Under the pieces are notes generated by a model. The model was not told the origin of the DNA and did not search any database. It saw nothing but the letters and a program-made list of their open reading frames with translations. Position numbers and translations under genes: made by a program. Below are positions 1 to 64,000 of a stretch of 64,000 bases of DNA, piece after piece; positions within the stretch are counted from its first letter, which is position 1; the number at the start of each line of letters is the position of its first letter. Origin of the DNA: Patescibacteria group bacterium (lineage in GTDB: Bacteria; Patescibacteriota; Patescibacteriia; JAXHNJ01); NCBI GenBank assembly GCA_034520665.1, contig JAXHNJ010000002.1, positions 62,230 through 126,229 of the forward strand. Reading direction: 5' to 3'.

Positions 1-607
1 CTATTAAATTCTTCTGATAGTGTAATAATTTTAAAAAATAAGTAAAATTAATAATTATTTTAAAAAATAAATATAAATCTAATTCTTTTATAAAAATTAC
101 TATAGAATTCTTAACTTTACAGGGAATAGTTAAAAAAATAATGCCGTCAGTAACTATATTTTTTTTCATTTTTTCCAATGTAAAAATAGGCCTGTCAAGC
201 GCCCATAATGTATTAAAACACAAAATTAAATCAATATTATTAATATTGGGGAAATTATTATTTAAATTAATATTAAGTGTTTCTATTTTCAAAAAAACAC
301 TATTTTTCCGATAATTATCCTTTAAAGATTCGTTACTATTATCAACAGCATAGACATATAATTTTGATAAATCAAAATTATTATTTTTTAAATTTATTAT
401 GATTTTATTTAATAGTGAACCATTTCCAGAGCCCAAATCCATAATTTTTATTTTCTTCTTTTTAATTCCACTAATTACATTGGTTGCTTCATTTATAACC
501 TCATTAATATATAATTTATACTTACCGTGATTGTAAAATAACTTCTCTTGATACTTTAGATAAGAATACCAATTATCAATTTTATGGGGTTGTGTTTTTT
601 TAAACAT
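1..607 (-). CDS. Class I SAM-dependent methyltransferase, 3'-truncated by window edge
   Basis: My own translation of the minus strand gives MFKKTQPHKIDNWYSYLKYQEKLFYNHGKYKLYINEVINEATNVISGIKKKKIKIMDLGSGNGSL..., with a glycine-rich SAM-binding motif I (DLGSGNG). ATG at 607..605 overlaps the stop of the upstream ORF by 8 nt. The ORF runs off the window start, so it is absent from the ORF track. Confidence 0.5.
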   Translation of the reverse strand, partial: MFKKTQPHKIDNWYSYLKYQEKLFYNHGKYKLYINEVINEATNVISGIKKKKIKIMDLGSGNGSLLNKIIINLKNNNFDLSKLYVYAVDNSNESLKDNYRKNSVFLKIETLNINLNNNFPNINNIDLILCFNTLWALDRPIFTLEKMKKNIVTDGIIFLTIPCKVKNSIVIFIKELDLYLFFKIIINFTYFLKLLHYQKNLI

Positions 608-2123
608 ATTGTAACTTAATAGATTTTTTATTTAATCTTTTTCTATCCATATTCTTAACACAAACCGGATAATAGTCTGCTTTTTTTGAGGCATCAGCAA
701 ATTCTTTGTTTTTATTTTTTAAAACATCAAAAATTGTATTTGCAATTAATAAATTAAGCTTATCCTCTTTTACAACACTACCTAAATTATCTTTTAAATC
801 TATTTCTATTGTAAGTACAGGAGACATCTTATCATTTTTTGAAATATACATAAAAAATACGTTATTGTGTAAATCAGCAATTCTTTTATCTAACAATGCA
901 GACTTAATATTCTCTGTATAAACATTTGCTCCTCTAAAAAAAACAGTGCCGTCACTTCTACCAGCAATATAAATAAAAGGAAGTCTACATAATAATTGGG
1001 TATTTTTCGGCAACTTATTCAAATATTCATTAATATTAAACCCGTAATTATCGAGTAAATTAAACATCTTATCAAAACTTATTACTCCTCCCAAATCATG
1101 AATATTATACCTGATAAGAGGAGAAATGGAACTTGTTGTGGCGATAATCTCATTATTAATTTCCTCAACAAAGAAAAAAAGCGGATTATATTGCAATAGC
1201 ATAGGTCCTGCGTTTTTTAAATTCCCAAAAATATCTTTTGCCAATTTGCCATCTTCCATGCACATTCTTCTTATTTTTATTGATAAAAATGTTTCAGAAG
1301 CAGTCCCCGTCCCAAGTTCTGTTACCCCATAGTTAGAAAATATTTTGGGTATGTTAAAATTCTCTAAATTTATTCCTAGTTTTGAAGCAATATAGTCGCG
1401 CCAATTTTCCGGGAATCCCTCACCCCCAACAACTAAGGAAATAGGCACGCAATTATGAAATCCATTGCTATTTATTTTATCAGCCAAATCTTTAATATAT
1501 GGTGGATAACCAGAAATAATTATATGGTCAAATATTTTCTTAAAATTACTTATCACATCTAATGTAATTTCTATATCTGGCCCGGGATTTATTACAGTTA
1601 ATTTATATTTATCCGAGTAAGCAATTTCACGCATCAATCTTGATAATCTTTCACCACTTGGCCATATTCCATAGGCAAAACAATTAATAAATAATGTTTT
1701 GTGTTTTTTTAATTCGGCCAAATTTAATAATGCAAATTCAAATTGTGATCTAGTCCGATAATCTTCTTCTGGTAATCTAAACCAGTAAGTTGGCTTACCG
1801 GAAAATCCTGAGGTACCCTCGATAGAATGAGATTCACTTATTCTTGGATTAATTGATCTATCAACTAAAGAATATTTATTAATATAATTATGTTTATCTA
1901 TAATTGGTAATTTTTTAAATTCTTGGAAACTGTTTATAGAATATTTTAAATAATCATTTTTTTTTAAAAAGGATCTATAAGCTTTTACATTTTTTATTGC
2001 ATAATTAGCAATCCTAATCGCCCTATTTTCCGATCTTTTATTTATATTTGAAGTTGAAAGAAATTTAATAAATAGATTGCTTACAAGGGGTAAATTATTC
2101 AATTTTGCTATTATGCTCATCAT
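600..2123 (-). CDS. Adenylate-forming enzyme, phenylacetate-CoA ligase (PaaK)/CapK/F390-synthetase-like
   Basis: 507 aa. P-loop-like motif TSGFSGKPTYW near residue 100, as in PaaK-type ANL enzymes. Followed by a hinge and C-terminal domain. Translationally coupled to neighbours (4-nt gap upstream, 8-nt overlap downstream). Confidence 0.55.
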   Translation of the reverse strand: MMSIIAKLNNLPLVSNLFIKFLSTSNINKRSENRAIRIANYAIKNVKAYRSFLKKNDYLKYSINSFQEFKKLPIIDKHNYINKYSLVDRSINPRISESHSIEGTSGFSGKPTYWFRLPEEDYRTRSQFEFALLNLAELKKHKTLFINCFAYGIWPSGERLSRLMREIAYSDKYKLTVINPGPDIEITLDVISNFKKIFDHIIISGYPPYIKDLADKINSNGFHNCVPISLVVGGEGFPENWRDYIASKLGINLENFNIPKIFSNYGVTELGTGTASETFLSIKIRRMCMEDGKLAKDIFGNLKNAGPMLLQYNPLFFFVEEINNEIIATTSSISPLIRYNIHDLGGVISFDKMFNLLDNYGFNINEYLNKLPKNTQLLCRLPFIYIAGRSDGTVFFRGANVYTENIKSALLDKRIADLHNNVFFMYISKNDKMSPVLTIEIDLKDNLGSVVKEDKLNLLIANTIFDVLKNKNKEFADASKKADYYPVCVKNMDRKRLNKKSIKLQYV

Positions 2124-2127
2124 AACA

Positions 2128-2826
2128 TTATATTTTTATCTCTGGAGTTTTTTTTGTCAAATATTTCGAAAAAGCAGGATTCATTTTATTCATATTCTCC
2201 GCCGCTTTATTAATATTTAAACACATAGTAAAAGAGGGGCATTGATGATTAATCTTGCTATAAAAATAAGGACCACTAACTTTTTTAAAACCGAATATAA
2301 GATAACGATCAGTAAAAAGGGTGGATACTGAGATACAAAAATTATTTATTCCGCATTTTTTTGCATAAAGCATAGCCCCCTTAACCAAACCAAAATAAAT
2401 TCTGATATTTTTTCTATAAGTTTTAGATATAATAAATCTACTTAATTCTGCAATATTTTTATTATATTTTCTATATTCTTTCAATGAATAATAACTTTCC
2501 GAAGGAAGTTCTGGATTATATAAATCATTTGGCACAATTCTCATCATACCTATTATTATATTATTTCTATCAATAGCAATAATACTCGCAGTTCCACTTC
2601 GTTTATCAAATTCATCAATTTCTTGTTTTTCTGAATAGTTCTCAGGATTTAAATACCCTTTTTCTAGGCAATAAACTTCGTAACGCAATCTATAAGTTTT
2701 TTTTAATTCATCATCACTACTTGCAATTCTAAACTCTATTATTTCAGTAGAGTTGGATTGAAAAATATACTTAAATAATAAAATCCATTTTATGAAAATT
2801 GCCTTTAGTTTTTTTCTAAAATTCAT
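2128..2826 (-). CDS. GNAT-fold N-acyltransferase, N-acyl amino acid synthase / PEP-CTERM-associated acyltransferase / LuxI-like family (paralog A)
   Basis: 232 aa. Motif YRLRYEVYCLEKGYL followed by a SRF/ELSR-type segment, typical of the Acetyltransf_5 / autoinducer-synthase-like GNATs. Two paralogs lie at 5964..6671 and 9157..9849. Confidence 0.5.
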   Translation of the reverse strand: MNFRKKLKAIFIKWILLFKYIFQSNSTEIIEFRIASSDDELKKTYRLRYEVYCLEKGYLNPENYSEKQEIDEFDKRSGTASIIAIDRNNIIIGMMRIVPNDLYNPELPSESYYSLKEYRKYNKNIAELSRFIISKTYRKNIRIYFGLVKGAMLYAKKCGINNFCISVSTLFTDRYLIFGFKKVSGPYFYSKINHQCPSFTMCLNINKAAENMNKMNPAFSKYLTKKTPEIKI

Positions 2827-2861
2827 TTATTTACTATAAATATTTTACTCACTTCCGACAC

Positions 2862-2895
2862 CTTTCAATTATACCACTATACCACCAAAATCAAA
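2862..2895 (-). promoter_or_regulatory. Sigma-70-like promoter for GNAT-A operon (-35 TTGATT, 15-nt spacer, extended -10 TGgTATAAT)
   Basis: Minus-strand sense tttTTGATTttggtggtatagTGgTATAATtgaaagg lies about 40 nt upstream of the GNAT ATG. The TATAAT box is conserved in all three repeat copies. Confidence 0.4.
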
Positions 2896-3100
2896 AAAAC
2901 TCCAATTTCTCTGGAAGCTAAAAAAGCCCTAATCTAAAAGACTAAAGCCGGTTAATTTAAATTAATTCGTGAAAATAAATTAGTGGTAAAGTCCTGCACC
3001 TGCTGGTACAGCCGGGCGTTTTCTAAAGCTACCGCGGCTTGATTAGAAAGTGTAGAAAGTAGCTCAATATCTTCTTTGGTGTAAGCATCTTTAGAAATTT
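2880..3100 (-). repeat. Conserved ~220 bp element, copy A: 3' end of 7TM-GAF gene + terminator + GNAT promoter
   Basis: About 85-90% nucleotide identity to 6720..6945 and 9890..10105, while the flanking coding sequences are only distantly related at protein level. Confidence 0.7.
2893..2918 (-). terminator. Possible intrinsic terminator of the 7TM-GAF gene (imperfect hairpin GCTTCCAG-agaaa-TTGGAG followed by T7)
   Basis: Hairpin plus a 7-T run immediately 3' of the GAF-gene stop. Conserved in the three repeat copies. The stem is imperfect. Confidence 0.3.
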
Positions 3101-4400
3101 TATGACCTAAGATGAAAAGACCGTTGATTTGATCCTTAACCACAAAAGGTAGAACTATGGATACACCCATTTTTTTTAAAACTTGGGCCTGAGCTAAAAG
3201 CTCCTGGTTTTCTTTTTGCTTTGATCTGGATAATATTTCACCAATCACGACCGGTTTTTTAGTTTCCTCTAAATAGCGACAGAAATGCTGATAAGCACAG
3301 ACCTCTTCCAATTTATTCTTATCAAAACCAAGAATTTTATACAAAGAAAAAGGTTTTTGGCTGTTTCGGTTAGCAATGGCTACGGCTAGATTATCTAGGC
3401 GCATGGCATTTTGAATGGTTTTAATCACAACCTTAACCACCTCATCCAAATTAATAGTTTTAGAAATATTTTTTCCAAATTTTTCTAGAACTTCTTGATA
3501 ATCATAAAGACCAGAAAAGAAGTATTTATTGGCAAATCTTTTTAAAAATTTACTTAAATAATTAAAGCTTAGGAGAAATAAGGGAACAATAATAAGAGCC
3601 GAGAGATAAGAGCCTAAGGCAAAAGGACTTTTGAAGAAAAAATTATCAAACCAAAGAACAAAATAATAAGCGGAAAAAATAAAAAGAGCTAGTCCGACAT
3701 AAATAAATGATTTACGGAGAACAAAGCGGATGTCCATAAGACGGTGCTTAATAATGGAGTATGAAGTAACCCCAATAAAAATTAACATAAATAATGGCGC
3801 ATAAACACTAAAATTAATAATTCCAAACAAAGGTAATATCGCATTAGTTATAATACTAAGAAATGCCGAAATTGATATTCCCCAAAATAAATATTTTATT
3901 TGTTCCCTGAATATACCGCTACTGTTTCTAAACTTTATTAATAGATTTTTAAGAGACAGTCCTACATATATTAAAAAATACGCAATAAAAAAATAATACA
4001 TCACGCCTGGAATAGTTTCAGCACCCCAATCATGAATAATGGTTTCTTTAATATTTAATCTTGTCGGAGTTAATATTATAAAAATAAAAACTGGAATTGC
4101 TAAAATAATAAAATCTTTTTTTGTATATTTTCTTGTTAAATATGGAAAATAATTAGTAAATATCAATAGCAGATAAACTATAAAAATTGGACCAATAATG
4201 GTTAATTTTCCAAAAAATGTTGCAATATCAATATTTTTCGTAGTATCAGCAATAAGCAAAGTAGCTATCCATAAAGAAAGACTAAAAACTAATAATGAGA
4301 ATAATACATTAATAGGATTATTAGATTTTTTCTTATAAATAATAAAACCCAATATAATTGAAATTATTAAACTCGGTAGATATGTAATATATTTTATCAT
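2952..4400 (-). CDS. Polytopic membrane sensor: N-terminal multi-TM (histidine-kinase-type 7TM-like) domain + C-terminal GAF domain, no kinase/output domain
   Basis: 482 aa. About 8 hydrophobic helices in the first 300 aa. C-terminal GAF-like block (LAVAIANRN...LPFVVKDQINGLFILGHK...LSNQAAVALENARLYQQ). Ends without a HisKA/HATPase domain. Confidence 0.5.
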   Translation of the reverse strand: MIKYITYLPSLIISIILGFIIYKKKSNNPINVLFSLLVFSLSLWIATLLIADTTKNIDIATFFGKLTIIGPIFIVYLLLIFTNYFPYLTRKYTKKDFIILAIPVFIFIILTPTRLNIKETIIHDWGAETIPGVMYYFFIAYFLIYVGLSLKNLLIKFRNSSGIFREQIKYLFWGISISAFLSIITNAILPLFGIINFSVYAPLFMLIFIGVTSYSIIKHRLMDIRFVLRKSFIYVGLALFIFSAYYFVLWFDNFFFKSPFALGSYLSALIIVPLFLLSFNYLSKFLKRFANKYFFSGLYDYQEVLEKFGKNISKTINLDEVVKVVIKTIQNAMRLDNLAVAIANRNSQKPFSLYKILGFDKNKLEEVCAYQHFCRYLEETKKPVVIGEILSRSKQKENQELLAQAQVLKKMGVSIVLPFVVKDQINGLFILGHKISKDAYTKEDIELLSTLSNQAAVALENARLYQQVQDFTTNLFSRINLN

Positions 4401-4404
4401 TAGT

Positions 4405-5103
4405 TTAATCCTTTATAGCTATTAACATAATATTTTGACCCGCATAAACAATCTGACTATTAATTACCCTAAAATTATTTTTACTAAATAAACTTATATA
4501 ATCTTTAACGGAAAAAAAATTATAAAATCCCCCTTTTGCTTTTCTATCTATAATTTTATTAAAATACAGCAATATAATATATATTTTTATATTTTTTATA
4601 ATAAAGAATAACCCCCGAAAAAAACCATAATTTTTAAAAAATAACCGACAATCATTCTTAAATATTTTAATATTTTTGAATGATTTAAGTGGATCAGTCA
4701 CCACGATAATACCTCCTTTTTTAATTATTCTATAAAATTCTTTTACAATTAAATGTAAATGCTTTTTTTTAAAAACATACAATGTATTTATGCAGATAAT
4801 TCTATCAAATAAATTATTAGGAAAAAGTAATTTATTGCCTAGGTCTGCATGATATAATTTTGCATTTTTATGTTTTTCATTCAATAACTTCAGGGCTTTT
4901 TTTGAATTATCAATACTATGTACTTCATGGCCCATATCAAGAAGTTTTTTTGAGATTTGACCAGGTCCACATCCAGCATCAAGTATTATGTCTGAATTTC
5001 TGAGTTTTAAATTTTTAACTACTAAATTTAATAATTCATTATACGAGGGAGATAATTCCACAAACTTATTGTATGCCTTGTGATATTTATTCCAGAATTT
5101 CAT
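4405..5103 (-). CDS. Class I SAM-dependent methyltransferase
   Basis: 232 aa. Motif I ILDAGCGPGQ, acidic motif II SIDNS, motif post-I. A 4-nt gap to the downstream 7TM-GAF gene. Confidence 0.6.
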   Translation of the reverse strand: MKFWNKYHKAYNKFVELSPSYNELLNLVVKNLKLRNSDIILDAGCGPGQISKKLLDMGHEVHSIDNSKKALKLLNEKHKNAKLYHADLGNKLLFPNNLFDRIICINTLYVFKKKHLHLIVKEFYRIIKKGGIIVVTDPLKSFKNIKIFKNDCRLFFKNYGFFRGLFFIIKNIKIYIILLYFNKIIDRKAKGGFYNFFSVKDYISLFSKNNFRVINSQIVYAGQNIMLIAIKD

Positions 5104-5177
5104 TATTTTAAAAAATTAAAACTCAAAATTATTAGATTAAGAAGAACGGCGATTATTTGAAAAATTAAATGGCTCAT
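5103..5177 (-). CDS. Candidate 24-aa hydrophobic small ORF (MSHLIFQIIAVLLNLIILSFNFLK), translationally coupled
   Basis: ATG lies 8 nt after the ThiF-A stop. Its TAA overlaps the methyltransferase ATG as TAATG. It is below the ORF-track size cutoff and I found it by manual translation. Confidence 0.25.
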   Translation of the reverse strand: MSHLIFQIIAVLLNLIILSFNFLK

Positions 5178-5184
5178 TTCTTTA

Positions 5185-5952
5185 TTATTTAATAAATTCA
5201 GTTAAATCAATATGATTATATTTAGGGGGAATGTAATTTCTATCGCTAATTATTTTTATAATATTCGTAACTATAAGAGATGAGGTTAAATTTGAAGCAA
5301 CCGCAAGTTGAGGATTAAATTTATTTATCTTTTTAATTAGCTCACTACTTTTATTAATAATATATTCTGGCATTTTTATCATTCCATTTTTATATAAACT
5401 AACAATAAAATCTAATTCACTTTTGGGTTTATTATTTTTTAAAAAATCATCTAAAGGGCCTGTTTTTTTATTAATAGTAATGAGCAAGGCTCCAAATCCT
5501 AAATTCATAGGTATAAAAACAGTTTTATCTTCATCTATAGTTTTATCTATTAATTTATAAAAAATATCATTAAGGTCTAAAGTATTTATAATAAAATCAT
5601 AATTTTTTACTAAGCGTAAGTGATTTGCTTTAAATTCTTTTGAATATGCAGTTATATCAGACGAAGGATTTATTAATTTTATAATACATTCCAAGGATTT
5701 AGCTTTGTTTTTACTTAAAAAATCCAAATTAAATACTTGCCTGTTTAAATTTGAAATTGTAACATTGTCAAAATCAAACAAAGTAAATCTTGCAAATCCC
5801 GTCCTTGTTGCTAATAAGGCAATGTTTCCGCCAAGCCCACAACCAGCAAACATTAAACTTATACTTTTTATCTTTTCTTGCATATCAGAATCAATAAACA
5901 AACAATTTCTGCTAATCATTTCGTTGTAATTGTATTGATATTTGTTTAACAT
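5185..5952 (-). CDS. ThiF/MoeB/HesA-family E1-like adenylyltransferase (paralog A)
   Basis: 255 aa. Rossmann nucleotide motif FAGCGLGGN and the E1 signature ISNLNRQ. Only the adenylation domain is present (no rhodanese domain, no CxxC pairs). Its size resembles TcdA/MccB-core-like enzymes. Confidence 0.6.
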   Translation of the reverse strand: MLNKYQYNYNEMISRNCLFIDSDMQEKIKSISLMFAGCGLGGNIALLATRTGFARFTLFDFDNVTISNLNRQVFNLDFLSKNKAKSLECIIKLINPSSDITAYSKEFKANHLRLVKNYDFIINTLDLNDIFYKLIDKTIDEDKTVFIPMNLGFGALLITINKKTGPLDDFLKNNKPKSELDFIVSLYKNGMIKMPEYIINKSSELIKKINKFNPQLAVASNLTSSLIVTNIIKIISDRNYIPPKYNHIDLTEFIK

Positions 5953-5963
5953 CTTATATTTTT

Positions 5964-6671
5964 TTAAAACTCAAAATTATTTGATTTATAATTATAAAAA
6001 TAGAATAATAATCTATCTTTTTCTTTAACTTCGTCCGCTTTTTTTTTAATGTCAATAAAAAAGGGATAGTTGATGGCATTGAAGCAAAATTTGGGCTCAC
6101 CAATTAATTCAACTTCACCAACATAGTTATCAAGAGTTTTTAGAAACCATTTTTCCGCACAACCGAACCAGAATAAATAATCATTTTGCCTAGAAAAAAG
6201 ATAAATCGCTTTAAACATATCTAGCAAAAGCATTGTCTTCCTATAATCGGGGTGTATCATGAATCTTGATAATTCGGTTATTTTTTCTCGGGGAACATTT
6301 TTTAATCTTTTTACTAAATCAAATTCTTTTTCTGTGGGAAACCCAAGTGGCGAGTTCTTTATTATTCTTGAGGTACCAACAATGTTATTATAACGATCGA
6401 ACGCAATAATATGATCGGCGTATTTATCATATAAATCAGTTTCCTTTTTGTCGGGATACTCTTCTTTATTTAATAAGCCATCAACATTGCAATAAATATT
6501 ATATCTAAATTTATACACGCGCTCCATTAGTTCCTTGTTCTCTTCATCTCTAACAAAAATCAATTTGTATTGTTTATAAGGCCGCCTTAAATGAAACAAT
6601 AAATAAGCGCGCAGTAAAAATATTACTATGGGATTTTTGCTATTTTTTATTTTCTTTGCTGAAAAATTCAT
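5964..6671 (-). CDS. GNAT-fold N-acyltransferase, N-acyl amino acid synthase/LuxI-like (paralog B)
   Basis: 235 aa. Motif YKFRYNIYCNVDGLL and ELSRF. Distant paralog of 2128..2826 and 9157..9849. Confidence 0.5.
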   Translation of the reverse strand: MNFSAKKIKNSKNPIVIFLLRAYLLFHLRRPYKQYKLIFVRDEENKELMERVYKFRYNIYCNVDGLLNKEEYPDKKETDLYDKYADHIIAFDRYNNIVGTSRIIKNSPLGFPTEKEFDLVKRLKNVPREKITELSRFMIHPDYRKTMLLLDMFKAIYLFSRQNDYLFWFGCAEKWFLKTLDNYVGEVELIGEPKFCFNAINYPFFIDIKKKADEVKEKDRLLFYFYNYKSNNFEF

Positions 6672-6719
6672 TATATTACCCTTTGTTCAAATTCTTCTTT
6701 CTTTACCCTGCTTTAATTA

Positions 6720-6945
6720 TACCTAAAAAATTAAAAAAGCTCCAATTTCCCTGGAAGCCAAAAAAGCCCTAATCTAAAAGGTTAAAGCCGGTTGATTTAA
6801 ATTAATTCGTGAAAATAAATTAGTGGTAAAGTCCTGCACTTGCTGGTACAGCCGGGCGTTTTCTAAAGCAATAGAGGCTTGGTTGGTCAGAGAATTAAGA
6901 AGCTGTAGATCTTCTTTAGTTTAGGCATCTTTGGAAATCTTTTCA
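6720..6945 (-). repeat. Conserved ~220 bp element, copy B (GAF 3' end + terminator + promoter)
   Basis: Near-identical to 2880..3100. In this copy the GAF stop TAA is mutated to CAA and an upstream in-frame TAA is present. Confidence 0.7.
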
Positions 6946-8254
6946 CCTAAGACAATAATGCCGATCAATTTATTTTTAATAATCAAAGGCAGACACAAGG
7001 CCGCTTCAATTCTTTTCATATTAGCCTTTAATTTACCGATTTCCGACTTTTCACCCTGCCCATTACTTTTTAAAGACTCCAGTTTTTTGGTAAATAACTG
7101 GTTTTCTTTTTTCTAAAAGATAATTGGTGAGGAAATTATTTCTGACTAGAGAAATGCCGTTAGCTACGGAAAAGCCAATATTGCTCTTAACCTGGTAATT
7201 ATGGGTTTCTTGGTCAAATAATAAAACACCGGTTCGGTCCAGTTTCATGGTGTCTCTAATAGTTTTGACAATGGAAGTCAATGATTTGATCTAAATCAAT
7301 AGAATGAGTCAGTTTCTGGGCCAGTTTTTCCAGAGTAGCCTGGTAGTTGTAAATACTGGCAAAGAAGTATTTGTTGGCAATTCTTTCTAGGTAATTCTTT
7401 AAGGACTCAAAGAGGATTAAGCCGAGCAAAAGGACAATTGGGCCCCAAACACCCGGAGGAATGATTTCCTTGAAATAAGTCATTTCCAGCCAGTAAAGGC
7501 CGAGGGCGAGAAGGATAATTATAATAATGGTGGAAGCATAGATGGCAGTTCTTTTCACGACCAGGCGGATGTCCATGAGGCGGTGGCGGACGATGGCGTA
7601 GGAGGTGAAAACCACGAAAAAAATTATTGACTGAATACCTATATAACTAAATTCTTGAATATTAAATATAGGCAAAATAATGTTAGTTAAAATTGCAATA
7701 ACAGCAGAAATTAATATACCCAAGAAAACATATTTCATTTGCATTCTATGCAACCCTGAACTATTTTTATATTTTATTATTGCTTCGATAAAAGCATAAA
7801 TTATAAATAGAAGGAAATATATAATAAAAAATAAATAAAATGAACCGTAGATAAAATTTGTTCCCCATTCTTGAATATCTACATCTTTTACAATCAAGTT
7901 GGTGTACAGTAAAACTAATAATAATAATGGTACTATATAAATAAATAGTAACTTTTTTTTGGTAATTTCATTTTTATAAAAGGGGAATACGAGACTGAAA
8001 TGGAGTAATATTGCTGGTATTATTATTGGTCCTATAAAAACAATTTTACTTAAACTTAAAGCAATATTCTCATTTATTGCTCTATCTACTAAATAAGTGG
8101 AGAATATCCAAAATCCAATTACAAAAACTAAAAAACCAAAAATAATACTTTCTTTTTTGCCTTTAGATTCATAAAAAACATAAAAACAAAGCAAAAAATT
8201 GAGTAGTAAGATTATCAATGTAATTATTGAAGTAATATCAAATGAAAAATCCAT
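6790..8254 (-). pseudogene. Disrupted paralog of the 7TM-GAF sensor (fragmented into at least three frames)
   Basis: ORF 7256..8254 encodes the intact multi-TM N-terminal region and aligns with 2952..4400 (shared ...HRLMDIR...KYFF...Y.YQ motifs). GAF fragments appear in a different frame (7063..7281). The C-terminal ~50 codons are in a further frame with an internal TAA. Confidence 0.5.
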
Positions 8255-8262
8255 AATTAGTT

Positions 8263-9033
8263 TTATTTATTCGTATAAGCATCAAAAAATATTGGCACTG
8301 GCGCAAAATTAATTTTTACACCTTGAATAAGCTTAATTATTGCTGTTAAAGTAATCGAAGCCACAATATATGATCCAATACAAATTTGCGGATAATACCC
8401 TCTTTTTTTAATTTCTTGAAAAATACTATTAATATTTTTATTTTTTAAAAACGGAAGAGAATACTCTTCTAACGATTTAAATAATTTAATATAAAATTCA
8501 TGATCATTTTTAGGTATGTGATTGCCCCAAATTGATTCAGGCGATGCAGAATGTTTATTAAAAAGCAATAATAATCCTCGAAAACCCAAATTAAAGGGAC
8601 ATAATACAGTTTTATCATTTTTAATAAAATTCGAGATTACTGAAAAATAAATTTTATTAAGATCAACCGTGTTAACTACAAAATCATGTTTTTTTATTAA
8701 ACTTTTCAAAATTTTCTCATTAATATATTTATTTATTACCCTGATATTCGCATTAGAATTAATGTTTATTAAACGTTTTTTTAATCGCTTCGCTTTATTA
8801 TAATTTAAATCATCTAGAATATATGATTGTCTATTTAGATTTGAGATGTTAACTTCATCTCCGTCAGCAATTGTAATATTAGTGAATCCCATTCGAACCG
8901 CCACCTCTGAAATCACACTACCCAAACCACATCCAGCAAAAAGAATGCTAGTTTTTTTTATTTTTTTTTGTAAATTAGAGTCTATATAAATCCAATTTCT
9001 ACTTATAAACGTGTTATAATCAAAATTTTTCAT
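8263..9033 (-). CDS. ThiF/MoeB/HesA-family E1-like adenylyltransferase (paralog B)
   Basis: 256 aa. FAGCGLGS and VNISNLNRQ. About 30-35% identity by eye to 5185..5952. Confidence 0.6.
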   Translation of the reverse strand: MKNFDYNTFISRNWIYIDSNLQKKIKKTSILFAGCGLGSVISEVAVRMGFTNITIADGDEVNISNLNRQSYILDDLNYNKAKRLKKRLININSNANIRVINKYINEKILKSLIKKHDFVVNTVDLNKIYFSVISNFIKNDKTVLCPFNLGFRGLLLLFNKHSASPESIWGNHIPKNDHEFYIKLFKSLEEYSLPFLKNKNINSIFQEIKKRGYYPQICIGSYIVASITLTAIIKLIQGVKINFAPVPIFFDAYTNK

Positions 9034-9156
9034 TTTTTATATTATTGTTGGTTAATTCTTGTTTATCTATTGCATATACTACTCTAAATCCTTGATAAAA
9101 GAAAATGTAAACCTTCATGAATACAAAATATATTTATTCAAAAAAATTATTTATAA

Positions 9157-9849
9157 CTAGTGTATACTATAACTATTCCCTTCACCATTATACTTAATTA
9201 GCCCTTTTTTTAAGTACTTCCATAAGTTTATATTTTCATTTTTAAGGTTTTCTTCCATTTCTGAAATATCTAAAATAAAAGGCGTGGTAATCCCCTGATA
9301 TAATGTCGGCGGACCAATTTTTTTAAAAGGAAAACCAAGTTTAATTAATATGGGGTATAAATTATCATCCATAACGGCAAAAACGTGAGTAATATTCTTT
9401 TCTTTCACAAAAGTGTACATGCCTTTAATCAGGGCGAGAAGGAGAAAATGCTTCCGGTATTTTTTAGCGACAATCAGACGGGATATTTCAGCCAATTTGC
9501 TTCTGTTCTTTTGAAGGATATCAACTTCAATTTTCATGTTTTTCTCTATCGGAAATCCCATTTCTGAGTTTAAAATTAATCTGACCGTGGCGGCTAAATT
9601 TCTAGTTTGTTTTTCTCTTAGTATAAAATGAACTGATTTATCATCATAATTGTCTTTTTCTTTTTTCCCCGGATGTTTATCCTTGTCAATATAACTAAAT
9701 TCCTCGCAAAATACTTCGTAGCGAAGCTTAAAAATTTTTTCTAGTTCAGATTTAGAGTCAGTAGTGTAAAAAATAAACTTATCAGAAAAGCTTCTTTGGA
9801 ACTGCCAAAATTCATAAAATCTTCTTAACTTTTTTATTATTTTTATCAT
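9157..9849 (-). CDS. GNAT-fold N-acyltransferase, N-acyl amino acid synthase/LuxI-like (paralog C)
   Basis: 230 aa. Motif FKLRYEVFCEEFSY and EISRL. Confidence 0.5.
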   Translation of the reverse strand: MIKIIKKLRRFYEFWQFQRSFSDKFIFYTTDSKSELEKIFKLRYEVFCEEFSYIDKDKHPGKKEKDNYDDKSVHFILREKQTRNLAATVRLILNSEMGFPIEKNMKIEVDILQKNRSKLAEISRLIVAKKYRKHFLLLALIKGMYTFVKEKNITHVFAVMDDNLYPILIKLGFPFKKIGPPTLYQGITTPFILDISEMEENLKNENINLWKYLKKGLIKYNGEGNSYSIH

Positions 9850-9889
9850 TTTCTATAACTAGTGCTCACTTCCCTTCTTGTTTTCATTA

Positions 9890-10105
9890 TACCTAAAAAA
9901 TCAAAAAAGCTCTAATTTCTCTGGAAGCCAAAAAAGCCCTAATCTAAAAGGCTAAAGCCGGTTGATTTAAATTAATTCGTGAAAATAAATTAGTAGAAAA
10001 GTCCGGCACCTGCTGGTACAATCGGGTGTTTTCTAAAGCTACCGCCGCTTGATTAGAAAGTGTAGAAAGTAGCTCAATATCTTCTTTGGTGTAGGCGTCT
10101 TTTTT
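9890..10105 (-). repeat. Conserved ~220 bp element, copy C, including a ~135 bp remnant of a 7TM-GAF gene 3' end with no gene body
   Basis: Near-identical to 2880..3100 (closer to copy A than to copy B). Homology stops abruptly at about 10104, some 70 nt before the tRNA-Trp 3' end. Confidence 0.65.
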
Positions 10106-10177
10106 AAGGTTTTGGACCTCTCTTTACGTGAAAGGAGGGGTGGAGACCTACCCCTAATACTAAATATACAGGATTTT

Positions 10178-10252
10178 TGGCAGGGGCACTAGGATTCGAA
10201 CCTAGAATAAGGGTTTTGGAGACCCTTGTGATAGCCATTTCACTATGCCCCC
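10178..10252 (-). tRNA. tRNA-Trp (anticodon CCA)
   Basis: Hand-folded. Acceptor GGGGGCA/TGCCCCT (one G-U). D-arm GTGA-AATGGCTA-TCAC. Anticodon stem AGGGT/ACCCT with loop CTCCAAA. T-arm CTAGG-TTCGAAT-CCTAG. Encoded CCA. 75 nt. Confidence 0.8.
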
Positions 10253-10523
10253 AATAAAAATCCCGCTTATTGTTTTTATAAACCTATTCTTTTTATTAAA
10301 CCTTGATATGAAGAAACTAAATCTCTTTAACTTTTTTTTCCTCTCTTTAGATGCTTCTCTATTATCATAGGCTTCGTAATACTTAAGCTCCAATGGTCGT
10401 CTGTTTTTTGTTGAATACACATCTCCTCTGTAGTAGTCCATCAATCTATTTTTTAAATTTTCAGTTCTGCCAATATATAATCGTTCATCTTTTTTTGCTT
10501 CTTAAAAAATACACATAATACAT
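10202..10523 (-). pseudogene. GIY-YIG nuclease (YhbQ-like) with a -1/+1 frameshift in an A7 run; 3' end overlaps tRNA-Trp
   Basis: N-terminal MYYVYFLRSKK in one frame (ATG 10523..10521). The rest, DERLYIGRTENLKNRLMDYYRGDVYSTKNRRPLELKYYEAYDNREASKERKKKLK, is in the adjacent frame. The shift sits at the homopolymer 10489..10495. No stop occurs before the ORF runs into the tRNA. Confidence 0.5.
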
Positions 10524-10566
10524 AATATTTCTTTCGCACCATCAAAATCTGTCGTTTATATTTAAA

Positions 10567-10722
10567 CTACTTCACTTCCTTATGTAAAGTATGTTTACGG
10601 CACTTTTTACAATGCTTTTTAATGTTGAGCTTCTCTTTTATTTTCTTTTTATTCTTTTTTGAGTAGTAATTTATATTATTACACTCAGTGCATTTAAGTT
10701 TAATCAGATTGTCTTGGGACAT
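10567..10722 (-). CDS. rpmG: 50S ribosomal protein L33
   Basis: 51 aa (below the ORF-track cutoff). [51 protein letters not shown] has the L33 CxxC...Y.T.KN...CxxC..HT pattern. Confidence 0.7.
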
Positions 10723-10759
10723 AATTTTAAGTTAATTTAAGTTAGTTAGTTTAATTAAG

Positions 10760-11131
10760 TTAATTAAGGTTGTTCTGGCTTGATAAATAGTTAATATATT
10801 TATTCAATCCAATCAATAATCCTTCATAATCCTGATCAACTCTTGTAAATTTCTCTAAGTTCAAATATTTCAAGCCTTTAGCTACTCTTAAATGACTCCT
10901 TATTTCAAAAATTTCTCCTCTTGCTTGGTATAAAATTCTAATCTTATCCTTATAAAAATAACGTCCTTGACTTTCAGCAATATTAGCAATAACAGAATTA
11001 GAAGCTCTTTTCAATTGATTAATGAGGGCATATTTTTCAGTATCAGGAAAATTATTTGTTATTTGATAAATACAAAGAACTAATTTATATCCTTTCTGCC
11101 AAATATTTAATTTAAAGAACGCTTTTACCAT
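10760..11131 (-). CDS. Four-helix-bundle protein (23S rRNA intervening-sequence protein / Avd-like family)
   Basis: 123 aa. FKLNIWQKGYKLVLCIYQIT..FPDTEKYALINQLKRASNSVIANIAES.GRYFYKDKIRILYQARGEIFEI matches the conserved IVS-protein pattern (L.VWQKA..L...IY.....FP..E...L..Q..RAA.S...NIAEG..R....D). Confidence 0.6.
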   Translation of the reverse strand: MVKAFFKLNIWQKGYKLVLCIYQITNNFPDTEKYALINQLKRASNSVIANIAESQGRYFYKDKIRILYQARGEIFEIRSHLRVAKGLKYLNLEKFTRVDQDYEGLLIGLNKYINYLSSQNNLN

Positions 11132-11221
11132 AATTCATTTCTTTTCACGCCACCAAAATGTCTTTATTAATATATCGAAATTAACTAAATCAACTTAAGA
11201 AACCTTAACTAACTTAACTTA

Positions 11222-11347
11222 TGGAGCCGAGGAGAGGAATTGAACCCCCAACCTACTGTTTATCCCGAAGTTCTCGAAATTTTGCCATGGAGCCAGCGCC
11301 TCGGGCCCAGAACCGACGACCTACGGTTTACCCGCCTGCCGAACGCC
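11222..11347 (-). other. Two tandem tRNA 3'-end-like fragments (T-arm-like + acceptor 3' strand + TCCA), not foldable as complete tRNAs
   Basis: Each unit (66 and 60 nt) ends ...GGCTCCA like the neighbouring tRNA-Thr genes and contains a GGTTC-type T-loop-like segment. I could not find a matching 5' acceptor strand. Confidence 0.3.
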
Positions 11348-11423
11348 TGGAGCCGGAGGTGGGAGTCGAACCCACGACTTGCTGTTTACAAAACAGCTAC
11401 TCTGACCACTGAGTTACTCCGGC
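11348..11423 (-). tRNA. tRNA-Thr (anticodon TGT)
   Basis: Hand-folded. GCCGGAG/CTCCGGC acceptor. ACTC-AGTGGTCA-GAGT D-arm. GCTGT-TTTGTAA-ACAGC anticodon arm. GTGGG-TTCGACT-CCCAC T-arm. Encoded CCA. 76 nt. Confidence 0.8.
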
Positions 11424-11560
11424 GCCCGGCGACTGGCGGGCAGACAAAACAGTTGTGCCGATAGCCAGAGGCTATCGAACCTTCTCGATTCGCCAAGCGA
11501 ATCGGGACTCTAGCCAACTGAGCTACGCCGGCAAAAGACAGACTGTTTATCAGCTCAAAG
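11424..11560 (-). other. tRNA-like element with canonical 5' start (GCCGGCGTAGCTCAGTTGGCTAGAGT) but two inserted perfect 7-bp hairpins; no canonical cloverleaf
   Basis: It starts like an Ile/Ala-type tRNA. It is then followed by GATTCGC-ttg-GCGAATC and GATAGCC-tctg-GCTATC hairpins and no matching acceptor 3' strand. Confidence 0.3.
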
Positions 11561-11646
11561 TGGTGGGCCGAGTAGGATTCGAACCTACGAAGCCCGAAGG
11601 CGCCAGATTTACAGTCTGGTGCATTTGACCACTCTGCCACCGACCC
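11561..11646 (-). tRNA. tRNA-Tyr (anticodon GTA), type II with long variable arm
   Basis: Hand-folded. GGGTCGG/TCGGCCC acceptor (two G-U). CCAGA-CTGTAAA-TCTGG anticodon arm. Variable hairpin GCC-ttcg-GGC. GTAGG-TTCGAAT-CCTAC T-arm. ACCA end. 86 nt. Confidence 0.8.
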
Positions 11647-11663
11647 ATTACTTTGAGCTGATT

Positions 11664-11915
11664 TTATTTTAAGATACTATTTAGATATTTTCGGCCTTGG
11701 CCAGATTTTAAAAACTTTTCTCTCTTCATTGCCTCTGACCTAGTTTTAAAAATTTCATGATATATTAATTTCCAAGGTTTTCTTCCTTTAGTATACGGGC
11801 ATTTTCCTTGATTATGTTTTTTAATTCTATTATTCAAATTTACAGTTTGACCCGTTTGACCACTTCGGTATCCACCCACTATTGCTTGCCATCTTTTATT
11901 TTTTTTATAATGCAT
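11664..11915 (-). CDS. GIY-YIG nuclease (YhbQ-like)
   Basis: ORF 11664..11969; the likely start is the internal Met (MHYKKNKRWQAIVGGY...). GQTVNLNNRIKKHNQGKCPYTKGRKPWKLIYHEIFKTRSEAMKREKFLK is the conserved GIY-YIG C-terminal pattern. The extreme N-terminal 18 codons of the track ORF read through a duplicated tRNA-Tyr fragment. Confidence 0.55.
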   Translation of the reverse strand: MHYKKNKRWQAIVGGYRSGQTGQTVNLNNRIKKHNQGKCPYTKGRKPWKLIYHEIFKTRSEAMKREKFLKSGQGRKYLNSILK

Positions 11916-11947
11916 TTGCCTGCCCGCCAAAACGGAAGTGAAGGCGG

Positions 11948-11995
11948 GACCACTCTGCCACCGACCCATTACTTTGAGCCGATTTTATTTAAGTG
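11948..11995 (-). repeat. Duplicate of the tRNA-Tyr 5' end plus ~25 nt of its upstream flank
   Basis: ggaccactctgccaccgacccattactttgagc(c/t)gattttatttaag also occurs at 11620..11668. Together the two copies bracket the GIY-YIG gene. Confidence 0.7.
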
Positions 11996-12140
11996 CTAGC
12001 CCACGCGCAGACTTGTCACCCTACGGGTGATCCTCCAAAGGAGGAAACCGCTAATTCTTTGAAAAAGACACAAAATAAGTTCTACTCCTTACCCCCGACA
12101 TTCGTCGGGGCAAGCATGAAGTTGCTCTACCCGCTACCTC
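11990..12140 (-). pseudogene. Degenerate tRNA-Thr(GGT)-like copy with a 22-nt insertion in the anticodon loop, truncated D-arm and no T-arm
   Basis: GGGTAGAGCAACTTCATG[CTTGCCCCGACGAATGTCGGGG]GTAAGGAGTAG equals the intact neighbour (...GGTAGAGCAACTCCATGGTAAGGAGTAG) once the bracketed 22 nt are removed. The downstream sequence forms unrelated hairpins. Confidence 0.35.
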
Positions 12141-12216
12141 TGGAGCCCACCGTCGGATTTGAACCGACGACCTACTCCTTACCATGGAGTTGCTCTACCA
12201 ACTGAGCTAGGTGGGC
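12141..12216 (-). tRNA. tRNA-Thr (anticodon GGT)
   Basis: Hand-folded. GCCCACC/GGTGGGC acceptor. GCTC-AGTTGGTA-GAGC D-arm. ACTCC-ATGGTAA-GGAGT anticodon arm. GTCGG-TTCAAAT-CCGAC T-arm. Encoded CCA. 76 nt. Confidence 0.8.
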
Positions 12217-12480
12217 AAAAGAGGTAGTGGGGCCAACTGCTCGCCCCGAGCATTGACGAGGGGAGCTACGTGGGCCTAAGCTGAGGTTTAGGTGGGTCTA
12301 CCAACTGCCCGCTCGTCATAATTTGCGCTCAAGCGCTAGCGAACGAGAGTTACGTGGGCCTAGCCAAACAGCTGAGGGTTTACTGGATTTTTAATTACAG
12401 TTGCGATATTTATCCTCCGAATCCTGAAGGGCCAAGGAGGACCAACTGAGCTAAGACTGCTCGGGCGATGGCAGGCAAGA
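12217..12480 (-). other. Three further tRNA 5'-fragment-like units (GGCCCACGTAGCTC...AGTTGG / TAGCTCAGTTGG...) with stem-loop insertions in the D-loop; GC-rich
   Basis: Units at about 12217..12276, 12277..12360 and 12361..12480 begin like tRNA-Thr/Ile but carry inserted hairpins and lack anticodon and T arms. I found no RNase P (P4) or tmRNA signatures. Confidence 0.3.
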
Positions 12481-12507
12481 ACTACCTAGAATTATTTTTT
12501 TAAATAA

Positions 12508-13401
12508 CTACATATTATTAACTTCTTTTTCTAATTCGTCAAGTTTTTCATTTTCCGGATTAACCTGTTTTAATTTATCAAAAGTACGTACGGCCAAACT
12601 TTTATTCCTTGCTTCAATACTTAATTCCAATAAAGCACTGACATATTTAGGATTATTTGGTTCTAAGTTCAAAGCATCCTGATAAGATTTTATAGCTTTT
12701 TGTATATCATCACAGGCTGTATAAATTTTAGCTAGATTAGCGTGATAAGTAGCAATTTTACTGTTAATATTTATTGATTTAATAAGATCCTGTTTTGCTT
12801 CATCTAAATTACCCAATGAACTGGCAATAACCCCTAAATTTTCATAAGCCTTGTCATCCTGAGCATTAAGTTTAATCAAAAAGGAAAATATTTCCCTAGC
12901 GTGTTCATAATCTTTTTTAGCTAGATAAACTTCTCCTAATAAATGATAAGCGGAAATATTCTTTTGGTCAAGACTAATTATATTTATACAAATCTCTTCA
13001 GCTTCATTTAAATCTCCGGATTTTTTAAGCTCTTCGGCCGTTCTTAACTTATCTTCCATTTCTTTATTTATCTTTTTCTTTGCTTCAATAGTCTTTGGTT
13101 TTATTTTTTTCTTTTCCCGATATTTTTTTTCAAGCTCCAATAATTGGTAATACCATTTTTTTATTTTATTTTTAACTTCATCATAATAAGGATAAGTTTT
13201 TTGCTTAAATATAAACGCCATATTTACAATTTTTCTTTTTAAACGGCCTTCCAATATTTCTTTTTTAACCTGAGCTTCTTTTTCTTCCGGTATTTTTTTA
13301 GTATCAATCATGCTCAAAACCTGAATTTTTTTCAGAACTAAAAGTATTATCAGGACTAAAGAAAGAATGGCTATGATTAAGGCAATTATATTAAAAATCA
13401 T
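12508..13401 (-). CDS. Membrane-anchored tetratricopeptide-repeat (TPR) protein
   Basis: 297 aa. N-terminal TM helix, a charged coiled-coil segment, then TPR-like repeats (AY..LG..Y...DY..A...F, A..NLG......GN.DEA). Confidence 0.5.
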   Translation of the reverse strand: MIFNIIALIIAILSLVLIILLVLKKIQVLSMIDTKKIPEEKEAQVKKEILEGRLKRKIVNMAFIFKQKTYPYYDEVKNKIKKWYYQLLELEKKYREKKKIKPKTIEAKKKINKEMEDKLRTAEELKKSGDLNEAEEICINIISLDQKNISAYHLLGEVYLAKKDYEHAREIFSFLIKLNAQDDKAYENLGVIASSLGNLDEAKQDLIKSININSKIATYHANLAKIYTACDDIQKAIKSYQDALNLEPNNPKYVSALLELSIEARNKSLAVRTFDKLKQVNPENEKLDELEKEVNNM

Positions 13402-13420
13402 TTTATTATTATATATATTA

Positions 13421-14209
13421 TCAATCTTTATTTAATTTCATTTCTATGATTGTCCCGTCTTCCAGTCTAACTTTGTAAGTCTTCATAATAATATTCCAGG
13501 AAATGACTTTGCCTCTCCCCTGCTTAGTTTTTATCTTACTTTCAAGAGAAGGAAACTTTTTAGCCATTTCACGGTAATAATCCTCCTCATAAGCCAGGCA
13601 ACAAAATAATTTACCACAGACACCAGAAAGCCGATCACTGCCCCGATGGGCTATTTGCTGATCACGAGCTAAATCAGTAGAAATATTACCCAGTTTTTTA
13701 AGGTGAGTCATACAGCAAAGTTTTCGACCACAGGGACCAAAGCCGCCTTCCTGTTTGACTTCATCTCTGGTTCCTACTTGTTGTAGACGGATTGATTTTT
13801 GAAAATTTCTAGTTAAATCTTTTACTAAATCTCGGAAATCAACTCGGCCATCAGCAATAAAAGTGAAAGTTAAACGACCACCGTCAAAAGAGAAAAAAGA
13901 ATTAAGCAACTTCATAGGTAGATTGTGTTTGTCAACCATCTTCTTACAATATTCTACAGCTTCTTTTGCTTGGTTTTTATACTTTTTTATCTTTTCTAGA
14001 TCATCTGGCTGAGCCTTTCTAATAAAACTAACTTCTTTTTCTTTAACAATTTCTTCCGTTTTAAAGCTTTCCAAAACAGATGTATTTTCTATTCCTTGAT
14101 CAGTTTTAACAATAACAACATCTCCCTTTTTTAATTTAGCACCACCTGATTTTACGACAATTATATCACTCCAGGGATGTACTCTAATTTTTATGGCCGA
14201 AAATACCAT
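13421..14209 (-). CDS. PSP1 C-terminal domain protein (RicT/YaaT-like)
   Basis: 262 aa. Conserved FGPCGRKLCCM...GVCGKLFCCLAYEEDYY cysteine motifs of the PSP1/RicT family. Confidence 0.6.
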   Translation of the reverse strand: MVFSAIKIRVHPWSDIIVVKSGGAKLKKGDVVIVKTDQGIENTSVLESFKTEEIVKEKEVSFIRKAQPDDLEKIKKYKNQAKEAVEYCKKMVDKHNLPMKLLNSFFSFDGGRLTFTFIADGRVDFRDLVKDLTRNFQKSIRLQQVGTRDEVKQEGGFGPCGRKLCCMTHLKKLGNISTDLARDQQIAHRGSDRLSGVCGKLFCCLAYEEDYYREMAKKFPSLESKIKTKQGRGKVISWNIIMKTYKVRLEDGTIIEMKLNKD

Positions 14210-14213
14210 TTAT

Positions 14214-14801
14214 TTATAGACTATACTTAACAAAACGAGATACTTTGATATTCTCACCAAGTTTAGCTATTTTTTCAGTTATTAAATCTTCGATTTTTTT
14301 CTTATCTTCCTTAATATAACTCTGTTTTAACAGACAAACCTCTTCATAAAATTTATTTATTTTACCTTTTACAATTTTATCTATTATTTCCGCAGGTTTA
14401 TTTTCTTTTTCCAGCTGTTCTTTTATTATTTCTTTTTCCTTATCTAAAACTTCATCCGGTACATTTTCCGGTGATAAATACTGTGGATCCATAGCCACAA
14501 CCTGCATAGCCAGATTTTTGCCTAATTCTTTAAATTCTTTATTTTTAGCCACAAAGTCTGTTTCACAATTCAACTCTACTAAAGATGCTGATTTGTTATC
14601 ATTGTGTACATAACAAGCAATCATCCCCTGAGAAATTTCTCTGGTTTGTTTCTTAGCCGCAATTTCCTCTCCCTTTTTACGAAGCGCCTCAATAGCTTTT
14701 TTTGCATCACCCTTAGTTTCCTCCAGAGCTTTTTTTACATCAACAATACCAGCCCCTGTTTTTTCTCGGAGTTCTTTAATTAATTTATTATCTATTTTCA
14801 T
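14214..14801 (-). CDS. tsf: Elongation factor Ts
   Basis: 195 aa. N-terminal LIKELREKTGAGIVDVKKALEE UBA-like EF-Ts signature. Immediately downstream of rpsB. Confidence 0.85.
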   Translation of the reverse strand: MKIDNKLIKELREKTGAGIVDVKKALEETKGDAKKAIEALRKKGEEIAAKKQTREISQGMIACYVHNDNKSASLVELNCETDFVAKNKEFKELGKNLAMQVVAMDPQYLSPENVPDEVLDKEKEIIKEQLEKENKPAEIIDKIVKGKINKFYEEVCLLKQSYIKEDKKKIEDLITEKIAKLGENIKVSRFVKYSL

Positions 14802-14802
14802 A

Positions 14803-15543
14803 TTATTTTTCTCCTTTATTGTTTTTATCTTTATCTTCTTTTTCTTTTTTATTTTTATTAGTAGTACCAGATTGAGAAGCGTAGCTTTCAGTTAGTGCTT
14901 TAGTTATTAATTCTAAAGATTTTGTAGCGTCATCATTGGCTGGAATTACATTTTTAATTCCCTTGGGATTAGAGTTAACATCAACCATAGCTACGATAGG
15001 AATATTCTTCTTAACCGCTTCATTAATAACTGTTTTTTGATTTTTTACATCCACAATATAAACAGCGTCAGGCAATTTATCCATATCAGCAATACCGCCG
15101 ATAATTTGGTCTAACCTTTCGATTTCCTCATTTATTTCCAATCTTTCCTTTTTGGTATATTTTTCTAATTCTCCACTCTTTTTTTGATTTTTCAAATTTT
15201 TATACTTATTGATCATCTTTTTTATAACCCGGAAATTAGTAAAAGTACCACCCACCCAACGATCAGTGATATAAGGCATATTTATTTGTTGGGCGTATTT
15301 TTTTATAATTGGAGAAGCTTGTTTTTTGGTGCCAACAAAAAGGATATTGCCGTTTTTTTCGGCAATTTTCTTAAAAAAATCTTGCGCCTCTTTTAAGGCT
15401 TGTTTAGTCTTTTCCAGATCGATAACGCAAACCCCTTGTCTTTCTGAAAAAATAAAAGGCTTCATTTTTGGATAAACACTCGATGATCTGTGCCCAAAAT
15501 GAACCCCACTTTTAAGCATTTCCTCCAGGGAAATATCATTCAT
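14803..15543 (-). CDS. rpsB: 30S ribosomal protein S2
   Basis: 246 aa. MLKSGVHFGHRSS...KMKPFIF S2 signature. Classical rpsB-tsf pair. Confidence 0.9.
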   Translation of the reverse strand: MNDISLEEMLKSGVHFGHRSSSVYPKMKPFIFSERQGVCVIDLEKTKQALKEAQDFFKKIAEKNGNILFVGTKKQASPIIKKYAQQINMPYITDRWVGGTFTNFRVIKKMINKYKNLKNQKKSGELEKYTKKERLEINEEIERLDQIIGGIADMDKLPDAVYIVDVKNQKTVINEAVKKNIPIVAMVDVNSNPKGIKNVIPANDDATKSLELITKALTESYASQSGTTNKNKKEKEDKDKNNKGEK

Positions 15544-15792
15544 ATTAACTTTTCCTTTCCTTTTTTATCCTCTATTTTGGGATTTTTACGAGCTTTTTTT
15601 AGGCCCTTTTTAAAGGGCCAAGGTAATAAGCTTACTCCCAAAATATGTGTGATCTTATTAATTAATTATATATATTAGTGTTAAAATAATAACATATTTA
15701 TATCAGATAATCAAGCCCTATAACTAGTAAATAAATAATCCTTGCCAAAATTCAAATTATCTGTTATCATTGACATAATTAAAATATAATTT

Positions 15793-16074
15793 ATGAAAAA
15801 AGATACTCATCCTAAATATTATAAAAAGGCAAAAGTTGTCTGTGCTTGTGGCAATACTTTTACTACCGGTTCTACTAAAAAAGAAATTCAGGTAGAAATT
15901 TGCTCAGCCTGTCATCCTTTTTATACTGGCAAATCCAAGTTAATTGATACAGCTGGCCGGGTGGACCGTTTTAAGAAAATGATGGAAAAAACTAAGGTTA
16001 AGTCAAAAAGTTCTCAGCCAAAGAAAAAACAACGCCGAAAAAAGAAGAAAAAGAAAGCAAAAAAGGAAAGTTAA
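15793..16074 (+). CDS. rpmE: 50S ribosomal protein L31
   Basis: 93 aa. [10 protein letters not shown]...CACGN...[10 protein letters not shown] zinc-ribbon L31 pattern with a lysine-rich tail. Confidence 0.85.
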
Positions 16075-16137
16075 CAAAATTAAAATTTCAAAAAATTCCC
16101 TTATTGAAATAATGGGAATTTTTTTCATTTAATACTT

Positions 16138-17184
16138 ATGGATAAACTAAAAAAATTACAAAAAAAACACCAGGACCTGGAAAAAAAACTGCAAAAAAAA
16201 GAGATAATCAATAACCCAACCAAGCTCAAAAAAATATCAAAAGAATATGATGAGTCTGGGCATTTGTTAGAATTATATAATAAATTAGAAGAAGTTAAGC
16301 AAGGTTTAAAGGAAACCGAAAAAATCATCAGTGAAACTTCTGAATCAGAATTAAAGAAAATGGCAGAGAAAGAAGAAAAAAATATTAAACAAAAAAAACA
16401 AGAATTAAAAAAAGAAATTAAAGAAATTGAAAATCCTAAAAATCTTCTAGATAAAAAAGATATTATTGTAGAAATTAGAGCCGGTACTGGCGGTGATGAA
16501 GCCGCTCTCTTTGCCTCTGATCTTTTTCGTATGTATTCGCGCTTTGCTGAAAATAAGAGCTGGCAAACAAATTTAATTTCTTCAAACAAAACCGGCATTG
16601 GCGGATTTAAAGAAGTTATTTTTGAAATAAAAGGCACTAATGTTTACTCCAATCTAAAATATGAGTCGGGCGTTCATCGGGTACAAAGAGTACCCGAAAC
16701 TGAAAAACAGGGTCGAATTCACACTTCAGCCGCCACGGTGGCTGTTATGCCCGAGGCAGAGGAAATAGATATTAAAATTAATCCCAAAGATATAAGAGTT
16801 GATACTTTTTGTGCTTCTGGTCATGGCGGTCAATCAGTTAATACTACTTATTCAGCTGTCAGGATAACTCATCTACCCACTGATCTGGTCGTATCCTGCC
16901 AGGATGAAAAATCCCAGACCCAAAATAAAATAAAAGCGATGCAAGTTTTGCGTTCCCGTCTTTTGGCCTTAGAAGAAGAAAAAAGACAAAAAGAAGAATC
17001 AGCTAAAAGAAAGTCTCAAATTGGCTCCGGCGACCGCTCGGAAAAAATTAGAACTTATAATTTTCCCCAGGACCGAATAACTGATCACCGGATTAAAAAA
17101 AGCTGGCATAATCTAATCGAAATACTGGATGGTAATTTGGATAAAATTATTAAAGAATTAAAAGTCATTGATGAGAGTAAATAA
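16138..17184 (+). CDS. prfA: Peptide chain release factor 1
   Basis: 348 aa. GGQ motif (GGQSVN) and PxT-type tripeptide (RVQRVPETE) characteristic of RF1. Confidence 0.85.
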
Positions 17185-18001
17185 AATACTTGAAAATTCT
17201 TATAAAAAACTAAGGGATAGAAAAATAAAGTCTGCTTCTCTAGACACAGAAGTCCTTCTTTCTTATGTTTTGAAAAAAACCCGTTCTTATCTTTATATTT
17301 GGCCAGATAAAAAAATAACCAAAAACCAAGCGACAAGATACAAACGATTAATTAAAAAAAGATGTGACCATGAACCAGTAGCTTACTTAATCCACCATAA
17401 AGAATTTTTTGGTCTTGATTTTTACATTAACAAAAATGTGCTTATCCCCCGCCCAGCCACCGAAACTTTGGTAGATATAATTATAAAGCTCGTAGATGCG
17501 GGTCGCGACCCGCATCTACGTATTCTGGATGTAGGCACTGGCTCGGGTTGTATGGCTGTCACTTTAAAAAAATATTTACCAAAGACCAGAATACTAGCCT
17601 CTGACCTTTCGGAAAAAATACTTAAAATAGCCAAAAAAAATGCCAAAAAAAATAAAGTCAAAATAAATTTTAGAAAAGGCAATCTTCTAGAACCCTGGAA
17701 AAACTTTAAACTGGATATCATAGTAGCTAACTTGCCCTATTTAACCCCTCAGCAAATGAAAGCCAAATCCATTCAAGCCGAACCCCAAAAAGCCCTTTAT
17801 GGCGGTAAAAAGGGTTTAGAAATTTATGAAGAATTATTTCGGCAAATAAAAGACTTTAAAATAAAAGCAAAAGTATTTATAGAAATTGACCCCCGGCAAA
17901 TAAAAAATATTACTAAATTAATTAAAGAATATTTCCCCAAAAGAAAAATAGCGGTTATTCAGGATTTATCCGGACAGGACCGGGTGGTAGTGATCAAATA
18001 A
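17168..18001 (+). CDS. prmC: Release-factor glutamine N5-methyltransferase PrmC/HemK
   Basis: 277 aa. SAM motif [11 protein letters not shown] and the N/DPPY-type motif NLPY. Overlaps prfA by 17 nt (classical pairing). Confidence 0.8.
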
Positions 18002-18021
18002 TTTTTTTAGCAAAAAAAAGA

Positions 18022-18052
18022 AGGGGGCGACCGCAATGGATCACGCCCCTTG
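18022..18052. terminator. Bidirectional intrinsic terminator (GGGGGCG...CGCCCC hairpin flanked by A/T runs)
   Basis: A GC-rich hairpin between convergent prmC (+) and the 18114..18935 gene (-), with an A8 run 5' and T-rich sequence 3'. Confidence 0.55.
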
Positions 18053-18113
18053 ATAGTGGGAAAAAAGAAGTTATTTTTTAATCTTTACTGGTAGCCACCG
18101 TAAGAATACAGAT

Positions 18114-18935
18114 TTAGTAAGCGAAATTAACGCCTGAACGGACATACTCGTCACGCTGATCATAAGAAATGTAGATCGAGCTGTCAGGAGCGTATTTCCA
18201 GCTAAGTGTTACCATCCAGGTATTTTCAGTGTCTCCGAAATCATACAGACCGTACAATCTCAAACCCTTAGGAAAATCAATGTGGTTCTGGACAAAGAAG
18301 ACACTCTCCTTACCTGGAATATTTTCTTCGTAGCGAGTAAGACCAACAAAGGGATTAAACCAGTAATTGAAACTATGCTGCCAGGCGACTCCGTGAGCCG
18401 TATTCTGGACATAGAAACCAGTCAGTCCATAAAGACCCAGTGTCATCGTTGACCCACCGTTGTAGTGAGCAGCTTTTACACTCCAGTTGCCATGAGAGTA
18501 CCACAGGGCCGTACCAGCACAAGAAACTGGCAAGTCTGCCTTAGCGTCCGGCCAACGAGATAAGCGATTATGGCGCGGTCCCGGCCAGATGAGATTGACT
18601 GGACAAAGATACTGTCCAACGAGAAAATTGAACTGACCACCGCTGTAATTGCGATCGAATTGCACATACAAATACTTCAGACTTGACGTTGTGTAGTCAA
18701 ACTCGGTCCGAACCATAATCTTCTGTCCCAGGATATCGCTATACGGATAGAATTTTATGCCGATCCTTCCCCAAGCAAACCGGTAATCCTCGATTTTTTT
18801 GTCAGGCAAGTCGAGCCTGGCAAAGGTAGTAATCTTTAGATCATCAACTTGAAGATCATCGGCCACAGCCGAGACTAAGAAAAACAAGCAGATAAGAAAG
18901 AAAAATACTGCTATCGTCCAGATTGTCCTAAACAT
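18114..18935 (-). CDS. Secreted beta-rich protein, outer-membrane beta-barrel/porin-like, compositionally foreign (high GC)
   Basis: 273 aa. N-terminal signal peptide. Alternating aromatic/hydrophobic beta-strand pattern. C-terminal ...VNFAY. By eye GC is about 45% against about 30% for the window. Confidence 0.4.
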   Translation of the reverse strand: MFRTIWTIAVFFFLICLFFLVSAVADDLQVDDLKITTFARLDLPDKKIEDYRFAWGRIGIKFYPYSDILGQKIMVRTEFDYTTSSLKYLYVQFDRNYSGGQFNFLVGQYLCPVNLIWPGPRHNRLSRWPDAKADLPVSCAGTALWYSHGNWSVKAAHYNGGSTMTLGLYGLTGFYVQNTAHGVAWQHSFNYWFNPFVGLTRYEENIPGKESVFFVQNHIDFPKGLRLYGLYDFGDTENTWMVTLSWKYAPDSSIYISYDQRDEYVRSGVNFAY

Positions 18936-19248
18936 CGATTTTCTCCTTTAACAAGTTTAACTCGGAAATTAAATTAATTTCAATACTCCTCATTTCATTT
19001 ACGGTAGAACCTCTTTACTTATTAATTCCCAAACCTTACTTTCTAAAGATATTTCTATATCTCCAAAAAAGTGAGGTTGGAGATTTATTAATGTACAGAG
19101 CTGATCATAATAATATAAATTTTAGAAATTGTCAAGAGCTATGATACCAAAAAATCAGACCTTTTGGCCTGTTCATGTCAATTCTTTTAGTGGCTACTTA
19201 GATTAACTTAACTAACTAAGAAACCAATTAACTAATTAACTAAATCAC

Positions 19249-20352
19249 CTACCATTCCCTACCCCGATCAGAAGGAATAACTTCAATCCAAGTTTGACCG
19301 CGATTGAATTCTATTTCCTGGCCTTCTAAATCATAGAAAAGAGTACGTTGGGTTCTTTCATCCTTTTTCCACGAACCTTCAATTAACAAACCATCTCTTA
19401 AAACAAAAGCTTTTCCTTCCCCATGAGTTTCCATTTTCAGTCTCCCTTTGTTGGGGTAGTAACCAACTGGCTCAATTTCCTGAATAATTACATTCTTAGC
19501 TTTTATTTCTGCATTGTTATTGGCATCCCGCTGCACTTTATCAGCATTATACCTTAAATACATATTCTCTTCTTTTATATACTTCCATTCTACTTCATAA
19601 GCATAGGAAGAAAATTTAAGCTTATAAAATTTTTGGTCAGCCCCTCTTTTTTCCAAAGGTAAGTCATCTTTAAAATGCCACATTCTAGTAGTTGAATATC
19701 TATCTAATAATTCCTTGTCGCGCAGGGCATAAGTTAATTTTTCACCAGAGGTAAATAAATTATGCGGAGCATAAAGTGAAGTATCACGCCAAAAATAAAC
19801 CTGATCAGAAGAAAGTGCTTCCAGATCATTAGTGTGGTAATCCCGAATATTACCTAAAGCTTGGGGCGAACCACCGGCATGAGTATAAAGACAGGCGTAT
19901 TCATAAACCCAATCCAAATAATAAGGCCTGGCTGAACGGATCGGTCCAATCTTTTCCGCCTTTGAACCGCCGGTAAAAAGGGCCATAAAACGAGTGGCTC
20001 CACCTTCAGCTAATGACTCATAAACAATTGAAGCGTCAGAAAGCCCGTTTTGTGGTCGAACGCTCCTCAAATTTTCAATCATAACACAAGTAGGCCAAAG
20101 ATTAGCTGCTTTTTTATTATCCACCTCTAATCCGTCAAAGCGACGATAATACTGAATTATTTCCTCTTCCTCGTCTTTATCATTATTTAATATAATTGAA
20201 ATTCCATTACTAGTTCCAACTGCCTTTAAAAGATTATTAGCTTGAAGAGCTAAAAAAAACCAGCAAAAAGCCCCGCCCACTACCAAAATCACAGTTAATA
20301 TACTTAACCGTGTAGTTAAAGAATTAAGGTTAAATTTAAAAATATTTCTCAT
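19249..20352 (-). CDS. DUF3048-like secreted/membrane-anchored protein (YerB-like), paralog 1
   Basis: 367 aa. N-terminal TM/signal. Conserved block MIENL..VRPQ.GL..A..VYE.L.EGG.TRFMAL...IRSARPY shared with the upstream paralog. Confidence 0.45.
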   Translation of the reverse strand: MRNIFKFNLNSLTTRLSILTVILVVGGAFCWFFLALQANNLLKAVGTSNGISIILNNDKDEEEEIIQYYRRFDGLEVDNKKAANLWPTCVMIENLRSVRPQNGLSDASIVYESLAEGGATRFMALFTGGSKAEKIGPIRSARPYYLDWVYEYACLYTHAGGSPQALGNIRDYHTNDLEALSSDQVYFWRDTSLYAPHNLFTSGEKLTYALRDKELLDRYSTTRMWHFKDDLPLEKRGADQKFYKLKFSSYAYEVEWKYIKEENMYLRYNADKVQRDANNNAEIKAKNVIIQEIEPVGYYPNKGRLKMETHGEGKAFVLRDGLLIEGSWKKDERTQRTLFYDLEGQEIEFNRGQTWIEVIPSDRGREW

Positions 20353-20379
20353 TTTTATTTTTGTTTTTAAAAAATACTA

Positions 20380-21462
20380 CTAAAAAGTAACTTCACGGTC
20401 AGTCGGTACAATTTGTATCCAAGTTTGACCGGCATTAAACTTAATTTCTTCACCGGCTAAATCATAAAATTTAGTTCTTTGATTACGCCCTTCTTTAATC
20501 CATTTAGCTTCAATAGCCAGGCCATCCCTAAATATCATAGCTTCTCCTTGACCAATCGTCTCCATTTTCAAACGTGATTCATCTTCTAGGGAAGTCTTAA
20601 CATATTGAACTATTACATTTTTAGCCTTAACCTGTCCGGCTTCTTTTGATTCAAAGACTTCACCCCCCTGAAATCTTTCATATTTATTTTCCCCCCGGTT
20701 ATATTTCCATTCTACCTTATAAGAATAGCTAGAATAATCAATAGTAATAATCTTTTCCTCTTCTGGTCTATCTTCGAGCGGAATCTCTTCTTTATATTCA
20801 TAGGATTCATAATTAGCTTGGCCAGCTTCCTTATCTCTTAAAGCAAAAACTAAAAACTTGGAAGCCGTGTAAACATTATGAGGGGCTGCTCTTTCGTTAT
20901 CACGCCAATAATACCGGGCATCGTAAAATTGATCCAAATTAAATATATTGTAAGTAGAAATTAAAGACATAGCCTTTGGACTACCGCCAACATGTCCATA
21001 AAGAGCATTATACTCCTTAGCCCAGTCAAGAAAATAAGGTCGAGCTGAACGGATCGGTCCCATAGATTCAACTGGTTCAGTCAGACAATAAAGAGCCATA
21101 AACCTGGTAATACCTCCCTCAACTAAAGCTTCATAAACTAGGTTAGCTTTATCTAAACCGGACTGGGGCCTTACGGTTACTAAATTTTCAATCATTAAAG
21201 CAACTGGGTAAGGATTTTGATTTTCACTACTATCATAGATACCATCTATATTTCTTCTTACCTCACCGACTTCATTAGCTTGATTAGTATTATTAGTATT
21301 TATTTCCGTCTCTTTGCCAAAAAGTAAGAATCCAGATACTACAGCTGCTAAAACTATTACTACTGCTAAAACAATAAGTGGTAATTTTTTTCTTTTTTTA
21401 GCTTGCGTCAAATATTTTTCTTTTTGACTTTCTAGCTTTACTTTTTTATCCTTTTTTTTCAT
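20380..21462 (-). CDS. DUF3048-like secreted/membrane-anchored protein (YerB-like), paralog 2
   Basis: 360 aa. Same architecture and conserved blocks as 19249..20352 (tandem duplication). Confidence 0.45.
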   Translation of the reverse strand: MKKKDKKVKLESQKEKYLTQAKKRKKLPLIVLAVVIVLAAVVSGFLLFGKETEINTNNTNQANEVGEVRRNIDGIYDSSENQNPYPVALMIENLVTVRPQSGLDKANLVYEALVEGGITRFMALYCLTEPVESMGPIRSARPYFLDWAKEYNALYGHVGGSPKAMSLISTYNIFNLDQFYDARYYWRDNERAAPHNVYTASKFLVFALRDKEAGQANYESYEYKEEIPLEDRPEEEKIITIDYSSYSYKVEWKYNRGENKYERFQGGEVFESKEAGQVKAKNVIVQYVKTSLEDESRLKMETIGQGEAMIFRDGLAIEAKWIKEGRNQRTKFYDLAGEEIKFNAGQTWIQIVPTDREVTF

Positions 21463-22211
21463 TCTTTTTTTCCTTTTTTATCCTTTTTTTCTGAAGACTC
21501 TTTTTTAGCTTCTTTATCGGCCGAACCTTTATCAGAGGTGGGTTTCTTTTCCTCACCTTCTTCTCCTTCTTCCTCATCTTCTTCTTCAGCCACGCCTTCA
21601 ACTTCTTCAACCTTTTCTTCCACTTCTTCTTCCAATGCTTCGAGCTCTTCCTCACTTCTCGGTTTCTGAACTTTGGCCACTACTTCATCTTCTTTTTCTA
21701 AAAGAGTAATTTTTTCAGGCAGTTCTAAATCTCTTACATATATAATATCTTCAAAAGTTTTTAAAACCGATAAATTAACATCAATTTCTTGAATCAAATC
21801 AGCTGGTAAACACTCAATTTCTAACTTATCCATATTACGAATCAACACCCCACCAAGCTCCTTAACAGCCGGAGCCTCTCCCACAAAATTAAGATTAATT
21901 TCTGTAGTTATTTTTTCAGTCATCTTCACTGTGTGAAAATCAACATGAATAATTTTATTGGAAACCGGATCCAGCTGAATATCCTGAACAATAACTTTGA
22001 TAGGTTTAGCCTTACCCATAATTAAATCAATCAAACTGGACTCCCCGGCTTTTTCAAAAAGATCACAAAAATCATGATAATCAACACTAATATTTTTATT
22101 CTTAAAATTATGCCCGTAAATTATTCCCGGTATTTTTTCTTCTCTTCTTAATTTTTTTGTTTGCCTCCCTTTTTCCTCCCTAACATCTACCTTTAATTTT
22201 AATTCTTTCAT
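21459..22211 (-). CDS. rplY: 50S ribosomal protein L25 / general stress protein Ctc, with acidic C-terminal extension
   Basis: 250 aa. N-terminal VREEKGRQTKKLRREEKIPGIIYG signature of L25/Ctc. Long Glu-rich tail. Confidence 0.8.
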   Translation of the reverse strand: MKELKLKVDVREEKGRQTKKLRREEKIPGIIYGHNFKNKNISVDYHDFCDLFEKAGESSLIDLIMGKAKPIKVIVQDIQLDPVSNKIIHVDFHTVKMTEKITTEINLNFVGEAPAVKELGGVLIRNMDKLEIECLPADLIQEIDVNLSVLKTFEDIIYVRDLELPEKITLLEKEDEVVAKVQKPRSEEELEALEEEVEEKVEEVEGVAEEEDEEEGEEGEEKKPTSDKGSADKEAKKESSEKKDKKGKKE

Positions 22212-22230
22212 ATTATTCCTTTTAAATTTT

Positions 22231-22584
22231 CTATATTTTCTCCAAAATAGAAAAATCTTTATTATTTAAGGCAAAATTTAAATCGATTACATCATCAACC
22301 TTGACTTTTTTTGAATCCTTAAATTTTTTTACTTCTCTACTAGTCAAATCCGTAATCATGCCATGTGAAGATATTTTAGGTGAATTAATCATCACTAAAG
22401 CCAAAATCTGGGTGCCACAATTCTGGCAGACAATATGCAATAAATGAGCTTCTTCTGACTCTTCAATCAATTTCATACTAGTTGCATCATACGATTGGCC
22501 ACAAATAGGACAGTTAAAAACCACTTTTAAATTCTGATTCTGAAAAGATTGACTGCTATCTTGTTTATTTATCTGGTTAAACAT
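22231..22584 (-). CDS. Hypothetical zinc-ribbon protein
   Basis: 117 aa. Two CxxC pairs (CPICG...CQNCG). Confidence 0.35.
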   Translation of the reverse strand: MFNQINKQDSSQSFQNQNLKVVFNCPICGQSYDATSMKLIEESEEAHLLHIVCQNCGTQILALVMINSPKISSHGMITDLTSREVKKFKDSKKVKVDDVIDLNFALNNKDFSILEKI

Positions 22585-22640
22585 AAAATTGCCTAATTTC
22601 TCTTATATTTTATCATATTTTACTATTTTGTCAATAAAAA

Positions 22641-23750
22641 TTAGCGGCTTCTGACTATTATACTTTGTATTAATCCAATCATTATCAAACTAGTAACTAA
22701 TGAACTACCACCATAACTTAAAAAAGGCAAAGGAATACCAGTAATCGGTAAAAGTCCGATATTACCGGCAATATTTATAAAAGCCTGACTAAAAAGAGAA
22801 ATAGTAATACCGCTGATTAAAAACAAGGAGAAGGTATTTTTTTGCTCTCGCAGGGCTTTAATCATACGTTTAAAAACATAAAATAAAAAGAAAAGTAAAA
22901 TAATAGCCCCAAAAAGACCCAATTCTTCAGCAATAACCGCAAAAATAAAGTCTTTTTCTGCTACCGGCAAAAAATTAAGCTGTGACTGCGGACCCAAACC
23001 TAAACCCCGCCCAAAAAACATACCTGAACCAACAGCGATAATTGACTGAGTAGGATTATAACCAGCTCCCAAAGGATCACTCGAAGGATTAATAAAAGTA
23101 GATATTCTTTTCTTTTGGTAATCCTCAAAAACAAAAAACCAGCTAAAAATCATAATAATGATTAAAAGACATATAAAAATTACAACATGAATGCGTTTTG
23201 TTCGGTTCAATAAAAGTAGGCCCAGCCAAATTATTACTAAAATTATAGCTGAACCAAAATCCGGCTGTAAGATTACTAATAAAACATAAGGTAAGGTGAT
23301 TAAAGCGCTAACTATTATTTTTTTAAACTGATACATCTGGCTGTAATTATCAGAAAAATACTTGCTTAAATAGAGAATCAAAGTAATTTTTGCTAATTCT
23401 ACCGGTTGAAAAGTCCAGCCAAATAAAGAAAACCAGGAAGTACTACCCCTTATTGTTTGACCAAAAAATAAAACTAAAAGTAAGATAACGCCTCCACCAA
23501 CATAAATAAAAAAACTGTAATTAATAAAAACACGATAATCAAAGATAGTAAATAGGAAAAGAAAAAACAGACCGATAACAAAAAAAATGGCCTGTTTATT
23601 AAAATTACTTAAATCAGGGTTTTCCTGATTCATGGTTAAACTATAAATAGCAGCTAAACCAAAAAGGATTAAGACTACAATTGCTATTAGTAATTTCCAG
23701 TCTATTTTTTTTATTAAATTTAACTGAAAGCGACCTAACATAAAAATCAA
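22641..23750 (-). CDS. SEDS-family peptidoglycan glycosyltransferase (FtsW/RodA)
   Basis: 369 aa. About 10 TM helices. Conserved W..LFGW.FQP.ELAK and PE...DFIFA SEDS blocks. Confidence 0.8.
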   Translation of the reverse strand: MIFMLGRFQLNLIKKIDWKLLIAIVVLILFGLAAIYSLTMNQENPDLSNFNKQAIFFVIGLFFLFLFTIFDYRVFINYSFFIYVGGGVILLLVLFFGQTIRGSTSWFSLFGWTFQPVELAKITLILYLSKYFSDNYSQMYQFKKIIVSALITLPYVLLVILQPDFGSAIILVIIWLGLLLLNRTKRIHVVIFICLLIIIMIFSWFFVFEDYQKKRISTFINPSSDPLGAGYNPTQSIIAVGSGMFFGRGLGLGPQSQLNFLPVAEKDFIFAVIAEELGLFGAIILLFFLFYVFKRMIKALREQKNTFSLFLISGITISLFSQAFINIAGNIGLLPITGIPLPFLSYGGSSLVTSLIMIGLIQSIIVRSR

Positions 23751-24589
23751 CTAGAAATAAAATTGCTCTTATCAAAAATATTTATATGAGGTTCGATCCT
23801 AATTTCAGAGCTTAGAGGTAAATTTTTCAGCCAAGAAACTGAAATACCCTGACTCTCAAATGAGCCTAAGTTCCTTAATCTGTAATTATCATAAGCTATT
23901 GGCTCATCAGAAAAATAAATTACTACTGGTACATCAACCTGCCAAAAACCATAAAAAGACTGATTAGAAATATCTGCGGTTACTACACTAGCCACTCCTT
24001 CTGAGGTTTGTGATTTAGAAATTTTTTCATTAGAAACTTCAAAATTAATTTCTTCTAACAACAATTTATTAGTAATTCTCTTCCAATTAACATCATTTAT
24101 CTCTAAATCTAATTTTGAAACATCATCACCTTTATAAATCACATTTTTTAATACAATATATTTTTTTTGCCCCGGATTAATAAAAGAACTAGACTCTTCA
24201 GTTTCTTTATCTTCATTATCTATAAATTTATAATTAAAACTATATCCTCCCCAATCTGTGTTATTGTTTTCTATTTCAGCTAGATAATCATATTTAGAAT
24301 CTCCAACTTTAATGGCTTTTTTCTTTAATACTATTAAATTTTCCGGTTTAGCCTGCTGTCGGTAATTGCTATCAACAAAATTATGACTCATTTCTTTTAT
24401 CATTTTATCATAACCCGGACCTTGTATGGCCATAATTAATCCATTTACTAGTATATAAACAATAAAAATCACATCGATAATTAACAAGGTCATAACCCAC
24501 CATTTTCTTAAAGATTTTTTATGTGAAACAAACCAATAACTTAGCTTCAGATAAAAATCATTCATGGAATAATTCTTTTTAAAATCCAT
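23747..24589 (-). CDS. Hypothetical membrane-anchored protein
   Basis: 280 aa. Single N-terminal TM helix. ATGA overlap with the SEDS gene suggests co-translation. Confidence 0.35.
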   Translation of the reverse strand: MDFKKNYSMNDFYLKLSYWFVSHKKSLRKWWVMTLLIIDVIFIVYILVNGLIMAIQGPGYDKMIKEMSHNFVDSNYRQQAKPENLIVLKKKAIKVGDSKYDYLAEIENNNTDWGGYSFNYKFIDNEDKETEESSSFINPGQKKYIVLKNVIYKGDDVSKLDLEINDVNWKRITNKLLLEEINFEVSNEKISKSQTSEGVASVVTADISNQSFYGFWQVDVPVVIYFSDEPIAYDNYRLRNLGSFESQGISVSWLKNLPLSSEIRIEPHINIFDKSNFISS

Positions 24590-24712
24590 ATATTTTGCTT
24601 TATTTACTTTATAATTTTAGCATAAAAAAAATACTTTGGACAATTGCACTATTTAACCCTTTATCTTTTCGTTAAATTATGCTATAATTAAATATAAGAA
24701 TAATATAAATTT

Positions 24713-25006
24713 ATGATTGATACCTCAAAAGATGTTCTTCTTCTTGTTTCTTCTTTAGCTATTGCCGCTTTTACTTTTTTTCTCTGTTGGGCGCTTTACC
24801 TCCTTATTAAAATGCTACGAGTAGGTAATGAAGCTGTGCAAAAAATTAAAGAAAAAGTAGAGTCAATCGGCGAAACTATTGAAACTGTTAAAGAAAAATT
24901 AACTAAAACCAGCGGTTCAGTTAAAACTATTGCTAATGCTGTCAGTGGTATTATTAAGTACGTCCAGAAAAAAAAGGATAAAAAAGAAAAAAAAGAAGAA
25001 GAATAA
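24713..25006 (+). CDS. Hypothetical small membrane protein with charged coiled-coil tail
   Basis: 97 aa. One TM helix, then a Lys/Glu-rich helix. Confidence 0.35.
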   Translation: MIDTSKDVLLLVSSLAIAAFTFFLCWALYLLIKMLRVGNEAVQKIKEKVESIGETIETVKEKLTKTSGSVKTIANAVSGIIKYVQKKKDKKEKKEEE

Positions 25007-25116
25007 AAAAAACAAAAAATAAAAATAAAAAGACGTCTTTTTAAAGATGTCTTTTTATTTGCTTAAAATAATAACTAATTTCTGTTATAATATATAAAAC
25101 CAATAACATTTATTAT

Positions 25117-28100
25117 ATGAATTTTGCCCATCTTCATGTACACTCCCATTATTCTCTTTTGGACGGACTTTCAAAAATTGATGAACTAATAAAAAAAGCC
25201 AAAGAGTATAAAATGAAATCCCTGGCCTTAACTGACCATGGGGTTATGTATGGAACAATTGAATTTTACCAAAAAGCCAAAAAAGCTGGCCTCAAACCGA
25301 TTATCGGACTTGAGGCATACTTGGCCCCACACAGTTTAAAAAATAAAAGACCCGGCCTTGATGAAAGACCTTATCACTTAGTACTTTTAGCTAAAAATAA
25401 AGAGGGTTATCAAAATTTAATTAAATTAACCAGTATCGCCCATTTGGAAGGTTTTTATTACAAGCCTAGAATTGATATTGAAACTCTTAAAAAATATTCA
25501 TCGGGCCTCGTGGGTATGAGCGCTTGCCTCCAGGGAGAAATACCTCGTCTGATTATTTCAAAAAAATATAAAAAAGCAGAAGAAGCTGCCAAAAAATATC
25601 ATCAGATTTTCCGTCAGAAAGATTTTTATCTTGAAATACAGCATCACCCTAATACCCCCCATCAGAAGGAAGTTAATAAAAAAATTATAGAAATATCAAA
25701 AAAACATAATATACCCCTGGTAGCCACCAGTGATATACATTATACCAACCCTGAAGACGCTGCGGTTCAGGATATTTTGCTTTGTATCCAGATGAAGAAA
25801 AAACTGGAAGATGAAAACCGAATGAGTATGCTGGATGAAGATTTTTCTATGACTCCCCCAGAAAAAATGAAGGAGTATTTTAAGAAAACTCCTGAAGCTA
25901 TAGAAAATACCGTTCAGATTGCCGAAAAATGTCAGCTAGAAATAGAGCTTGGCAAAATTAAACTGCCAAACTACAAAGTTCCCAAAAATTCTTCACCGGA
26001 AGAATATCTAGAAGAGCTTTGCCAAAAAGGATTAAAAGAAAAGTTTAATAATATTACCGAGGAAATAAAAGAAAGACTTGAATATGAACTTTCTATTATC
26101 AAAAAAACTGGGTTTGCCACTTATTTTCTTATTGTCCAAGACTTTGTTAACTGGGCTAAAGATAATGAAATAGTGGTCGGCCCTGGTAGAGGTTCAGCAG
26201 CTGGCAGCTTAGTTTCTTATCTGCTTAATATTACCAATATTGACCCTTTAAAATACAATCTTCTTTTTGAACGTTTTCTTAACCCAGAAAGAATTTCTAT
26301 GCCAGATATTGATATGGATTTTGCTGATACCCGGCGCGATGAAGTTTTAAGATATGTTGAAGAAAAATACGGTAAAGATCATGTTTCTCAAATTATTACT
26401 TTTGGTACTATGGCCGCCCGAGCCGCTGTACGGGATGTTGGGCGAGTTATGAACCTCTCCTACTCTTATTGTGATAAAATAGCCAAGCTTATCCCTATGA
26501 ACATGAAACTAGAGGAAGCTATTGATAAAATCGCTGAATTAAAACAAGTTTACCAATCAGATTCTCAGGGGAAAAAGTTACTAGACAACGCTAAAAAGTT
26601 GGAAGGGGTAGCTCGTCATTCTTCCACTCATGCCTGTGGCGTTTTAATTACCCCGGAAAGACTTGAAAAATACGTACCTGTTCAATACGCCGCTCCTCAT
26701 GACCCAACTATTATTAGCCAGTATTCTCTGCATCCTATTGAAGATCTTGGTCTTTTAAAAATGGATTTTCTGGGTTTAAAAAACCTAACTATCATCGAAA
26801 CAACTTTGGATATTGTTGAAGGTATTACGGAACAAAAAATAAATATTGAAAAACTGCCTTTGAGTGATAAGGAGACTTTTAAACTTTTACAAAGCGGCCG
26901 TACTACCGGTGTCTTTCAGCTTGAAAGTACTGGCATGCGGCGTTATCTTAAACAGCTTAAACCTACCGAATTAGAAGATATTATTGCTATGGTATCACTT
27001 TATCGCCCCGGCCCTATGGAATGGATCCCCAAATATATTGCCGGCAAGCACGGCCATATGAATCCCCAATATCTACATCCTAAATTAAAGCCTATTCTCA
27101 AAAGAACTTATGGTGTAGCTATTTATCAGGAACAAATTATGCAAATTGCCCGCGATTTGGCTGGCTTTACCCTGGGCGAAGCTGATGTTTTAAGAAAAGC
27201 CGTTGGTAAAAAAATACCAAAATTACTTAAAGAACAAAAAGAAAAATTTATACAAGGTTGTATAAAAAATAACATACCCAAAGATACAGCAAAAAAAGTT
27301 TTCGCCTTTATTGAACCTTTTGCCGGCTATGGCTTTAATCGAGCTCATGCCGCTTGTTATGCTATGATCGCCTATCAAACTGCTTACTTAAAAGCGCATT
27401 ATCCTCAAGCCTTTATGGCCGCTCTTTTAACTTCTGATTTAAACAATACTGACCGTATTGCTATTGAAGTCGAAGAATGCAAACAAATCGACCTGGAGGT
27501 TTTGCCACCAGATGTTAATGAAAGTTTTTCTACTTTTTCCGTTATTCTGGATCAAAAAACAAAAAAACCGACCAATCGTATACGTTTTGGTTTGCCAGCT
27601 ATAAAAAATGTCGGCACTAATTTAGTCAAAAATATAATTAAAGAAAGAAAAGAATCAGGAACTTATAAAAATCTTGAAGATTTCTTGTCCCGGGTAGTGA
27701 CTAAAGATTTAAATAAAAAATCTTTGGAGAGTTTAATTAAATGCGGGGCTTTAGATAAATTTGGTAAAAGAAAGCAAATGCTTGACAATATTAATCATCT
27801 TCTTAAATTTGCTAAAAATGCTAAACAGGAAGCCAGACTAAAACAATCAAACATTTTTGGCATGATGCCCACCCAAAACGCGCCCAAATTAAAACTCAAA
27901 AAAACTGAAGCAGTAAAAAAAAGTCAGCGCCTTTCCTGGGAAAAAGAACTTCTCGGTCTTTATATTTCAGAACACCCAATGCAGGAGTATGAAAATAAAA
28001 TAAAAAACCTAGTCACACCCATAAGAAAACTTCAGACTCATTCAAGATCTAGCGAGGTTTGTATTGGCGGTATTATTACAAAAATACAAAAAGTAATCAC

Positions 28101-28584
28101 CCGTAATAACAAGCCTATGCTTTTTGTCCGCTTAGAAGACACCTCAGCTGGTATTGAAGTCTTGGTTTTTCCACGTTTGCTGGAAAAAAATCCTGTCCTT
28201 TGGCAAGAAGATAGAATCCTGATTATTAAAGGTAAAATTTCGGATAAGGAGGAAGCTATTAAATTACTAGCTGATAAAGCCTATATCTTTGAAGAAGAAA
28301 AAATAGAAGAGATAAAAAAAGAAATGGGAGAGATTAATAACAATAATAACAAGAAAAAAATATTCTTCAGAGTACAAAATAATAATTTTAAAAAAGATAC
28401 CTTTGACCGCCTAAAAAATATTATTACTTCATCTCCCGGTCAAATAAAAGTCTATCTGGTAGTTAGCAAAAACAACAAGCAAAAACCAAAGATAATTGCC
28501 ACAAATTATTATATCAATTATAATCAAAATATAGCCCATAAAATAGAAATGCTTTTAGGACCTGATAATATTAAAATTAAATAA
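25117..28584 (+). CDS. dnaE: DNA polymerase III alpha subunit
   Basis: 1155 aa. PHP domain start (HLHVHSHYSLLDG), polymerase core motifs (GPGRGSAAGS, FERFLNPER...PDID.DF), OB-fold tail. Confidence 0.9.
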   Translation: MNFAHLHVHSHYSLLDGLSKIDELIKKAKEYKMKSLALTDHGVMYGTIEFYQKAKKAGLKPIIGLEAYLAPHSLKNKRPGLDERPYHLVLLAKNKEGYQNLIKLTSIAHLEGFYYKPRIDIETLKKYSSGLVGMSACLQGEIPRLIISKKYKKAEEAAKKYHQIFRQKDFYLEIQHHPNTPHQKEVNKKIIEISKKHNIPLVATSDIHYTNPEDAAVQDILLCIQMKKKLEDENRMSMLDEDFSMTPPEKMKEYFKKTPEAIENTVQIAEKCQLEIELGKIKLPNYKVPKNSSPEEYLEELCQKGLKEKFNNITEEIKERLEYELSIIKKTGFATYFLIVQDFVNWAKDNEIVVGPGRGSAAGSLVSYLLNITNIDPLKYNLLFERFLNPERISMPDIDMDFADTRRDEVLRYVEEKYGKDHVSQIITFGTMAARAAVRDVGRVMNLSYSYCDKIAKLIPMNMKLEEAIDKIAELKQVYQSDSQGKKLLDNAKKLEGVARHSSTHACGVLITPERLEKYVPVQYAAPHDPTIISQYSLHPIEDLGLLKMDFLGLKNLTIIETTLDIVEGITEQKINIEKLPLSDKETFKLLQSGRTTGVFQLESTGMRRYLKQLKPTELEDIIAMVSLYRPGPMEWIPKYIAGKHGHMNPQYLHPKLKPILKRTYGVAIYQEQIMQIARDLAGFTLGEADVLRKAVGKKIPKLLKEQKEKFIQGCIKNNIPKDTAKKVFAFIEPFAGYGFNRAHAACYAMIAYQTAYLKAHYPQAFMAALLTSDLNNTDRIAIEVEECKQIDLEVLPPDVNESFSTFSVILDQKTKKPTNRIRFGLPAIKNVGTNLVKNIIKERKESGTYKNLEDFLSRVVTKDLNKKSLESLIKCGALDKFGKRKQMLDNINHLLKFAKNAKQEARLKQSNIFGMMPTQNAPKLKLKKTEAVKKSQRLSWEKELLGLYISEHPMQEYENKIKNLVTPIRKLQTHSRSSEVCIGGIITKIQKVITRNNKPMLFVRLEDTSAGIEVLVFPRLLEKNPVLWQEDRILIIKGKISDKEEAIKLLADKAYIFEEEKIEEIKKEMGEINNNNNKKKIFFRVQNNNFKKDTFDRLKNIITSSPGQIKVYLVVSKNNKQKPKIIATNYYINYNQNIAHKIEMLLGPDNIKIK

Positions 28585-29744
28585 TGACTAAAAAAAATAA
28601 GAAGAATAAAATTAGTAAAAGATACCGCAAAATAATTTATATTTTTATTATTTTGGCCATTTTGCTTTTTGCTTTTATTATCTACTACTCTTTCTCCCGG
28701 ACAAATATTTATATTACTCCTAAAATAAAAAATGAAGAAGAATATTTTTCGGCAGTTATTTATGAAAATGACAATAAAGAAAACAAATCACTAGAAAATT
28801 ATATACCCGGAGTAATTTTAGAAAAAGAAATTCAAAACAGTCTAAAAGTAACTGACCTAGGAGAGCCTGAAGAAATACCAGCACAAGCTCAAGGAGAAGT
28901 CACTATTTATAATGAATGGAATCAGACCCAGCCCTTAGCAGCTACCACTCGCTTCCTCTCTGAGAAAGGCCTTCTTTTTCGTACTAAACAAAGAGTAGAC
29001 GTACCACCTGGCAGTTCTGTAAAAGTCGAAATTTATGCTGATAAAAAAGGATCGAGCGGTAATATTGAGCCTTCAAAATTTACTATTCCCGGACTTTCCT
29101 CTCAAATGCAAGAATTAGTCTGGGCTGAAAGCCAAGAAGCTATGACTGGTGGCACCAAAAAAGTTAACCAGGTCACTTCTAATCTTGTTTTAGAAAAACA
29201 AAAAGAAATGATAGAACAAATCAAGCAGGAAAATTTAAATGATTTAAAAAAGAAAATTAATGATATTAATCCTTTATATAGTCTTTCAGAAAATCAGATA
29301 AAATATCAGATTTTAGAAAAAAATATTGAGCCAGAAGTGGGCCGCCAGGCTGAAGAATTTAATATAAACCTAAAAGTAAAATTAATTGCTTTGGCTTTTT
29401 CTAAAGATAATCTAAAAAAAACTGCTCGCGAAAAAATATCTGAAAATTTAAAATCTGACCACCAGATTAAAGAAAACTCATTTGATCTTGAATACCAATT
29501 TGACACTTTTAATCTGGAAAATCAAACCGCTCAACTCAAAGTAACAGCTAAAGCCAGCTCACATCTTAAACTTTCCAGTGCCATATTTAACCGCGATAAT
29601 TTAACTAATAAAGACCGTCAACAAATAAGAAGTTATTTTCTTGATCATAAAGACATCAGTGAAGTAACGGTAAAGTTCTCCCCTTTCTGGGTTTTTCAGT
29701 CTCCTTCCATGAAGGATCACATTGAAATAAGACTTAATCTTTAA
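28584..29744 (+). CDS. Hypothetical membrane-anchored protein
   Basis: 386 aa. N-terminal TM helix. ATGA-coupled to dnaE. Confidence 0.35.
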   Translation: MTKKNKKNKISKRYRKIIYIFIILAILLFAFIIYYSFSRTNIYITPKIKNEEEYFSAVIYENDNKENKSLENYIPGVILEKEIQNSLKVTDLGEPEEIPAQAQGEVTIYNEWNQTQPLAATTRFLSEKGLLFRTKQRVDVPPGSSVKVEIYADKKGSSGNIEPSKFTIPGLSSQMQELVWAESQEAMTGGTKKVNQVTSNLVLEKQKEMIEQIKQENLNDLKKKINDINPLYSLSENQIKYQILEKNIEPEVGRQAEEFNINLKVKLIALAFSKDNLKKTAREKISENLKSDHQIKENSFDLEYQFDTFNLENQTAQLKVTAKASSHLKLSSAIFNRDNLTNKDRQQIRSYFLDHKDISEVTVKFSPFWVFQSPSMKDHIEIRLNL

Positions 29745-29849
29745 ATTTGACCTTTTTTTAAGAATATTCTATGCTTATTAATACCTTTTTAGTGATTGGA
29801 ATAACTACCAATTATTCATCTCTTAAACTAAAAAAGAGATCGCCAAAAA

Positions 29850-30012
29850 ACGCTAAGCTAAAAAGATAAATTTAATAAAATAAGATGTCTCTAAATAAAG
29901 AGGAAATTGGGTGGAACCGCCCGCAGGCCCTGAGTTTATCGAAGGGCCAAGAGCTCGCAAAGAGCCAAAGAAGGGTCCCAAAACTGGCAAAAAAGTCTTG
30001 GGATTTTTAATT
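29850..30012 (+). promoter_or_regulatory. T-box riboswitch leader of thrS (T-box motif AAATTGGGTGGAACCGCC at 29905..29925; terminator hairpin + T-run 29973..30010)
   Basis: Close match to the T-box consensus AAUUAGGGUGGNACCGCG. It is followed by a TCCCAA...TTGGGA hairpin and TTTTT directly upstream of thrS. Confidence 0.5.
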
Positions 30013-30043
30013 TAAGTGAATTAAATTAATTAACTTAAAAATT

Positions 30044-31774
30044 ATGGCACAAAAACTACATAAAATCAGACACTCCCTAAGCCACATTATGGCTATGGCT
30101 GTTAAAGAACTTTTTCCGGAAGCTAAACTAGCTATTGGCCCGGTGATTGAAGACGGTTTTTATTATGATTTTGAAGTTAGTCAAAATTTCACTCCTGAAG
30201 ATTTACCAAAAATAGAGAAAAAAATGAAAAAAATTATTAAGCAAAATATATCTTTTGAAAAAATAGAAATACCCTATGAAAAAGCCAAGAAAAAAGTATC
30301 AGATCAGCCCTATAAAAAAGAATTACTAGAAGAAATTACCAAAAAGGGAGAAAAAATCACTTTTTATAAAAGCAGTTCCTTTACTGATCTTTGTGCTGGC
30401 CCACATGTTAAATTAAGTAAAGAAATAAAAGCTGACGCTTTTAAATTAACTAAAGTAGCCGGGGCTTATTGGCGCGGTGACGAAAAAAATAAGATGCTAC
30501 AGAGAATTTACGGAGTGGCTTTTACCACTAAAAAAGAGTTGGCTAAATACTTAAAACAAAAAAAAGAAGCTAGGAAAAGAGATCACCGTAAATTAGGCCA
30601 GGAATTAGAATTATTTGCTTTTCATGAAGTCTCACCAGGCGCCCCTTTTTGGCTGCCAAAAGGTATGATTATTTTTCGAGAATTAGAAAAACTCTGGCGC
30701 CAAATTCATGACCAAGCCGGCTATCAAGAAACCTCTACTCCTATACTCAATCATAAATCTCTTTGGGTAAAATCAGGTCACTGGCAGCATTATAAGGATA
30801 ATATGTTTAATCTAAAAATTGATGATGAGATTTATTCTCTAAAACCCATGAACTGCCCCGGTTCAACTTACATTTATAACACTAAGAAAAGATCTTACCG
30901 TGATTTACCTTTGCGTTATTCAGAAATCGGTCGCCTTCACCGGAACGAAGTCAAAGGGGCTTTGGGTGGTCTTTTTCGAGTACGTCAGATTACAATGGAC
31001 GACGCCCATATTTACTGCCTAAAGAAACAAATTCAATCAGAAATAGGTCGGCTTTTGAAATTAATAAAAAAATTCTATAAAATATTCGGCTTTAGTCCAA
31101 ATTTTGTCCTGGCTACCCGCCCAGAAAAATTTATGGGTGAAACTGAAGACTGGGACCAGGCGGAAAAAGACCTTAAAAAAGCTTTGGAAAATAATAAAAT
31201 TGATTATCAACTTTCAAAAAAAGACGGCGCTTTTTATGGTCCGAAAATTGATATACATATTGATGATACTTTGGGTCGTACCTGGCAAATGGCCACTATC
31301 CAGCTAGATTTCCAAATACCTAAAAGATTTAACTTAGTTTATACTGATAAAAAAGGCCTTGAAAAAGTTGTTACCTTGATACACCGAGCCATCTTCGGTT
31401 CGTTTGAAAGATTTTTTGGTATATTAGTTGAGCACTACGCCGGTGCTTTTCCTATTTGGCTCTCCCCTGTTCAAATTCAGATAGTACCGGTTGGTTCAAG
31501 CCATATATCTTTTTCAAAAAAGTTAGCTCAAAAATTCAAAGACGAAAATATTCGAGTTGATGTTGATACTGCCAATGAAACTGTTGGTAATAAAATCAGA
31601 AAAGCGATCAAACAAAAAGTGCCTTATATGCTGGTCATCGGTGATAAAGAAATGAATTCAGATAAACTATCTGTTAGAATACGTAGTGAAAAAGATCTTT
31701 GGAATGTTAAAAAAGAAGATTTTATCAAAAAAGTTCAAGATAAAATTACTAATCGTATAGTAAAATTAAAGTAA
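30044..31774 (+). CDS. thrS: Threonyl-tRNA synthetase (short form lacking N-terminal TGS domain)
   Basis: 576 aa. Class II aaRS motifs and ThrRS-specific blocks (RDHRKLG, HRNE, FRVRQ..DDAHI). C-terminal anticodon-binding domain. Confidence 0.85.
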   Translation: MAQKLHKIRHSLSHIMAMAVKELFPEAKLAIGPVIEDGFYYDFEVSQNFTPEDLPKIEKKMKKIIKQNISFEKIEIPYEKAKKKVSDQPYKKELLEEITKKGEKITFYKSSSFTDLCAGPHVKLSKEIKADAFKLTKVAGAYWRGDEKNKMLQRIYGVAFTTKKELAKYLKQKKEARKRDHRKLGQELELFAFHEVSPGAPFWLPKGMIIFRELEKLWRQIHDQAGYQETSTPILNHKSLWVKSGHWQHYKDNMFNLKIDDEIYSLKPMNCPGSTYIYNTKKRSYRDLPLRYSEIGRLHRNEVKGALGGLFRVRQITMDDAHIYCLKKQIQSEIGRLLKLIKKFYKIFGFSPNFVLATRPEKFMGETEDWDQAEKDLKKALENNKIDYQLSKKDGAFYGPKIDIHIDDTLGRTWQMATIQLDFQIPKRFNLVYTDKKGLEKVVTLIHRAIFGSFERFFGILVEHYAGAFPIWLSPVQIQIVPVGSSHISFSKKLAQKFKDENIRVDVDTANETVGNKIRKAIKQKVPYMLVIGDKEMNSDKLSVRIRSEKDLWNVKKEDFIKKVQDKITNRIVKLK

Positions 31775-31778
31775 ATAT

Positions 31779-34763
31779 ATGTTTTTATCAAAAAAATTTT
31801 TAGCGTTAATTATCTTTATTCTTATATCTAGCCCTATTTTAGCTACTAATGATAATAATATTTTTTCTTCTGATTTTACAAATCCAAAAGAAGAACTATT
31901 AACAGGAACAGCTAATCCTGCCGCTACATACTGCGAATCATTAGGATATTCTTATGAAATCAGAGGTTCAGAAGGATTCTGCATATTTGAAGATGGAGAA
32001 TGCCCTGAATGGGATTTTTATTCAGGAGAATGCGGTGTTGAACATAATTACTGCAGCCAGAACGGATATGAAACCTTAACTAAAGATGATGGTGATGTTT
32101 TTTCTAAAGACTACTCTGTTTGTATTAAAGATGGAAAAGAGATAGGAACTGTAGTCAAGTTGGCCAATATTGAAGAAAAATCCATCAAGTCAGAAGTTAT
32201 AATCCCTTTAGACACTTCACATACAACATATACATCTACTACAGCGCCTTCCAGTTTTGACTGGAGGAACTACAATGGATACAATTGGATAACTCCTGTC
32301 AAGAACCAGGCAAACTGCGGAAGCTGCTGGGCATTTGCAGCAGTAGGTTTAACTGAGGCCATGCACAACATAGTGAAAAACAATCCTAATCTTGACCTGG
32401 ACCTTTCAGAAGAAGAGCTTGTATCGGACTGTTTTGGTGGTCCTGACCGCGACTGCTGCGGCGGTCCAATGGGATCAGCAGTGCAATATATCATCGATTC
32501 AGGAATCAGTTCAGAATCATGCAAGCCCTATATCTCAAACACATGTAGTTGTGGTGGTGGTTCATGCAGTTCTTGCGCCTATCCTTCAATATGCAGCAAC
32601 AGCATATGCAGCAGATGTCTTGATGAGCTTACATATCTGGATGAGAGATCATATATTTCAGATAATCCTGCTGTTATAAAAGAAGAAATTTCTACAAGAG
32701 GACCCTTAGCAACATCGATTGGCATGGTTGGTGGTTTTGATGCTAACGACATTTACCGTTGTGATGATGATTCAAAACTGGGCCACGCAGTTGTAATTGT
32801 AGGATATGATGATGCTGACGGTTATTGGATTGTAAAGAATTCTTGGGGCAGTACTTGGGGACCTGCTAACGATGGTTATTTCAAAGTAGGCTATGGAGAA
32901 TGCGGCATAGAAAGGTTCCCTATGTATGCAGACACAAATAACATATGCGGCCAAATACTGACTGAGGATATAACCCTTACAAAAGACATCTCCTGCAATG
33001 ATCAGGTATTCAGAATAGGAGCAGATGACGTTACGATAGACTGTGATGGACATGAGATAAAACACGATGGTACTGGTTACAGCCTATACTCAAATGGTTA
33101 TTCAGGCCTTACTATTAAAAACTGTGATCTAGATGTCAGCACTGTAGGCATTTCGTTAGGTTCAGGACTTGAAATATCAAATAATAATATTTATAATGGA
33201 GTTTTAGAAGTCGACTCGTTAGATAATGCTGTTTTGAAAAACAATCTAGTTAGAGATGAAGTAAGATTTGTAAACAATGCTCATTCTGTTGTAGAAAACA
33301 ATGAGTTCAGCTTTTTTGAACCTGATGAATTGGCTCTCTTGTTGGAAGATTCTGATCATTCAGTTGTTTCGGGCAATACCTTTTTTGGAACTGGCAATTT
33401 GATAAGTTTAAAGGGAAGTGATTATCTAGTAAAAGAAAATGAATTTTACTACGCAAACACAGCAATTGAGATGGAGAATGTTTTATATTCAAACATTATA
33501 ACCAACACAATAGATGCTGATCACCCAATAAACATCGGTTCAGGAAATAACAACTACATCTATGGAAATACTTTCTCCTCAGGTAATTGTATAGATGATG
33601 GAACAAACTACTGGAATTCAAGTCTTCAAGGTAACTGGTGGTACGACTTTGAATCCAATCCAGGCTATCCTTACCAATACACTATTAGTGGAACAGGAGG
33701 CTCTGCTGATTATCTTCCAAACGGAGGCGATATTGACGGAGACGGCATTATCAACCTAGAAGATAACTGTCCTATTGATTACAATCCTGCACAAAAAGAT
33801 GTTGATCAGGATGGAGAGGGAAATGTGTGCGACCCTCTGCAGTGTGGGGATCATATTTATGAAGATTATATAATGGAAGAGGATATATTGAACTGTCCAT
33901 CTGATGCGGCTTTGACAATAGAAACGTCCAGCATAACATTTGACTGTGCAGGACATACTATTGATGGTGATTCTTCAGAAAAAGGAATCTGGATACGAAA
34001 TTGTGAAGAAGTTGCTGTAAAGAACTGTGTGTTAGCAGGATTCGAGTATGGGATAGAGTCTTCTGACAGTATAGATATTGAATTATCAGAAAATGATGTT
34101 TCAATGAGTACAAAGGGAATAGAACTGAATAACACAGAAGCCGAAGTATGGAACAACTATCTGCATGAAAACTCTTATTATGGAATCCGGTTGTATCTTA
34201 GTGATGCATACGTCCATGATAATGAGATAATGCAGAACGTGGTGGGCGTTTTAATTATGATAAACCATGATTCTTTGATTTCGGATAACATCATAAGTAA
34301 GAATTCACAGGGAATGCATCTTGAGCGCAGCTCTAACAACGAGATCTATAACAATACCATAAATGAGAACTCACAATATGGTGTTTATATTAAGGATTCC
34401 AACGATAATCTGTTTTGGAGTAATATTTTTGATAATGCTGTGAACGTGTTCCATAAGGATGATTCATCTAATAATATTTGGAATTCTTCTATAGGCAATT
34501 GGTGGGGTGATTTTGAAAGCAATCCAGGCTATCCGGAATATTATAATGTTTATGGCGATGATGTTGACTACAAACCAATGTATGATGGAGATCTTGACGG
34601 TTATTGGACCTGGGAAGACTGCGATGATTCCAACTCAAATGTCAACCCCGGGATGGAAGAGAACTGCTCTACTAGTTATGATGATAATTGCGATGGAATA
34701 ATAAATGAAGGATGTAGTTATCCAAAAATAATACTAAGACCATTTAAAGAAATTAGTAAATAA
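31779..34763 (+). CDS. Large secreted multidomain protein: DUF333-like Cys-rich N-domain + papain-like C1 cysteine peptidase + parallel beta-helix repeats + thrombospondin type-3 Ca-binding repeats
   Basis: 994 aa. Signal peptide. NPAATYCESLGY...EGFCIFEDGECPEW (DUF333-like). NQANCGSCWAFAAVGLTE with downstream His/Asn-Trp (C1A peptidase). Repeated N..I.N beta-helix turns. DIDGDGIINLEDNCPIDYNPAQKDVDQDGEGNVCD (TSP3-like). Confidence 0.55.
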   Translation: MFLSKKFLALIIFILISSPILATNDNNIFSSDFTNPKEELLTGTANPAATYCESLGYSYEIRGSEGFCIFEDGECPEWDFYSGECGVEHNYCSQNGYETLTKDDGDVFSKDYSVCIKDGKEIGTVVKLANIEEKSIKSEVIIPLDTSHTTYTSTTAPSSFDWRNYNGYNWITPVKNQANCGSCWAFAAVGLTEAMHNIVKNNPNLDLDLSEEELVSDCFGGPDRDCCGGPMGSAVQYIIDSGISSESCKPYISNTCSCGGGSCSSCAYPSICSNSICSRCLDELTYLDERSYISDNPAVIKEEISTRGPLATSIGMVGGFDANDIYRCDDDSKLGHAVVIVGYDDADGYWIVKNSWGSTWGPANDGYFKVGYGECGIERFPMYADTNNICGQILTEDITLTKDISCNDQVFRIGADDVTIDCDGHEIKHDGTGYSLYSNGYSGLTIKNCDLDVSTVGISLGSGLEISNNNIYNGVLEVDSLDNAVLKNNLVRDEVRFVNNAHSVVENNEFSFFEPDELALLLEDSDHSVVSGNTFFGTGNLISLKGSDYLVKENEFYYANTAIEMENVLYSNIITNTIDADHPINIGSGNNNYIYGNTFSSGNCIDDGTNYWNSSLQGNWWYDFESNPGYPYQYTISGTGGSADYLPNGGDIDGDGIINLEDNCPIDYNPAQKDVDQDGEGNVCDPLQCGDHIYEDYIMEEDILNCPSDAALTIETSSITFDCAGHTIDGDSSEKGIWIRNCEEVAVKNCVLAGFEYGIESSDSIDIELSENDVSMSTKGIELNNTEAEVWNNYLHENSYYGIRLYLSDAYVHDNEIMQNVVGVLIMINHDSLISDNIISKNSQGMHLERSSNNEIYNNTINENSQYGVYIKDSNDNLFWSNIFDNAVNVFHKDDSSNNIWNSSIGNWWGDFESNPGYPEYYNVYGDDVDYKPMYDGDLDGYWTWEDCDDSNSNVNPGMEENCSTSYDDNCDGIINEGCSYPKIILRPFKEISK

Positions 34764-34840
34764 ATAAATTAAAACAAAAAATAATTAAAAAAACAGGTAT
34801 CTTATATCTAAAAATGCCTGTTTTTTTTATCCCTTATATA

Positions 34841-35359
34841 TTATCCGATTAGACGCCAAATTATTAAAAAAGCTAATATTAGGCTACTGATCATATATTC
34901 AGTATAACTGGTATTGGGTAACCAACCTTTAAATTTTAACTTTTTAGTGAAAGGTGCCAAAGGATATTTATTAAAACGCATAACTGCATCCATTAAAAAA
35001 TGAATAAATAAGAATAAAACCGGTATGTAATTATTAATTATTAAAGAAAGGCCTAATATTAATAAAATGCCAGTTGGCTCCTGTATCCAGGAACGAGGCT
35101 CAGAAATAGCTGATCTTTTTTTATTAAATTTGTCTAAAAAAATAACCAGGCGATGGGGCAAAAATTTTTCTAACCAGTGCCGCTTTTTCCAATGATGATA
35201 ACTTAATTTAATATCCTCAATAAAATATTTCAACTGAGTGACAATATGATCAATATCAATACCCCAGCCAAAAAGATGAGCTAGTAAATAATCAGATCCG
35301 CTTAATTTTAGAATACGGCATAAAATTTCGGTAACCGCTATGTGACTGGTAATTAACAT
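34841..35359 (-). CDS. Membrane-bound metal-dependent hydrolase-like protein (DUF457/YdjM-like)
   Basis: 172 aa. Hydrophobic with conserved His residues near the N-terminus (SHIAVTE...HLFGWGIDIDH). Confidence 0.35.
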   Translation of the reverse strand: MLITSHIAVTEILCRILKLSGSDYLLAHLFGWGIDIDHIVTQLKYFIEDIKLSYHHWKKRHWLEKFLPHRLVIFLDKFNKKRSAISEPRSWIQEPTGILLILGLSLIINNYIPVLFLFIHFLMDAVMRFNKYPLAPFTKKLKFKGWLPNTSYTEYMISSLILAFLIIWRLIG

Positions 35360-35431
35360 ATATAATATTTTAACAGAAAAATTATATTTTGGCTAATTGA
35401 CTATTAATAGTAAAGCCGTTAAAATTTACTT

Positions 35432-36718
35432 ATGAAGTATTACTTTTTTATTCTTGGCTGTCAGATGAATACAGCCGATGCAGAAAGAATAGCCGCTCTT
35501 TTGGATTCTTTTGGTTTTGACCAAACTAAAAAAGAAAAAGAAGCTGATATCATCATTACTCTAGCCTGTTCGGTCCGTCAAAAACCTATTGACCGTATTT
35601 ACGGAAAAATAAATAAATGGAATAAAGAAAAAAAGAAAAGAAAAATTCTGACTATTTTAACCGGCTGTCTGCTAACCCAAGATAAAAAGAAATTGAAAAA
35701 TAAATTTGATATTATTTTTCATATTGAAAATTTATCAAAACTACCTCATTTAATAAAGCCTTTTTTATTATCTCGTTTTAATATACCAGCTCCTAAAATT
35801 GATTACTTAGATTTTCCCATAAAACCAATCTCTAAAGCCACCGCCTATATTCCTATCATGACTGGTTGTAATAATCACTGCACTTACTGTGTAGTCCCCT
35901 TTACCCGCGGTCCAGAAAGATCAAGAAAAAAAGAAAATATTATTAAAGAAATAAAATACCGCTTAAAAAAAGGGGCTAAGGATATTGTTCTAGTCGGACA
36001 AAACGTAAATTCCTTTAATCATAAAAAAGGTAAAGTCTACACAGATAATAAGCCTTTTATTAATCTTCTAAAAGAAGTAAATAAAATAAAAGGAGATTTT
36101 TGGCTACATTTTATTTCTAACCACCCTAAAGATATGACTCCTGACTTAATAAGAGCCATAACTAAAATAAAAAAAATTCCCCCTTATCTTCATCTTCCTT
36201 TTCAGTCAGGTGACAATCAAATATTAAAAAAAATGAACCGTCATTATACAAAAGAAGAATATTTGAAATTAGTTGATTTTATTAAAAAAACTATACCCCA
36301 GGTAGCAATTACCACAGATATTATTGTGGGCTTTCCCGGAGAAACTAAACAAGCTTTTCAAAATACGGTCAAGGTAGTAAAAAAATCACAATTTGATATG
36401 GCTTATATTTCACAATATTCTGAAAGATCAGGGACAGCCGCCGCTAAACTTAAAGATAATATATCAAAAAAAGAAAAGAAAAAACGCGAGCAAAGACTAA
36501 CCAAATTAATCGAAAAATCATCATTAAAAAATAATAAAAAACTAAGCGGCCAAAAATTAAAAGTTTTAGTCAGCGGACAAAAAGGAGATTATACTTTTGG
36601 ACGTACTAATACCTGGAAGGTAGTAAAATTTAAAGGCAAAAAAAATCTCATCGGCAAATTTGTTTATGTAAAAATTACTCAAGCTAAACCCTGGAAACTA
36701 GAAGGTAAAATAAAATAA
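35432..36718 (+). CDS. miaB: Radical-SAM methylthiotransferase, MiaB family
   Basis: 428 aa. UPF0004 N-domain Cys triad (GCQMN...LACSVR...GCL). Radical SAM CNNHCTYC. C-terminal TRAM domain. miaA is adjacent. Confidence 0.7.
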   Translation: MKYYFFILGCQMNTADAERIAALLDSFGFDQTKKEKEADIIITLACSVRQKPIDRIYGKINKWNKEKKKRKILTILTGCLLTQDKKKLKNKFDIIFHIENLSKLPHLIKPFLLSRFNIPAPKIDYLDFPIKPISKATAYIPIMTGCNNHCTYCVVPFTRGPERSRKKENIIKEIKYRLKKGAKDIVLVGQNVNSFNHKKGKVYTDNKPFINLLKEVNKIKGDFWLHFISNHPKDMTPDLIRAITKIKKIPPYLHLPFQSGDNQILKKMNRHYTKEEYLKLVDFIKKTIPQVAITTDIIVGFPGETKQAFQNTVKVVKKSQFDMAYISQYSERSGTAAAKLKDNISKKEKKKREQRLTKLIEKSSLKNNKKLSGQKLKVLVSGQKGDYTFGRTNTWKVVKFKGKKNLIGKFVYVKITQAKPWKLEGKIK

Positions 36719-36743
36719 GCCCGTCTTTTATAAAAACGGGCTT

Positions 36744-37385
36744 TTAATCAAAACGTCCTTTTATAAAATGATTGTCCCGAATAGCATGATTTAGCCAGCC
36801 AATCAAAAAATAAAGAGTAAAACCTCCTATAATAAACAAAGAAATTTGAAAAGAAGAAATATCACGGGCAAAAGGAATCATAATCTTTAACCGATAGTAA
36901 AGTAAAATTTCAAATAAAAGTTTCAACTCAACCGCGCCAATAACCACATAAATACCGTTTTTTAAGCCGCCCACGCGAACAGCAATAACCGAACCAGTAC
37001 GGAATAATGGTAAGGGAACCATAGAGGCCAAAGCCAAGCCAGTATAACCAATGGCTTCAAATAATTTAATGGCTATTTTGATTACTCGGTCAATTCTCTG
37101 CTGGTTTTTCTTTTTTAAATGCTGGCGATAAGAATTAAAACTTTTGTAAAGAAATTTCTTCTGCAGCCAAATGATTAGAAAACGGGGGAAATGAAATTTT
37201 CTTTGCATAAACTTACGTCCAGTCAGCCAATATATACTCAAACTAGTAAAAAGCATGCCCAAAGTCAGAATTAAAAATGTACCCATTAATGAATAACCGG
37301 CTGAATGCAAATAAATAATTCCCGCTTCATAACGAAAAACAATTAATACCAATAAATTCAAAAATTCAATTAGACTCTCTAACAT
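36744..37385 (-). CDS. Hypothetical polytopic membrane protein
   Basis: 213 aa. About 5 TM helices. No recognisable motif. Confidence 0.3.
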   Translation of the reverse strand: MLESLIEFLNLLVLIVFRYEAGIIYLHSAGYSLMGTFLILTLGMLFTSLSIYWLTGRKFMQRKFHFPRFLIIWLQKKFLYKSFNSYRQHLKKKNQQRIDRVIKIAIKLFEAIGYTGLALASMVPLPLFRTGSVIAVRVGGLKNGIYVVIGAVELKLLFEILLYYRLKIMIPFARDISSFQISLFIIGGFTLYFLIGWLNHAIRDNHFIKGRFD

Positions 37386-37449
37386 TATATTCTCCTTTTT
37401 TATAAAGAACTAAATCAAAGATATTTTACCTTAACCAATATCCCATCAG

Positions 37450-38334
37450 ATGTCAAATAAAAAAATAAAATTAATTATTATTTTAGGACCGACTGCTTCT
37501 GGCAAGTCTTCTCTAGGTATTTCTCTGGCTAAAAAAAACAATGGCATTATTATCTCAGCTGACTCCCGGCAGGTTTATAAAGGCATGGATATTGGTACGG
37601 CTAAAGTGACAAAAAAAGAAAGAAAAATAGTGCCCCATTTTTTACTGGATGTAGTTTCACCCAAAAAATATTATTCAGCAGCTCAGTTTAAAAAAGAAGC
37701 CTTAAAAGTAATTGATAAATATTCTTCACAAAAAAATATTTTTGTGGTTGGTGGTTCGCCTTTTTATATTGATAGTTTAATTTCTAAAAAAGAAACCTTT
37801 AATATCCCTCCTGATTATGATTTAAGAAAAAAATTAGAAAAGTTAAGTCCGGAAAAACTTTTTAAACGCTTAAAAAAACTTAATCCTAAAAAAGCCAAAA
37901 AAATAGATAAAAATAATCCTCGGCGCCTAATCAGAGCTATTGAAGTGGCTAAAGCCAAACCCAAATCTAAAAAAAATAAAACTCCTGAATTTAAGGTTCT
38001 AAAAATCGGTCTTTCTAGGCCCCGAGAAAAGCTTTATCAAAAAATTGATGAGCGGGTGGATAAAAGATTTAAGCAAGGCATGGTTAAAGAAGTGGAAGAT
38101 TTAAGAAAAAAAGGTCTTAGTTGGAAAAGACTGAATTCATTTGGTCTGGAATACCGATTTGTGGCTAAATATTTAAAGGGCCAGCTTAAAAAAGAAGAGA
38201 TGGTCCAAAAGTTAAAATACGCTATTCATGACTTTGTCCGGCGGCAAATGACCTGGTTTAGAAAAGATAAATCAATTCATTGGATTAAGAACCAAAAACA
38301 AGCCGAAAGTTTAATAAATAAATTTCTTAAATAA
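37450..38334 (+). CDS. miaA: tRNA dimethylallyltransferase
   Basis: 294 aa. P-loop GPTASGKS and ISADSRQVYKGMDIGTAK signature. Confidence 0.85.
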   Translation: MSNKKIKLIIILGPTASGKSSLGISLAKKNNGIIISADSRQVYKGMDIGTAKVTKKERKIVPHFLLDVVSPKKYYSAAQFKKEALKVIDKYSSQKNIFVVGGSPFYIDSLISKKETFNIPPDYDLRKKLEKLSPEKLFKRLKKLNPKKAKKIDKNNPRRLIRAIEVAKAKPKSKKNKTPEFKVLKIGLSRPREKLYQKIDERVDKRFKQGMVKEVEDLRKKGLSWKRLNSFGLEYRFVAKYLKGQLKKEEMVQKLKYAIHDFVRRQMTWFRKDKSIHWIKNQKQAESLINKFLK

Positions 38335-38375
38335 TAAAATAGGGCGAATCCTTGATCCGCCCTTTTATAAGGCTG

Positions 38376-38573
38376 TTACTTGTATATATACCTTATATTT
38401 CTTTTTTCTCCTTCTTTTCTTTCTTCATCTTTCTTTTTTTCAATTTCAGTTCTCTGGTCTGCCCCAGGATAACGACAATGAGGGCAACTATGACGCATCC
38501 TCCAGCCGCAACGGGGACAAATAGAGCTAATTCCTGGCATATTAAGGCCTCCTTTCAAAAAAAGAACAAACAA
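38376..38573 (-). CDS. Small zinc-ribbon protein (CPRCG...CPHC) with Lys/Glu tail, on high-GC island
   Basis: 65-aa ORF; the likely start is the internal MPGISSICPRCGW... Four Cys in two CxxC pairs. Confidence 0.3.
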   Translation of the reverse strand: MFVLFLKGGLNMPGISSICPRCGWRMRHSCPHCRYPGADQRTEIEKKKDEERKEGEKRNIRYIYK

Positions 38574-38851
38574 ATTACATAAAAAATAGGCCTTCTTTTT
38601 GGAAGGTCTAGTTTTATGTGCTTATTAACTAATTTATAGCTTTTTTACAACTTAACTAAAACCTTCCGCCAGATGAGGCCTTTTTTAGATTTTTTAACGG
38701 CTAATTTTCTAGAGTTAAATTCCATGAAAAGTATTTAATTAAGTTGTTAACAGTTTATATCATTTTTTTAAATCTGTCAAACTAATATCTTTTTTAAAAT
38801 AAAAAAGGGGCAAATCCAACAAACGTCAGATTGCCCCCTACAAAAAAACAA

Positions 38852-39046
38852 TCAGAGGTATGGTGCAATGTAAGTACACTCTCGCCATTCCCCTGTCGGA
38901 CAGGTTATGTTGATCGGGCAGCGAAGACACGCATCAGAACGATGCATGCGTGGACATAGTCCTTTTGGATCTGCGTTTCGCAGATAATAACGAAGTACTT
39001 CGTTATTATCCTCCTCACTTTTAATCTCAGTCGCGGCTTCATTCAT
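38852..39046 (-). CDS. Small cysteine-rich hypothetical protein on high-GC island
   Basis: 64 aa, 7 Cys. Immediately downstream of the pyrBI fusion. Confidence 0.25.
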   Translation of the reverse strand: MNEAATEIKSEEDNNEVLRYYLRNADPKGLCPRMHRSDACLRCPINITCPTGEWRECTYIAPYL

Positions 39047-39060
39047 TACCTTACCCCCAT

Positions 39061-40581
39061 CTATTTCCCAATTAGCGCGGGTAGATTGTGAATAGTCTCA
39101 CACCAGTAACAAATCGCTTTTTCGTCTCTGACCAAGAAACGGGTTTCGGCTTCCCCGTCATGGTTGGTGATACAATCACCGTTGTGACACTGGCAAAGAC
39201 CACAAATACCCTTGGCTGGTGCAAACTTCATTTTGGTCAGTATACCATCACCTCGAATATGATTGATGGTTGCATCAGGCGCTAACAAAGTAATCAAAGC
39301 ACCGGCTTCGTTTGAAATGAAATCACCGTGTACAACGATAATGTCCTTCTTACATCTCCGACCAGGAGAATCTACAAAGTCAGAAACCGGTACAGTCTGT
39401 TCCGAATTTACCCAGCCCGCTTTGCGAAGCAACGCCTTAATCATGTCACCAGCTCCGGCCGGTAAGTGGTCAATGACTGTTCCCCTTTCCGGACTACCTA
39501 TTGTCATTGTTCCGGGTTTTGTTCGGGCCGGCTTGTTCTCTTCGGAAAGAATTTCGACTTCGCCTCTGGAAAAACCTTGCACCGGCTTATGCTGAGTGGC
39601 CGCGATCCAGATTTCGTTCATCCTTTCTGGAATCCCGAGCCAGGCCTGCGCACTCATAACTAATCTGGGATCACGCCTGATCTCATCACTGATCTCCCCT
39701 CTTCTGGGGCCGGGGTGCATAATAATACAACCCTTTTTTGCCCGTTCAAGAAAAGCAAGATTAGTAATATAGACGCGCTGGATGCGATCGAAATCAGTTG
39801 GAACAGCAATTCTTTTCTGCTGAACACGGGTAAGATAGATAACATCGCAATCCAAAAGAAGTTCAAGATTACCTTCTTCTTCCCCCACAATATTTAGACC
39901 ATCCCGATAAGGCGACTCCAGTTCAAGACCGCCGAAGGGCACGAGGCTTACTTCCGGCTCAAAGGGTTTCAAAACACTCAGAATAGAATGAACCGTTCGG
40001 CCATACTTTAAGTCGCCGCCGATGCCGATTTTCATTCCTTTTTTGAGCTTACCGGAAATATCCAGAGTCAGAAGATCTAGGCGCCCCTGAGTCGGATGGC
40101 GATGCTTACCGTCACCAGCGTTGATCACTGAGATTTGATAGCCCATAGACTGTAGTTTTTCGGCCAGGAATTTCGGCTCGCCTTCTACCGAGGTTCGAAG
40201 GATATAAATCCCGGCTCCCTGAATCATATGCTGTTCTGCGTCATCCAACGGGCTTTCACCTTTACCGCCTCTCGAAGTCGCTGCCATGTGAATAACTACC
40301 GGATCTAAACCGAGATTTTTGGCCGCTCTGCGAAAAGAACCGGCGGTTCTGGTTGATTCTTCCAGAATTTGAATGATCACATTGGTCGGCGGTGTATTAC
40401 GAGTTATATTCCCGCTTACCAAGGCGCTGTCTTCAAACATCTTGATAGCCGGAGGAAAAGCTCCTCGATTAATCTTTCGATAGGCTTCAACAGCCACCGG
40501 CACCATGCTTCTGGCCCCCTCAAGAATCTCCTGTACCTCTTCCATGGTATAGTCAGGTTTTCCCAGAATACTTGTTGTCAT
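39061..40581 (-). CDS. pyrBI: Aspartate carbamoyltransferase catalytic chain fused to regulatory chain (PyrB-PyrI fusion)
   Basis: 506 aa. STRTAGSF (STRTR), HPTQ and HPGP motifs of ATCase in the first ~330 aa. The C-terminal ~150 aa has the PyrI-like pattern with a Cys4 zinc site (CGLCQCHNGDC...CYWC). GC clearly elevated. Confidence 0.65.
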   Translation of the reverse strand: MTTSILGKPDYTMEEVQEILEGARSMVPVAVEAYRKINRGAFPPAIKMFEDSALVSGNITRNTPPTNVIIQILEESTRTAGSFRRAAKNLGLDPVVIHMAATSRGGKGESPLDDAEQHMIQGAGIYILRTSVEGEPKFLAEKLQSMGYQISVINAGDGKHRHPTQGRLDLLTLDISGKLKKGMKIGIGGDLKYGRTVHSILSVLKPFEPEVSLVPFGGLELESPYRDGLNIVGEEEGNLELLLDCDVIYLTRVQQKRIAVPTDFDRIQRVYITNLAFLERAKKGCIIMHPGPRRGEISDEIRRDPRLVMSAQAWLGIPERMNEIWIAATQHKPVQGFSRGEVEILSEENKPARTKPGTMTIGSPERGTVIDHLPAGAGDMIKALLRKAGWVNSEQTVPVSDFVDSPGRRCKKDIIVVHGDFISNEAGALITLLAPDATINHIRGDGILTKMKFAPAKGICGLCQCHNGDCITNHDGEAETRFLVRDEKAICYWCETIHNLPALIGK

Positions 40582-40838
40582 CTCCGAACCTCCTTCTTTT
40601 GCTACAGAAACTAATTAATTTTTAAAGAACGAATTTATAAAAAAATAGCCCCGATAACGGAGCTAAAAACTTAAAAAAATAGGAGGCTTACCTCCCAATT
40701 TGTTTTCTTTAATTTAGTTTTTTTATTAAAAAACTTTTTCATTCTAGTCGGTAGCCTACCCTTATCGGCTTTTTCTGTCAAGTTTGAAGTTTTCCACAAC
40801 AAAAAAGTTCAGCTAAAAACTGCTTAGTGTAAATACTA

Positions 40839-42332
40839 TTATTTTAACTTATGGATTAAAAGCTGCCTGACTACTTTATGATCAGCCTGCCCTTTAGTTT
40901 TTTTCATTACCTGCCCCAAAAGAAACTTTAAAGCCGCTTCTTTACCGTTTAAATATTCCTGGACAGCTGATTGATTTTCTTCAATAACTTCATCAATAAC
41001 CGAAGATAATTTATCTTCGTCTTCTATAGTACCAAGATTTTTCTCTTCAATAATATTAGAAGGATCACCGCCGGTTTTAAACATCTCTTCCAATACTTTA
41101 TTTGCTCCGTGTTTATTAACTCTCTGGTTATAAACAATTTTAATAAATTCAGCAAAGTTTTCCGGAGTTATTTTTAAATCTTTAACTTTTACATTACTCT
41201 CATGCATTAAAGCTAATAGACGATTAATCAGCCAGTTAGCTACTAAGTGACTGAATTTTTCTTTATTCTGCTCCCACTGATAAAGCCCTTCATCAGTGGA
41301 AGACTCAGCTTGCAGCCAGTTTTTTAGCTCTGTGATAATGCATTCGGTATAGCCAGCTAAATCCAAATCACTAACAATTATTTTGATATCTTTATCTTTA
41401 AAAAAGAATTTTTCTGAAAATCTCTTTCTTTTGTCTGTTGGCATCTCCGGCATTTTACTTTTTATTTTATTTAAATACTTATCAGTAAATTCCAAGGGTG
41501 GTAAATCCGGTTCCGGGAAATAGCGGTAATCATGGACTGCTTCTTTTATTCTCTGTAAGATAGTGACTTGTTTTTTATCATCCCAGCCGCGCGTTGATTG
41601 ATTTTTAGGGGCTTTTTTTTCATCCCAAAGACTGGTTTGTCTTTTAATTTCATAACTCAAAGCTTTTTCTACTGATTTAAAAGAATTAAGATTTTTTATT
41701 TCTGTTTTTGGGTAAAGTTTTTTATCGCCCTCAAAACGTAAAGATATATTAGCATCACAGCGCATATGCCCTTTTTCCATATCGGCGTCTGAAACCCCTA
41801 GGTATCGCATAATTAGCCTTAACTCTTGTAAAAATATTCTGGCCTCTTCAGGTGATTTTATATCCGGTTCAGTCACAATTTCCATTAAAGGACTGCCAGC
41901 CCGGTTAAAATCAACTAAAGTTTTTTCTTTTTGGTGAATTAACTTGCCAGTGTCCTCCTCTAAATGCAGTCTTTCCAGTCTGATTTTTCTTTTCTCACCC
42001 CTTAATTTAATCTGTAAAAAACCCCCTTTGCCAATCGGCTCGGAGTACTGTGAAATTTGGTAGCCTTTAGGCAGGTCCGGATAAAAATAACTTTTCCGGT
42101 CAAAATGGCTTTTTTCTGATATTTGGCCCTGTAAAGCCAGAGCTGACATAACCGCCCAATCAACCGCTTTTTGATTGATAACCGGTAAAGTGCCGGGCTG
42201 ACCGGTGCAAATAGGACAAATGGTGGTGTTTGGTTTTTTATCTTCCCCGGCGTTATCACACGAACAAAACATCTTAGACTGGGTGCTAAGCTGAACATGT
42301 ATTTCTAAACCGATAATGGCCTGGTATTTCAT
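40839..42332 (-). CDS. gatB: Asp-tRNA(Asn)/Glu-tRNA(Gln) amidotransferase subunit B
   Basis: 497 aa. N-terminal IGLEIHVQL...CSC signature and C-terminal YqeY-like domain. Confidence 0.85.
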   Translation of the reverse strand: MKYQAIIGLEIHVQLSTQSKMFCSCDNAGEDKKPNTTICPICTGQPGTLPVINQKAVDWAVMSALALQGQISEKSHFDRKSYFYPDLPKGYQISQYSEPIGKGGFLQIKLRGEKRKIRLERLHLEEDTGKLIHQKEKTLVDFNRAGSPLMEIVTEPDIKSPEEARIFLQELRLIMRYLGVSDADMEKGHMRCDANISLRFEGDKKLYPKTEIKNLNSFKSVEKALSYEIKRQTSLWDEKKAPKNQSTRGWDDKKQVTILQRIKEAVHDYRYFPEPDLPPLEFTDKYLNKIKSKMPEMPTDKRKRFSEKFFFKDKDIKIIVSDLDLAGYTECIITELKNWLQAESSTDEGLYQWEQNKEKFSHLVANWLINRLLALMHESNVKVKDLKITPENFAEFIKIVYNQRVNKHGANKVLEEMFKTGGDPSNIIEEKNLGTIEDEDKLSSVIDEVIEENQSAVQEYLNGKEAALKFLLGQVMKKTKGQADHKVVRQLLIHKLK

Positions 42333-42337
42333 ATTTA

Positions 42338-42994
42338 TTAAATAATTTTTTTAATCTCCTGCCAAACATTCTGATGAATTACTTCCGGCGGCATTAATTT
42401 ACCTTTTTCAACACACTTAATTTTTTTCCAATTCCTAAATTTATTCGTTAAATTTATACATTGCTTATAAGCCTGCTTCTGATGTTCGTCATCGGTCTCA
42501 TGCATATCTCTTTTACCCCTTGAAATCATTAGCCTCTTAGTAATTTTGGGCGGCGTATCAAGAAAAATTATAAGGTCAGGTTTTGGAATATCTAATATTT
42601 GAAATTCCATTTTATTAAGCCATTTATAAAATTTCTCTTTATCAGCCTTATTTTTAATTTTTATCGCCTGGTGAATCTTATTGGCCGGAGAATAACGGTC
42701 AGAAATAACAATCTTTCCTTCCTCTAAATGCTTTTTTATTTCTTTTTTAGCTTCAAACCGATCTAAGGCATAAAGTAGAGAAATCAGATGTGGATCAGTA
42801 TTATTCGTCTGACCAAAATCACCTTTTAAGTATCGTCTGATCATTTTGCCAAAAAAAGATTTTTCATACTGAGGAAAATCAGTCAAATAGATCCTTTTTT
42901 TTATTTTCTGCAAATGTTCAAGTAACTTCTTTATTTGCGTTGATTTGCCTGAACCGTCAATGCCGTCAACTATAATTAATTTTCCCTTTTTCAT
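42338..42994 (-). CDS. tmk: Thymidylate kinase
   Basis: 218 aa. P-loop IVDGIDGSGKSTQ, DRY motif (ISDRYSPAN), size typical of Tmk. Confidence 0.65.
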   Translation of the reverse strand: MKKGKLIIVDGIDGSGKSTQIKKLLEHLQKIKKRIYLTDFPQYEKSFFGKMIRRYLKGDFGQTNNTDPHLISLLYALDRFEAKKEIKKHLEEGKIVISDRYSPANKIHQAIKIKNKADKEKFYKWLNKMEFQILDIPKPDLIIFLDTPPKITKRLMISRGKRDMHETDDEHQKQAYKQCINLTNKFRNWKKIKCVEKGKLMPPEVIHQNVWQEIKKII

Positions 42995-43061
42995 AAATTT
43001 ATTTTACCACAAAAATTAGCAAAAAAAAAGCCCCGTTATTAAAACGTGGCTTTTAAGAACA

Positions 43062-43901
43062 TTACTTATAACCCTCAAAATATTTGGCTCTACTGGGATG
43101 TCTAAGGCGAGAAATTGCTTTTACTTTTATCTGCCTTATTCTTTCTTCTGTTAATCCAATTTTTATTCCAATTTCTTTAAGAGTTAAAGGTTTATTACCA
43201 TTAAAGCCAAAATAAAATTTTAGTACAAATTTTTCATTATCTGTTAAAGAATCAATCGCTTTATCAATATATTCTGATAAAACCCTACGATAAGTCATTT
43301 CGTCAGGTGGTAAATTTTTTTTATCTACAATATAATTAATGAGAGGCTCATCTTCATCATCTAATAAAAAATTTAAAGAAAAGGATTTTTTATTCCTTAT
43401 TAATTTAGCAACTTTTTCTGTGGAAAGTTCAAGCCTTTCAGCAATTTCATCAATTTCAGGTATTCGATCAAGTTCTTGACTAAGTTCTCGAGAAAGTTTC
43501 TTGATTTTAAAAATATCATTAACTATATTGGCTGGTAAACGGATCATACGAGATTTATCACGAAGACTCATGATTATATTTCCTTTAATATAAAAATAAG
43601 AAAAGGAAGTAAATTTATAACCAAGCCTTTCATCAAATTTTCTAGCTGCTTCAATTAAACCTAAATTACCTTCACTAATAAGATCGGCTAAATCAACCCC
43701 ATAATTTGTGTAACTTTTGGCAATTTTAACAACCCAACGTAAATTACTCTTTATCAACTTATCAAAGGCATAAGTAGATCCCTCTCTCTTTTTTTTGGTA
43801 ACTATTTTTTCTTCTTTAGGTGTAAGAAGCGAAAATTTCCTTATTTCAATTAAATAGCGATCCAAGGAAGGGCTATTACAATTAATTTCTTTAATGGGCA
43901 T
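43062..43901 (-). CDS. RNA polymerase sigma-70 family factor (regions 2-4), paralog 1
   Basis: 279 aa. Region 2 (NLRWVVKIAKSY...DLISEGNLGLIEAARKFD) and region 4 HTH (LTLKEIGIKIGLTEERIRQIKVKAISRLR). Confidence 0.75.
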   Translation of the reverse strand: MPIKEINCNSPSLDRYLIEIRKFSLLTPKEEKIVTKKKREGSTYAFDKLIKSNLRWVVKIAKSYTNYGVDLADLISEGNLGLIEAARKFDERLGYKFTSFSYFYIKGNIIMSLRDKSRMIRLPANIVNDIFKIKKLSRELSQELDRIPEIDEIAERLELSTEKVAKLIRNKKSFSLNFLLDDEDEPLINYIVDKKNLPPDEMTYRRVLSEYIDKAIDSLTDNEKFVLKFYFGFNGNKPLTLKEIGIKIGLTEERIRQIKVKAISRLRHPSRAKYFEGYK

Positions 43902-44034
43902 TTTTCCTCCTAATTTTATTTTAAATGAGCAATTTAAATTATTTTACAAAAATAAGCGAAATTGTCAAGGACTTTAAAAAAATAAGTAGCTCTACTTAAT
44001 TAGTAGAACTACTTCTTGATAATTTTATAAAATA

Positions 44035-44916
44035 CTACTTATAATCATTTAGAGATTCTTTTTTAGAATTACATCTTATTTTCCTAATTGCTGTTTCTTT
44101 TATCTGCCTTATTCTCTCACGAGTAAGGCCAAATTTTCTTCCAATTTCTTTAAGAGTTAGAGGTTCGTTACCATTAAAGCCAAAATAAAGAATAAAAATT
44201 TCTTTCTCTCTTTTGCTTAACGTATCTAGAATTTTTTCAAGATCGTTAAATAAGGAATTCCTATATAACTCTTTATCAGAAGGATCTCCATTTTCATCAA
44301 CCATTAAACTAATCCAATCAGATTTTTCACCCACGCCATTTTTATTAGCTGAGGCATTTAGAGAAAGATGGGAGTTAGCAATTTTCATAGTTTTTCTAAT
44401 TTCTTCAATGGGAAGATCAAGTTTTTCCGCAATTTCATCAGCATCTGGTTCTCGCCCTAATTCCTGATTTAGCTGTCGTGATACCTTACTAATTTGATAA
44501 AGCGTGTTTGCTCGATTAAGAGGTAAGCGAACTATACGAGATTGTTCAGCTAATGCTTGTAATATAACTTGACGTATCCACCAAACAGCATAAGAAATAA
44601 ATTTGTAGCCACGTGTTTCATCAAAATGTTCAGCTGCTTTAATCAAGCCTATATTACCTTCACCAATAAGATCACCTAGTAAAAGCCCTTGATTTACATA
44701 TCTTTTAGCAATTGAAACTACAAAACGTAAATTAGCCTTTACAAGTTTATCTAAGGCCTCCTTATCTCCTTCATGAATTTTTTTTGCTAATTCAGCTTCC
44801 TCACTTTTATCTAAAATTCTATACTTATCAATTTCTTCCAAATAAGTCTTAAGACTTCCTTTAAACATTTTTTCTCCTTTTTTTGTATTTTTAGAAATAT
44901 TCCAAAAATTAATCAA
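44035..44916 (-). CDS. RNA polymerase sigma-70 family factor, paralog 2
   Basis: 293 aa. NLRFVVSIAKRYVNQG...GNIGLIKAAEHFD and LTLKEIGRKFGLTRERIRQI. About 70% identical to paralog 3. Confidence 0.75.
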   Translation of the reverse strand: MINFWNISKNTKKGEKMFKGSLKTYLEEIDKYRILDKSEEAELAKKIHEGDKEALDKLVKANLRFVVSIAKRYVNQGLLLGDLIGEGNIGLIKAAEHFDETRGYKFISYAVWWIRQVILQALAEQSRIVRLPLNRANTLYQISKVSRQLNQELGREPDADEIAEKLDLPIEEIRKTMKIANSHLSLNASANKNGVGEKSDWISLMVDENGDPSDKELYRNSLFNDLEKILDTLSKREKEIFILYFGFNGNEPLTLKEIGRKFGLTRERIRQIKETAIRKIRCNSKKESLNDYK

Positions 44917-45012
44917 GATATAAGGAACTTAACAGTATAAACTTACATTATAACAAAAATATGTCAAGTCTTATAAAAAACCCCCGTTTTTAATAAACAG
45001 GGGCTATAAATA

Positions 45013-45885
45013 TCAATTTATATCCTCTAAATAAGGTCTAAGAAATTCCTTACGAGTAGCCTGTCTTAGACGCAAAATAGCTTTTTCTTTAATCTGCCGG
45101 ATACGTTCGCGGGTTAGATCCATCTTTCGTCCAATTTCTTCCAGAGTCAAAGGTTCTTGCCCACCTAGACCAAAATACATGATAATGATGGCTTTTTCTC
45201 TTTCTTTTAGAGTTTTTAAAACTTTTTCCATATCTTTGGAAAGAGAATTTCTGTAAGTTTTTTTGTCTGGTAAAGGCGTATTTTCATCTTCCAGTAACTC
45301 ACTCAAATTGTTCTCTTCTGAATCGTTGTTGTAAGAAGCATCAAAAGAAAGATGACTATTGGCAATTTTCTGAGTCTCTCTAACTTCATCAACTGAAATA
45401 CCCAGTTTTTCCGCTATTTCATCGGCCTCTGGCTTTCTTTGCAATTCCTGATCCAGCTGGCGGGAAATTTTCCCAATCTGATAAACTTTACCCGCCCGAT
45501 TTAAAGGCAAGCGTACAATACGAGACTGTTCCGCTAAGGCTTGCAGTATGGCCTGTCTGATCCACCAAACAGCATAGGAAATAAACTTAAAACCGCGTTT
45601 TTCATCAAAGCGTCCGGCCGCTTTAATTAATCCAATATTTCCTTCATTAATCAGATCTGCCAGAGAAAGTCCCTGGTTAACATAATTCTTAGCCACACTA
45701 ATGACAAAACGAAGGTTAGCTTTAATGAACTTATGAAAAGCTTCTTCATCTCCTTTCCTTATCTTTTTGGCTAATTCTTTTTCCTCTTCCCGCTTAATAA
45801 GAGGAATGTCATTAATCTCCTTCAGATAGATATCCAAGCTTCTAGAGCCCGACCATTTTTTAGAAGACATGTCTCCTCCTTTCAC
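45013..45885 (-). CDS. RNA polymerase sigma-70 family factor, paralog 3
   Basis: 290 aa. Same regions 2, 3 and 4 as paralog 2. Confidence 0.75.
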   Translation of the reverse strand: MKGGDMSSKKWSGSRSLDIYLKEINDIPLIKREEEKELAKKIRKGDEEAFHKFIKANLRFVISVAKNYVNQGLSLADLINEGNIGLIKAAGRFDEKRGFKFISYAVWWIRQAILQALAEQSRIVRLPLNRAGKVYQIGKISRQLDQELQRKPEADEIAEKLGISVDEVRETQKIANSHLSFDASYNNDSEENNLSELLEDENTPLPDKKTYRNSLSKDMEKVLKTLKEREKAIIIMYFGLGGQEPLTLEEIGRKMDLTRERIRQIKEKAILRLRQATRKEFLRPYLEDIN

Positions 45886-45996
45886 GGTGGGGTTTAAAGA
45901 GCTAGGTCCTTATTTAAGACCTTATATTTTAAAACTACAATATAATCATAAAAAAAGTCAAGCCAAAAATTAATGACCTGAATTTTTAGAAAAAAT

Positions 45997-47373
45997 CTAT
46001 TTTTTAAACTGTATATATTTTACTAAAAGCGGATGTTTATTTTTAATTAAATCATACATCTGGTTAGCTATTTGCTGAATAGTAAAATGGGCGTTAGGAG
46101 CGCTTCTGAGCTTTATAAAATGATAAAGAGTGCGCAAATTTAAAGTAATAAAAACCCGGCGCTTGTGAGCATTCAAAGCAAAATAACTAGCCTCAGCTAT
46201 AAAATCTTCTTTTAAGTTATTATAAGCTTCTTCAGATTTTTCTATAGAGTCAAGAAATCTTTTATTCAATTTCTTATTTTCCTTAATTATCGGAGGAGTA
46301 ACATAGCCATTATTTATAGTTAAATCCTGGACAGTCTGAGTGCATATGCGGTGCCGCTTAAATTCATAATAAGCCCCTTCATCCATCAGACAATCAAAAT
46401 TATAATAAACATGCTCTAACTCACGCAGGGGTATATCATGATTGCCTAGACGTTTTAAACTTTCTTCAATAACTTTATTCTTTTCTTTTTCAGACATAGC
46501 TTTAACTTTTTCCTGGGTTTCTAAAAAAGACTGCTCACAATATCTATACAAAAGAGCACTAACTAAAAACTCTTCCGCATTTTCCTGATAATCTACTAAA
46601 ACAACTTCTGAGGCATCATCACTTTTGTTGGAACAGTGTTTTTGACTTAATTTTCTTAAAGTCTTTTCAGTTTCCATCATATAAATATTGGGCTGGGCGT
46701 ATTTAACCAAAGTGGGTAAAGCTCCTTCACTGACCCTTTTTATATCTTTACCCAAATTTTGTACCTCTTCTAAGGGATGAGAAAGCATCTTGGAAATAGC
46801 GTGTTCCAGACAACGGGCATTCATAGTCATACCCACATTAGCCAGCATAGCTACCGGCATAATAAAACGGGCACTGTCTAAAGCCACCGGGCGCAATCTT
46901 CTTTCAAATTTCTCATCTGTTTCATCAATGGTTTTTTTATTTTGTTTTTTTAAATGCTCTAAAACCTCTTTATAAAGAGAAAGGTAATTTTTTATAAGAA
47001 ATTTCATTGATTCTTTATAGTAGTCCCCCAGCTTAGAATTAGCCATATTATCAGGAAAATAAAAATCATCAGAATTAAAAATCTGATAACGTGAAGATTT
47101 TTCCGTATAAGAAGCCAGGCGGTTATTTTCTAAAACCTCGCCGGCTAAACGAGAAATATTTTCGACCGCAATATTTAAAACCGCGTGCTCAGCTACTGAA
47201 GAATGACCGTAACCGACCACCCATTTTTCATGAAACTCAGCTGATTTTTCTTCAGTCATATCATCAGCAATTTCATCAAACTTTTTCGGTGATCTTGAGC
47301 AACGGGCAAAAGTAACCGCTTTTACCTCCGGCGGCAAATCCCTTAAAGTATAAACTCTTCTTTGATTAGACAT
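45997..47373 (-). CDS. thyX: ThyX-like FAD-dependent thymidylate synthase, tandem-domain form
   Basis: 458 aa. N-half has the ThyX block GYGHSSVAEHAVLNIAVENISRLA...SSRY but lacks RHR. The RHR motif (EFKRHRICTQT) occurs in the C-half. This suggests a fused pseudo-dimer. Confidence 0.5.
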   Translation of the reverse strand: MSNQRRVYTLRDLPPEVKAVTFARCSRSPKKFDEIADDMTEEKSAEFHEKWVVGYGHSSVAEHAVLNIAVENISRLAGEVLENNRLASYTEKSSRYQIFNSDDFYFPDNMANSKLGDYYKESMKFLIKNYLSLYKEVLEHLKKQNKKTIDETDEKFERRLRPVALDSARFIMPVAMLANVGMTMNARCLEHAISKMLSHPLEEVQNLGKDIKRVSEGALPTLVKYAQPNIYMMETEKTLRKLSQKHCSNKSDDASEVVLVDYQENAEEFLVSALLYRYCEQSFLETQEKVKAMSEKEKNKVIEESLKRLGNHDIPLRELEHVYYNFDCLMDEGAYYEFKRHRICTQTVQDLTINNGYVTPPIIKENKKLNKRFLDSIEKSEEAYNNLKEDFIAEASYFALNAHKRRVFITLNLRTLYHFIKLRSAPNAHFTIQQIANQMYDLIKNKHPLLVKYIQFKK

Positions 47374-47379
47374 AATATT

Positions 47380-47799
47380 TTATTTTCCTGAGCTGCCGAA
47401 TCCGCCCTTTCCTCTTTGGCTGTCAGACAGCTTATTGGTTTCTTCTATTTTAACCTTTTCTACTTTTTGAATCAAGGCCTGGGCAATTTTTTGACCCTTA
47501 TTAATTTTAAAATCTTTGTCTGATAAATTCTGTAAAACTATTTTCCATTCCCCACGATAACCAGCGTCAATAACCCCGCCTAAAGTTTTAATTCCTTGAG
47601 ATCCAAATGAGCTTTTGTCCCAGATTAGAGCCACATATCCTTGAGGAATTTCTGTGGCAAAACCCAACTTAAATTGATGACACTGTCCTGACTTTAATAT
47701 AATTTCTTGGGAAGAATATAGATCCAAAGCCGCATCGTGCTCATAAGCATAACTGGGTGGTATTATATTTTCTTTTAATTTTTTAATTTTAAGTTTCAA
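47380..47799 (-). CDS. dut: dUTP diphosphatase
   Basis: 139 aa. dUTPase motifs (ALDL, GVIDAGYRGE, C-terminal RGKGGFGSSG). Overlaps the upstream kinase gene by 11 nt. Confidence 0.8.
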   Translation of the reverse strand: MKLKIKKLKENIIPPSYAYEHDAALDLYSSQEIILKSGQCHQFKLGFATEIPQGYVALIWDKSSFGSQGIKTLGGVIDAGYRGEWKIVLQNLSDKDFKINKGQKIAQALIQKVEKVKIEETNKLSDSQRGKGGFGSSGK

Positions 47800-48355
47800 A
47801 ATTTTCTTTTTTTAATACTTTATCTATTCCCTGATAAAGATTGTCCAAAGAACCCGAATTATCAATATCATAATCAGACATCTGGATAACTTTATTTAGT
47901 TGTTGTTTGGCTGGATCATTGCCCAAGCTTTCTCTTTCTTCCTGTTCTTTAAATTTTTCTAAACTTACCCCACTATCATCTTCTCTTTTTCTTTTTTTTA
48001 TTCTCTGAAAACGTATCTGAACAGGAACTTCAACGTTTATTAAAATAAATTTCGGTAGTTTTTTTAAACTTTTAACTTCACCTGAATTTCTTATACTGCT
48101 AATAATAACTTTATCTAGGTTTTTATTTCTTATTTTCCGAATAGTTTTATCGGCTAAAACCGAAGGACCGTTTTTTTTTCTTAATTCATTGCCAATTTTT
48201 ATCAGATTATCACGTTTTTTTTCCAAGCCTCTCTTTTCACACTCTTCTCTGATAATATCAGACAAAGAATAATAAAAAAATCCTTTTTCTTTTAAATAAT
48301 CAGCGGCTGTATCCTTACCTGAACCTGATTTACCAGTTAAACCAATAGCTATCAT
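47789..48355 (-). CDS. P-loop nucleotide kinase (dNMP-kinase / dephospho-CoA-kinase-like)
   Basis: 188 aa. Walker A IGLTGKSGSGKDT. Embedded in the dCMP deaminase-dut-thyX-tmk block, which suggests a deoxynucleotide kinase role. Confidence 0.45.
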   Translation of the reverse strand: MIAIGLTGKSGSGKDTAADYLKEKGFFYYSLSDIIREECEKRGLEKKRDNLIKIGNELRKKNGPSVLADKTIRKIRNKNLDKVIISSIRNSGEVKSLKKLPKFILINVEVPVQIRFQRIKKRKREDDSGVSLEKFKEQEERESLGNDPAKQQLNKVIQMSDYDIDNSGSLDNLYQGIDKVLKKENFET

Positions 48356-48834
48356 TATTTTTTATATAATTTTGATTTATATTGACGATATTTGACCCCA
48401 GCTGAATCAAAAATACGCCGAGCTGCTATCCAGATATCATCATCATGATATTTATCACTCTCATAGATTATTTCTTTAATACCTGTTTGAACTATAGTCT
48501 TAGCACACTCATTACAAGGGAAAAGAGTACAATAAATCTTGGCTCCTTTAACAGCAGCGTTAGCATTATAAATAGCATTTTCCTCTGCGTGGCAAACATA
48601 AGCGTATTTTGTTTGAGAAAGCTTGCCTTTCCTTCCCCAAGGAAAAGTATCATTATCAACACCCCGTGGAAATCCATTATAGCCCAACCCAACAATAACA
48701 TTATCTTTATTAACTATAACTGCCCCTGCTTGAGTCGAAGGATCTTTTGATCGCTGGGATATAACATGGGCGATTTGCATTAAACACTCATCCCAAGAAA
48801 GAAAATTTTTTCGATATTCTACTTTTTCAGTCAT
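48355..48834 (-). CDS. dCMP deaminase (zinc-dependent CMP/dCMP deaminase family)
   Basis: 159 aa. HAEENAI and CTLFPCNECAK zinc-binding motifs. Confidence 0.75.
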   Translation of the reverse strand: MTEKVEYRKNFLSWDECLMQIAHVISQRSKDPSTQAGAVIVNKDNVIVGLGYNGFPRGVDNDTFPWGRKGKLSQTKYAYVCHAEENAIYNANAAVKGAKIYCTLFPCNECAKTIVQTGIKEIIYESDKYHDDDIWIAARRIFDSAGVKYRQYKSKLYKK

Positions 48835-48846
48835 ATTATTTTATTA

Positions 48847-49581
48847 TTAAACCTTAATTCTAACCGAAGGACCCATGGAACTGGTTAAATATATATTCTG
48901 AAAATAATTTTCCTTAACTTCTTTGGGTTTGGCCTTTTTGATCTCTTCCAAAAAGGTTTCAAAATTTTCTTTTAATTTTTTATCATCAAAAGAAATTCGT
49001 CCAATAATCTGATGAACGTTGCCGCTGTCATCGGACTTAAAAGTAATTTTTCCTTGATTGAGCTCTTTAACTACTTTAGCCGGCTCCGGATTAATGGTTT
49101 CGTTTTTAGGGTTGGGCATAAGACCTTTTTGGCCTAATACTTTAGCAATGGGAGCAATTTTTTTCATCATCTCTGGTGAAGCAATAGCTACGTCAAAATT
49201 GGCTTTTTTAGTTTGCCCTATTTCTTTTATTAATTCTTCTCCCCCGACTAGACTAGCCCCGGCTTTTTTGGCTTCTTTTTGTTTTTCTGGAGTAGTCAAT
49301 ACAGCAATTTTCAATTTTTTGCCGGTACCATGAGGTAATTTAGCCGTACCACGCACACTCTGATTCTTTTTAGGATCAATATTAAGATTAAAATGTGTTT
49401 CCACGGCCGCGTCAAAATTAGCCTGAGCCGTTTTTTTGACTAATTCAAGACCCTCTTCAAGCGTATATTCTTTACCTTTTTCCACTAAACTTGAAGATTC
49501 TTGATATTTTTTGCTTCTTTTTTTCATGTTAAATTCCTTTTTGTGGTTCAAGCCCCCTGGTCTTATGAATCGGGGTCCCAC
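48847..49581 (-). CDS. rplA: 50S ribosomal protein L1
   Basis: 244 aa. Conserved VRGTAKLPHGTGKKLKIAV block. Confidence 0.85.
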   Translation of the reverse strand: MGPRFIRPGGLNHKKEFNMKKRSKKYQESSSLVEKGKEYTLEEGLELVKKTAQANFDAAVETHFNLNIDPKKNQSVRGTAKLPHGTGKKLKIAVLTTPEKQKEAKKAGASLVGGEELIKEIGQTKKANFDVAIASPEMMKKIAPIAKVLGQKGLMPNPKNETINPEPAKVVKELNQGKITFKSDDSGNVHQIIGRISFDDKKLKENFETFLEEIKKAKPKEVKENYFQNIYLTSSMGPSVRIKV

Positions 49582-49616
49582 TTTAGTTAATAAAATATTC
49601 CTATACTTATCTTTTA

Positions 49617-49925
49617 TTACACTTTCTCAATTATTTTTGAAAAATTTTTATCTAGTTCCTTCTCTTCCTTTTTCATCATTTCAAGCCAAGATTTTTTATC
49701 ATTCTTTTTTAAAATATTATTCTTTTCAAGAGCTATTTTTGCAATAAAATTAATATTTTCTTTACTTTTTAAAGTAATCCCTAATAATTTAGTTAAATTA
49801 TTATATGATAAATTTTTTATTTTTTTTACCATAAACAATCTTTCCGGTTTATTAACTATTAATACTTCAAATAAATTTTCGAGTCTTTTAATTAATCTTA
49901 TTTCTTTATATTTATCTTGGTTCAT
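49617..49925 (-). CDS. Hypothetical protein inserted between rplK and rplA
   Basis: 102 aa. Lys/Glu-rich. No motif. Confidence 0.3.
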   Translation of the reverse strand: MNQDKYKEIRLIKRLENLFEVLIVNKPERLFMVKKIKNLSYNNLTKLLGITLKSKENINFIAKIALEKNNILKKNDKKSWLEMMKKEEKELDKNFSKIIEKV

Positions 49926-49934
49926 AAATTTTTT

Positions 49935-50906
49935 TTATTCAATAATTTTTCCGGGCTGGATTTTCAATTCGACTTGATAAGAATTGAAATCTCCTTTTTC
50001 TATTTCTTCAACACCAATTACTTCGTAACTTTCAATTACTTGATCAAAAGAACATTCTACGTATCCAAAATATTCTTGTGTAAATATTTTTCTCTCTTCA
50101 GAAGTAGACTTTTCTCTAACAACTCTTACTAAAGTTTCAATTGTTTCACCAGCATTTTTTAAAGCATCCTGAGTTGCTTCTTGAGCAGTGGGGCCAACTC
50201 CTTTTGCTTGAAAGGATTTTCCAGTCGGTTCAACTTCAGATTCTAAATTTCCTAATTCAAAATAAGTATGAAAATTATCAATAAATTTTTCTTCTTTTTT
50301 GCTACCGATTATTTCTTCAACTTGGATTATAGAAATGCCGCGTAAGGCAATATTATCACCTTTTGTCGATACTTCCCCATTACTATTTTCGGATGATTGA
50401 TTATTAAATTCTGACGATTCTTTACTAAAAAAGCTTTCCCTTCCAAAATCTGAATTCTTAAAAATTTCTATGCGCTTTTTAATCCAGTCATCGTCTATAC
50501 TGACCTCAATATCTTCACCCAATAAATCTCTCTGAATACCTTTTATTGCTAATTCTTCAGAGTCCTCCTTTTTCTCTTTTTGGCTTTTTTCTCTTTCTTG
50601 GGCAAAAGCTTTTTTAGGAGCAATCCCATCAGACAAAGCAGTGGTTAAGCTTAAAGTTAACAAAAAAGTGGCTAATTCGCGCTTTATTCCTTTCGGCAAT
50701 TTTTTTAATAGGCCTTTGTGTGAAGCCTCAAATTTTTCTACCTTTTCATTAATTTTTTCACTTTCAATTTTCCTTGCTTCAACAAAATTAAAATCTTTCT
50801 GATCAGTTTCTGATTCAAAATCACCTTCTTTTAAGCCAATACTGCCTTCCCCTTCCTCCTCAAATTGGGAGTCTTCTGCCTTTTTTGGATTATATTTCTC
50901 TCTCAT
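49935..50906 (-). CDS. Hypothetical acidic protein inserted between rplK and rplA
   Basis: 323 aa. Glu/Ser-rich with a central hydrophobic helix (LATFLLTLSLTTAL). No recognisable catalytic motif. Confidence 0.35.
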   Translation of the reverse strand: MREKYNPKKAEDSQFEEEGEGSIGLKEGDFESETDQKDFNFVEARKIESEKINEKVEKFEASHKGLLKKLPKGIKRELATFLLTLSLTTALSDGIAPKKAFAQEREKSQKEKKEDSEELAIKGIQRDLLGEDIEVSIDDDWIKKRIEIFKNSDFGRESFFSKESSEFNNQSSENSNGEVSTKGDNIALRGISIIQVEEIIGSKKEEKFIDNFHTYFELGNLESEVEPTGKSFQAKGVGPTAQEATQDALKNAGETIETLVRVVREKSTSEERKIFTQEYFGYVECSFDQVIESYEVIGVEEIEKGDFNSYQVELKIQPGKIIE

Positions 50907-50916
50907 TCTAATTATA

Positions 50917-51339
50917 CTAATTGATTTTAATACCCATATTACGAGCCGTACCCTTGATAATCTTCTTAGCTCCCTCCAAATCTTTGGCGTTTAAATCAGG
51001 CATTTTTATTTTAGCAATTTCTTCAATATCCTTTTCAGAAACTTTTCCGGCTTTTTCTTTTAACTGATCCCCTGAGCCTTTGTCCACTCCGGCTGCTTTT
51101 TTTAAGAGAGCGGCCGCTGGTGGGGTTTTTAAAATAAAATCAAAACTCCTGTCTTCATAAACAGTCAGTTCCACCGGAATAATATCACCGGCTTTATCTT
51201 TGGTTTTATTGTTAAACTGGGTGCAAAATTCTTGAATATTTACTCCGTGCTGTCCCAAGGCCGGACCGATAGGAGGGGCCGGATTAGCCTTACCAGCTGG
51301 TATTTGTAGTTTAATTATTGTTTTAATTTTCTTAGCCAT
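50917..51339 (-). CDS. rplK: 50S ribosomal protein L11
   Basis: 140 aa. [22 protein letters not shown] signature. Confidence 0.9.
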
Positions 51340-51665
51340 TTTATTAGTTATATAGTAAGTTAGTTGATTAGTGACTTAGTTTTTGTTTATTTCTTAAATA
51401 TCTTATATATCCGTTAATACCTTTTATTAATTCTGTATATTTATTAATAAATTTTTCTCCAATTTCTTGTGTTATATATTTATTTTCTATAAAACCTTTA
51501 AATTGACTTTTTACCTCTTCCGCTTCCCCTCTTGAAATATATAAAGAATAAATTTTGTTTCCATAATTATATTTTCTATACTGGTAGTATTAAGAATATT
51601 CCTTTCTCAAGCCACCAAATATTATATTTACAATTAACTAATTGACTATCTAACTAATTAACTAA

Positions 51666-52211
51666 CTAAATTTTTTTAACTTGTAAAAAGTCTAGCTCTA
51701 CCGGCGTTTCCCGGCCAAACATAGAAACTAAAACTTTAATTTTACCTCGTGCTTCATCAATTTCGGAAACCTTGCCTTCAAATTCCTTAAAGGGGCCGTC
51801 AATAATTTTAACCGGCGTACCGACACTGACGTCAATTTTATATTTAGGTTCTTCCACACCCATGCGTTTCTGTAAGTTTTTAACTTCTTTTTCAGAAATA
51901 GGGGTCGGCGTGGTACCCGAACCAACAAAACCGGTAACATTAGGAGTATTTCGGACCACATACCAGGAATCATCCGTGACAATCATTTCTACTAAAACAT
52001 AACCGGGAAATATTTTTTCGGTTACAGTTTTTCTTTTACCGTTTTTTATTTTAATCTTTTTTTCTGTTGGTATGAGAACATTAAAAATTTTATCCTCCAT
52101 ATCCATAGACTCAATTCTTTGTTTAAGATTTCGAGATACATTTTCTTCATAGCCAGAATAAGTATGTAAAACATACCATCTTCTTCCCTGTTGTAGTGTT
52201 TGTTTAGGCAT
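51666..52211 (-). CDS. nusG: Transcription termination/antitermination factor NusG
   Basis: 181 aa. NGN domain (WYVLHTYSGYE...FPGYVLVEM) and C-terminal KOW (GTPVKIIDGPFKEFEGKV). Confidence 0.85.
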   Translation of the reverse strand: MPKQTLQQGRRWYVLHTYSGYEENVSRNLKQRIESMDMEDKIFNVLIPTEKKIKIKNGKRKTVTEKIFPGYVLVEMIVTDDSWYVVRNTPNVTGFVGSGTTPTPISEKEVKNLQKRMGVEEPKYKIDVSVGTPVKIIDGPFKEFEGKVSEIDEARGKIKVLVSMFGRETPVELDFLQVKKI

Positions 52212-52216
52212 AAATT

Positions 52217-52408
52217 TTAAGTAATACTAATAATTTGCTGTACTCCTATATTGAGTAGATAATCAACCAAACCCAAAAAAGCACCCACAACCAAGCAAAC
52301 TCCTAAAACTATCAGAGTTTGGTGAATTGTCTCTTTTCTGGTTGGCCAAGAGACTTTTTTTAGCTCTTCTTTTGCTTCTTTAAAGTAATTTATGAGTTTA
52401 TTAGCCAT
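52217..52408 (-). CDS. secE: Preprotein translocase subunit SecE
   Basis: 63 aa. ELKKVSWPTRKE followed by a single TM helix. Directly upstream of nusG. Confidence 0.8.
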   Translation of the reverse strand: MANKLINYFKEAKEELKKVSWPTRKETIHQTLIVLGVCLVVGAFLGLVDYLLNIGVQQIISIT

Positions 52409-52503
52409 TTTCTTGGTTTTTAAAACCCCGATTGGCGGGGCTGTTGATATCTAAAATTATCATAGCAAATCTAGAAAAATAAAGCAAATATGTTAGATAA
52501 ATA

Positions 52504-53901
52504 TTATCTCTCTTCTAATTGATCTATTTTTCGATTAATTTCTTCCAAAACACCCCGATAACCTATCTTTTTTTCACTCTCATCAGATTTTTCTGATAAG
52601 ATATTTTCTATCTTATTTTTCAAATCATTAAGATGCTCAACATCCTCAGATTGCAATATATCATTGTCAGATGATATTAGGCCTTCACTAATTAATTCTT
52701 TTATAGCTAGGTTGAACTCTACTAAACTGGCTGCTCTATAAGTTACATCAACATTTTCTAATAGATCTGAGTAATCATTAATTCCTTCTTTTACTAAACC
52801 TGGAAAATTCTCTTTTAAACCTTCTAATTTTTTATTTATGGAATTTTTTAAATAATTCGCTTCTGGTGTATCTCCTTGTCCTTGTTTTTCTAACATTTTT
52901 AGGGTTTTTACATGAGATTCTACGTACCAGGCTGTAACTTTCATAGTTCTCTTGAATGCATATTCTTTTTCAGCATTAGATAATTCAGGATATCTTCTAT
53001 CTAAATATTTCTTCTTTACTGAATCCATTAAGTTCTCTTTTAAAAAATAATAGGAGGGTAACATTCTTCCACTAAATTTTATTCCCATAAATTCATTCTT
53101 ATTATAAGCAAAGCTTGCGTTAATTGTTTTAGGATCATCTGAATCTGTCATATCTCTAAATTCAAGATTTTTTCTTGAAATTGCTTCTTCTTCAAAAAGG
53201 TTTAAAACATCTTTAATATCTTTCTCGCCTTCTACAAAATATACTAATGTTTCAGCAGCTTTTTTATAATTACTAGATTGACCCTTTTCAATTTGTTTTT
53301 CATTAAACCATTTAATAAAACATTCCGCGTATCTGCCACTTAAGTCAAATTTATTTTTTATACTACCGAAGATACTATTTAAATAGTCATTTGCGCCTTC
53401 TTCTTCTAAATTTTTAGCCTCCTTAATCTGATCAATTATCTCACCTCTGAATGATGAAATTCTTTTTTCATTTTCATTAAAAGTCTGCTCAGTTTTTTGA
53501 CCTTCCGGCGTGGCTGTTTTGGCTTTGTTAAGAAAACCTTCAAAACTAGTGCCAGCCGCCAATATTCCCACTCCAAGAACTAAAGTTCTTAAAGCTTTGC
53601 CGACTTTTCCTTTTCTTAATTCTTTTAAAATATTAGGGTTACCTTCAGCTAATTTATCAGTCACTTTATTGGCTACTTCTTCTTCACTCATACCCTCTTC
53701 TTCCTTAATTCCCAGTTCTTCAATTAAAGTTTGGCGGGAAGCTGCTATCTCATCAATAGTCAACTCTTGATTCTCTTCTGTTGATTCGATATCTTCTTTT
53801 TTTAAATCATTTTCTTCCTCTGTATTTTCATTTTTTTTCTTTTCTTTTTCTTTTTTTACAATTTTCTCCAAATCTGGACCATTTTCTATTGAATTTCCCA
53901 T
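52504..53901 (-). CDS. Hypothetical acidic coiled-coil protein with one hydrophobic segment
   Basis: 465 aa. Glu/Lys-rich. Central TM-like LRTLVLGVGILAAGTSF. Confidence 0.3.
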   Translation of the reverse strand: MGNSIENGPDLEKIVKKEKEKKKNENTEEENDLKKEDIESTEENQELTIDEIAASRQTLIEELGIKEEEGMSEEEVANKVTDKLAEGNPNILKELRKGKVGKALRTLVLGVGILAAGTSFEGFLNKAKTATPEGQKTEQTFNENEKRISSFRGEIIDQIKEAKNLEEEGANDYLNSIFGSIKNKFDLSGRYAECFIKWFNEKQIEKGQSSNYKKAAETLVYFVEGEKDIKDVLNLFEEEAISRKNLEFRDMTDSDDPKTINASFAYNKNEFMGIKFSGRMLPSYYFLKENLMDSVKKKYLDRRYPELSNAEKEYAFKRTMKVTAWYVESHVKTLKMLEKQGQGDTPEANYLKNSINKKLEGLKENFPGLVKEGINDYSDLLENVDVTYRAASLVEFNLAIKELISEGLISSDNDILQSEDVEHLNDLKNKIENILSEKSDESEKKIGYRGVLEEINRKIDQLEER

Positions 53902-54016
53902 AAATTTATTTTTTTAATAACTATTATATATTCTATTTAAATTTTAACATAAAAATGGAAATATGTCAATTCTATAAAAATTTATCTGTCTAGTTTTTGA
54001 TTTCATCAAATAATAG

Positions 54017-54571
54017 TTAAAAAGCCTTTCTTCTTAAACCAATAAACTTACCAATAATATTAATACCTATATGAAAAATAAAACCTAAAGCCACCAAACT
54101 GACAAAAACATCAGCCGGCGGTATAAAAAAAGGAAAACTAAAAATCATACCTCCTAAAGTATAGTCAATCTGATCAAAAGGTATCCAAGAATGACCAGAC
54201 TTAATATTTAAGCGCCGCTTAAAAAAACTCTTGACTAAATCACCTATTATAGCACCTAAAGCCATAATTGTTCCCATCCAAATACTTTTTTCCGAATAAT
54301 TAATTATAGAAATACTGCGAAAAAAATCCGAATTTACAAAGGCATGTTTTTGAATAATAAATATTAAAGCTCCTCCTATTAAAGCTGCTAAAATACCGCG
54401 CCAGGTTTTATGGGCGCCAAAAAGTCTCTGATTTTTGATTTTAGCGCTAAAATCAACGGGCTTGGCTAAAAAACCAAACCAGCGGTTAAAAATAACCGGC
54501 ATCATATTAGCCAGGCCCAAAGGCAGTGAATACCAAGTTATCTTTAATATATATATTATTATTGCCTCCAT
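54017..54571 (-). CDS. CDP-archaeol synthase-like (CarS/DUF46) membrane cytidylyltransferase
   Basis: 184 aa, about 5 TM helices. GAHKTWRG...IIGDLVKSFFKRRL...PFDQIDY matches the CarS/DUF46 conserved blocks (HKTWEG, GD..SF.KRR, PFDQ.D). Confidence 0.5.
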   Translation of the reverse strand: MEAIIIYILKITWYSLPLGLANMMPVIFNRWFGFLAKPVDFSAKIKNQRLFGAHKTWRGILAALIGGALIFIIQKHAFVNSDFFRSISIINYSEKSIWMGTIMALGAIIGDLVKSFFKRRLNIKSGHSWIPFDQIDYTLGGMIFSFPFFIPPADVFVSLVALGFIFHIGINIIGKFIGLRRKAF

Positions 54572-54576
54572 TTATT

Positions 54577-55023
54577 TTAAGAAAAATATGAATAAGTGTA
54601 GACAAAAATTAAATATAAATAAAAAATTAATCGCAAGGGTAAAATAAGATTTTTTTTAAAAAAACCACTGACAATATTTAAAATTACATTAACCAAAAAG
54701 AGATAAAACCAAGCTCCACCAAAAAAAATAAAAATTATACCCTCAGAAAAACGATCAGTTATAGTATCTATTAACCAACCTTTATAGCTAGCACGATTAT
54801 ATTTTCGAGCCACTACTCCATCTAGCCAATCAAATATGATGACAAAAAATAGAATTACTATAGCTAGAATTTTATGATCAGCCCATGAAAAAATAAAGGC
54901 TATACTCAAAGGTATAGCCAATATTGTTATATAACTGGGATTTATATTTGGCCAAGGTAATTTTAAAATCCAGAAATCAATTATTTCACGTAATTTTCTG
55001 ACCATTTTTAATTTTTCAGCCAT
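54577..55023 (-). CDS. CDP-alcohol phosphatidyltransferase family protein
   Basis: 148 aa. Signature DWLDGVVARKYNRASYKGWLIDTITD (D-x2-DG-x2-AR...G-x3-D-x3-D). Separated from the CarS-like gene by a 5-nt gap. Confidence 0.65.
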   Translation of the reverse strand: MAEKLKMVRKLREIIDFWILKLPWPNINPSYITILAIPLSIAFIFSWADHKILAIVILFFVIIFDWLDGVVARKYNRASYKGWLIDTITDRFSEGIIFIFFGGAWFYLFLVNVILNIVSGFFKKNLILPLRLIFYLYLIFVYTYSYFS

Positions 55024-55037
55024 TTTTTAAACCTTTA

Positions 55038-59421
<4,384 letters not shown>

Positions 59422-59432
59422 AATTTAAAAAA

Positions 59433-60509
59433 TTAAAATTGCTTTAAAAATCTTAAATCCCCCTGATAAGATAACCTAATATCATCTATGCCGTAATAAA
59501 GCATCATAAAGCGGTCGATACCCATACCAAAAGCAAAGCCGGTGTATTTTTCAGGGTCAACATTCATATTTTTTAGCACTTTGGGGTGAACCAGGCCCGA
59601 GCCCATCATTTCCAACCAACCGGTCTGGCCACAAACCCGGCAACCTTCTCCTTCACACAAAAGACAGGACATATCAAAATCCATAGAAGGCTCAGTAAAA
59701 GGATAGTAATGGGGACGTACTCTAGTTTTTACTTTTTTGCCGAATAAGGTTTTTAAAAAAAGTTGCACCGTGCCAATTAAATCAGTTACTTTTACTTCCT
59801 GGTCAATAACTAAGCCTTCACACTGGTAAAAAGTAGTTTCATGGCTGGCATCAGTAGCTTCATGGCGAAAAACTCGTCCCGGCACAATCAAACGGACCGG
59901 CGGCTTCCTCTTTTGCATAGATCTAATCTGCATCGGCGAAGTATGGGTTCTCAAAAGTAAATCACTTATTGCCTCTTGTTTATTACTTTTTTTACTTCTG
60001 GCCAATTGACGCTTAGCTAAAATTGATTGGCCCGGCTCAACATAATAAGTATCCCACATATCTCTAGCTGGGTGGTTTTTGGGAATATTTAATAAATCAA
60101 AATTATATTTGGCTGATTCCACTTCTGATCCTTCAACTACTTCAAAGCCCATACGCTGAAAAATATCAATTACTTTCCTCATAAATTGAGTTAAAGGATG
60201 TAGATGACCGTGTTCAATTTTTTCTCCGGGAATAGTCAGGTCAATATCAACTTCTGGCGATTCTTCTTCATTCAGCTCTTTTTCTTTTTCTCTAATTGAC
60301 CTTTCAATTTTTTGCCGCACCTCATTGCCTAATTTACCTATTTTTGGCTTTTCTTTTTTAGGTAAGTCTTTGATACCTCTTAAAATTTGTGAAAGCTCTT
60401 TTTGCCGTCCCAGAAATTTATTTCTTATTTTTTCCAGATCTTCAAAACTAGAGATATTTTTTATCTCCTTTTTAGCCTTAGATAATATTTTTTTGAGTTT
60501 ATCTTCCAT
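59433..60509 (-). CDS. pheS: Phenylalanyl-tRNA synthetase alpha subunit
   Basis: 358 aa. Class II motifs (FRHEATDASHETTFYQCEG, GFAFGMGIDR). Confidence 0.85.
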   Translation of the reverse strand: MEDKLKKILSKAKKEIKNISSFEDLEKIRNKFLGRQKELSQILRGIKDLPKKEKPKIGKLGNEVRQKIERSIREKEKELNEEESPEVDIDLTIPGEKIEHGHLHPLTQFMRKVIDIFQRMGFEVVEGSEVESAKYNFDLLNIPKNHPARDMWDTYYVEPGQSILAKRQLARSKKSNKQEAISDLLLRTHTSPMQIRSMQKRKPPVRLIVPGRVFRHEATDASHETTFYQCEGLVIDQEVKVTDLIGTVQLFLKTLFGKKVKTRVRPHYYPFTEPSMDFDMSCLLCEGEGCRVCGQTGWLEMMGSGLVHPKVLKNMNVDPEKYTGFAFGMGIDRFMMLYYGIDDIRLSYQGDLRFLKQF

Positions 60510-60882
60510 AAGGTATGCGTTTTATTGAAAAGAAAAATTCCAAAATAATTAAAAATAAAAGAAAAAATAATAAATTCCACCAGCGCAGTAAATTTGAGGC
60601 CTGCAAAGCTAAAGAGCCAATTATTAAAACAGTAAACAAAATACTCTGACGAAAAGATATATTTAGATGCCGAAAAAGCGGCACTTTTTTGTTTATTAAA
60701 GCGCGAATTAAAAAACCAATAATAAAAAAAGTGCCAAGCAGTGACAAAAATAAACTGATATAAAACAATAAAAAAGCCAAAAATCCGCTCTCCGGTGAAA
60801 TATTAAAGATCACTGATAAAAAAGAAAGCCAGCAAATAACTGTGGAAATTCCCATGAAAAGTAGGTACTTTTTAAGCGACAT
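60499..60882 (-). CDS. Hypothetical small membrane protein
   Basis: 127 aa, 3-4 TM helices. Overlaps pheS start by 11 nt. Confidence 0.3.
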   Translation of the reverse strand: MSLKKYLLFMGISTVICWLSFLSVIFNISPESGFLAFLLFYISLFLSLLGTFFIIGFLIRALINKKVPLFRHLNISFRQSILFTVLIIGSLALQASNLLRWWNLLFFLLFLIILEFFFSIKRIPYGR

Positions 60883-61281
60883 AGCATTTACTTTGTATTA
60901 TCAAAAATTAGGCCTTTAACCTTAGCCTAATTTTAGCATTTTTTTGGGCTTTTAGCAAGAGAAAAATCAATGATTTTCTAAGCTAATATTAGCCTAGATT
61001 TAAACTCAAAATAAGTTATATCTTAAGAACTTTTCTATCTTTCATAAATACTATAAATTTTTGCTTTTCCACACATTTTTTTTAAAGAATAATCACTTTT
61101 TATATTCTAAATTTTCTTGATCTTCCCTGATTTTTCAATTTTTATTTTATTACCGGTTTTAATTATTCTTGTCCATAGCTAAAGAACCAAACAAAAGAGA
61201 AAATTCCCTTTTATCAACAAATACCCATTTTTTTTAAGCTCTTTTATTTTTGTCTTCACTAATATTAAAAAATCAAAAAAA

Positions 61282-62319
61282 CTATTTTTTGTTTTTTTTA
61301 CTATACTTTTTCTTAATATCTTTAATCGCTTTTTCTTTAATCTCAGAATATTCATCTTTAATTTTTCCCAATAAAACCTCCAGAATATCTTCCATGGTTA
61401 AGATACCCAAATCTTTTTCTTTGTTCTTATCACGCACTAAAGCAAAGTGTTTTTGTCCGCGCCGCATTTGACGAAAAATATTAACTACTTCCTCATCTTC
61501 GACAATAATAAAGGAACGTTTTAACAAAGAATCTACTTTTTTTGAACGGGTCGAGATAATATCTTTTAAATAAATTAGGCCGACAATTTTTTCTTTATCC
61601 GGATTCATCACCGGCACCCGAGTAAAGCCTTTTTCTAAAATCTGCTGGCGAGCGTATTCAATACTACATCCTTTATTAATATAAAAAACTTTTTTCATCG
61701 GTATCATCACGTCTTTGGCCTTTTTCTGGCCAAAGTCAAAAGTGCGATAAATAATTTTCTTTTCTACATTTTTTATTAAACCCTCTTCCTTTCCCAAGCT
61801 AACCAAACTTTTAATATCTCTTTTGGATAAAGAAAGTTCACCTTGAGGTTTAAAGCGTAGTTTTAAAAACTTTTTTGATATAAAAAGGAATACGCGACTA
61901 ATCGGAGTTAAAGTTTGAACTAAATAGTAAAGTGATTTGGCCCGCTTTAAACAAATCTCCCGACTGGCCGCCAGACCACGAGCTTTCGGATTTATTTCCC
62001 CAAAAATAGTAATAATAAAAGTAATTAGTCCAATAGCCAGACTCAGGCCAAAGGTATGAAAAACACGATTAGCAAAAAGTGCTACTAAAGAAGCCAAAAT
62101 AATTTTGATTAAATTATTTAAAACTAAAATAGTAGCAATGGCCTTGTTCATGTTACGTTTAACCCAAAAAACAAATTCTTTTTTATTAACATTATCAATC
62201 TTCATCTGAGCCAAATCAGACTGGCTTAAGTTTGAAAAGGCTGTTTCGGTCCCAGAAAGCCAGGCTGACATCAGTATCAGCAGAATAACCGCTAGAATAA
62301 TTATTGTATAAATAAGCAT
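61282..62319 (-). CDS. CNNM/DUF21-CBS domain membrane protein (CorC/TlyC family)
   Basis: 345 aa. DUF21 TM region with GTETAFS. Two CBS motifs follow. Confidence 0.6.
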   Translation of the reverse strand: MLIYTIIILAVILLILMSAWLSGTETAFSNLSQSDLAQMKIDNVNKKEFVFWVKRNMNKAIATILVLNNLIKIILASLVALFANRVFHTFGLSLAIGLITFIITIFGEINPKARGLAASREICLKRAKSLYYLVQTLTPISRVFLFISKKFLKLRFKPQGELSLSKRDIKSLVSLGKEEGLIKNVEKKIIYRTFDFGQKKAKDVMIPMKKVFYINKGCSIEYARQQILEKGFTRVPVMNPDKEKIVGLIYLKDIISTRSKKVDSLLKRSFIIVEDEEVVNIFRQMRRGQKHFALVRDKNKEKDLGILTMEDILEVLLGKIKDEYSEIKEKAIKDIKKKYSKKNKK

Positions 62320-62325
62320 ATTTTT

Positions 62326-64000
62326 TTAAACCTTTCTATACTGGCAAATATTTTTAAAGTCACAGTACCGGCATTTATACTTTGAAGGAGTAGCCTTAAA
62401 ATCACTTTTCATTATCTGCTCAATCGTCTCTGTTACTTCCTTTTTTATTTTTTGGGCTTCTTTTTTTTGCGGCTGGACCGAAAACTTTTTATTATCTTCA
62501 ATATAGTAATAAGTTAACTTAAGTGGCTTAAGTTTAAATACTTCCCAGCTAGCTAAAGCATAGATGAAAAGCTGTTTAAAATCAATTTTATTTTTTGACG
62601 AGGGCAAATTACCGGTTTTATAATCGATAATTTCTACTGCCCCCCCTGAGCTAGCCGAAGAGTCTTTTCTAATTTCATCCATCCGATCTATAAAACCTTT
62701 AACTGTATAATCACCAAATTTTATATTAAAACCTTTTTCTAAAAACATAGGTACTTTTAAGGAATCTTTATTTATTTTATAAAACTTTTTTAAAGCTTTT
62801 TCTCCCTGTTTTTTTCTTGTTAATTCATGATCTTTGGAATCATACCACTCGTCAAGCCAATTTTTGCGGTACAAAGACAATAAATCTTTTTGGCTGGGCT
62901 TTTTATCCTGCTGGACCATTCGGTAAAAATCATACAAAGTGCGGTGAATACTTTTACCAAAAGAGAAAGTGCCCTTGCCTTTAACCGGTACTTTTAAAAT
63001 ATGGGCCAAGCGATATTGGTAAGGACAGGTTTCAAAGGCCCGTATTTGAGTATAGGAAAATTTCTGAGGCAAATAAGCTAAATCATCTTTGACTCTTTTA
63101 AATTTATGCTTTTTAGAGAAACTGTTAATAATTAATTTTTCTTTTTTTTGCTTCGGGCCGGACTCATCTTTTTTAACCAGCCCGGTTTCATATAAAAATT
63201 TGGATAACTTTTTTTTGCGGCTGCCGCCGTAATTATCGGCACTGGTCAGATAAATTCCTTTTTTGGCGCGAGTTATAGCTACATAAAACAAACGGCGCTC
63301 TTCCTGAAGATGAATATCACCACTAGGCAAAGTCTCTTTTATCAAATTATCTGGTAATTCAATAGGATCGCGGCGGTTAATCGAAGGAAATCTTTTATTA
63401 ACCAAATTAACCACAAAGACATGCTCAAATTCCAGTCCCTTGGCTTGGTGAATGGTCATTACCTTGACTGAATCTGGTCCTTCTTCCAGATTATTTTTTA
63501 AGGGACCGGTCTCTCCAGCTTCTTGGGCTAGCTCTAATTCCTGCATAAAATTTTTCACGGTTTTGTCCTGATTAAGTCTTTCAAAATTACTGGCTACTTT
63601 AAAAAACTGATTAATATTTAATATTTTCTCATGGGCTTTTTTGCTTTGCTTTTGGCTTAAATATTTAAAAAGATTAGAATCAGAAACAAATTGGTAAAGC
63701 GCTTTTAAGGTTCCTTTCTTTTGGCCGGTCTGGGTCTGTTTTTTAATCATTTCTATAATTTCTTTGACCGTTTTCTTGGTACTGGGTGAAATACCTTCAA
63801 TCTCATTAATATGATCAAGAATTTCAAACAAAGATTTATTCTTTTTATTGGCCCGGTATAAGAGTTTCATAATATCATTTACTGTCACTTTAAAAATAGG
63901 CATGGCTAAAACCCGATACATAGCCGTACTTTCATGATAATTATCCAGCAGTTTTAAATAAGAAATTAAATCGATTATTTCCGGTTTCTGAAAAAGTCCG
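62326..64000 (-). CDS. UvrD-like helicase fused to C-terminal PD-(D/E)xK (Cas4/RecB-like, Cys4) nuclease; 5'-partial (continues past window end)
   Basis: Helicase motif VI VMTIHQAKGLEFEHVFVV. The nuclease domain has CPYQY...IDRMDEI...EIIDYKTG...CRYCDFKNIC. The reading frame stays open upstream of the track's first Met to position 64000 (…ISYLKLLDNYHESTA…, matching the UvrD C-terminal domain). Confidence 0.55.
   Translation of the reverse strand, partial: GLFQKPEIIDLISYLKLLDNYHESTAMYRVLAMPIFKVTVNDIMKLLYRANKKNKSLFEILDHINEIEGISPSTKKTVKEIIEMIKKQTQTGQKKGTLKALYQFVSDSNLFKYLSQKQSKKAHEKILNINQFFKVASNFERLNQDKTVKNFMQELELAQEAGETGPLKNNLEEGPDSVKVMTIHQAKGLEFEHVFVVNLVNKRFPSINRRDPIELPDNLIKETLPSGDIHLQEERRLFYVAITRAKKGIYLTSADNYGGSRKKKLSKFLYETGLVKKDESGPKQKKEKLIINSFSKKHKFKRVKDDLAYLPQKFSYTQIRAFETCPYQYRLAHILKVPVKGKGTFSFGKSIHRTLYDFYRMVQQDKKPSQKDLLSLYRKNWLDEWYDSKDHELTRKKQGEKALKKFYKINKDSLKVPMFLEKGFNIKFGDYTVKGFIDRMDEIRKDSSASSGGAVEIIDYKTGNLPSSKNKIDFKQLFIYALASWEVFKLKPLKLTYYYIEDNKKFSVQPQKKEAQKIKKEVTETIEQIMKSDFKATPSKYKCRYCDFKNICQYRKV

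Follow-up and report, generated by a model that had tools for sequence, protein, structure and literature searches.

Candidate signal-synthase/receptor cassettes in a Patescibacteria genome: three divergent operons combining N-acyl-amino-acid-synthase-type GNATs, carboxylate-adenylating enzymes and 7TM-GAF receptors

The first part of the 64-kb window (the whole stretch of DNA analysed), from a tiny-genome Patescibacteria MAG, carries three tandem operons on the minus strand, each headed by a GNAT of the N-acyl-amino-acid-synthase (NAS) type and following the scheme GNAT, adenylating enzyme (ThiF or PaaK-like), optional methyltransferase, 7TM-GAF receptor. Judged from genomic context, we give about even chances to the reading that each unit is a self-contained autoinducer-type signal-synthase/receptor cassette, and the pairing of these components, seen across phyla, suggests a cell-to-cell signalling system not yet described; the GNAT and ThiF chemistry pair is already known, and it is its pairing with 7TM sensors that is undescribed. 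Unit 1 contains GNAT1, a PaaK-like ligase, a SAM methyltransferase, and a receptor past the window start; unit 2 contains GNAT2, ThiF-a, a methyltransferase located between ThiF and receptor, and 7TM-GAF-a; unit 3 contains GNAT3, ThiF-b, and 7TM-b with a degraded GAF part. The features are as follows:

1..607, minus strand: SAM methyltransferase of unit 1, truncated by the window start (DLGSGNG motif)
600..2123, minus strand: PaaK-like adenylate-forming ligase of unit 1, 507 aa (weak NCBIfam PaaK, F390 synthetase, and FlxY matches)
2128..2826, minus strand: GNAT1, unit 1 (FeeM 59 bits, Acetyltransf_5 53.5, Autoind_synth 27)
2952..4400, minus strand: 7TM-GAF-a, kinase-less receptor of unit 2, 482 aa (PF16927 55 bits, GAF 39 bits)
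4405..5103, minus strand: class I SAM-dependent methyltransferase of unit 2 (Methyltransf_25/11/31/23)
5185..5952, minus strand: ThiF-a, AclA-like stand-alone ThiF of unit 2 (PF00899 97 bits)
5964..6671, minus strand: GNAT2, unit 2 (Acetyltransf_5 59 bits, FeeM 40 bits)
6680..7255, minus strand: degraded GAF part of the unit-3 receptor (three-frame translation and paralog alignment)
7256..8254, minus strand: 7TM-b, HisKA_7TM sensor module of unit 3, 332-aa ORF (PF16927 65 bits)
8263..9033, minus strand: ThiF-b, AclA-like stand-alone adenylyltransferase/cyclase of unit 3 (PF00899 104 bits)
9157..9849, minus strand: GNAT3, unit 3 (FeeM 59 bits, Acetyltransf_5 60, Autoind_synth 36)
10178..10252, minus strand: tRNA-Trp, upstream boundary of the array (ARAGORN and Rfam)

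The three GNATs lie exactly where an earlier note on this DNA had placed them, and its assignment of them to a NAS/LuxI-like family was borne out; all three passed the FeeM (PF21926) and Acetyltransf_5 (PF13444) thresholds of Pfam, GNAT1 and GNAT3 also passed the Autoind_synth cut-off, and GNAT3 found its best PDB match in 5w8c, an autoinducer synthase of the acyl-CoA type (E = 3e-6). By these family matches, the GNATs are NAS/LuxI-type and not RimI-type. Weak matches to OlsB (ornithine N-acyltransferase; 30–45 bits, E = 1e-7 to 7e-12) and the usual lack of fatty-acid synthesis in Patescibacteria would fit a reading in which an OlsB-like GNAT makes membrane aminolipids for a bacterium unable to make its own lipids, with the ThiF or ligase modifying the head group and the 7TM proteins monitoring membrane composition. 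However, these scores are far below the OlsB cut-offs (320–350 bits), an OlsA-type O-acyltransferase is absent, three divergent copies with their own receptors would be unexpected for bulk lipid synthesis, and the cassette is also present in many other phyla, including lipid-competent ones; we consider this reading very improbable.

GNAT3 also passed the NCBIfam cut-off for TIGR03694 (165.8 bits, cut-off 112), and 7TM-GAF-a aligned with PrsK (TIGR02916) across its entire 7TM and GAF part (positions 25–466 of 679), a pattern that could suggest a PEP-CTERM/exosortase-type regulatory part, in which a TIGR03694 acyltransferase and a PrsK-like sensor control exopolysaccharide or protein-sorting genes; a link between NAS genes and PEP-CTERM/exosortase loci has been reported (Craig et al. 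2011, as cited in PMC7293339). This explanation appears very unlikely indeed, since GNAT1 (85 bits) and GNAT2 (89.9 bits) missed the TIGR03694 cut-off, the PrsK match scored 51 bits where 300 are required, with the kinase half absent, and no exosortase, PEP-CTERM protein, or PrsR-type regulator was found in the 64-kb window. To our knowledge, ThiF has also not been described among the PEP-CTERM components.

ThiF-a and ThiF-b, correctly described before as small, adenylation-domain-only proteins, are both 255-aa stand-alone domains; they met none of the curated ThiF/MoeB cut-offs and no ThiS/MoaD neighbour was found, which agrees with the view that they are not bona fide MoeB or ThiF. ThiF-b matched PDB 9egb/9egc (E = 6e-33), and its model (AF2 pLDDT 87.7) presented a Foldseek TM of 0.86 against AclA from Tenacibaculum discolor (PDB 9EGB, 2025), the closest solved member of the clade, on which our literature search found no paper. 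Adenylation residues are invariant in the alignment of this clade (A1), which includes ThiF-a, and no conserved Cys or zinc motif is present in it. ThiF-fold matches also included MccB, PaaA, ThiF, MoeB, and Cap2, and mcc clusters likewise hold a GNAT and a methyltransferase-like gene (PMC12250964), so that the ThiFs might instead act on the C-terminus of a peptide or protein, be it in microcin-C/RiPP-type biosynthesis, in activating a ThiS/MoaD sulfur carrier, or in Cap2-like conjugation, and the GNAT would then serve for tailoring or immunity. This extremely unlikely possibility, which in its MccB form had been offered in the earlier note, is largely refuted: the ThiFs lack the N-terminal peptide clamp of MccB, which aligns only from its residue 92 onward, as well as the Cys/zinc motif; no small precursor ORF is conserved (a 32-codon ORF at 9020–9118 is missing from both unit 2 and locus L002); no ThiS/MoaD, E2, or JAB genes are found as neighbours, PADLOC returning generic E1-domain matches only; and the GNATs are FeeM/LuxI-type, not RimL/MccE-type.

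The combination of a NAS with a ThiF-like, ATP-dependent cyclase (plus a flavin oxidase) is known from the N-acyl oxazolone systems OxzAB (10.1101/2020.06.11.147165), TyzACB (PMC10404671), and TrzAS (PMC12856293), and has been reviewed (PMC12596934); the ThiF parts of OxzB, TyzB, and TrzS cyclise N-acyl amino acids to 5(4H)-oxazolones (10.1101/2020.06.11.147165; PMC10404671; PMC12856293), and TrzS with its oxidase disabled yields the saturated cyclised intermediate (PMC12856293). The earlier statement that no described system is built from these parts therefore does not hold for GNAT and ThiF, and the ThiF clade found here also has a solved member, AclA; it does stand for their coupling to 7TM sensors, of which we found no description in the searchable literature. 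The systems described here share GNAT and ThiF with OxzAB, TyzACB, and TrzAS but lack the flavin oxidase by which those pathways are defined, and their ThiFs belong to a different clade from the OxzB/TyzB/TrzS subfamily (Rv1355c model, 36 bits, N-terminal half only).

We propose that the NAS-type GNAT, as its family membership suggests, acylates an amino acid (with a fatty-acyl or other acyl residue), leaving a free carboxylate that a carboxylate-activating enzyme subsequently masks. By analogy to OxzB, TyzB, and TrzS, the AclA-like ThiF of units 2 and 3 would adenylate this carboxylate with ATP and the adenylate would be captured intramolecularly; because the flavin oxidase is absent, the product would be an oxazolone in its saturated form or a different ring of lactone or lactam type, although the ThiFs could also catalyse a reaction other than cyclisation. 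A PaaK-like ligase and a methyltransferase would take the place of ThiF in unit 1, and a methyltransferase would be added in unit 2. The product would be a neutral, membrane-soluble, and probably labile lipoamino-acid derivative, which the HisKA_7TM domain of the cognate receptor, the last gene product of that operon, may sense in the membrane. The authors of the oxazolone work pointed out the resemblance of these compounds to AHLs and raised signalling, leaving the physiological role open (PMC12856293).

Three copies of GNAT-ThiF-7TM/GAF had been proposed for this array; units 2 and 3 present this composition, but unit 1 lacks ThiF, and the PaaK-like ligase and both methyltransferases (1–607 and 4405–5103) had been overlooked. 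The unit-1 ligase, which occupies the ThiF slot, has no Pfam match; its 73 homologs are mainly from Patescibacteria and are annotated in the source as "phenylacetate-CoA ligase family". The order GNAT, ligase, methyltransferase, 7TM kinase is kept in L054 and L055, ligase homologs adjoin ThiF in L011 and L012, and L010–L012 combine ThiF, a GH3/PaaK-like ligase, and a 7TM kinase without a GNAT. Since the ThiF slot can be filled by another adenylating enzyme, the exchange fits a common need for carboxylate chemistry on an acyl-amino-acid scaffold. The unit-1 methyltransferase is complete in L053 (243 aa, Methyltransf_31/12); the best NCBIfam match of the unit-2 enzyme is the DVU_1556-family methyltransferase, below its cut-off.

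Conservation of the neighbourhood was assessed in 41 distinct loci with this ThiF clade, a set retrieved by a single peptide pattern and therefore biased towards close relatives, with several related Bacteroidota species included. A GNAT was adjacent to or near ThiF in 30 of these loci, a HisKA_7TM (7TM kinase/GAF) sensor in 13, and a LuxR-type regulator lay beside ThiF in 17. As would be expected if the trio belongs together, GNAT, ThiF, and 7TM co-occur elsewhere in identical order (L002, L003, L008, L033, L035, L037, L038, and L039), and three of the nearest ThiF relatives (P0028, P0040, and P0045) are single-polypeptide GNAT-ThiF fusions. Among nine cassettes, the components travel together (Mantel r 0.59–0.77, p ≤ 0.007).

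The cassettes could also be conventional specialised-metabolite clusters whose product is a bioactive lipoamino acid (antimicrobial, surfactant, or host-directed; cf. stieleriacines and tyrazolones), in which the 7TM-GAF protein or kinase senses envelope or environmental cues instead of the product. L002, L008, and L039 are larger clusters with an AMP-binding ligase, an alpha/beta hydrolase, and an asparaginase, a nitroreductase-YcaO fusion lies near L034 and L037, and a sensor next door might equally put a biosynthetic cluster under the control of some unrelated stimulus; the proposed stieleriacine cluster core consists of NAS, methyltransferase, and ThiF, and N-acyl tyrosines are antimicrobial (PMC12479983; PMC7293339). 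We nevertheless regard this explanation as rather unlikely: after the GNAT, no partner is as constant as the sensor or regulator, its type changing (7TM kinase, 7TM-GAF, LuxR, ECF sigma; in Bacteroidota a divergently transcribed LuxR-type regulator) while its position is kept; the 7TM domains co-vary with the enzymes; the cassettes contain no exporter, immunity/self-resistance gene, precursor peptide, or Ubl; and a single contig of ~0.7 Mb (698 kb) bears three different cassettes, each with its own receptor. The comparative evidence favours the combination of signal synthase, carboxylate-activating tailoring enzyme, and membrane receptor suggested in the earlier note.

7TM-GAF-a (AF2 pLDDT 84) consists of HisKA_7TM, two additional TM helices, and a cytoplasmic GAF domain, and its homologs are mainly histidine kinases of 720–750 aa; 7TM-b shares 61% identity with the ThiF-adjoining receptor in L033. 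The unit-1 receptor was found in L053 directly past the window start, where gene 4 matches the 7TM model and its residues 207–291 match the start of P0163 with 100% identity. All three array receptors lack a kinase or output domain, ending straight after GAF; complete histidine kinases serve as sensors in L003, L010, L011, L012, L035, L037, and L054. No response regulator was found within the 64-kb window. Elsewhere in the genome, a full-length kinase paralog, P0162, has the GAF tail and signalling-helix start in common with the array receptors, suggesting that they may heterodimerise with it; the array receptors would most likely act through, or modulate, P0162. The unit-3 receptor is apparently a pseudogene, consistent with the pseudogenisation noted earlier: at least two frameshifts and an in-frame stop interrupt its GAF part. 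Because independent Logan contigs (run SRR26473340, 100% identity) cover 1–2929 and 7412–9197 and not the repeated segment 6680–7255, these lesions could possibly be an assembly error.

The paralogs are as strongly diverged as had been claimed (GNATs 27–33%, ThiFs 40%, and 7TM proteins 36% identity). The closest relatives of every unit are found in other organisms and not in the neighbouring unit, and the best matches of all three unit-3 parts fall in common external loci; on this comparison, the units are old, distinct cassette types rather than recent in-place duplicates. The diversifying turnover of three paralogs proposed before holds only in part: the units represent separate ancient lineages linked by a conserved junction of ~230 nt (GAF tail, terminators, promoter), detected as direct repeat D1 and compared in alignment A2:

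2868..3095, minus strand: junction copy 1, with GAF tail, stop codon, two terminator hairpins, and promoter box before GNAT1
6716–6935, minus strand: junction copy 2, approximately the last 220 nt of the degraded unit-3 GAF part
9883..10105, minus strand: junction copy 3, with orphan GAF-gene tail, two terminator hairpins, and TATAAT box before GNAT3

Junction identity between cassettes is 82–87%, and that of the cassette proteins 27–40%. Copy 1 includes the final ~140 nt of 7TM-GAF-a and a terminator at 2949–2925; copy 3 includes an orphan GAF tail of ~46 codons (..KDAYTKEDIELLS..ENTRLYQQVPDFSTNLFSRINLNQ..) and a terminator at 9953–9935. The units are separated by these terminator hairpins and a TATAAT box, as anticipated from the promoter and terminator noted between the operons.

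The array at the start of the window, which comes from a Patescibacteria (CPR) metagenome-assembled genome, lies directly downstream of a tRNA-Trp gene (10178–10252, minus strand) and consists of three cassettes (units 1, 2, and 3), each headed by a GNAT gene and with every gene on the minus strand. The first 10 kb presented a G+C content of 23–32% versus 30–41% over the remaining window; two independent Logan contigs (run SRR26473340) were 100% identical to positions 7412–9197 and 1–2929, respectively.

Genes of the three cassettes and copies of the repeat at their junctions
9157–9849, minus strand: GNAT3, first gene of unit 3
8263–9033, minus strand: ThiF-b, second gene of unit 3
7256–8254, minus strand: HisKA_7TM protein, third gene of unit 3
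~6680–7255, minus strand: GAF segment disrupted by two or more frameshifts and an in-frame stop, end of unit 3
5964–6671, minus strand: GNAT2, first gene of unit 2
5185–5952, minus strand: ThiF-a, second gene of unit 2
4405–5103, minus strand: class I SAM methyltransferase, third gene of unit 2
2952–4400, minus strand: HisKA_7TM+GAF protein (482 aa), fourth gene of unit 2
2128–2826, minus strand: GNAT1, first gene of unit 1
600–2123, minus strand: PaaK-like adenylate-forming ligase (507 aa), second gene of unit 1
607 to the window edge, minus strand: second methyltransferase, third gene of unit 1
2868–3095, 6716–6935, and 9883–10105, minus strand: three junction copies, ~230 nt each

Spacing within the units is tight (gaps of 4–11 nt or overlaps), except for two gaps of 81 and 123 nt; GNAT2 and ThiF-a are 11 nt apart and GNAT3 and ThiF-b 123 nt apart, and terminator hairpins and a TATAAT box lie between units. 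One Logan contig (L053) reaches 996 nt past the window start; there, the unit-1 methyltransferase is 243 aa long and is followed by a 7TM gene (L053:3051–3923) in which residues 207–291 are identical to the start of P0163, a protein from the same genome annotated as “GAF domain-containing protein” that is 95–100% identical to the GAF domain of the unit-2 receptor (7TM-GAF-a). Because the L053 7TM gene overlaps the start of P0163, unit 1 also ends in a 7TM-GAF receptor (~488 aa). The array is more regular than could be seen at first reading; the three-operon layout proposed in the earlier note was essentially right, but a ThiF-type operon had been counted where unit 1 has no ThiF, and the PaaK-like ligase and both methyltransferases had been overlooked. 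Beside the array, tRNAs Trp, Thr, Tyr, and Thr (10178–12216) are interleaved with a 23S_rRNA_IVP/bAvd-like four-helix gene (10760–11131) and with GIY-YIG fragments (11664–11969; possible remnant at 10202–10444); the cassettes of L054, a locus from another Patescibacteria genome, are interspersed with the same gene types.

All three GNATs belong to the N-acyl amino acid synthase (NAS) family by Pfam thresholds, with N-acylation of an amino acid from acyl-ACP or acyl-CoA as their predicted activity. GNAT1, GNAT2, and GNAT3 presented 59.3, 40, and 59.2 bits, respectively, for FeeM (PF21926; threshold of 27 bits) and 53.5, 59.1, and 60.4 bits for Acetyltransf_5 (PF13444; threshold of 22.4), and the LRYxVYC, ExDxYD, and E(I/L)SRL motifs are kept in the cassette GNATs. 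Because the thresholds of both models were exceeded, RimI-type acetyltransferases were excluded, in agreement with the family placement first suggested for these proteins. Autoind_synth (PF00765; threshold of 24 bits) matched GNAT3 (36.1 bits) and GNAT1 (27.1 bits) and did not match GNAT2, and the NAS models, which belong to the same superfamily, scored higher for all three; the closest solved structure for GNAT3 is an autoinducer synthase (5w8c).

ThiF-a and ThiF-b (255–256 aa) contain the adenylation domain only and fell under all curated ThiF/MoeB/TcdA/MccB-type cut-offs, the best curated match being PRK08644 (97.7 bits vs. a cut-off of 159; MoeB, 56.5 vs. 376). In the alignment of their clade, the GxGxxG loop, DxD, NLNRQ, K80, and D124 are invariant and all nucleotide- and Mg-binding residues are kept; no conserved Cys or zinc motif was found in this alignment. 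The nearest solved ThiF is that of PDB entries 9EGB, 9EGC, and 9EGD (“AclA from Tenacibaculum discolor in complex with substrate”, released 2025-08-13), matched by sequence at E 6e-33 and by Foldseek at a TM of 0.86 with 31% identity (AF2 model, pLDDT 87.7); the literature searched yielded no paper on AclA. The model for Rv1355c/TrzS, TrzS having D217 as the conserved Asp needed for cyclisation, gave 36 bits and covered the N-terminal half only. By sequence, both ThiFs fall into an AclA-like clade apart from OxzB, TyzB, and TrzS, the latter group being compared through the Rv1355c/TrzS model score.

Several other roles for these ThiFs were considered. A true ThiF/MoeB acting with ThiS/MoaD was excluded by the sub-cut-off scores and by the lack of a conserved Cys and of a carrier ORF; no small beta-grasp ORF (ThiS/MoaD-type) was found in the cassettes. 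MccB/RiPP chemistry was likewise excluded, as there is no peptide-clamp domain and the alignment to MccB starts only at residue ~92; the lone short ORF between GNAT3 and ThiF-b (9020–9118), looked at as a precursor peptide, is not conserved. The MccB/TcdA-like pathway that had been offered as an alternative is not supported. For a CBASS Cap2-like E1-E2 protein, PADLOC matches spanned the E1 portion of the models only, and no E2 or JAB gene was found; an anti-phage system was also rejected, as PADLOC yielded only generic E1 matches and one methyltransferase match. Thus peptide- or Ubl-directed ThiF chemistry in general, for which the cassettes encode neither clamp domain nor conserved Cys, carrier ORF, E2, or JAB gene, is poorly supported or refuted.

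The GNAT+ThiF pair has biochemical precedent. N-acyl oxazolones are made by an NAS-type acyltransferase, a ThiF-like ATP-dependent cyclase, and a flavin oxidase in the OxzAB (de Rond et al., 10.1101/2020.06.11.147165), TyzACB (PMC10404671), and TrzAS (PMC12856293) pathways; TrzS cyclises first, through its ThiF domain, and a saturated cyclised intermediate results if the oxidase is disabled (PMC12856293). The physiological role has been called “a major unresolved question”, and likeness to acyl-homoserine lactones has been pointed out (PMC12856293). As in OxzAB (Pseudoalteromonas rubra), TyzACB, and TrzAS (Mycobacterium tuberculosis), where the ThiF-like enzyme uses ATP to activate the N-acyl amino acid at its carboxylate and then closes the ring, and where a signalling role has been suggested, an NAS-type acyltransferase adjoins a ThiF-like enzyme in a tight operon here. 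However, the flavin oxidase/nitroreductase that is fused or adjacent in those pathways is missing from the window cassettes, the window ThiFs are of another clade and stand-alone (~255 aa), and the window cassettes are hard-wired to a 7TM sensor, none being reported for Oxz, Tyz, or Trz. Stieleriacine-type clusters (Stieleria), for which a set of NAS, methyltransferase, ThiF, and nitroreductase has been proposed and the role of ThiF has been described as enigmatic to date (PMC12479983), combine NAS, SAM methyltransferase, and ThiF as does unit 2, but include a nitroreductase and lack a dedicated 7TM receptor. AclA itself is in the same stand-alone ThiF clade, whose Bacteroidota members adjoin a divergent GNAT-like gene; there, however, the neighbouring regulator is LuxR-type rather than a 7TM sensor. 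The array is real and not categorically new, given the precedent for the enzyme pair and the solved structure for the ThiF clade. The view that no described system is built from these parts therefore fails for the GNAT+ThiF pair, which the published oxazolone pathways cover, and stands for its coupling to a sensor: the literature searched contained no description of an oxidase-less AclA-type variant, of its systematic pairing, in many phyla, with sensors of the 7TM or LuxR type, or of a CPR genome in which kinase-less receptors form an array linked by junctions.

In unit 1, a PaaK-like ligase and a methyltransferase follow the GNAT, and this GNAT-PaaK-like-methyltransferase-7TM kinase layout is kept in another Patescibacteria genome (L054/L055). 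Under the NCBIfam cut-offs, the best match of the methyltransferase at 4405–5103 is the DVU_1556 family and that of the ligase at 600–2123 is, weakly, the DVU_1553 family; DVU_1553 and DVU_1556 are neighbouring Desulfovibrio vulgaris locus tags.

The window receptors scored 54.9 and 65.3 bits for HisKA_7TM (PF16927; threshold of 28.6) and consist of this domain, two more TM helices, and a cytoplasmic GAF domain, the AF2 model presenting a bundle of membrane helices and, after it, a GAF domain. A fold search of the PDB with the 7TM part of 7TM-GAF-a (2952–3650) gave only weak matches to class-C GPCR bundles (CaSR, E ~4e-4) and no solved bacterial counterpart of the HisKA_7TM domain. The window receptors stop right after the GAF domain, without the HisKA + HATPase_c transmitter that is present in most homologs and in P0162, a full-length kinase paralog (738 aa, 7TM-GAF-HisKA-HATPase) encoded elsewhere in the same genome. 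All three array receptors end at one point (..QVQDFT|TNLFSRINLN), exactly where P0162 runs on into HisKA/HATPase; identity to P0162 is 55% overall and 70–85% in the post-7TM linker segment and the GAF tail, and this genome has four or more mosaic receptor paralogs, among which P0162 is a full-length kinase. Kinase-less 7TM-GAF proteins of 454–511 aa recur elsewhere (L039, P0170, P0171, P0199, and P0237), and the stop lies inside a conserved junction; a truncation by annotation artefact was therefore excluded for units 1 and 2. The frameshifts in the GAF segment of unit 3 (6680–7255) fall in a repeated segment that no independent contig covers and may represent an assembly error. In L052, from a second Patescibacteria MAG, 828 nt are 97.6% identical between a kinase-less receptor and a full-length one, while their 7TM parts differ. 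The gene order in L052 (8795–15335) is aminotransferase, kinase-less 7TM-GAF, GNAT-like 275-aa protein, methyltransferase, and full-length 7TM-GAF kinase, with no ThiF.

A regulatory part in a PEP-CTERM/exosortase-type system was considered as an alternative role, as GNAT3 (165.8 bits) meets the cut-off (111.95 bits) of TIGR03694, the PEP-CTERM/exosortase-associated acyltransferase model, for which GNAT1 and GNAT2 presented 85.1 and 89.9 bits, respectively, and as the 7TM and GAF parts of the receptor are arranged as in the N-terminal two-thirds of PrsK. However, the receptor, with 51 bits where PrsK requires 300, lacks the kinase, the cassettes include a ThiF, and no exosortase, PEP-CTERM protein, or PrsK/PrsR pair was found in the 64-kb window; this alternative is poorly supported or refuted.

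The three junction copies are 82–87% identical, with a core of at least 90% in a three-way alignment, versus only 27–40% identity for the proteins of the cassettes that flank them. Each junction comprises the last ~46 GAF codons of the receptor with the stop codon, a pair of terminator hairpins, and the -10 box of the GNAT that comes next; in the third copy, the GAF tail is an orphan and abuts tRNA-Trp. A structured RNA was rejected as an explanation, as the only Rfam matches in the window are four tRNAs and the junction reads as two terminators and a -10 box. Gene conversion may have conserved the junction, or cassettes may have been inserted by recombination in the GAF tail; it is also possible that the junction is kept by selection for a shared dimer interface, with the kinase-less sensors acting through the single full-length kinase. 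Together, the junction and the mosaic kinase-less receptors suggest that signal specificities are diversified or stacked by recombination.

A profile of the ThiF clade found 357 cluster representatives at E < 1e-30, mostly stand-alone proteins of 245–265 aa; several (P0028, P0040, and P0045) are single GNAT-ThiF polypeptides with an N-terminal FeeM/PF13444 GNAT, and no nitroreductase domain was found in the fused relatives tested. Loci were drawn from species-representative genomes, metagenomes, and exact-protein look-ups and annotated with trimmed local HMMs checked against Pfam; since retrieval used one peptide pattern, close relatives are over-represented in the sample, and several of its Bacteroidota species are related to one another. 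Among 41 distinct loci with a ThiF called in this sample, a GNAT is adjacent to or near the ThiF in 30, a HisKA_7TM sensor in 13, and a LuxR-type (GerE) regulator is near it in 17, while 39 lack a flavin oxidase/nitroreductase. The order GNAT-ThiF-7TM, whose recurrence elsewhere the earlier note had made a point to check, was found in eight loci (L002, L003, L008, L033, L035, L037, L038, and L039), which derive from several metagenomes and two MAGs (one unclassified and one gammaproteobacterial); three of these loci (L003, L035, and L037) encode a complete histidine kinase as the sensor. In MAGs of Dehalococcoidaceae, Coriobacteriia, and Eubacteriales (L010–L012), the ThiF precedes a GH3-like or PaaK-like ligase, which in L011 and L012 is homologous to the 507-aa PaaK-like protein of the window, and a HisKA_7TM kinase, with no GNAT. 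In Bacteroidota, the ThiF is accompanied by a divergent GNAT-like gene and by a LuxR-type gene that is transcribed divergently, and the GerE-type regulators gave no match to the Autoind_bind domain; in Planctomycetota, an ECF-sigma-like gene takes the place of the regulator. Upstream of GNAT-ThiF-7TM in L002 (61–4651), L008 (385–6283), and L039 (296–4646) are extended clusters that encode an asparaginase, an alpha/beta hydrolase, a ~570-aa AMP-binding ligase, and an unassigned 193-aa protein, plus two proteins with a 7TM or a 7TM-GAF part only. Divergent from a (GNAT-)ThiF-7TM cassette in just two loci, L034 (2173–4416) and L037 (2736–4988), both metagenomic, is a gene for a 750-aa nitroreductase+YcaO fusion, which may act with the cassette as an oxidase/cyclodehydratase or be unrelated to it.

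Pairwise identities of GNAT, ThiF, and 7TM were correlated over nine cassettes (Mantel r of 0.59–0.77, p ≤ 0.007), and the three parts of unit 3 have their best matches in the same external loci (43–61% identity, vs. 28–37% to unit 2); the correlated identities and shared best-match loci indicate that cassettes move as units. Recent tandem duplication was excluded, as each unit is nearer to cassettes of other organisms than to its neighbour unit, and the three units are old, distinct types rather than recent local duplicates.

Based on the observed gene content, operon layout, family memberships, fusions, and recurrent gene order across phyla, we propose that the GNAT would make an N-acyl amino acid, the free carboxylate of which ThiF would adenylate, with intramolecular capture of the adenylate; in unit 1, the PaaK-like ligase and the methyltransferase would take over the carboxylate chemistry. 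The product would be a neutral, membrane-soluble, probably short-lived derivative that the protein from the last gene of the operon may sense through its 7TM domain. We see an even chance that the cassettes follow an autoinducer-type synthase/receptor logic of this kind, in which both the chemistry and the ligand-receptor relation are inferred. Such a logic is comparable with that of LuxI/LuxR, in which a GNAT-fold synthase that forms an acyl-amino acid is genetically paired with a receptor, and the Bacteroidota relatives share the divergent LuxR-type/synthase layout. However, the window GNATs match NAS families (FeeM and PF13444) more strongly, ring closure would need a separate ATP-dependent ThiF rather than the synthase itself, and the receptor is a 7TM membrane protein rather than a cytoplasmic LuxR; no LuxR-type gene was found in the window. 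The proposed logic likewise resembles that of the PhcB/PhcS methyl-ester system of Ralstonia, in which the methyltransferase PhcB makes a 3-hydroxy fatty acid methyl ester sensed by the membrane kinase PhcS. Units 1 and 2 may resemble Phc in function, through a lipid carboxylate masked by a SAM methyltransferase and a membrane histidine kinase sensor; Phc presumably includes neither a GNAT nor a ThiF.

The main rival reading, which we consider unlikely, is an ordinary lipoamino-acid metabolite cluster with a sensor that responds to something else. Another, bulk aminolipid synthesis, is poorly supported or refuted. Extending the autoinducer-type reading beyond the window, we suggest tentatively, as a possibility on the doubtful side, that an AclA-type ThiF, an NAS-type GNAT (or a GH3/PaaK-like ligase), and a dedicated sensor form a widespread unrecognised autoinducer class with carboxylate-masked lipoamino-acid signals (e.g., saturated oxazolones, lactone- or lactam-type rings, or methyl esters). 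Bacteroidota would read these with LuxR-type regulators, and Patescibacteria, Proteobacteria, Nitrospirota, Chloroflexota, and Firmicutes with HisKA_7TM receptors; Patescibacteria would stack several channels in an array, with a conserved recombination junction within the receptor gene linking the cassettes, and interchangeable kinase-less sensors would feed into or be swapped onto one full-length kinase. If true, this would provide a ligand class for HisKA_7TM, a sensor domain with no ligand recorded in Pfam or NCBIfam, and might give Bacteroidota a way to LuxR-linked signals that needs no classical LuxI. A Patescibacteria genome (contig of ~0.7 Mb) would then spend >11 kb on three parallel signalling channels, which, in a reduced genome, bear on the communication of episymbionts with hosts or kin. 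As the cassettes join biosynthetic enzymes to a dedicated receptor gene, repeatedly and in many phyla, and so give candidate ligand-receptor pairs, the role of bacterial N-acyl amino acids and oxazolones (PMC12856293) becomes testable.

Elsewhere in the window, three sigma-70 paralogs lie in tandem (43062–45885), each with regions 1.2, 2, 3, and 4; in a 994-aa protein (31779–34763), a papain-type C1 peptidase occurs together with NosD/right-handed beta-helix repeats and a metal-binding motif of the MopE type; and PyrB and PyrI, the catalytic and regulatory chains of aspartate carbamoyltransferase, are fused in one 506-aa ORF (39061–40581).

Follow-up and report, generated by a model that had tools for sequence, protein, structure and literature searches.

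Tandem N-acyltransferase and sensor cassettes in a Patescibacteria genome, with a PaaK-like adenylating enzyme at the ThiF position of one unit

Results

Three tandem units, here called A, B and C, lie at the start of the 64-kb stretch of DNA that we have analyzed (the window), which belongs to a tiny-genome Patescibacteria (CPR) metagenome-assembled genome (MAG). All of their genes are on the minus strand, in the general order FeeM/LuxI-like GNAT, adenylating enzyme, methyltransferase (optional) and 7TM-GAF sensor. Unit B (GNAT-B, ThiF-B, MT-B and sensor B) and unit C (GNAT-C, ThiF-C and a disrupted sensor C) have an adenylating enzyme of the ThiF type; in unit A (GNAT-A, a PaaK-like enzyme, MT-A and a 7TM sensor paralogue) a PaaK-like ANL enzyme occupies this position. 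We propose, with moderate confidence, that the cassettes form a family of signal-synthesis and receptor systems assembled from a combinatorial set of enzymes, in which the PaaK-like enzyme of unit A would act as an acid activator and lead to a distinct product. The exchange of enzymes is probably one that alters the product, not a like-for-like replacement of ThiF, because ThiF and PaaK-like enzymes are usually partners elsewhere, even to the point of fusion.

All of the open reading frames named in an initial annotation of this DNA were found on the minus strand at the same coordinates. The gene it called ThiF-A is the ThiF of the middle unit, our unit B. It took the neighborhood to be a biosynthetic cassette rather than a coincidence, and this holds: the pattern of genes is not due to chance, and unrelated metagenomes and MAGs repeat the same orders of genes.

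The units are separated by a repeated junction. Copy A (2860..3090, minus strand) includes the final ~43 codons of sensor B. A terminator scan places a terminator-like hairpin in it at 2925-2949, and the AT-rich stretch that it contains upstream of GNAT-A ends in GGTATAAT. Copy B (6718..6930, minus strand; 86% identity to copy A over 213 nt) takes in the 3′ part of the broken sensor C as well as sequence upstream of GNAT-B. Copy C (9885..10100, minus strand; 92% identity to copy A over 216 nt) contains an orphan 3′ sensor remnant and a terminator/promoter region. It is situated between tRNA-Trp (10178-10252) and GNAT-C, and in the alignment its homology begins downstream of the tRNA gene; it is the upstream boundary of the array. 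Identity among the three copies is 86-92% over 213-216 nt, although the proteins encoded to either side share only 27-43%. Hairpins of terminator type, together with conserved upstream sequence, mark each junction, and by these features each unit is predicted to be its own, separately transcribed operon.

GNAT-A (2128..2826), the first gene of unit A, matches Pfam FeeM (5e-16), Acetyltransf_5 and Autoind_synth, the last with 27.1 bits, which passes the cut-off of 24. Its profile matches identify it as a putative FeeM/LuxI-like N-acyltransferase belonging to the N-acyl amino acid synthase type. FeeM and Acetyltransf_5 also match GNAT-B (5964..6671), the first gene of unit B, and GNAT-C (9157..9849); the cut-off of Autoind_synth is passed by GNAT-A and GNAT-C. 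Against TIGR03694, a model of PEP-CTERM/exosortase-associated acyltransferases, GNAT-C scores 165.8 bits and passes the cut-off of 111.95, and GNAT-A remains under it at 85 bits. The NCBIfam model PRK14852, which describes a GNAT-ThiF fusion, matches GNAT-A as well as the ThiF proteins, and one such fusion protein (P0122) was found. In the tree GNAT-A clusters with the GNAT of locus L001, where a PaaK-like gene is also next, and the nearest relative of GNAT-B is the GNAT of L010, where ThiF is likewise next.

ThiF-B (5185..5952; 255 aa; Pfam ThiF 1e-27) and ThiF-C (8263..9033; 256 aa; 9e-30) are stand-alone ThiF/E1-like adenylyltransferases that share 40% identity. The best PDB match of ThiF-B is AclA (9egc/9egb, 4.6e-21), with MoeB at 7e-7; ThiF-C matches AclA over its full length (9egc, 5.7e-33), and Foldseek gives TM 0.76-0.78. 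Close relatives of these ThiFs have an ANL enzyme, PaaK-like or GH3-type, as their neighbor in loci lacking a GNAT (L007, L011).

Both of the SAM-dependent methyltransferases in the initial annotation are borne out by Pfam. MT-A (1..607; Methyltransf_31, _12 and _23), a class-I enzyme whose gene begins before the PaaK-like gene has ended, is cut by the edge of the window, so that the first 202 of 243 codons lie inside. The identical Logan contig L006 carries the full gene of 243 aa, followed by the fourth gene of the unit, the 7TM sensor paralogue. MT-B (4405..5103; Methyltransf_25 and _11), also of class I and 31% identical to MT-A, is placed between ThiF-B and sensor B; its best NCBIfam matches (DVU_1556-family methyltransferase, CpaM and BioC) are all under cut-off.

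That every unit ends in a sensor gene had been missed by the initial annotation. Sensor B (2952..4400; 482 aa), the last gene of unit B, matches HisKA_7TM (1.4e-14) and GAF (1.2e-9), and Pfam finds no kinase domain in it; its relatives in other genomes bear HisKA and HATPase_c. It also matches the NCBIfam PrsK model (6.5e-14). Sensor C (6790..8254) is a broken 7TM-GAF gene that is split among three or more reading frames and contains an in-frame TAA: the open reading frame 7256-8254 matches HisKA_7TM, and GAF fragments lie in other frames at 7063-7281 and 6924-7112. Sensor C is a pseudogene, unless the assembly is in error here. Neither histidine kinases nor response regulators were found in the 64 kb.

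The PaaK-like gene of unit A (600..2123) encodes 507 aa, or 506 if the second Met is the start. Pfam gives no match, and the NCBIfam matches are weak: the PaaK models score 42-43 bits (cut-offs 646-700), and F390 synthetase and FlxY are also matched. The ANL motifs A3, A5, A7, A8 and A10 are all found (TSGFSGKPT 104-112, YGVTE 265-269, RYNIHD 338-343, GRSD 388-391 and K503). An alignment with 45 homologues shows no variation at D343 and K503 and hardly any at the P-loop Ser/Gly and R389. An AlphaFold2 model (pLDDT 87.9) matches BT_0428, PaaK1/2, AjiA1 and HCL in Foldseek with E values of 1e-19 to 1e-14, BT_0428 and PaaK1/2 being the top matches at about 1e-19, and a profile of the family retrieves the same chains from the PDB at 1e-27 and 2e-26. 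Motifs, predicted fold and profile thus agree with the initial assignment, and the protein is predicted to be a PaaK-fold ANL adenylating enzyme with a full set of catalytic motifs. The family, which has no Pfam model, numbers no fewer than 1269 clusters when grouped at 50% identity, counting representatives at E<=1e-30.

We surveyed 80 species genomes carrying a PaaK-like gene, a sample that is phylogenetically non-independent. The gene has a sensor (7TM or kinase) beside it in 47 of them, a methyltransferase in 17 and a GNAT in one. In 38/80 loci there is a ThiF gene at most 4.5 kb away on the same strand, and in 28/80 it is the direct neighbor. Single polypeptides also join PaaK-like and ThiF domains, with either one first (P0224, P0248, P0232), the types being PaaK-like+ThiF, ThiF+PaaK-like and amino-acid dehydrogenase+PaaK-like+ThiF. 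Response regulators and MFS exporters recur in these cassettes; nitroreductase-family genes are found in 11 loci and genes for aromatic amino acid lyases in five. In L066 genes for ThiF, PaaK-like, PAL, NTR and kinase lie on one strand, adjacent or overlapping. L001 and L002 have the order GNAT, PaaK-like, methyltransferase and 7TM/GAF/HisKA/HATPase, and L004 holds a methyltransferase, a PaaK-like enzyme, a 7TM kinase and response regulators. Of the parts of these cassettes, the sensor is the one that stays constant.

The array protein's own clade (L003, L013-L017; 43-45% identity) occurs in cassettes of PaaK-like enzyme, methyltransferase and 7TM kinase beside dnaE; in L003 a ThrRS-type gene flanks the other side. 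These nearest relatives have neither GNAT nor ThiF in the cassette, and so the PaaK-like enzyme need not use a GNAT product as its substrate.

Alternation behind the GNAT, which the initial annotation had suggested looking for in other genomes, does occur. The gene behind related GNATs is ThiF in eight distinct loci, not counting L010 and the array's own units B and C; it is PaaK-like in three (L093, L099 and L113), not counting L001 and unit A, and a methyltransferase in two (L106 and L110). ThiF and PaaK-like occur together in none of the GNAT-anchored loci surveyed. In the clade of GNAT-C, sisters ~50% identical switch between the three, for example L098 and L099. The trees were built by neighbor-joining, without support values.

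Discussion

We suggest that each cassette makes a small-molecule signal and has its own receptor in the 7TM-GAF sensor, which would bind the product. In units B and C the GNAT would form an N-acyl amino acid; the ThiF homologue would then adenylate its carboxylate and cyclize it to an oxazolone-type product, with no nitroreductase desaturation step. For unit A, the likeliest reaction of the PaaK-like enzyme is adenylation of a free carboxylic acid, probably an aryl or short-chain one, possibly followed by transfer to CoA. The activated acid would become the acyl group, either via the GNAT or by direct ligation to an amine, and MT-A would cap a product that is not cyclized by ThiF. The linkage of PaaK-like loci to PAL/TAL genes points to simple aryl acids as candidate substrates, and the structural neighbors PaaK, BT_0428, HCL and AjiA1, as acid-CoA or acid-ester ligases, fit the role of an acid activator, by analogy the most likely one. 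Against this role, an acid-activating enzyme is missing from units B and C, whose GNATs evidently obtain acyl donors anyway. The predicted lack of kinase domains in the array sensors, the absence of histidine kinases and response regulators from the 64 kb and the disruption of sensor C argue against the signaling view.

The initial annotation proposed that the PaaK-like enzyme is a non-orthologous replacement of ThiF, followed by methylation. The alternation behind GNATs is real, and the switch between sister GNATs fits a shared slot for a second step on a carboxylate at least as well as an acid activator; ThiF, PaaK-like enzymes and methyltransferases can all modify a carboxylate. In the family tree, the GNAT-linked PaaK-like proteins also group among members without ThiF, which would allow functional divergence. 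Yet across the family the two enzymes are frequently linked, adjacent or fused, which does not support the functional equivalence that had been supposed; relatives of the array ThiFs adjoin ANL enzymes with no GNAT present; and the closest PaaK-like relatives, lacking a GNAT, cannot act on a GNAT product. Moreover, the absence of loci with both rests on four to five evaluable, non-independent GNAT and PaaK-like loci, with a chance of none of about 0.04-0.08 at the background ThiF linkage of 47%. We therefore consider like-for-like replacement rather unlikely. Carboxylate activation after the GNAT is published for GNAT and ThiF pairs; that the ANL enzyme does the same job does not follow.

It is unlikely, but worth weighing, that the products are antimicrobial or membrane-active N-acyl amino acids or aminolipids, the 7TM-GAF proteins being regulators or components of immunity or transport. 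Antibiotic N-acyl tyrosines are how FeeM-type synthases were first discovered, the GNATs match models of the ornithine-lipid N-acyltransferase OlsB (E 1e-7 to 7e-12), the ANL gene beside ThiF in L011 matches the OlsH lyso-ornithine-lipid synthetase model, and the tyrazolones and tryptazolones of M. tuberculosis are treated as lipids. However, there is one paralogous sensor per synthase unit, the sensors have diverged in parallel with the enzymes (34-43% and 27-40% identity between units, respectively), related cassettes have full-length kinases and response regulators, and several divergent units suit channels of different specificity better than bulk lipid synthesis. That the 507-aa protein is an ordinary phenylacetate-CoA or other catabolic ligase, beside a GNAT by accident, is extremely improbable. 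Many homologues are annotated at source as 'phenylacetate-CoA ligase (family protein)', and PaaK1/2 are among the best structural matches, but this reading is effectively refuted by scores far below the PaaK equivalog cut-offs, by the tight or overlapping gene spacing in the operon and by a linkage conserved across phyla. No paa-operon context was seen in the 80 related loci, nor paa genes in the sampled orphan loci, and identity as a phenylacetate-CoA ligase is rejected.

Our preferred reading, a signal made and sensed by each cassette, can be compared with known systems. In the extracts of the published accounts on which we draw, OxzA, TyzA and TrzA are FeeM/AHL-synthase-like, acyl-CoA-dependent N-acyltransferases, and the ThiF homologues of these pathways cyclize N-acyl amino acids with ATP; OxzAB of Pseudoalteromonas rubra and TyzABC of M. 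tuberculosis yield acyl-oxazolones, and TrzA/TrzS is an M. tuberculosis system of the same group. In gene content and description these clusters resemble units B and C, in that the N-acyltransferase is followed directly by the ThiF homologue. The Stieleria clusters for stieleriacines contain an NAS (NasY), a methyltransferase, as does unit B, a ThiF and a nitroreductase. By analogy with what these accounts describe, GNAT plus ThiF is the acyl-oxazolone/N-acyl-dehydrotyrosine logic of OxzAB, TyzABC and the stieleriacines. Nitroreductase-family genes accompany ThiF in the Stieleria clusters and also in the 11 related cassettes, but no nitroreductase/FDO gene was found in the 64-kb window. The array differs further in the PaaK-like ANL enzyme that unit A has without any ThiF, in its Patescibacteria host, and in the dedicated 7TM-GAF sensor of each unit, which those extracts do not describe for the oxz, tyz and trz clusters. 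The closest solved homologue of the array ThiFs is AclA of Tenacibaculum discolor (PDB 9EGB/9EGC/9EGD), like them a stand-alone protein of about 260 aa.

The PaaK-like protein has the same two-domain fold as PaaK1/2, BT_0428, 2-hydroxyisobutyryl-CoA ligase and AjiA1 (TM 0.6-0.7), and shares the conserved adenylation motifs of PaaK-family ligases, including the A10 lysine. It differs from them in having about 17% identity, ~70 additional residues with an N-terminal helical extension, and scores far under every curated family cut-off. In the sampled loci its family is found with sensors, ThiF and methyltransferases, and never with the paa catabolic genes of PaaK ligases.

In LuxM/LuxN-type systems a LuxI/FeeM-superfamily synthase likewise stands beside a polytopic membrane sensor. 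The array sensors have HisKA_7TM and GAF regions and lack the kinase module, which is present in their relatives. The array also differs from LuxI/LuxM-type systems in having ThiF or PaaK-like enzymes and methyltransferases between synthase and sensor, and the interposition of an ATP-dependent enzyme and methyltransferases argues for products belonging to the N-acyl amino acid or oxazolone type over AHLs. In the TIGR03694/PrsK (TIGR02916) system the synthase model is passed by GNAT-C, with GNAT-A and GNAT-B under its cut-off; sensor B aligns with PrsK over about 440 residues of the multi-TM and GAF regions, but is far under cut-off (51 vs 300 bits) and has no kinase. LuxI homologues beside a sensory kinase have been reported in CPR genomes (Bernard et al. 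2020, PMC7567580). The GNAT and ThiF logic and the adjacency of synthase and sensor in CPR are thus already known, and the variant here is the PaaK-like enzyme in the place of ThiF.

Organization of the three units

The first part of the window (positions 1-9849) carries minus-strand genes throughout, with a low GC content of 23-33%, arranged as three tandem units. In the order of transcription, unit C comprises a GNAT (9157-9849), a ThiF homologue (8263-9033) and a 7TM sensor starting at 8254. Unit B comprises a GNAT (5964-6671), a ThiF homologue (5185-5952), a methyltransferase (4405-5103) and a 7TM+GAF protein (2952-4400), and unit A a GNAT (2128-2826), a 507-aa protein (600-2123) and a methyltransferase whose gene begins at 607 and extends past the window edge. 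All these genes lie on the minus strand. A Logan contig that is identical to the window edge (L006) gives the full length of the unit A methyltransferase (MT-A) as 243 aa, and shows a fourth gene behind it, a 7TM sensor 43% identical to that of unit B. With this addition, each unit is seen to consist of a GNAT, an adenylating enzyme, an optional methyltransferase and a sensor. Identity between units is 27-30% for the GNATs, 40% for the ThiFs, 31% for the methyltransferases and 34-43% for the sensors; the paralogues are old. The names of homologues assign the organism to Patescibacteria, and proteins of a Patescibacteria MAG match ThiF-B and GNAT-A and come close to GNAT-C (98%).

All three GNATs score above the Pfam cut-offs for FeeM and Acetyltransf_5. 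Autoind_synth (gathering score 24) is matched by GNAT-A (27.1 bits) and GNAT-C (36.1 bits), with no match in GNAT-B in the Pfam search. GNAT-C exceeds the cut-off of TIGR03694 (165.8 against 111.95), while GNAT-A (85.1) and GNAT-B (89.9) lie below it. The NCBIfam model PRK14852, which describes a GNAT-ThiF fusion, is matched by GNAT-A and by the window ThiFs, and one protein (P0122) is such a fusion. The methyltransferase of unit B is a class-I SAM-dependent enzyme scoring above the Pfam cut-offs of Methyltransf_25, _11, _31 and _23, and MT-A is above that of Methyltransf_31 (31.5 vs 27). A weak NCBIfam match to the DVU_1556 methyltransferase family lies far below its cut-off.

The 507-aa protein of unit A is PaaK-like

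The initial annotation described the 507-aa protein as a PaaK-like ANL adenylating enzyme, and motifs, fold and profile matches all agree with this assignment. The ANL core patterns sought were A3 (S/T)SG(T/S)(T/S)GxP, A5 YGxTE, A7 (Y/R)xxxD, A8 GRxD and the A10 catalytic lysine. The corresponding elements in the protein are the A3 P-loop TSGFSGKPT (104-112), A5 YGVTE (265-269), A7 RYNIHD (338-343), the A8 hinge GRSD (388-391) and A10 K503. In an alignment of 45 homologues D343 (A7) and K503 (A10) are invariant, and the P-loop serine and glycine residues and R389 are nearly so. The AlphaFold2 model (pLDDT 87.9) has a two-domain PaaK-type fold. Searched with Foldseek, it matched 4r1m, 2y4o and 2y27 at E 1e-19 with TM 0.6-0.7. 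Matches at E 1e-19 to 1e-14 included BT_0428, PaaK1/PaaK2, AjiA1, a 'PaaK family AMP-ligase' and 2-hydroxyisobutyryl-CoA ligase, compared with only ~1e-9 for generic ANL enzymes. Comparison of the family profile with the PDB gave BT_0428 (1e-27) and PaaK2 (2e-26).

The protein matched no Pfam family at E<=0.01, and its NCBIfam matches were weak and N-terminal, to PaaK, F390 synthetase, FlxY and the DVU_1553-family ligase, the last far below cut-off. It scored 42.0 and 43.1 bits against the PaaK equivalogs TIGR02155 and NF041878 (cut-offs 646.3 and 700), and 26.8 bits against F390 synthetase TIGR03335 (cut-off 458.7). Neither LuxE nor CapK was among the five NCBIfam matches listed. On these matches the protein falls outside the PaaK equivalogs and corresponds to none of F390 synthetase, LuxE and CapK. 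No paa catabolic gene was found as a neighbour in 80 loci of the family, and the orphan loci sampled had unrelated genes. A standard role in paa catabolism is ruled out by scores so far under the equivalog cut-offs together with the lack of a paa operon context in the loci examined, and the chance adjacency of a catabolic PaaK beside a GNAT is excluded. An exhaustive HMMER search returned at least 1269 cluster representatives at 50% identity (E<=1e-30). This defines a large family of PaaK-like ligases that lacks a Pfam model, with ThiF, methyltransferase and 7TM kinase as conserved partners.

ThiF and PaaK-like genes behind the GNAT

The proposal that the PaaK-like enzyme takes the place of ThiF behind the GNAT was examined by surveying JGI metagenomes for loci of the GNAT-C clade; some of the fetched loci are redundant copies. 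The alternation recurs in other genomes. The gene behind the GNAT was a ThiF in 11 fetched loci, 8 of them distinct, a PaaK-like gene in three (L093, L099, L113) and a methyltransferase in two (L106, L110). A 7TM-GAF(-kinase) gene comes next in most of the loci. In a GNAT tree calculated without support values, the occupant of the slot switches between sisters that are ~50% identical: L098 (ThiF) vs L099 (PaaK-like), and L109 (ThiF) vs L106 (methyltransferase). These gene orders give real, though thin, support to a swappable slot behind the GNAT.

None of the GNAT loci in this survey had ThiF together with a PaaK-like gene. Only 4-5 GNAT loci with a PaaK-like gene were evaluable, and with a background linkage of 47% the probability of finding zero ThiF among them is ~0.04-0.08, on an assumption of independence that the loci violate. 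The mutual exclusivity of the two enzymes put forward in the initial annotation is seen in the GNAT loci surveyed; it does not extend to the PaaK-like family as a whole.

This is seen from 80 of 164 PaaK-like loci, drawn from GTDB species genomes and annotated by profiles built here, a phylogenetically non-independent sample in which neighbours were counted on the same strand within 4.5 kb. The loci are mostly from Patescibacteria or Saccharibacteria, with others from Actinomycetota/Coriobacteriia, Planctomycetota, Chloroflexia and DPANN archaea. A 7TM and/or kinase sensor neighbours 47 of the 80, a ThiF 38, a methyltransferase 17 and a GNAT just one. Nitroreductase-family genes recur in 11 loci, aromatic amino acid lyases (PAL/TAL) in 5 and MFS transporters in 4, and response regulators recur as well. 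The ThiF is directly adjacent in 28/80 loci, and the two enzymes are fused in both orders: PaaK-like+ThiF in P0224, ThiF+PaaK-like in P0248, and amino-acid dehydrogenase+PaaK-like+ThiF in P0232, where the dehydrogenase is of the Glu/Leu/Phe/Val type. This runs against treating ThiF and the ANL enzyme as equivalents; at the level of the family they appear, from gene order and fusion, to be partners with distinct jobs and not substitutes.

In L066 (6784-13697) ThiF, PaaK-like, PAL, nitroreductase and 7TM kinase genes lie on one strand, adjacent or overlapping, and some such cassettes look like complete operons. The same five components occur together in L057, L085 and others. Their composition suggests that they make aryl-acyl (cinnamoyl or coumaroyl) oxazolone-type products with no GNAT involved. 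In four loci (L053, L056, L068, L075) the MFS transporter is placed between ThiF and the PaaK-like gene. Homologues were also observed in DPANN archaeal MAGs (Nanoarchaeota and Woesearchaeota; L044, L052, L072), with an adjoining ThiF in L044.

In a neighbour-joining tree (without support values) the window protein falls inside a clade without ThiF. The proteins nearest to it (L003, L013-L017; 43-45% identity) belong to cassettes of PaaK-like, methyltransferase and 7TM-kinase genes that lie directly downstream of dnaE, with no GNAT and no ThiF. Since these closest relatives have no GNAT, the PaaK-like enzyme would work without a GNAT product as its substrate. In L003 a ThrRS-type aminoacyl-tRNA synthetase gene comes next after the kinase, and in L015 (641-3517) the upstream dnaE contains an intein bearing a LAGLIDADG endonuclease domain. 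The window ThiFs have few close relatives, which were found in four arrangements. In L010 the ThiF follows a GNAT; in L007 and L011 it precedes an ANL-type gene, PaaK-like in the former and of the GH3 family, matching the OlsH model, in the latter; and in L008 it precedes a methyltransferase and sensor.

Sensors and unit junctions

The sensors of the array are 7TM+GAF proteins with no kinase domain. A HisKA + HATPase_c transmitter is absent from sensor B and was not detected anywhere in the 64-kb window, nor was any histidine kinase or response regulator. Homologous sensors in L001, L004 and many of the surveyed loci do have transmitter domains, and related genomes mix truncated and full-length 7TM-GAF-HisKA-HATPase proteins; L001 has two truncated sensors and one kinase of 959 aa. 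Sensor C (6790-8254) is broken into three or more reading frames, its GAF part contains an in-frame TAA, and its local GC content (0.325) exceeds that of the neighbouring units; it is either a pseudogene or the result of an assembly error.

Two kinds of small gene were observed in metagenomic cassettes. Tandem runs of 2-4 short genes (~220 aa) similar to the 7TM region of the sensor lie just upstream of the GNAT in L097 (3442-6940), L110 (4860-6933), L103 and L107, and could be sensor fragments, decoys or membrane components. Many cassettes have a membrane protein of ~160 aa between GNAT and ThiF, with apparently four hydrophobic segments and the motifs GESLLI... and GPLPTS (L094:7679-8155, L102:6750-7244, L104:515-1012, L105:7627-8103, L107:7672-8166). 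It is absent from the window units and received no family assignment.

A direct repeat of ~215 nt, 86-92% identical, is found at all three unit boundaries (2860-3090, 6718-6930 and 9885-10100). It spans the 3' end of the sensor gene (its last ~43 codons), a hairpin resembling a terminator, and upstream sequence that ends in GGTATAAT; the flanking sequence has diverged to 27-43% protein identity. Strong matches occur only inside the window; L092 has a partial match of 78%, and the other fetched loci have weak coding-level matches only. The repeat resembles a site of recombination or gene conversion, or a shared regulatory region, and it could provide a means of exchanging or deleting cassettes within the array.

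The third copy is an orphan remnant of a sensor 3' end, between tRNA-Trp (10178-10252) and GNAT-C, and a cluster of tRNA genes (Trp, Thr, Tyr, Thr; 10178-12216) marks the end of the array. A longer stretch of sensor, of at least ~260 codons, is present upstream of the GNAT in the 93%-identical relative L092, suggesting that an upstream unit was deleted from the window array. Within the tRNA region there is also a 43-nt direct repeat, 98% identical (11627-11669 and 11948-11990), beside tRNA-Tyr and inside a small ORF (11664-11969), which may be a duplicated tRNA fragment.

Proposed function

We propose that the array consists of paralogous operons, each of which would pair the synthesis of a small molecule with a sensor. 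By analogy with characterized pathways, units B and C would follow the logic of an N-acyl amino acid cyclised by ThiF to an oxazolone-type product, with no desaturase. Unit A would be a different product line. There, the most likely role of the PaaK-family enzyme is to activate a free acid that provides the acyl group, either for the GNAT or for direct ligation, and the methyltransferase would cap the product. Activation of a free acid is suggested by the linkage of the family with PAL/TAL and with amino-acid dehydrogenase, by the independence of the sister clade from GNATs, by the partnership and fusion with ThiF, and by structural neighbours that are acid ligases.

The initial annotation envisaged a different order of events, in which acylation by the GNAT is followed by carboxylate activation and then methylation, so that the ANL enzyme would stand in for ThiF in the step that follows the GNAT. 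This reading is kept alive by the alternation of the two genes in the slot behind the GNAT. However, at the family level ThiF and the PaaK-like protein are partners, even within one polypeptide, and the nearest relatives of the window enzyme have neither GNAT nor ThiF, so that we consider a ThiF-like role unlikely. The original observation is confirmed and its interpretation supported in part; the swap is more likely a source of chemical diversity than a means of conserving a single pathway.

Beyond free-acid activation in unit A, the cassettes might represent a widespread and unrecognised family of cell-cell or cell-host signalling systems, a reading that we offer tentatively and hold to be some way short of probable. 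FeeM-like GNAT, PaaK-like ligase, ThiF cyclase, methyltransferase, nitroreductase and PAL/TAL would be used combinatorially to make acyl or aryl-acyl amino acid autoinducers (oxazolone-type, methyl-ester or related), perceived by cognate 7TM-GAF receptor kinases, and a tandem array like that of the window would hold several private channels that diversify through recombination at the junction repeat. The cassettes are found in Patescibacteria and Saccharibacteria, and homologues of the PaaK-like protein extend to DPANN archaea and several other phyla. A further alternative is that the products have a non-signalling role, as antibiotics or aminolipids.

The papers in which bacterial N-acyl amino acids and acyl-oxazolones were discovered leave open what these compounds do for the cell, and the discoverers of the oxazolone pathway suggest signalling. 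Here the same enzyme logic is tied, unit by unit, to a dedicated membrane sensor in tiny-genome organisms thought to be host-attached, leading to the testable proposal that such metabolites are signals with identifiable receptors. If true, this would give oxazolones and N-acyl amino acids the biological role they have long lacked, together with a receptor. As a lead, the wider family of cassettes with its linkage to sensors is more valuable than the swap itself.

Comparison with known systems

Among solved structures, AclA (PDB 9EGB/9EGC/9EGD; E 5.7e-33, TM 0.76-0.78) is the nearest homologue of the window ThiFs, far nearer than MoeB, ThiF or MccB. The entries, released in 2025-08, are titled 'AclA from Tenacibaculum discolor in complex with substrate', and that substrate could bear directly on which compounds the window enzymes use. 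A microcin-C-like or RiPP system, in which ThiF, methyltransferase, GNAT and MFS transporter go with a tiny precursor peptide, is not supported. No convincing short ORF for a precursor was found in the intergenic gaps of 4-125 nt, and at 255 aa the ThiFs seem too short for the N-terminal peptide-clamp domain of MccB-type enzymes.

In the OxzAB and TyzABC type of pathway, OxzA, TyzA and TrzA are FeeM/AHL-synthase-like N-acyltransferases using acyl-CoA and an L-amino acid, TyzA and OxzA being described as FeeM/BjaI-like. The N-acyl amino acid is cyclised, with ATP, by a ThiF homologue, which is TyzB itself or, in OxzB and TrzS, the N-terminal domain. A nitroreductase-superfamily oxidase then carries out the desaturation that yields acyl-oxazolones. 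Units B and C have a ThiF homologue in the same operon; unit A has none. The 64-kb window contains no homologue of the flavin oxidase; nitroreductase-family genes are present in 11 related cassettes with ThiF and a PaaK-like gene. Clusters in Stieleria combine N-acyl amino acid synthase, methyltransferase, ThiF and nitroreductase, and so correspond to unit B plus the oxidase.

The window receptors differ from those of LuxI-type AHL systems in being HisKA_7TM+GAF proteins and not LuxR or LuxN. Compared with the PEP-CTERM/exosortase-associated acyltransferase and PrsK, GNAT-C is above the TIGR03694 cut-off, while GNAT-A, GNAT-B and sensor B (51.4 bits for TIGR02916, PrsK; cut-off 300) are below theirs. 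Eighteen CPR LuxI homologues beside sensory kinases have been reported as candidate quorum-sensing systems, with no mention of ThiF or ANL genes (Bernard et al., 2020; PMC7567580). The logic of GNAT plus ThiF, and the adjacency of LuxI homologues to sensory kinases in CPR, have already been published.

Follow-up and report, generated by a model that had tools for sequence, protein, structure and literature searches.

Within the 64-kb stretch of Patescibacteria DNA analysed here (64,000 nucleotides; hereafter the window), a repeat of ~220 bp is present in three copies that are 84–92% identical to one another, next to GNAT paralogues sharing 27–30% identity and ThiF paralogues sharing 40%. This raises the question of what the repeat is and what keeps it uniform beside genes that have diverged so far. 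The near-identity of the copies and the distant relationship of the adjacent proteins had been remarked upon in an earlier note on this DNA, and both observations were borne out by alignment (84–92% identity vs. ~50% in the flanks). We consider it probable, at roughly 0.7, that the repeat is the inter-cassette junction of a putative signalling operon array and that its copies are kept alike by homologous recombination.

Copies of the junction element in the window

The three copies, all on the minus strand, were located as follows.

2868–3098, minus strand: J_A, junction element copy A
6716–6938, minus strand: J_B, junction element copy B, with an in-frame TAA in the GAF tail
9886–10114, minus strand: J_C, junction element copy C, a start-less GAF-tail remnant adjoining tRNA-Trp

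When compared in an ungapped register (A at 2887–3098, B at +3840 and C at +7010), the copies had identities over 212 nt of 184/212 (87%) for A and B, 194/212 (92%) for A and C, and 177/212 (84%) for B and C, and in a 153-nt core (3039–2887) the corresponding values were 92%, 92% and 90%, i.e. a range of 90–92%. Sliding comparison of units A and B over their whole length revealed 93–97% identity at 3030–2911 and ~40–60% outside the element, the latter being near the background of unrelated AT-rich DNA (33% GC). Two invariant cores, one of 30 nt (2955–2984) and one of 21 nt, each occurred exactly three times in the 64 kb, against chance expectations of 0.00 and 0.07, respectively. The similarity stops no more than ~3 nt past a TATAAT box, and this right boundary is shared by five copies from two lineages, including the two on related contigs described below. 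The copies stay alike irrespective of coding, since the core is still 90–92% identical although B belongs to a pseudogene and the GAF tail of C is a remnant of ~150–170 nt adjoining tRNA-Trp.

Genes of the array

All genes in positions 1–10,300 of the window are on the minus strand. Those belonging to the array are the following.

600–2123, minus strand: PaaK/F390-synthetase-like ligase of unit A/D
2128–2826, minus strand: GNAT_A, FeeM/N-acyl-amino-acid-synthase-like
2952–4400, minus strand: 7TM-GAF_A, an intact ORF of 482 aa with HisKA_7TM and GAF domains, without HisKA and HATPase_c
4405–5103, minus strand: class I SAM methyltransferase of unit B/A
5185–5952, minus strand: ThiF_B, E1-like adenylyltransferase
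5964–6671, minus strand: GNAT_B, FeeM-like
6774–8254, minus strand: 7TM-GAF_B, a pseudogene, disrupted by frameshifts and by a nonsense codon (in-frame TAA at ~6923)
8263–9033, minus strand: ThiF_C
9157–9849, minus strand: GNAT_C, 93% identical in amino acids to its orthologue on metagenome contig L004 and 98% to GNAT_D
10178–10252, minus strand: tRNA-Trp, which bounds the array

A histidine kinase of this type has 7TM, GAF, HisKA and HATPase_c parts, all four of which are carried by the kinases P0002 and P0004; 7TM-GAF_A lacks the last two, and its homologues are nearly all 7TM-GAF-HisKA-HATPase kinases of 715–760 aa. Judged by their predicted domains, the 7TM-GAF copies of the array are truncated kinase derivatives and not kinases. 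The earlier note had missed that its "GAF gene" is a truncated histidine kinase with the truncation breakpoint inside the element, and its view of the B copy has to be corrected, this being a pseudogene owing to the in-frame TAA and the frameshifts. Another protein, P0077, was considered as a further truncated copy and rejected; it is a kinase split into two adjacent ORFs, one encoding 7TM-GAF and the other HisKA-HATPase.

Pfam FeeM scores of the three GNATs were 59.3, 40.0 and 59.2, all above the cut-off of 27. The TIGR03694 cut-off of 111.95 was passed by GNAT_C (165.8), with GNAT_A (85.1) and GNAT_B (89.9) below it. The GNAT proteins matched FeeM/N-acyl-amino-acid synthase and, more weakly, autoinducer synthase. 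Based on these family models, they are putative N-acyl-amino-acid synthases. A microcin-C-like peptide-adenylation reading of the combination of ThiF, GNAT and methyltransferase was discarded for want of a consistent small precursor ORF; the gap between GNAT_C and ThiF_C holds one ORF of 32 aa.

Order of the array and its continuation beyond the window

Gene order was taken from NCBI accession order (MDZ7798489–8503), the direction of transcription from tRNA-Trp being that of descending numbers (8503 to 8489). Read in this direction, the array starts at tRNA-Trp with the C stump, J_C, GNAT_C and ThiF_C; continues with the pseudogene 7TM-GAF_B, J_B, GNAT_B, ThiF_B and a methyltransferase; then with 7TM-GAF_A, J_A, GNAT_A, the ligase and a methyltransferase; and ends with 7TM-GAF_D (P0003), J_D, GNAT_D, one gene and the full-length kinase P0002. 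By accession order, the fourth junction (at GAF_D, whose protein P0003 has the C-terminus ...TNLFSRINLNQPALAF) and the terminal kinase P0002 are situated just past window coordinate 1, and P0002 is on the same 698-kb contig as the array; the J_D region, P0002 and a further kinase, P0038, are known as proteins only. An independent Logan assembly, L008, was 100% identical to window positions 1–2929 and added 996 nt encoding an intact 7TM_D; its break falls inside J_A, as expected at a repeat.

Within units, the genes overlap or are separated by gaps of 4–123 nt, and the junctions are spacers with terminator-like hairpins and a conserved –10 box. From this spacing and these motifs, the natural reading is that a transcription unit would run from the junction promoter through the GNAT, the modifier genes and the sensor to the terminator of the next junction. 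Copy C is probably a recent segmental duplicate of unit D, because GNAT_C is 98% identical to GNAT_D and certain derived residues (VPDF, NQPALAF) occur in both the C stump and GAF_D. This duplication accounts for copy C better than recombination at the element itself, of which its short GAF remnant had previously been taken as the product.

Anatomy of the junction

Dissection of copy A, together with the equivalent positions in B and C, revealed the following parts.

2985–3098, minus strand: kinase-derived part of J_A, encoding ...KDAYTKEDIELLSTLSNQAAVALENARLYQQVQDFT (equivalents at 6825–6938 in B and 9995–10108 in C)
2952–2984, minus strand: non-kinase tail TNLFSRINLN and TAA stop
2919–2949, minus strand: hairpin 1 (11 pairs, many of them G-U) and T6 run, terminator-like (equivalents, without T-run, at 6765–6789 and 9935–9959)
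2892–2918, minus strand: hairpin 2 (GCTTCCAG...TTGGAG) and T6–7 run (equivalents, without T-run, at 6739–6758 and 9909–9928)
2868–2881, minus strand: –10 region of J_A, with TATAGT 18 nt past TTGGAG, duplicated TGGTATAAT
6716–6721, minus strand: TATAAT of B
9886–9891, minus strand: TATAAT of C

The element in copy A spans the final 48 codons of the GAF ORF, 38 of which are those of a histidine-kinase GAF tail; homology to full-length kinases extends to ...QDFT and ends at window position 2985|2984. At this breakpoint the full-length kinases, including P0002 from the same contig and P0004, read ...GACTTTACC|AAAACTCTT..., and all junction copies read ...GACTTT(A/T)C(C/T)|ACTAAT...; at the protein level, the kinases continue as ...ENARLYQQVQDFT-KTLQ(Q/K)KVDEQTRD... 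and all junction copies as ...QDF(T/S)-TNLFSRINLN. In B and C, CAA replaces the TAA, and the frame goes on through QPAL(T/A)F to stops at 6774–6776 and 9944–9946, respectively. The foreign tail past the breakpoint is 10–19 codons plus a stop, and all copies have ~100 nt of non-kinase DNA. The possibility that this part is a decayed continuation of the kinase was rejected, as the best local score was borderline in A, B and C only, with no such signal in the copies on the related contigs L003 and L004. A protein search with a 62-aa tail query gave no candidates.

A GGTATAAT box closes the element and ends 41, 44 and 36 nt ahead of the start codons of GNAT_A, GNAT_B and GNAT_C, respectively; in copy A the –10 region contains an 8-nt duplication, GGTATAGT|GGTATAAT. 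The description of the element as a GAF tail, a hairpin with a T-run and a putative promoter ahead of a GNAT gene thus holds, in the form of 48 codons (in A), two hairpins and a TATAAT 36–44 nt from the start codon.

A stem-loop followed by a U-run was found at the gene end, hairpin 1 being flagged in A and C by a terminator scan that returned 10 sites against 4.0 ± 2.0 expected. Hairpin 2 with T6–7 is present in all copies, and the second lineage has an A-tract, a hairpin and U7. These features suggest two putative intrinsic terminators in the junction, both weak in their stems. The TATAAT box is perfect in 5/5 copies and TGn-extended in A, L003 and L004; the –35-like TTGGAG, contained in the 3′ arm of hairpin 2, is a weak match (3/6) at a spacing of 18 nt. 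A consensus promoter scan gave 60 sites vs. 66.8 expected, no better than shuffled sequence in such AT-rich DNA and hence uninformative; the promoter is a putative one. The two hairpins, the U-run and the TATAAT box are kept in both lineages despite differing sequences.

Comparison with a related lineage

A metagenome scan with the breakpoint pattern returned L004 as the sole match. Encoded on this 1.9-kb contig are a B-type GAF and a GNAT sharing 93% identity with GNAT_C, together with a variant of the junction (J′). A second contig, L003, is 5.9 kb long; it has the tail of a B-type GAF and J′, and besides these a GNAT of a fourth type, a methyltransferase, response regulators and the complete kinase P0004, whose GAF is A-type. 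The element is hence present at homologous loci of relatives, the absence of which had been named beforehand as an outcome that would speak against it. The second lineage is represented by these two short contigs only, which may stem from separate loci in a single genome or from the same locus in each of two strains. The breakpoint DF(T/S)|TN(I/L)FSRIN is common to both lineages; therefore, the truncation is older than the lineage split.

At the nucleotide level, GAF_B and the L004 GAF are ~80–90% identical, and GNAT_C and the L004 GNAT ~85–95%. The middle of the junction (~50–70 nt) between them is unalignable with that of L004 (37–60% identity with large indels), yet it is 91–94% identical among A, B and C. 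Likewise, the L003 and L004 junctions are nearly identical to each other, yet their GNATs are 28% identical. Paralogous junctions are thus alike within a genome, and the flanking GAF_B and GNAT_C are alike between genomes instead. As far as can be judged from sequence comparison, this pattern is the signature of concerted evolution and not of conservation by selection. Gene conversion or recombination, one of the readings put forward in the earlier note, gains from these comparisons: copies within the genome are closer to each other than to the orthologous copies of the related lineage, coding function has been lost in two of the three tails, and left and right partners have been recombined between genomes.

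The main alternative is that purifying selection alone is at work, the element being a shared cis-regulatory DNA module (a response-regulator operator plus promoter) that co-regulates all GNAT operons. Between the lineages, the first ~30 nt past the breakpoint (ACTAAT.T.TTTTCACGAAT) and the last ~45 nt, comprising the hairpin 3′ arm, the T-run and TATAAT (AAATTGGAG.TTTTTT.ATTT..GGTATAAT), are indeed conserved, and all copies are placed 36–44 nt ahead of a GNAT start codon, as such a module would be. However, the intervening ~50–70 nt cannot be aligned between lineages and are still 91–100% identical among copies of the same lineage, selection for a binding site would not preserve, at every codon position, the 114 nt of coding sequence that are dead in B and C, and the longer tract shared by A and D (below) is left unexplained. 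We therefore regard selection alone as unlikely; in the ends conserved between lineages, part of the similarity is probably owed to selection for promoter and terminator, in addition to recombination.

Partner exchange is indicated by both contigs. In L004, a B-type GAF, J′ and a C-type GNAT are adjacent, as would be expected if J_B and J_C had crossed over. L003 fills the slot in the backbone that unit B/A fills in the window, with a left flank 81% and a right flank 78% identical in nucleotides; between these flanks, its centre of 2.2 kb shows no nucleotide-level relationship to the 3.0-kb centre in the window, the encoded proteins being 30–41% identical and ThiF being absent. L003 and the window therefore hold a variable synthase and sensor between conserved flanks in one and the same slot, as in a polymorphic locus.

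Mosaic structure of the sensors and extent of the shared tracts

A domain mosaic was observed in four independent pairs of sensor proteins, with the switch always at KHR(L/F)(L/M)DIR, just past TM7. The 7TM and the linker plus GAF are 32% and 90% identical in the pair A–D, 24% and 99% in P0005–P0010 (from another genome, L002), and 30% and 70% in A–P0004; in the pair formed by B and P0038, a full-length kinase on another contig of the same MAG, the 7TM is ~30% identical and the linker ~95% over the amino acid residues compared, the GAF having been compared by eye.

Counted back from the –10 box, the shared tracts extend ~150 nt in B, ~212–240 nt (about 220) in C and at least ~640 nt in A–D, where they are ~97% identical in amino acids, D being known as protein only. 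The left ends of the tracts thus vary and the right end is fixed at the –10 box. These common right-hand ends could also be conceived as the result of a site-specific process, in which, as in integrons or shufflons, a recombinase would cut at or near the –10 box and move the GNAT cassettes. The sharpness of the boundary, which in all five copies of the two lineages falls no further than ~3 nt from TATAAT, the differing cassettes behind the same junction and the adjoining tRNA gene would all fit such a process. Against it, no recombinase was found among the array genes or the ORFs scanned at 10.2–22.2 kb (tRNAs, GIY-YIG, IVP protein and housekeeping genes); a search of the junction for an attC-like imperfect palindrome or inverted repeat found none beyond the G-U hairpins; the left ends differ; and each cassette is an operon that has a promoter of its own and is paralogous to the others. 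In addition, the junction had no match in the viral contigs scanned, and its 20-nt core had a single match among 185,579 species-representative genomes (the source genome not being among them), in a Helicobacteraceae MAG whose flanks were 19/60 identical, i.e. a chance match. A dedicated recombination site is thus improbable, and the cassette shuffling proposed earlier stands as homology-driven exchange but not as exchange at such a site.

That the element acts as a cis-regulatory RNA or leader had also been suggested. Such a structured RNA could be a 3′-UTR-derived small RNA of the GAF gene, or a GNAT leader or riboswitch, and its two hairpins with U-runs and the better-than-shuffled folding of copy A (z = –2.7) are in line with this. 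The z-scores of B and C are +0.2 and –1.3, however, and at the variable position of hairpin 1 pairing is lost (U-A to C·A) and not restored by a compensating change; an Rfam search of window positions 1–13000 at E ≤ 1 returned tRNAs and noise only, with none for the junction. As the conservation stops at the –10 box, it lies wholly upstream of where GNAT transcription is predicted to begin, and it does not extend into the 5′ UTRs. The cis-regulatory RNA reading is accordingly very improbable. An assembly artefact, i.e. chimeric joins at a repeat, may come to mind as the source is a MAG and the independent assembly breaks inside J_A, but it can practically be dismissed, because the copies differ at 8–16% of positions and so are not collapsed or duplicated reads, the independent contig L008 agrees completely over 1–2929, and related contigs from other samples have the same architecture.

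Proposed origin and maintenance of the junction

Homologous recombination between junction copies is thus the preferred explanation, and the following course of events would be consistent with it. An old rearrangement, most simply a tandem duplication, would have cut a 7TM-GAF-HisKA-HATPase kinase gene right after ...ARLYQQVQDFT and fused the kinase stump to ~100 nt of unrelated DNA, which supplied a short tail with a stop, two weak terminators and a TATAAT promoter. The terminators of the junction would end the upstream operon and its promoter would start the next one, each operon comprising a FeeM-like GNAT, then ThiF, methyltransferase or ligase genes, and then a 7TM-GAF sensor. The junction and the linker-GAF coding region would form a repeated backbone serving as substrate for RecA-type recombination (gene conversion and unequal crossing-over), by which the junction copies within one genome would be homogenised. 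Through the highly conserved ENARLYQQVQDFT coding block, the junction may have been passed to other kinase paralogues, and the variable cassettes between the backbones may have been duplicated, lost and exchanged through backbone recombination. Because the copies differ by 8–16%, the homogenisation is not very recent. Of this account, the sequence comparisons show directly how the junction is built, where the kinase breaks off, how identity is distributed within and between genomes, that partners have been reshuffled and that the sensors are mosaic; activity of the terminators and the promoter, the operons, the mechanism of recombination and a role in signalling are inferred.

The GC3 of the backbone is 0.31–0.53 vs. 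0.15–0.20 in the cassettes, the mean of the window ORFs being 0.263. The higher value of the backbone would fit GC enrichment accompanying recombination, or else a separate origin, and proves neither.

Comparison with known systems

As in the concerted evolution of rRNA operons, tuf genes and tandem paralogue arrays, paralogues here are closer within a genome than orthologues between genomes, the common tracts form mosaics of unequal length, and the conservation is independent of coding constraint. The unit homogenised here differs in being a chimeric junction (stump, terminator and promoter) instead of a gene, in separating strongly diverged cassettes, and in having the right tract ends pinned at the –10 box.

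In ComP and AgrC, the N-terminal sensor part is variable and the kinase part is conserved. Polymorphism of comQXP is on record for the comQXPA quorum-sensing locus of Bacillus subtilis (PMC4408185). The array resembles comQXPA and staphylococcal agr in combining hypervariable synthesis genes and a hypervariable kinase sensor domain with a conserved cytoplasmic part, and in having conserved flanks that permit allele replacement by homologous recombination. In contrast to these loci, it stacks several cassettes in tandem, most of its sensors are kinase-less, and the presumed signal would come from a FeeM-like acyltransferase with ThiF, methyltransferase or ligase, and not be a peptide. By analogy, the architecture of the array appears closest to that of polymorphic quorum-sensing loci, with a putative signal and putative specificity.

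A FeeM-like GNAT encoded together with a multi-TM plus GAF histidine kinase is also known from the TIGR03694 acyltransferase and the 7TM-GAF kinase PrsK in the PEP-CTERM/exosortase context (PMC1569441). 7TM-GAF_A has a weak PrsK match, with a score of 51 that is far below the cut-off of 300, and unlike in that system neither PEP-CTERM nor exosortase nor a sigma-54 regulator was seen in the context of the array. Integron cassette arrays with attC are similar in having a short repeat between successive cassettes; they differ in that the junction array is without an integrase (among the neighbours scanned) or an attC palindrome, each of its cassettes belongs to a set of paralogous operons and has a promoter, and a gene stump forms part of its repeat.

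Biological implications

Taken by itself, the element is ordinary, with a terminator and a promoter placed behind a gene stump. The locus it marks is less so, being modular and recombining: its synthase genes and the sensor domain of the kinase vary together, as one block, between backbones that are conserved, and several such blocks are stacked in one Patescibacteria genome of ~1 Mb. For annotation, it should be kept in mind that a "GAF domain protein" of this type is a kinase cut short through recombination.

It is tempting, though speculative and on balance doubtful, to regard the array as an in-genome library of signalling specificities, in which each cassette would supply a synthase and its cognate 7TM sensor, the last sensor alone being fused to a kinase; backbone recombination would then delete, duplicate or import cassettes and thereby rewire the kinase, amounting to pherotype switching or collecting in ultra-small episymbiotic bacteria. 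The kinase-less sensors may in addition act as decoys or as heterodimer partners. If the cassettes do encode signal/receptor pairs, the array would be evidence for diversified cell-cell signalling in bacteria of the candidate phyla radiation (CPR), and it would also be a clear case from nature of sensor domains being exchanged at one fixed boundary, KHR(L/F)(L/M)DIR after TM7.

Composition and conservation of the linker-GAF backbone

The linker part of the 7TM-GAF pseudogene GAF_B (window 7256-7588, minus strand), had a GC3 of 0.53, exceeding the mean of the window's ORFs (0.263 +/- 0.063) by more than 4 SD, and the 7TM and cassette genes had values of 0.15-0.20. The same MAG also encodes a full-length kinase, P0038 (MDZ7798145), on a 455,760-nt contig outside the window. 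Comparison of P0038 with GAF_B revealed that the linker regions were ~95% identical in amino acid sequence, and that the GAF domains, compared by eye, appeared near-identical, with the 7TM domains being merely ~30% identical.

In a different Patescibacteria genome, contig L002 (10001-15335) carries a truncated 7TM-GAF protein, P0010, and a full kinase, P0005, separated by a gene for a 275-aa protein and a methyltransferase gene. The linker and GAF of these two proteins were 99% identical, whereas the 7TM was only 24% identical. Truncation of P0010 occurred at DIKEA|CLVY, a breakpoint unlike that of the window array. This pair is an independent occurrence of the process seen in the array.

Neighbouring genes and other paralogues

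A tRNA cluster lies beside the array:

10178-12216, tRNA-Trp, -Thr, -Tyr and -Thr
10202-10444, decayed GIY-YIG-like ORF overlapping tRNA-Trp
10760-11131, 23S-rRNA-IVP four-helix-bundle gene, among the tRNA genes
11664-11969, GIY-YIG ORF, among the tRNA genes
11627-11669 and 11948-11990, 43-nt repeat duplicating the end of tRNA-Tyr

Elsewhere in the window, repeat families D4 and D5 stem from three RpoD-like sigma-70 paralogues, each ~280 aa long, that lie in tandem (43062-45870):

43062-43901, minus strand
44035-44868, minus strand
45013-45870, minus strand

Repeat family D8 corresponds to two adjacent DUF3048 paralogues of 367 and 360 aa (19249-21462, minus strand). Two minus-strand ORFs were compositional outliers. 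One (18114-18935, 45% GC) encodes 273 aa and had no hit in Pfam; the other (39061-40581, 48% GC) encodes a PyrB-PyrI fusion, which joins the catalytic and regulatory chains of aspartate carbamoyltransferase.

Probable association of GNAT with ThiF

GNAT_C, a synthase-like gene, and ThiF_C, an E1-like adenylyltransferase gene, are 123 nt apart, and this interval holds a 32-aa ORF that overlaps the ThiF_C start:

9020-9118, minus strand, MKVYIFFYQGFRVVYAIDKQELTNNNIKNEKF

A search of NCBIfam models revealed that PRK14852, a 989-aa "hypothetical protein", was matched at positions 30-205 by the GNAT at 2128-2826 and at positions 314-553 by both ThiF proteins (5185-5952 and 8263-9033). These matches to a single model indicate that a GNAT-ThiF fusion protein is present elsewhere, and such a fusion supports a functional link between GNAT and ThiF.

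Follow-up and report, generated by a model that had tools for sequence, protein, structure and literature searches.

Kinase-less 7TM-GAF sensor copies in a Patescibacteria gene array as probable recombination fragments of histidine-kinase genes

The 7TM-GAF sensor genes described here are probably 5′ fragments of histidine-kinase genes, recombination by-products that are undergoing gene conversion and decay, and we place the probability of this reading at roughly 0.6. On this reading the copies are ordinary genome turnover and no new kind of receptor. They lie in a 64,000-nt stretch of DNA from a Patescibacteria group bacterium (contig JAXHNJ010000002.1 of GCA_034520665.1, positions 62,230 to 126,229), hereafter called the window, which holds three copies, A, B and C. 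The array overruns the window, as a fourth truncated copy, D, and a full-length kinase, P0002, lie just past position 1.

All array features located within the window are on the minus strand. In the direction of transcription, the array begins at a tRNA-Trp gene (10178–10252), which forms its upstream boundary, and continues with remnant C, the joint J described below, GNAT3 (9157–9849) and the intact ThiF-family adenylyltransferase ThiF2 (8263–9033). Copy B follows with its own J, GNAT2 (FeeM/Acetyltransf_5; 5964–6671), ThiF1 (5185–5952) and a class I SAM methyltransferase (4405–5103) directly upstream of copy A, which is in turn followed by J, GNAT1 (FeeM/autoinducer-synthase-like; 2128–2826), a 507-aa PaaK/F390-synthetase-like ligase (600–2123) and a second methyltransferase, MT2 (243 aa), whose 5′ part (1–607) runs off the window. 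Next, outside the window, come copy D, J, a further GNAT, gene 490 and P0002. Gene order outside the window was taken from accession numbering and not from DNA (P0002 is 489, the GNAT 491, copy D or P0003 492, the PaaK-like ligase MDZ7798494, GNAT1 495, copy A 496 and GNAT3 503); the leftward DNA ends 996 nt past the window and everything beyond is known as protein only.

The genes between the sensor copies are in good order. None of the nine neighbouring genes is interrupted, and GNAT1, GNAT2 and ThiF1 are each intact. The GNATs are mutually 27–30% identical in amino acid sequence (GNAT2 to GNAT1 and GNAT3 included) and the two ThiF proteins 40%, which marks the flanking genes as old paralogues. 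All three GNATs, predicted enzymes, pass the Pfam FeeM cut-off of 27 bits (GNAT3 59.3, GNAT1 40.0, GNAT2 59.2), and GNAT3 lies above the TIGR03694 cut-off of 111.95 bits with 165.8, while GNAT1 (85.1) and GNAT2 (89.9) lie below it. At the protein level GNAT3 is 98% identical to the GNAT outside the window (MDZ7798491.1), such that C, its joint and GNAT3 have a near-identical twin at the other end of the array in D, its joint and that GNAT. A profile scan of the array genes revealed no recombinase or invertase, and neither an exosortase nor a PEP-CTERM gene was seen among them.

Copy A (2952–4400) is an open reading frame of 482 aa that ends at the GAF–HisKA linker, immediately after the residues QDFT. 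It scores 54.9 bits for HisKA_7TM (PF16927, gathering threshold 28.6 bits over a 7TM region of ~220 residues) and 39.2 bits for GAF (PF01590; PF13185 and PF13492 were also counted as GAF), and HisKA and HATPase_c are absent. Copy B scores 63.8–65.3 bits for HisKA_7TM (63.8 for the repaired ORF) and, once repaired, 45–52 bits for GAF; the corresponding scores of copy D are 29.1 and 33.2 bits. The profile search returned neither HisKA nor HATPase_c in B, C or D, which agrees with an earlier, sequence-only reading of this DNA in which no copy had a kinase domain. That reading also called copy A intact; its frame is indeed open, but relative to the family the whole kinase half is missing. Among the 120 best homologues of A and of the repaired B, proteins of ~720–760 aa with both HisKA and HATPase_c account for nearly all. 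The full complement of 7TM, GAF, HisKA and HATPase_c is found in P0002, which lies seven genes downstream, outside the window, at the end of the array, and in P0038 (MDZ7798145), which is on another contig (455,760 bp) in the same accession block. A is homologous to P0002, and B to P0038, as far as QDFT, beyond which the full-length proteins go on with KTLQQKVDEQ. The earlier suggestion that only one receptor is needed thus holds in a different sense, in that the full-length P0002 and P0038 are the only kinase-competent genes.

Copies A, B, C and D share one breakpoint, at which QDFT passes into TNLFSRIN, and each is fused there to the same joint of ~110 nt, J, upstream of a GNAT gene. J is present four times, as three copies in the window and in the tail of D/P0003, and its 21-nt core is found at three places in the window, where 0.07 would be expected by chance. 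The window copies are 89–97% alike, with differences at 4–11 of 79 non-coding positions. These shared features point to one truncation event, at the GAF–HisKA linker of a full-length 7TM-GAF histidine kinase, as the origin of all four copies. Judged by consensus matches alone, J is terminator-plus-promoter-like. In copy A (2868–2984), where the coding tail reads TNLFSRINLN, it has a terminator-like hairpin at 2925–2949 and, ahead of GNAT1, two copies of a −10-like box; in copy B (6716–6824), with the tail TNLFSRINLNQPALTF, it has two terminator-like motifs of a hairpin plus T-run and a promoter-like TTGGAG-18-TATAAT ~45 nt upstream of the GNAT2 start; and in copy C (9886–9994), upstream of GNAT3, it has a terminator-like hairpin at 9935–9953. 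The fold z-scores of J (−1.2, 0.1 and −1.3) are not significant and GGTATAAT is not enriched across the window. Rfam returned no structured RNA in J, its sole matches being four tRNAs, and a metagenome scan for the invariant 21-mer of J gave five matches, all of them chance and confined to 21–22 nt.

Beyond the breakpoint the copies differ in where they end. At the position of the TAA stop of copy A (2952–2954), copy B has CAA (6792–6794) and its frame runs on to a TAG at 6774–6776. The earlier reading took this as a mutated stop and a sign of decay; the CAA is there, but the proposed direction was wrong, as CAA is also found in C (9962–9964) and in D/P0003, where the frame reads INLNQPALAF before the stop. 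Since three of the four copies have CAA, the TAA of copy A is probably the derived state. The tails are not conserved, ending in TNLFSRINLN in A, in NQPALAF in B, C and D, and in NRNRWAKIRWSSDYQRELILA in a related organism. We considered the C-terminal INLN of copy A as an MccB-type peptide substrate for ThiF and rejected this, since only A ends in Asn and the tails of B, C, D and the relative differ.

Copy C (9944–10102) retains ~50 terminal codons of an A/D-type sensor, followed by the tail, and starts 76 nt downstream of tRNA-Trp. Homology to A extends from 10102 to 9910 at 93% nucleotide identity. An in-frame stop lies seven codons before this homology begins and a usable start codon is missing, so that C is not an expressible ORF. 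The earlier view of C as a terminal remnant was correct; it is ~150 nt long and lies beside the tRNA gene. It is, however, more than a rotting gene, being attached to the terminator/promoter-like joint that precedes GNAT3. The last ~200 codons of copy A are nearly identical to copy D, of which the NCBI annotation covers only 281 aa; the 7TM half of D is in frame with P0003 on an independent Logan contig. Copy A, and probably copy D, is open for ~485 codons in DNA of 25–30% GC, which would be unexpected of long-dead genes and counts against regarding them as by-products; A and D may be recent, or functional kinase-less proteins.

The clearest decay is seen in copy B (6774–8254), which had been described as split over at least three frames with an internal TAA, a description borne out by ORF translation and minimal repair. 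The minus-strand frames run from 8254 to 7256 (332 aa), 7281 to 7063 and 7019 to 6774, with an in-frame TAA at 6921–6923. Removal of one base at 7273–7276 and of one A at 7083–7088, with TAY in place of the TAA, restores one ORF of 492 aa that is colinear with A and aligns end to end both with P0038 and with a related metagenomic locus (L025). Lesion 1 is one extra base in GAC-TTCC-ATT (7273–7276), outside any long homopolymer, where P0038 has D-S-I-V (IIDSIVK) and the relative E-S-I-V (IIESIVK in L025). Lesion 2 is a +1 frameshift in an A6 run (7083–7088) within what is YQELESL in P0038 and the relative (VIYQELESL in P0038 and L025). Lesion 3, the TAA at 6921–6923, is TAC in A, C and the relative and Tyr in P0038, which is known here as protein only (KDAYTKED in P0038 and L025). 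Comparison with related sequences therefore finds P0038 and L025 unbroken at all three sites, each of which interrupts the GAF domain of B. On its lesions relative to a close intact homologue and on the colinearity regained by minimal repair, copy B is a predicted pseudogene, derived from a 7TM-GAF gene of the kinase-less type. The A6 run was also considered as a site of phase variation; this was rejected, as the tract is too short and two more lesions are present.

Copy B is also composite. Its N-terminal 7TM module (~aa 1–220; 7595–8254) has a GC content of 0.18–0.25 and no close relative, with amino acid identities of 22% to P0038 and 36% to A. The TM-linker and GAF tract (6825–7594) has a GC content of 0.30–0.46, contains all three lesions and is 95–96% identical in amino acid sequence to the full-length paralogue P0038 (MDZ7798145.1). 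The GC step coincides with the boundary between the 7TM and GAF modules. Copy B is thus an apparent chimera of a unique 7TM half and a P0038-like GAF half, and the linker-GAF tract is best read as a putative gene-conversion or recombination tract, the boundaries of which, like the direction of conversion, were deduced from protein identity and GC. Horizontal transfer of the GC-rich half from another organism was considered and dropped, intragenomic conversion being simpler once P0038 had been placed in the same accession block and presumably the same metagenome-assembled genome (MAG). The dN/dS of the GAF half is 0.057, against 0.044 and 0.137 in neighbouring genes, which indicates purifying selection overall and is expected if this half is periodically copied from a functional paralogue.

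The same mosaic pattern recurs across the family. Amino acid identities of the N-terminal and C-terminal halves are 22% and 96% for B and P0038, 30% and 91% for A and D, 22% and 99% for P0005 and P0010, 22% and 97% for P0006 and P0007, and 73% and 60% for P0004 and P0006. The 7TM halves are unique (22–37% identity) and the GAF halves are common to paralogues, and a directly oriented 828-nt tract at 97.6% (L001; P0005–P0010) links a truncated to a full-length copy. At the level of sequence identity, reassortment of 7TM and GAF modules is clearly seen in this family. Paralogues within the genome are furthermore closer to each other than to their positional counterparts in the related organism: B is 95% identical to P0038 and 87% to the relative's B-type copy (about the 89% between that copy and P0038), and J is 89–97% alike within the genome and only ~65–70% to the relative's J. 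This pattern argues for concerted evolution by gene conversion.

The related organism is ~80% identical at the nucleotide level and has the same truncated architecture with the same breakpoint. Its B-type copy, intact where window copy B is broken, has a frameshift of its own (AAAAAT to AAAAT), seen in two assemblies, and a frameshift at another site suggests that the decay of this gene type is real. The adjacency across J differs, with B-J-GNAT2 here and B-type-J-GNAT3 in the relative, where it is taken from contigs of <2 kb that cross a repeat and may reflect an assembly join. The truncation predates the split from this relative, and hence the truncated form has persisted; this too counts against the by-product reading, as persistence could reflect function rather than repeated refreshment.

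A simple series of events would account for the array. J may have arisen as the novel joint of a tandem duplication that extended from the intergenic region upstream of the operon as far as the kinase linker. The GAF-J segment would then have been spread and made uniform, and the units reshuffled, by unequal crossing-over of the RecA type and by gene conversion, with anchor points in J itself and in two conserved coding motifs, RHRLMDIR and ENARLYQQVQDFT; truncated copies would occasionally be overwritten from functional full-length paralogues. As truncated copies cannot signal as kinases, they would not be individually maintained and would decay, as B, C and the relative's B-type copy have done. 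J would persist as the terminator of the fragment before it and the probable promoter of each GNAT operon, which would also explain the survival of remnant C.

Three other readings were weighed against this one. If the lesions in B were sequencing, assembly or polishing errors, B would be an intact kinase-less 7TM-GAF gene like A. One of the frameshifts does fall in a homopolymer, and the lesions lie in a tract ~96% identical to a paralogue, where short-read graphs break and polishing is least reliable. Logan contigs of SRR26473340 stop at 7412 and 6780, so that the lesions fall in the only stretch they leave uncovered, and the 72-aa and 61-aa fragment ORFs of B found no match when an independent contig across the lesions was sought. 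The short annotation of D, despite its in-frame 5′ half on a Logan contig, may also signal a local contig or annotation problem. Nevertheless, the Logan contigs show no differences from the window over 7,941 nt, AT-rich and homopolymer-rich sequence included, and the other array genes are uninterrupted. Of the lesions, one is a base substitution that creates TAA and another an insertion outside any long run. Errors frequent enough to yield three independent lesions within 360 nt would be far out of line with the accuracy of the remaining window, and two assemblies show the B-type copy of the relative frameshifted at a different site. We therefore regard error as very unlikely. More weight, though still doubtful, can be given to the idea that the kinase-less proteins are functional receptors or modulators (decoys or partners), paired with their own NAS-like GNAT/ThiF, and that B was lost recently. 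The open frames of A and D with recognisable HisKA_7TM and GAF domains are consistent with this, as are the pairing, in each unit, of a 7TM module and a GNAT that are both unique and the sharing of the truncated form with the relative. The kinase family also shows synteny with ligase and methyltransferase genes across many genomes, and in genomes other than this one the PaaK-like ligase family immediately precedes homologous kinases of full length. However, both B-type copies open to examination are broken, and independently so; C is a stump; the C-terminal tail varies among the copies and the relative; and a protein that lacks a DHp domain has no obvious way of producing an output. Moreover, no other genome in a collection of 5.8 billion proteins has an A-type truncated protein. 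In the contigs of species-representative genomes, a set from which the source genome is absent, copy A matched only kinases of 31–36% identity.

It is also conceivable, but unlikely, that the array is a recombinational reservoir in which silent 7TM modules and their cognate synthases are moved onto a kinase gene through the shared GAF segment, thereby switching receptor specificity. Such a role would fit the reassortment of 7TM and GAF-kinase halves, the near-identical GAF tracts that join truncated and full-length copies (L001; B–P0038), the differing adjacency across J between genomes and the full-length kinase at the end of the array. Yet the GAF halves of A and D are only 65–69% identical in amino acid sequence to the adjacent P0002, which is too low for efficient homologous exchange, and no conserved sequence upstream of the 7TM modules would permit non-reciprocal cassette replacement. 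The array has no recombinase or invertase, a single crossover would irreversibly delete the intervening genes, and the differing adjacency may itself be the assembly join mentioned above. Nothing indicates a programmed mechanism.

Among known systems, the closest likeness in domain content is to PrsK (TIGR02916), the XrtA/PEP-CTERM kinase. Copies A, B and D resemble it in their N-terminal 7TM domain and GAF domain, P0002 and P0038 add HisKA and HATPase_c, and the neighbouring GNATs match FeeM/TIGR03694; a passage in PMC7293339, citing PMC3187218, links FeeM/NAS-type synthases to PrsK-containing loci. Copy A nonetheless reaches 51.4 bits against an equivalog cut-off of 300, over the N-terminal 466 of 679 profile positions only. 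There are further differences: the kinase half is missing from the window copies, the host MAG belongs to the Patescibacteria, and the partner genes encode ThiF, a methyltransferase and a PaaK-like ligase.

Bacterial histidine-kinase paralogues undergo lineage-specific expansion, domain shuffling and pseudogenisation, and tandem paralogues can evolve in concert by gene conversion. The array shares with this pattern the swapping of modules on a transmitter/GAF core, paralogues that are closer within the genome than orthologues are, and the broken copies left behind. It differs in the unusual sharpness of its breakpoints, which fall repeatedly at two conserved coding motifs, and in that one novel terminator/promoter-like joint has itself been propagated four times. 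As in CdiA-CT/CdiI, Rhs and pilS loci, one complete gene is accompanied by a row of incomplete copies with a common junction and their own partner genes, and there is evidence of recombination at the junction. Here, though, the arrangement is mirrored, the orphans being 5′ modules that lie upstream of the complete gene; a toxin/immunity logic is absent, and the copies are too dissimilar to the complete gene beside them to exchange with it easily.

If read as recombining fragments, the output-less 7TM-GAF proteins of this locus should be annotated as truncated kinase fragments, one of them dead, although NCBI lists the pieces as separate proteins. An ultra-small candidate-phyla genome of ~1.15 Mb would still carry a recombining paralogue array, in which a propagated duplication joint, probable conversion tracts with motif-defined ends and independent decay in two related organisms can be followed. 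Were the reservoir role true, it would offer a simple way to vary receptor specificity by re-pairing a single kinase output with a new 7TM receptor and signal-synthase set, and would apply the orphan-module logic of CDI/Rhs toxins and pilin cassettes to a signalling receptor; the present evidence does not require it. Two further candidate orphan sensors were set aside, P0077 being a split full-length kinase in which a HisKA-HATPase ORF comes after it and P0039 sitting at a contig end. An independent truncation was found in another genome, where the sequence breaks after DIKEA and a promoter-like TTGGAA...GGTATAAT follows, upstream of a full-length kinase.

Every gene between positions 1 and 10252 of the window is on the minus strand; the order of transcription is tRNA-Trp (10178–10252), copy C, a remnant of about 150 nt of a sensor 3′ end (10102–9944), GNAT3 (9849–9157), ThiF2 (9033–8263), sensor B (8254–6774), GNAT2 (6671–5964), ThiF1 (5952–5185), a methyltransferase (MT; 5103–4405), sensor A (4400–2952), GNAT1 (2826–2128), a PaaK/F390-synthetase-like ligase (2123–600) and the start of a second methyltransferase (MT2; 607–1) that runs out of the window. 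The sensor/GNAT array (1–10100) forms a low-GC block (0.22–0.32 per kb vs 0.30–0.47 in the remaining window) adjoining tRNA-Trp, a setting like that of an island; the array showed no integrase. The NCBIfam model PRK14852 (989 aa, ‘hypothetical protein’) is matched by GNAT1 in its GNAT-like N-terminal region (approximately residues 30–205) and by both ThiF proteins in its ThiF region (approximately residues 314–553). Fused GNAT-ThiF proteins thus exist elsewhere, which would argue for functional coupling of the two enzymes.

A domain search on copy A identified HisKA_7TM and GAF domains and no kinase domains, as the sequence-only reading had anticipated. That reading called A intact, which holds insofar as A, and probably the fourth copy D outside the window, are open ORFs; however, A is itself truncated relative to its full-length homologues. 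With few exceptions, the 120 best homologues found for A and repaired B are proteins of ∼720–760 aa that carry HisKA and HATPase_c. Homology between A and the full-length kinase P0002, and between B and the full-length kinase P0038, stops at ...ENARLYQQVQDFT, past which the full-length proteins read KTLQQKVDEQ... and the window copies TNLFSRINLN.... All sensor copies are fragments of full-length kinases with one propagated joint in common; they are not kinases, and the working kinases sit outside the window. The earlier observation of decaying sensor genes was essentially right, but its interpretation has to be reframed in these terms.

The joint, J, begins at the breakpoint and extends as far as a GGTATAAT box that precedes each GNAT start codon by ∼35–45 nt (2868–2984, 6716–6824 and 9886–9994, minus strand). 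Its three window copies differ at 4–11 of 79 non-coding positions, while the flanking genes are far more divergent (amino acid identities of 27–30% for the GNATs, 40% for the ThiFs and 22–37% for the 7TM halves). J holds two hairpin-plus-T-run motifs and TTGGAG-18-TATAAT, and fits a former intergenic region comprising an upstream gene’s putative terminator and a putative operon promoter, judging only by consensus matches. It folded no better than shuffled sequence, and no enrichment of GGTATAAT was found within the window. The −10-like box occurs twice in tandem in the J of copy A (2868–2883), as GGTATAGT GGTATAAT, and once, as GGTATAAT, in B and C.

Copy B is readable only across three frames with an in-frame TAA, which bears out the initial description. 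Three repairs (one base removed at 7273–7276, one A taken out of the A6 run at 7083–7088, and TAA 6921–6923 read as TAY) restore a single 492-codon ORF, colinear with A and encoding HisKA_7TM and a complete GAF domain. The comparison with relatives that had been proposed showed two independent comparators, P0038 and a related organism’s locus in three metagenomes (L025–L027), to be intact at exactly these three sites, and the nine genes neighbouring B contain no interruption. Logan contigs of SRR26473340 showed 0 differences from the window over 7,941 nt; they end at 7412 and 6780, the lesions fall between, and a spanning contig was sought among the independent Logan contigs and not found, so that the lesions are without read-level or second-assembly support. 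A sequencing or assembly artefact nevertheless seems very improbable, and B is probably a pseudogene. The CAA at its terminal stop position, previously taken as a decayed TAA, had been read backwards: CAA is common to B, C and D, all of which read ...INLNQPAL(A/T)F*, making A’s TAA the likelier derived state and CAA uninformative on the decay of B.

Beyond the window, the array was followed through NCBI protein accessions, which run parallel to window coordinates from the PaaK-like ligase (MDZ7798494) through GNAT1 (495), A (496), MT (497), ThiF1 (498), GNAT2 (499), the N-terminal part of B (501) and ThiF2 (502) to GNAT3 (503). Accession 492 (P0003) is the C-terminal 281 aa of copy D, which ends in the J tail and is 90–91% identical to A; 491 is a GNAT 98% identical to GNAT3, and 489 is P0002 (738 aa). 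One Logan contig reaches 996 nt beyond the window and encodes MT2, after which comes a 7TM half that shares the P0003 reading frame. This makes D a probable open gene of ∼488 aa with its own 7TM module. The array thus has four J-truncated copies and a complete kinase at its end, in an order taken from accession numbering and one contig, not full DNA. As the 7TM half of D (L024:2323–3923, SRR26473340) is in frame with MDZ7798492.1, annotated at just 281 aa, there are two explanations: a difference in the deposited contig at this place, or annotation from an internal Met.

Copy B is also a chimera, 22% identical to P0038 over residues 1–205 and 96% over residues 215–470, with the switch at the conserved RHRLMDIR motif coinciding with a GC step from ∼0.22 to ∼0.42. 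P0038 (MDZ7798145.1, on a 455,760-bp contig) falls within the accession block of the window genes, which makes it most likely a paralogue encoded by the same Patescibacteria MAG. Other members of the family repeat this pattern. Identities of N- and C-terminal halves were 30% and 91% for A and D and, among family homologues, 22% and 99% for P0005 and P0010 (828 nt at 97.6% in L001, a locus of MAG GCA_964415025.1), 22% and 97% for P0006 and P0007, and 73% and 60% for P0004 and P0006. In that unrelated, Patescibacteria-type MAG a separate truncated sensor precedes a full-length kinase, with which it has the 828-nt tract in common (L001:10624–11451 and 13742–14569); a repeated promoter-like element, TTGGAAAAATGGGG...GGGGTATAAT, precedes two different downstream genes (L001:8711–8768 and 11515–11572).

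The related organism (∼80% nucleotide identity; GNAT3 and ThiF2 orthologues 93% and 82% identical in amino acids) has a B-type GAF half cut at the identical breakpoint; its J has diverged, its tail peptide differs, and the GNAT3 and ThiF2 orthologues come next. Window B is 95% identical to P0038 vs 87% to the relative’s B-type copy, which is about as distant from P0038 (89%) as from window B, and J is 89–97% alike within the genome vs 65–70% to the relative’s J. These comparisons point to within-genome homogenisation, not strong constraint on J. The relative’s copy, sound at the window-B lesion sites, has its own frameshift in two assemblies. Between the two organisms dN/dS of the GAF half is 0.057 (0.044 and 0.137 for intact neighbours), which, with the decay, fits recurrent copying from a full-length, functional paralogue with subsequent decay.

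We put the probability at about 0.6 that the copies are kinase-gene fragments made by duplication, homogenised by recombination and decaying. At its base are one linker breakpoint fused to J and present four times, mosaic GAF halves, homogenisation inside the genome, and lesions in both organisms, three in B and an independent one in the relative. J would have originated as the new junction of a tandem duplication whose ends lay in the intergenic region ahead of the operon and in the kinase linker; L001 may offer an independent parallel, with a different breakpoint, directly after DIKEA, and a similar promoter-like sequence preceding a full-length kinase. The units may later have been spread and reshuffled by unequal crossing-over and gene conversion, for which conserved coding motifs and J would have provided the anchors. 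Truncated copies without DHp and ATPase domains would not be individually maintained and would decay; the persistence of J and remnant C may be due to J separating, and probably driving, the GNAT operons.

It is doubtful that the kinase-less proteins function as receptors or decoys, each with synthases of its own: the A and D ORFs are open and truncation persists across species, but the copies were broken independently, the tail is unconserved and A-type truncated proteins are absent from the other genomes of a 5.8-billion-protein collection. There is a still smaller chance that the locus is a genuine recombinational reservoir of 7TM modules, as reassortment of modules and the differing adjacency across J in the relative might suggest; against it, the identity of A and D to the adjacent full-length kinase is low (65–69%), upstream homology is lacking and the array has no recombinase.

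Duplication, homogenisation and decay of kinase fragments is of an already known kind, in which histidine-kinase paralogues turn over, shuffle domains and evolve in concert; the locus illustrates cleanly the ordinary turnover that recombination drives. With orphan-module arrays (CDI/Rhs, pilS) it has only structure in common. The HisKA_7TM and GAF pair resembles that of PrsK-type kinases, and the GNATs beside the sensors resemble the TIGR03694/FeeM N-acyl amino acid synthases that a passage of PMC7293339 (citing PMC3187218) ties to such kinases; however, A scores under the PrsK equivalog threshold (51 vs 300 bits) and the window copies are no kinases. Other genomes conserve the synteny methyltransferase, PaaK-like ligase, full-length kinase and response regulators, which suggests a small-molecule pathway tied to full-length kinases, a separate question from decay.

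Elsewhere in the window, 727 nt without an ORF of at least 90 aa (38334–39061) adjoin its highest-GC kilobases (39000–41000, 0.42–0.47); Rfam at gathering thresholds gave no match in either. Four tRNA genes (Trp, Thr, Tyr, Thr) cluster on the minus strand at 10178–12216, together with ribosomal protein L33 (10567–10722) and a 23S_rRNA_IVP/bAvd-like four-helix protein (10760–11131). Interleaved with the tRNA genes are a GIY-YIG ORF (11664–11969; Pfam, 47 bits) and a degenerate GIY-YIG-like ORF (10202–10444), the latter overlapping tRNA-Trp. Repeats of 43–47 nt copy the tRNA-Tyr 5′ region (11604–11669) beside the GIY-YIG ORF (11925–11990).
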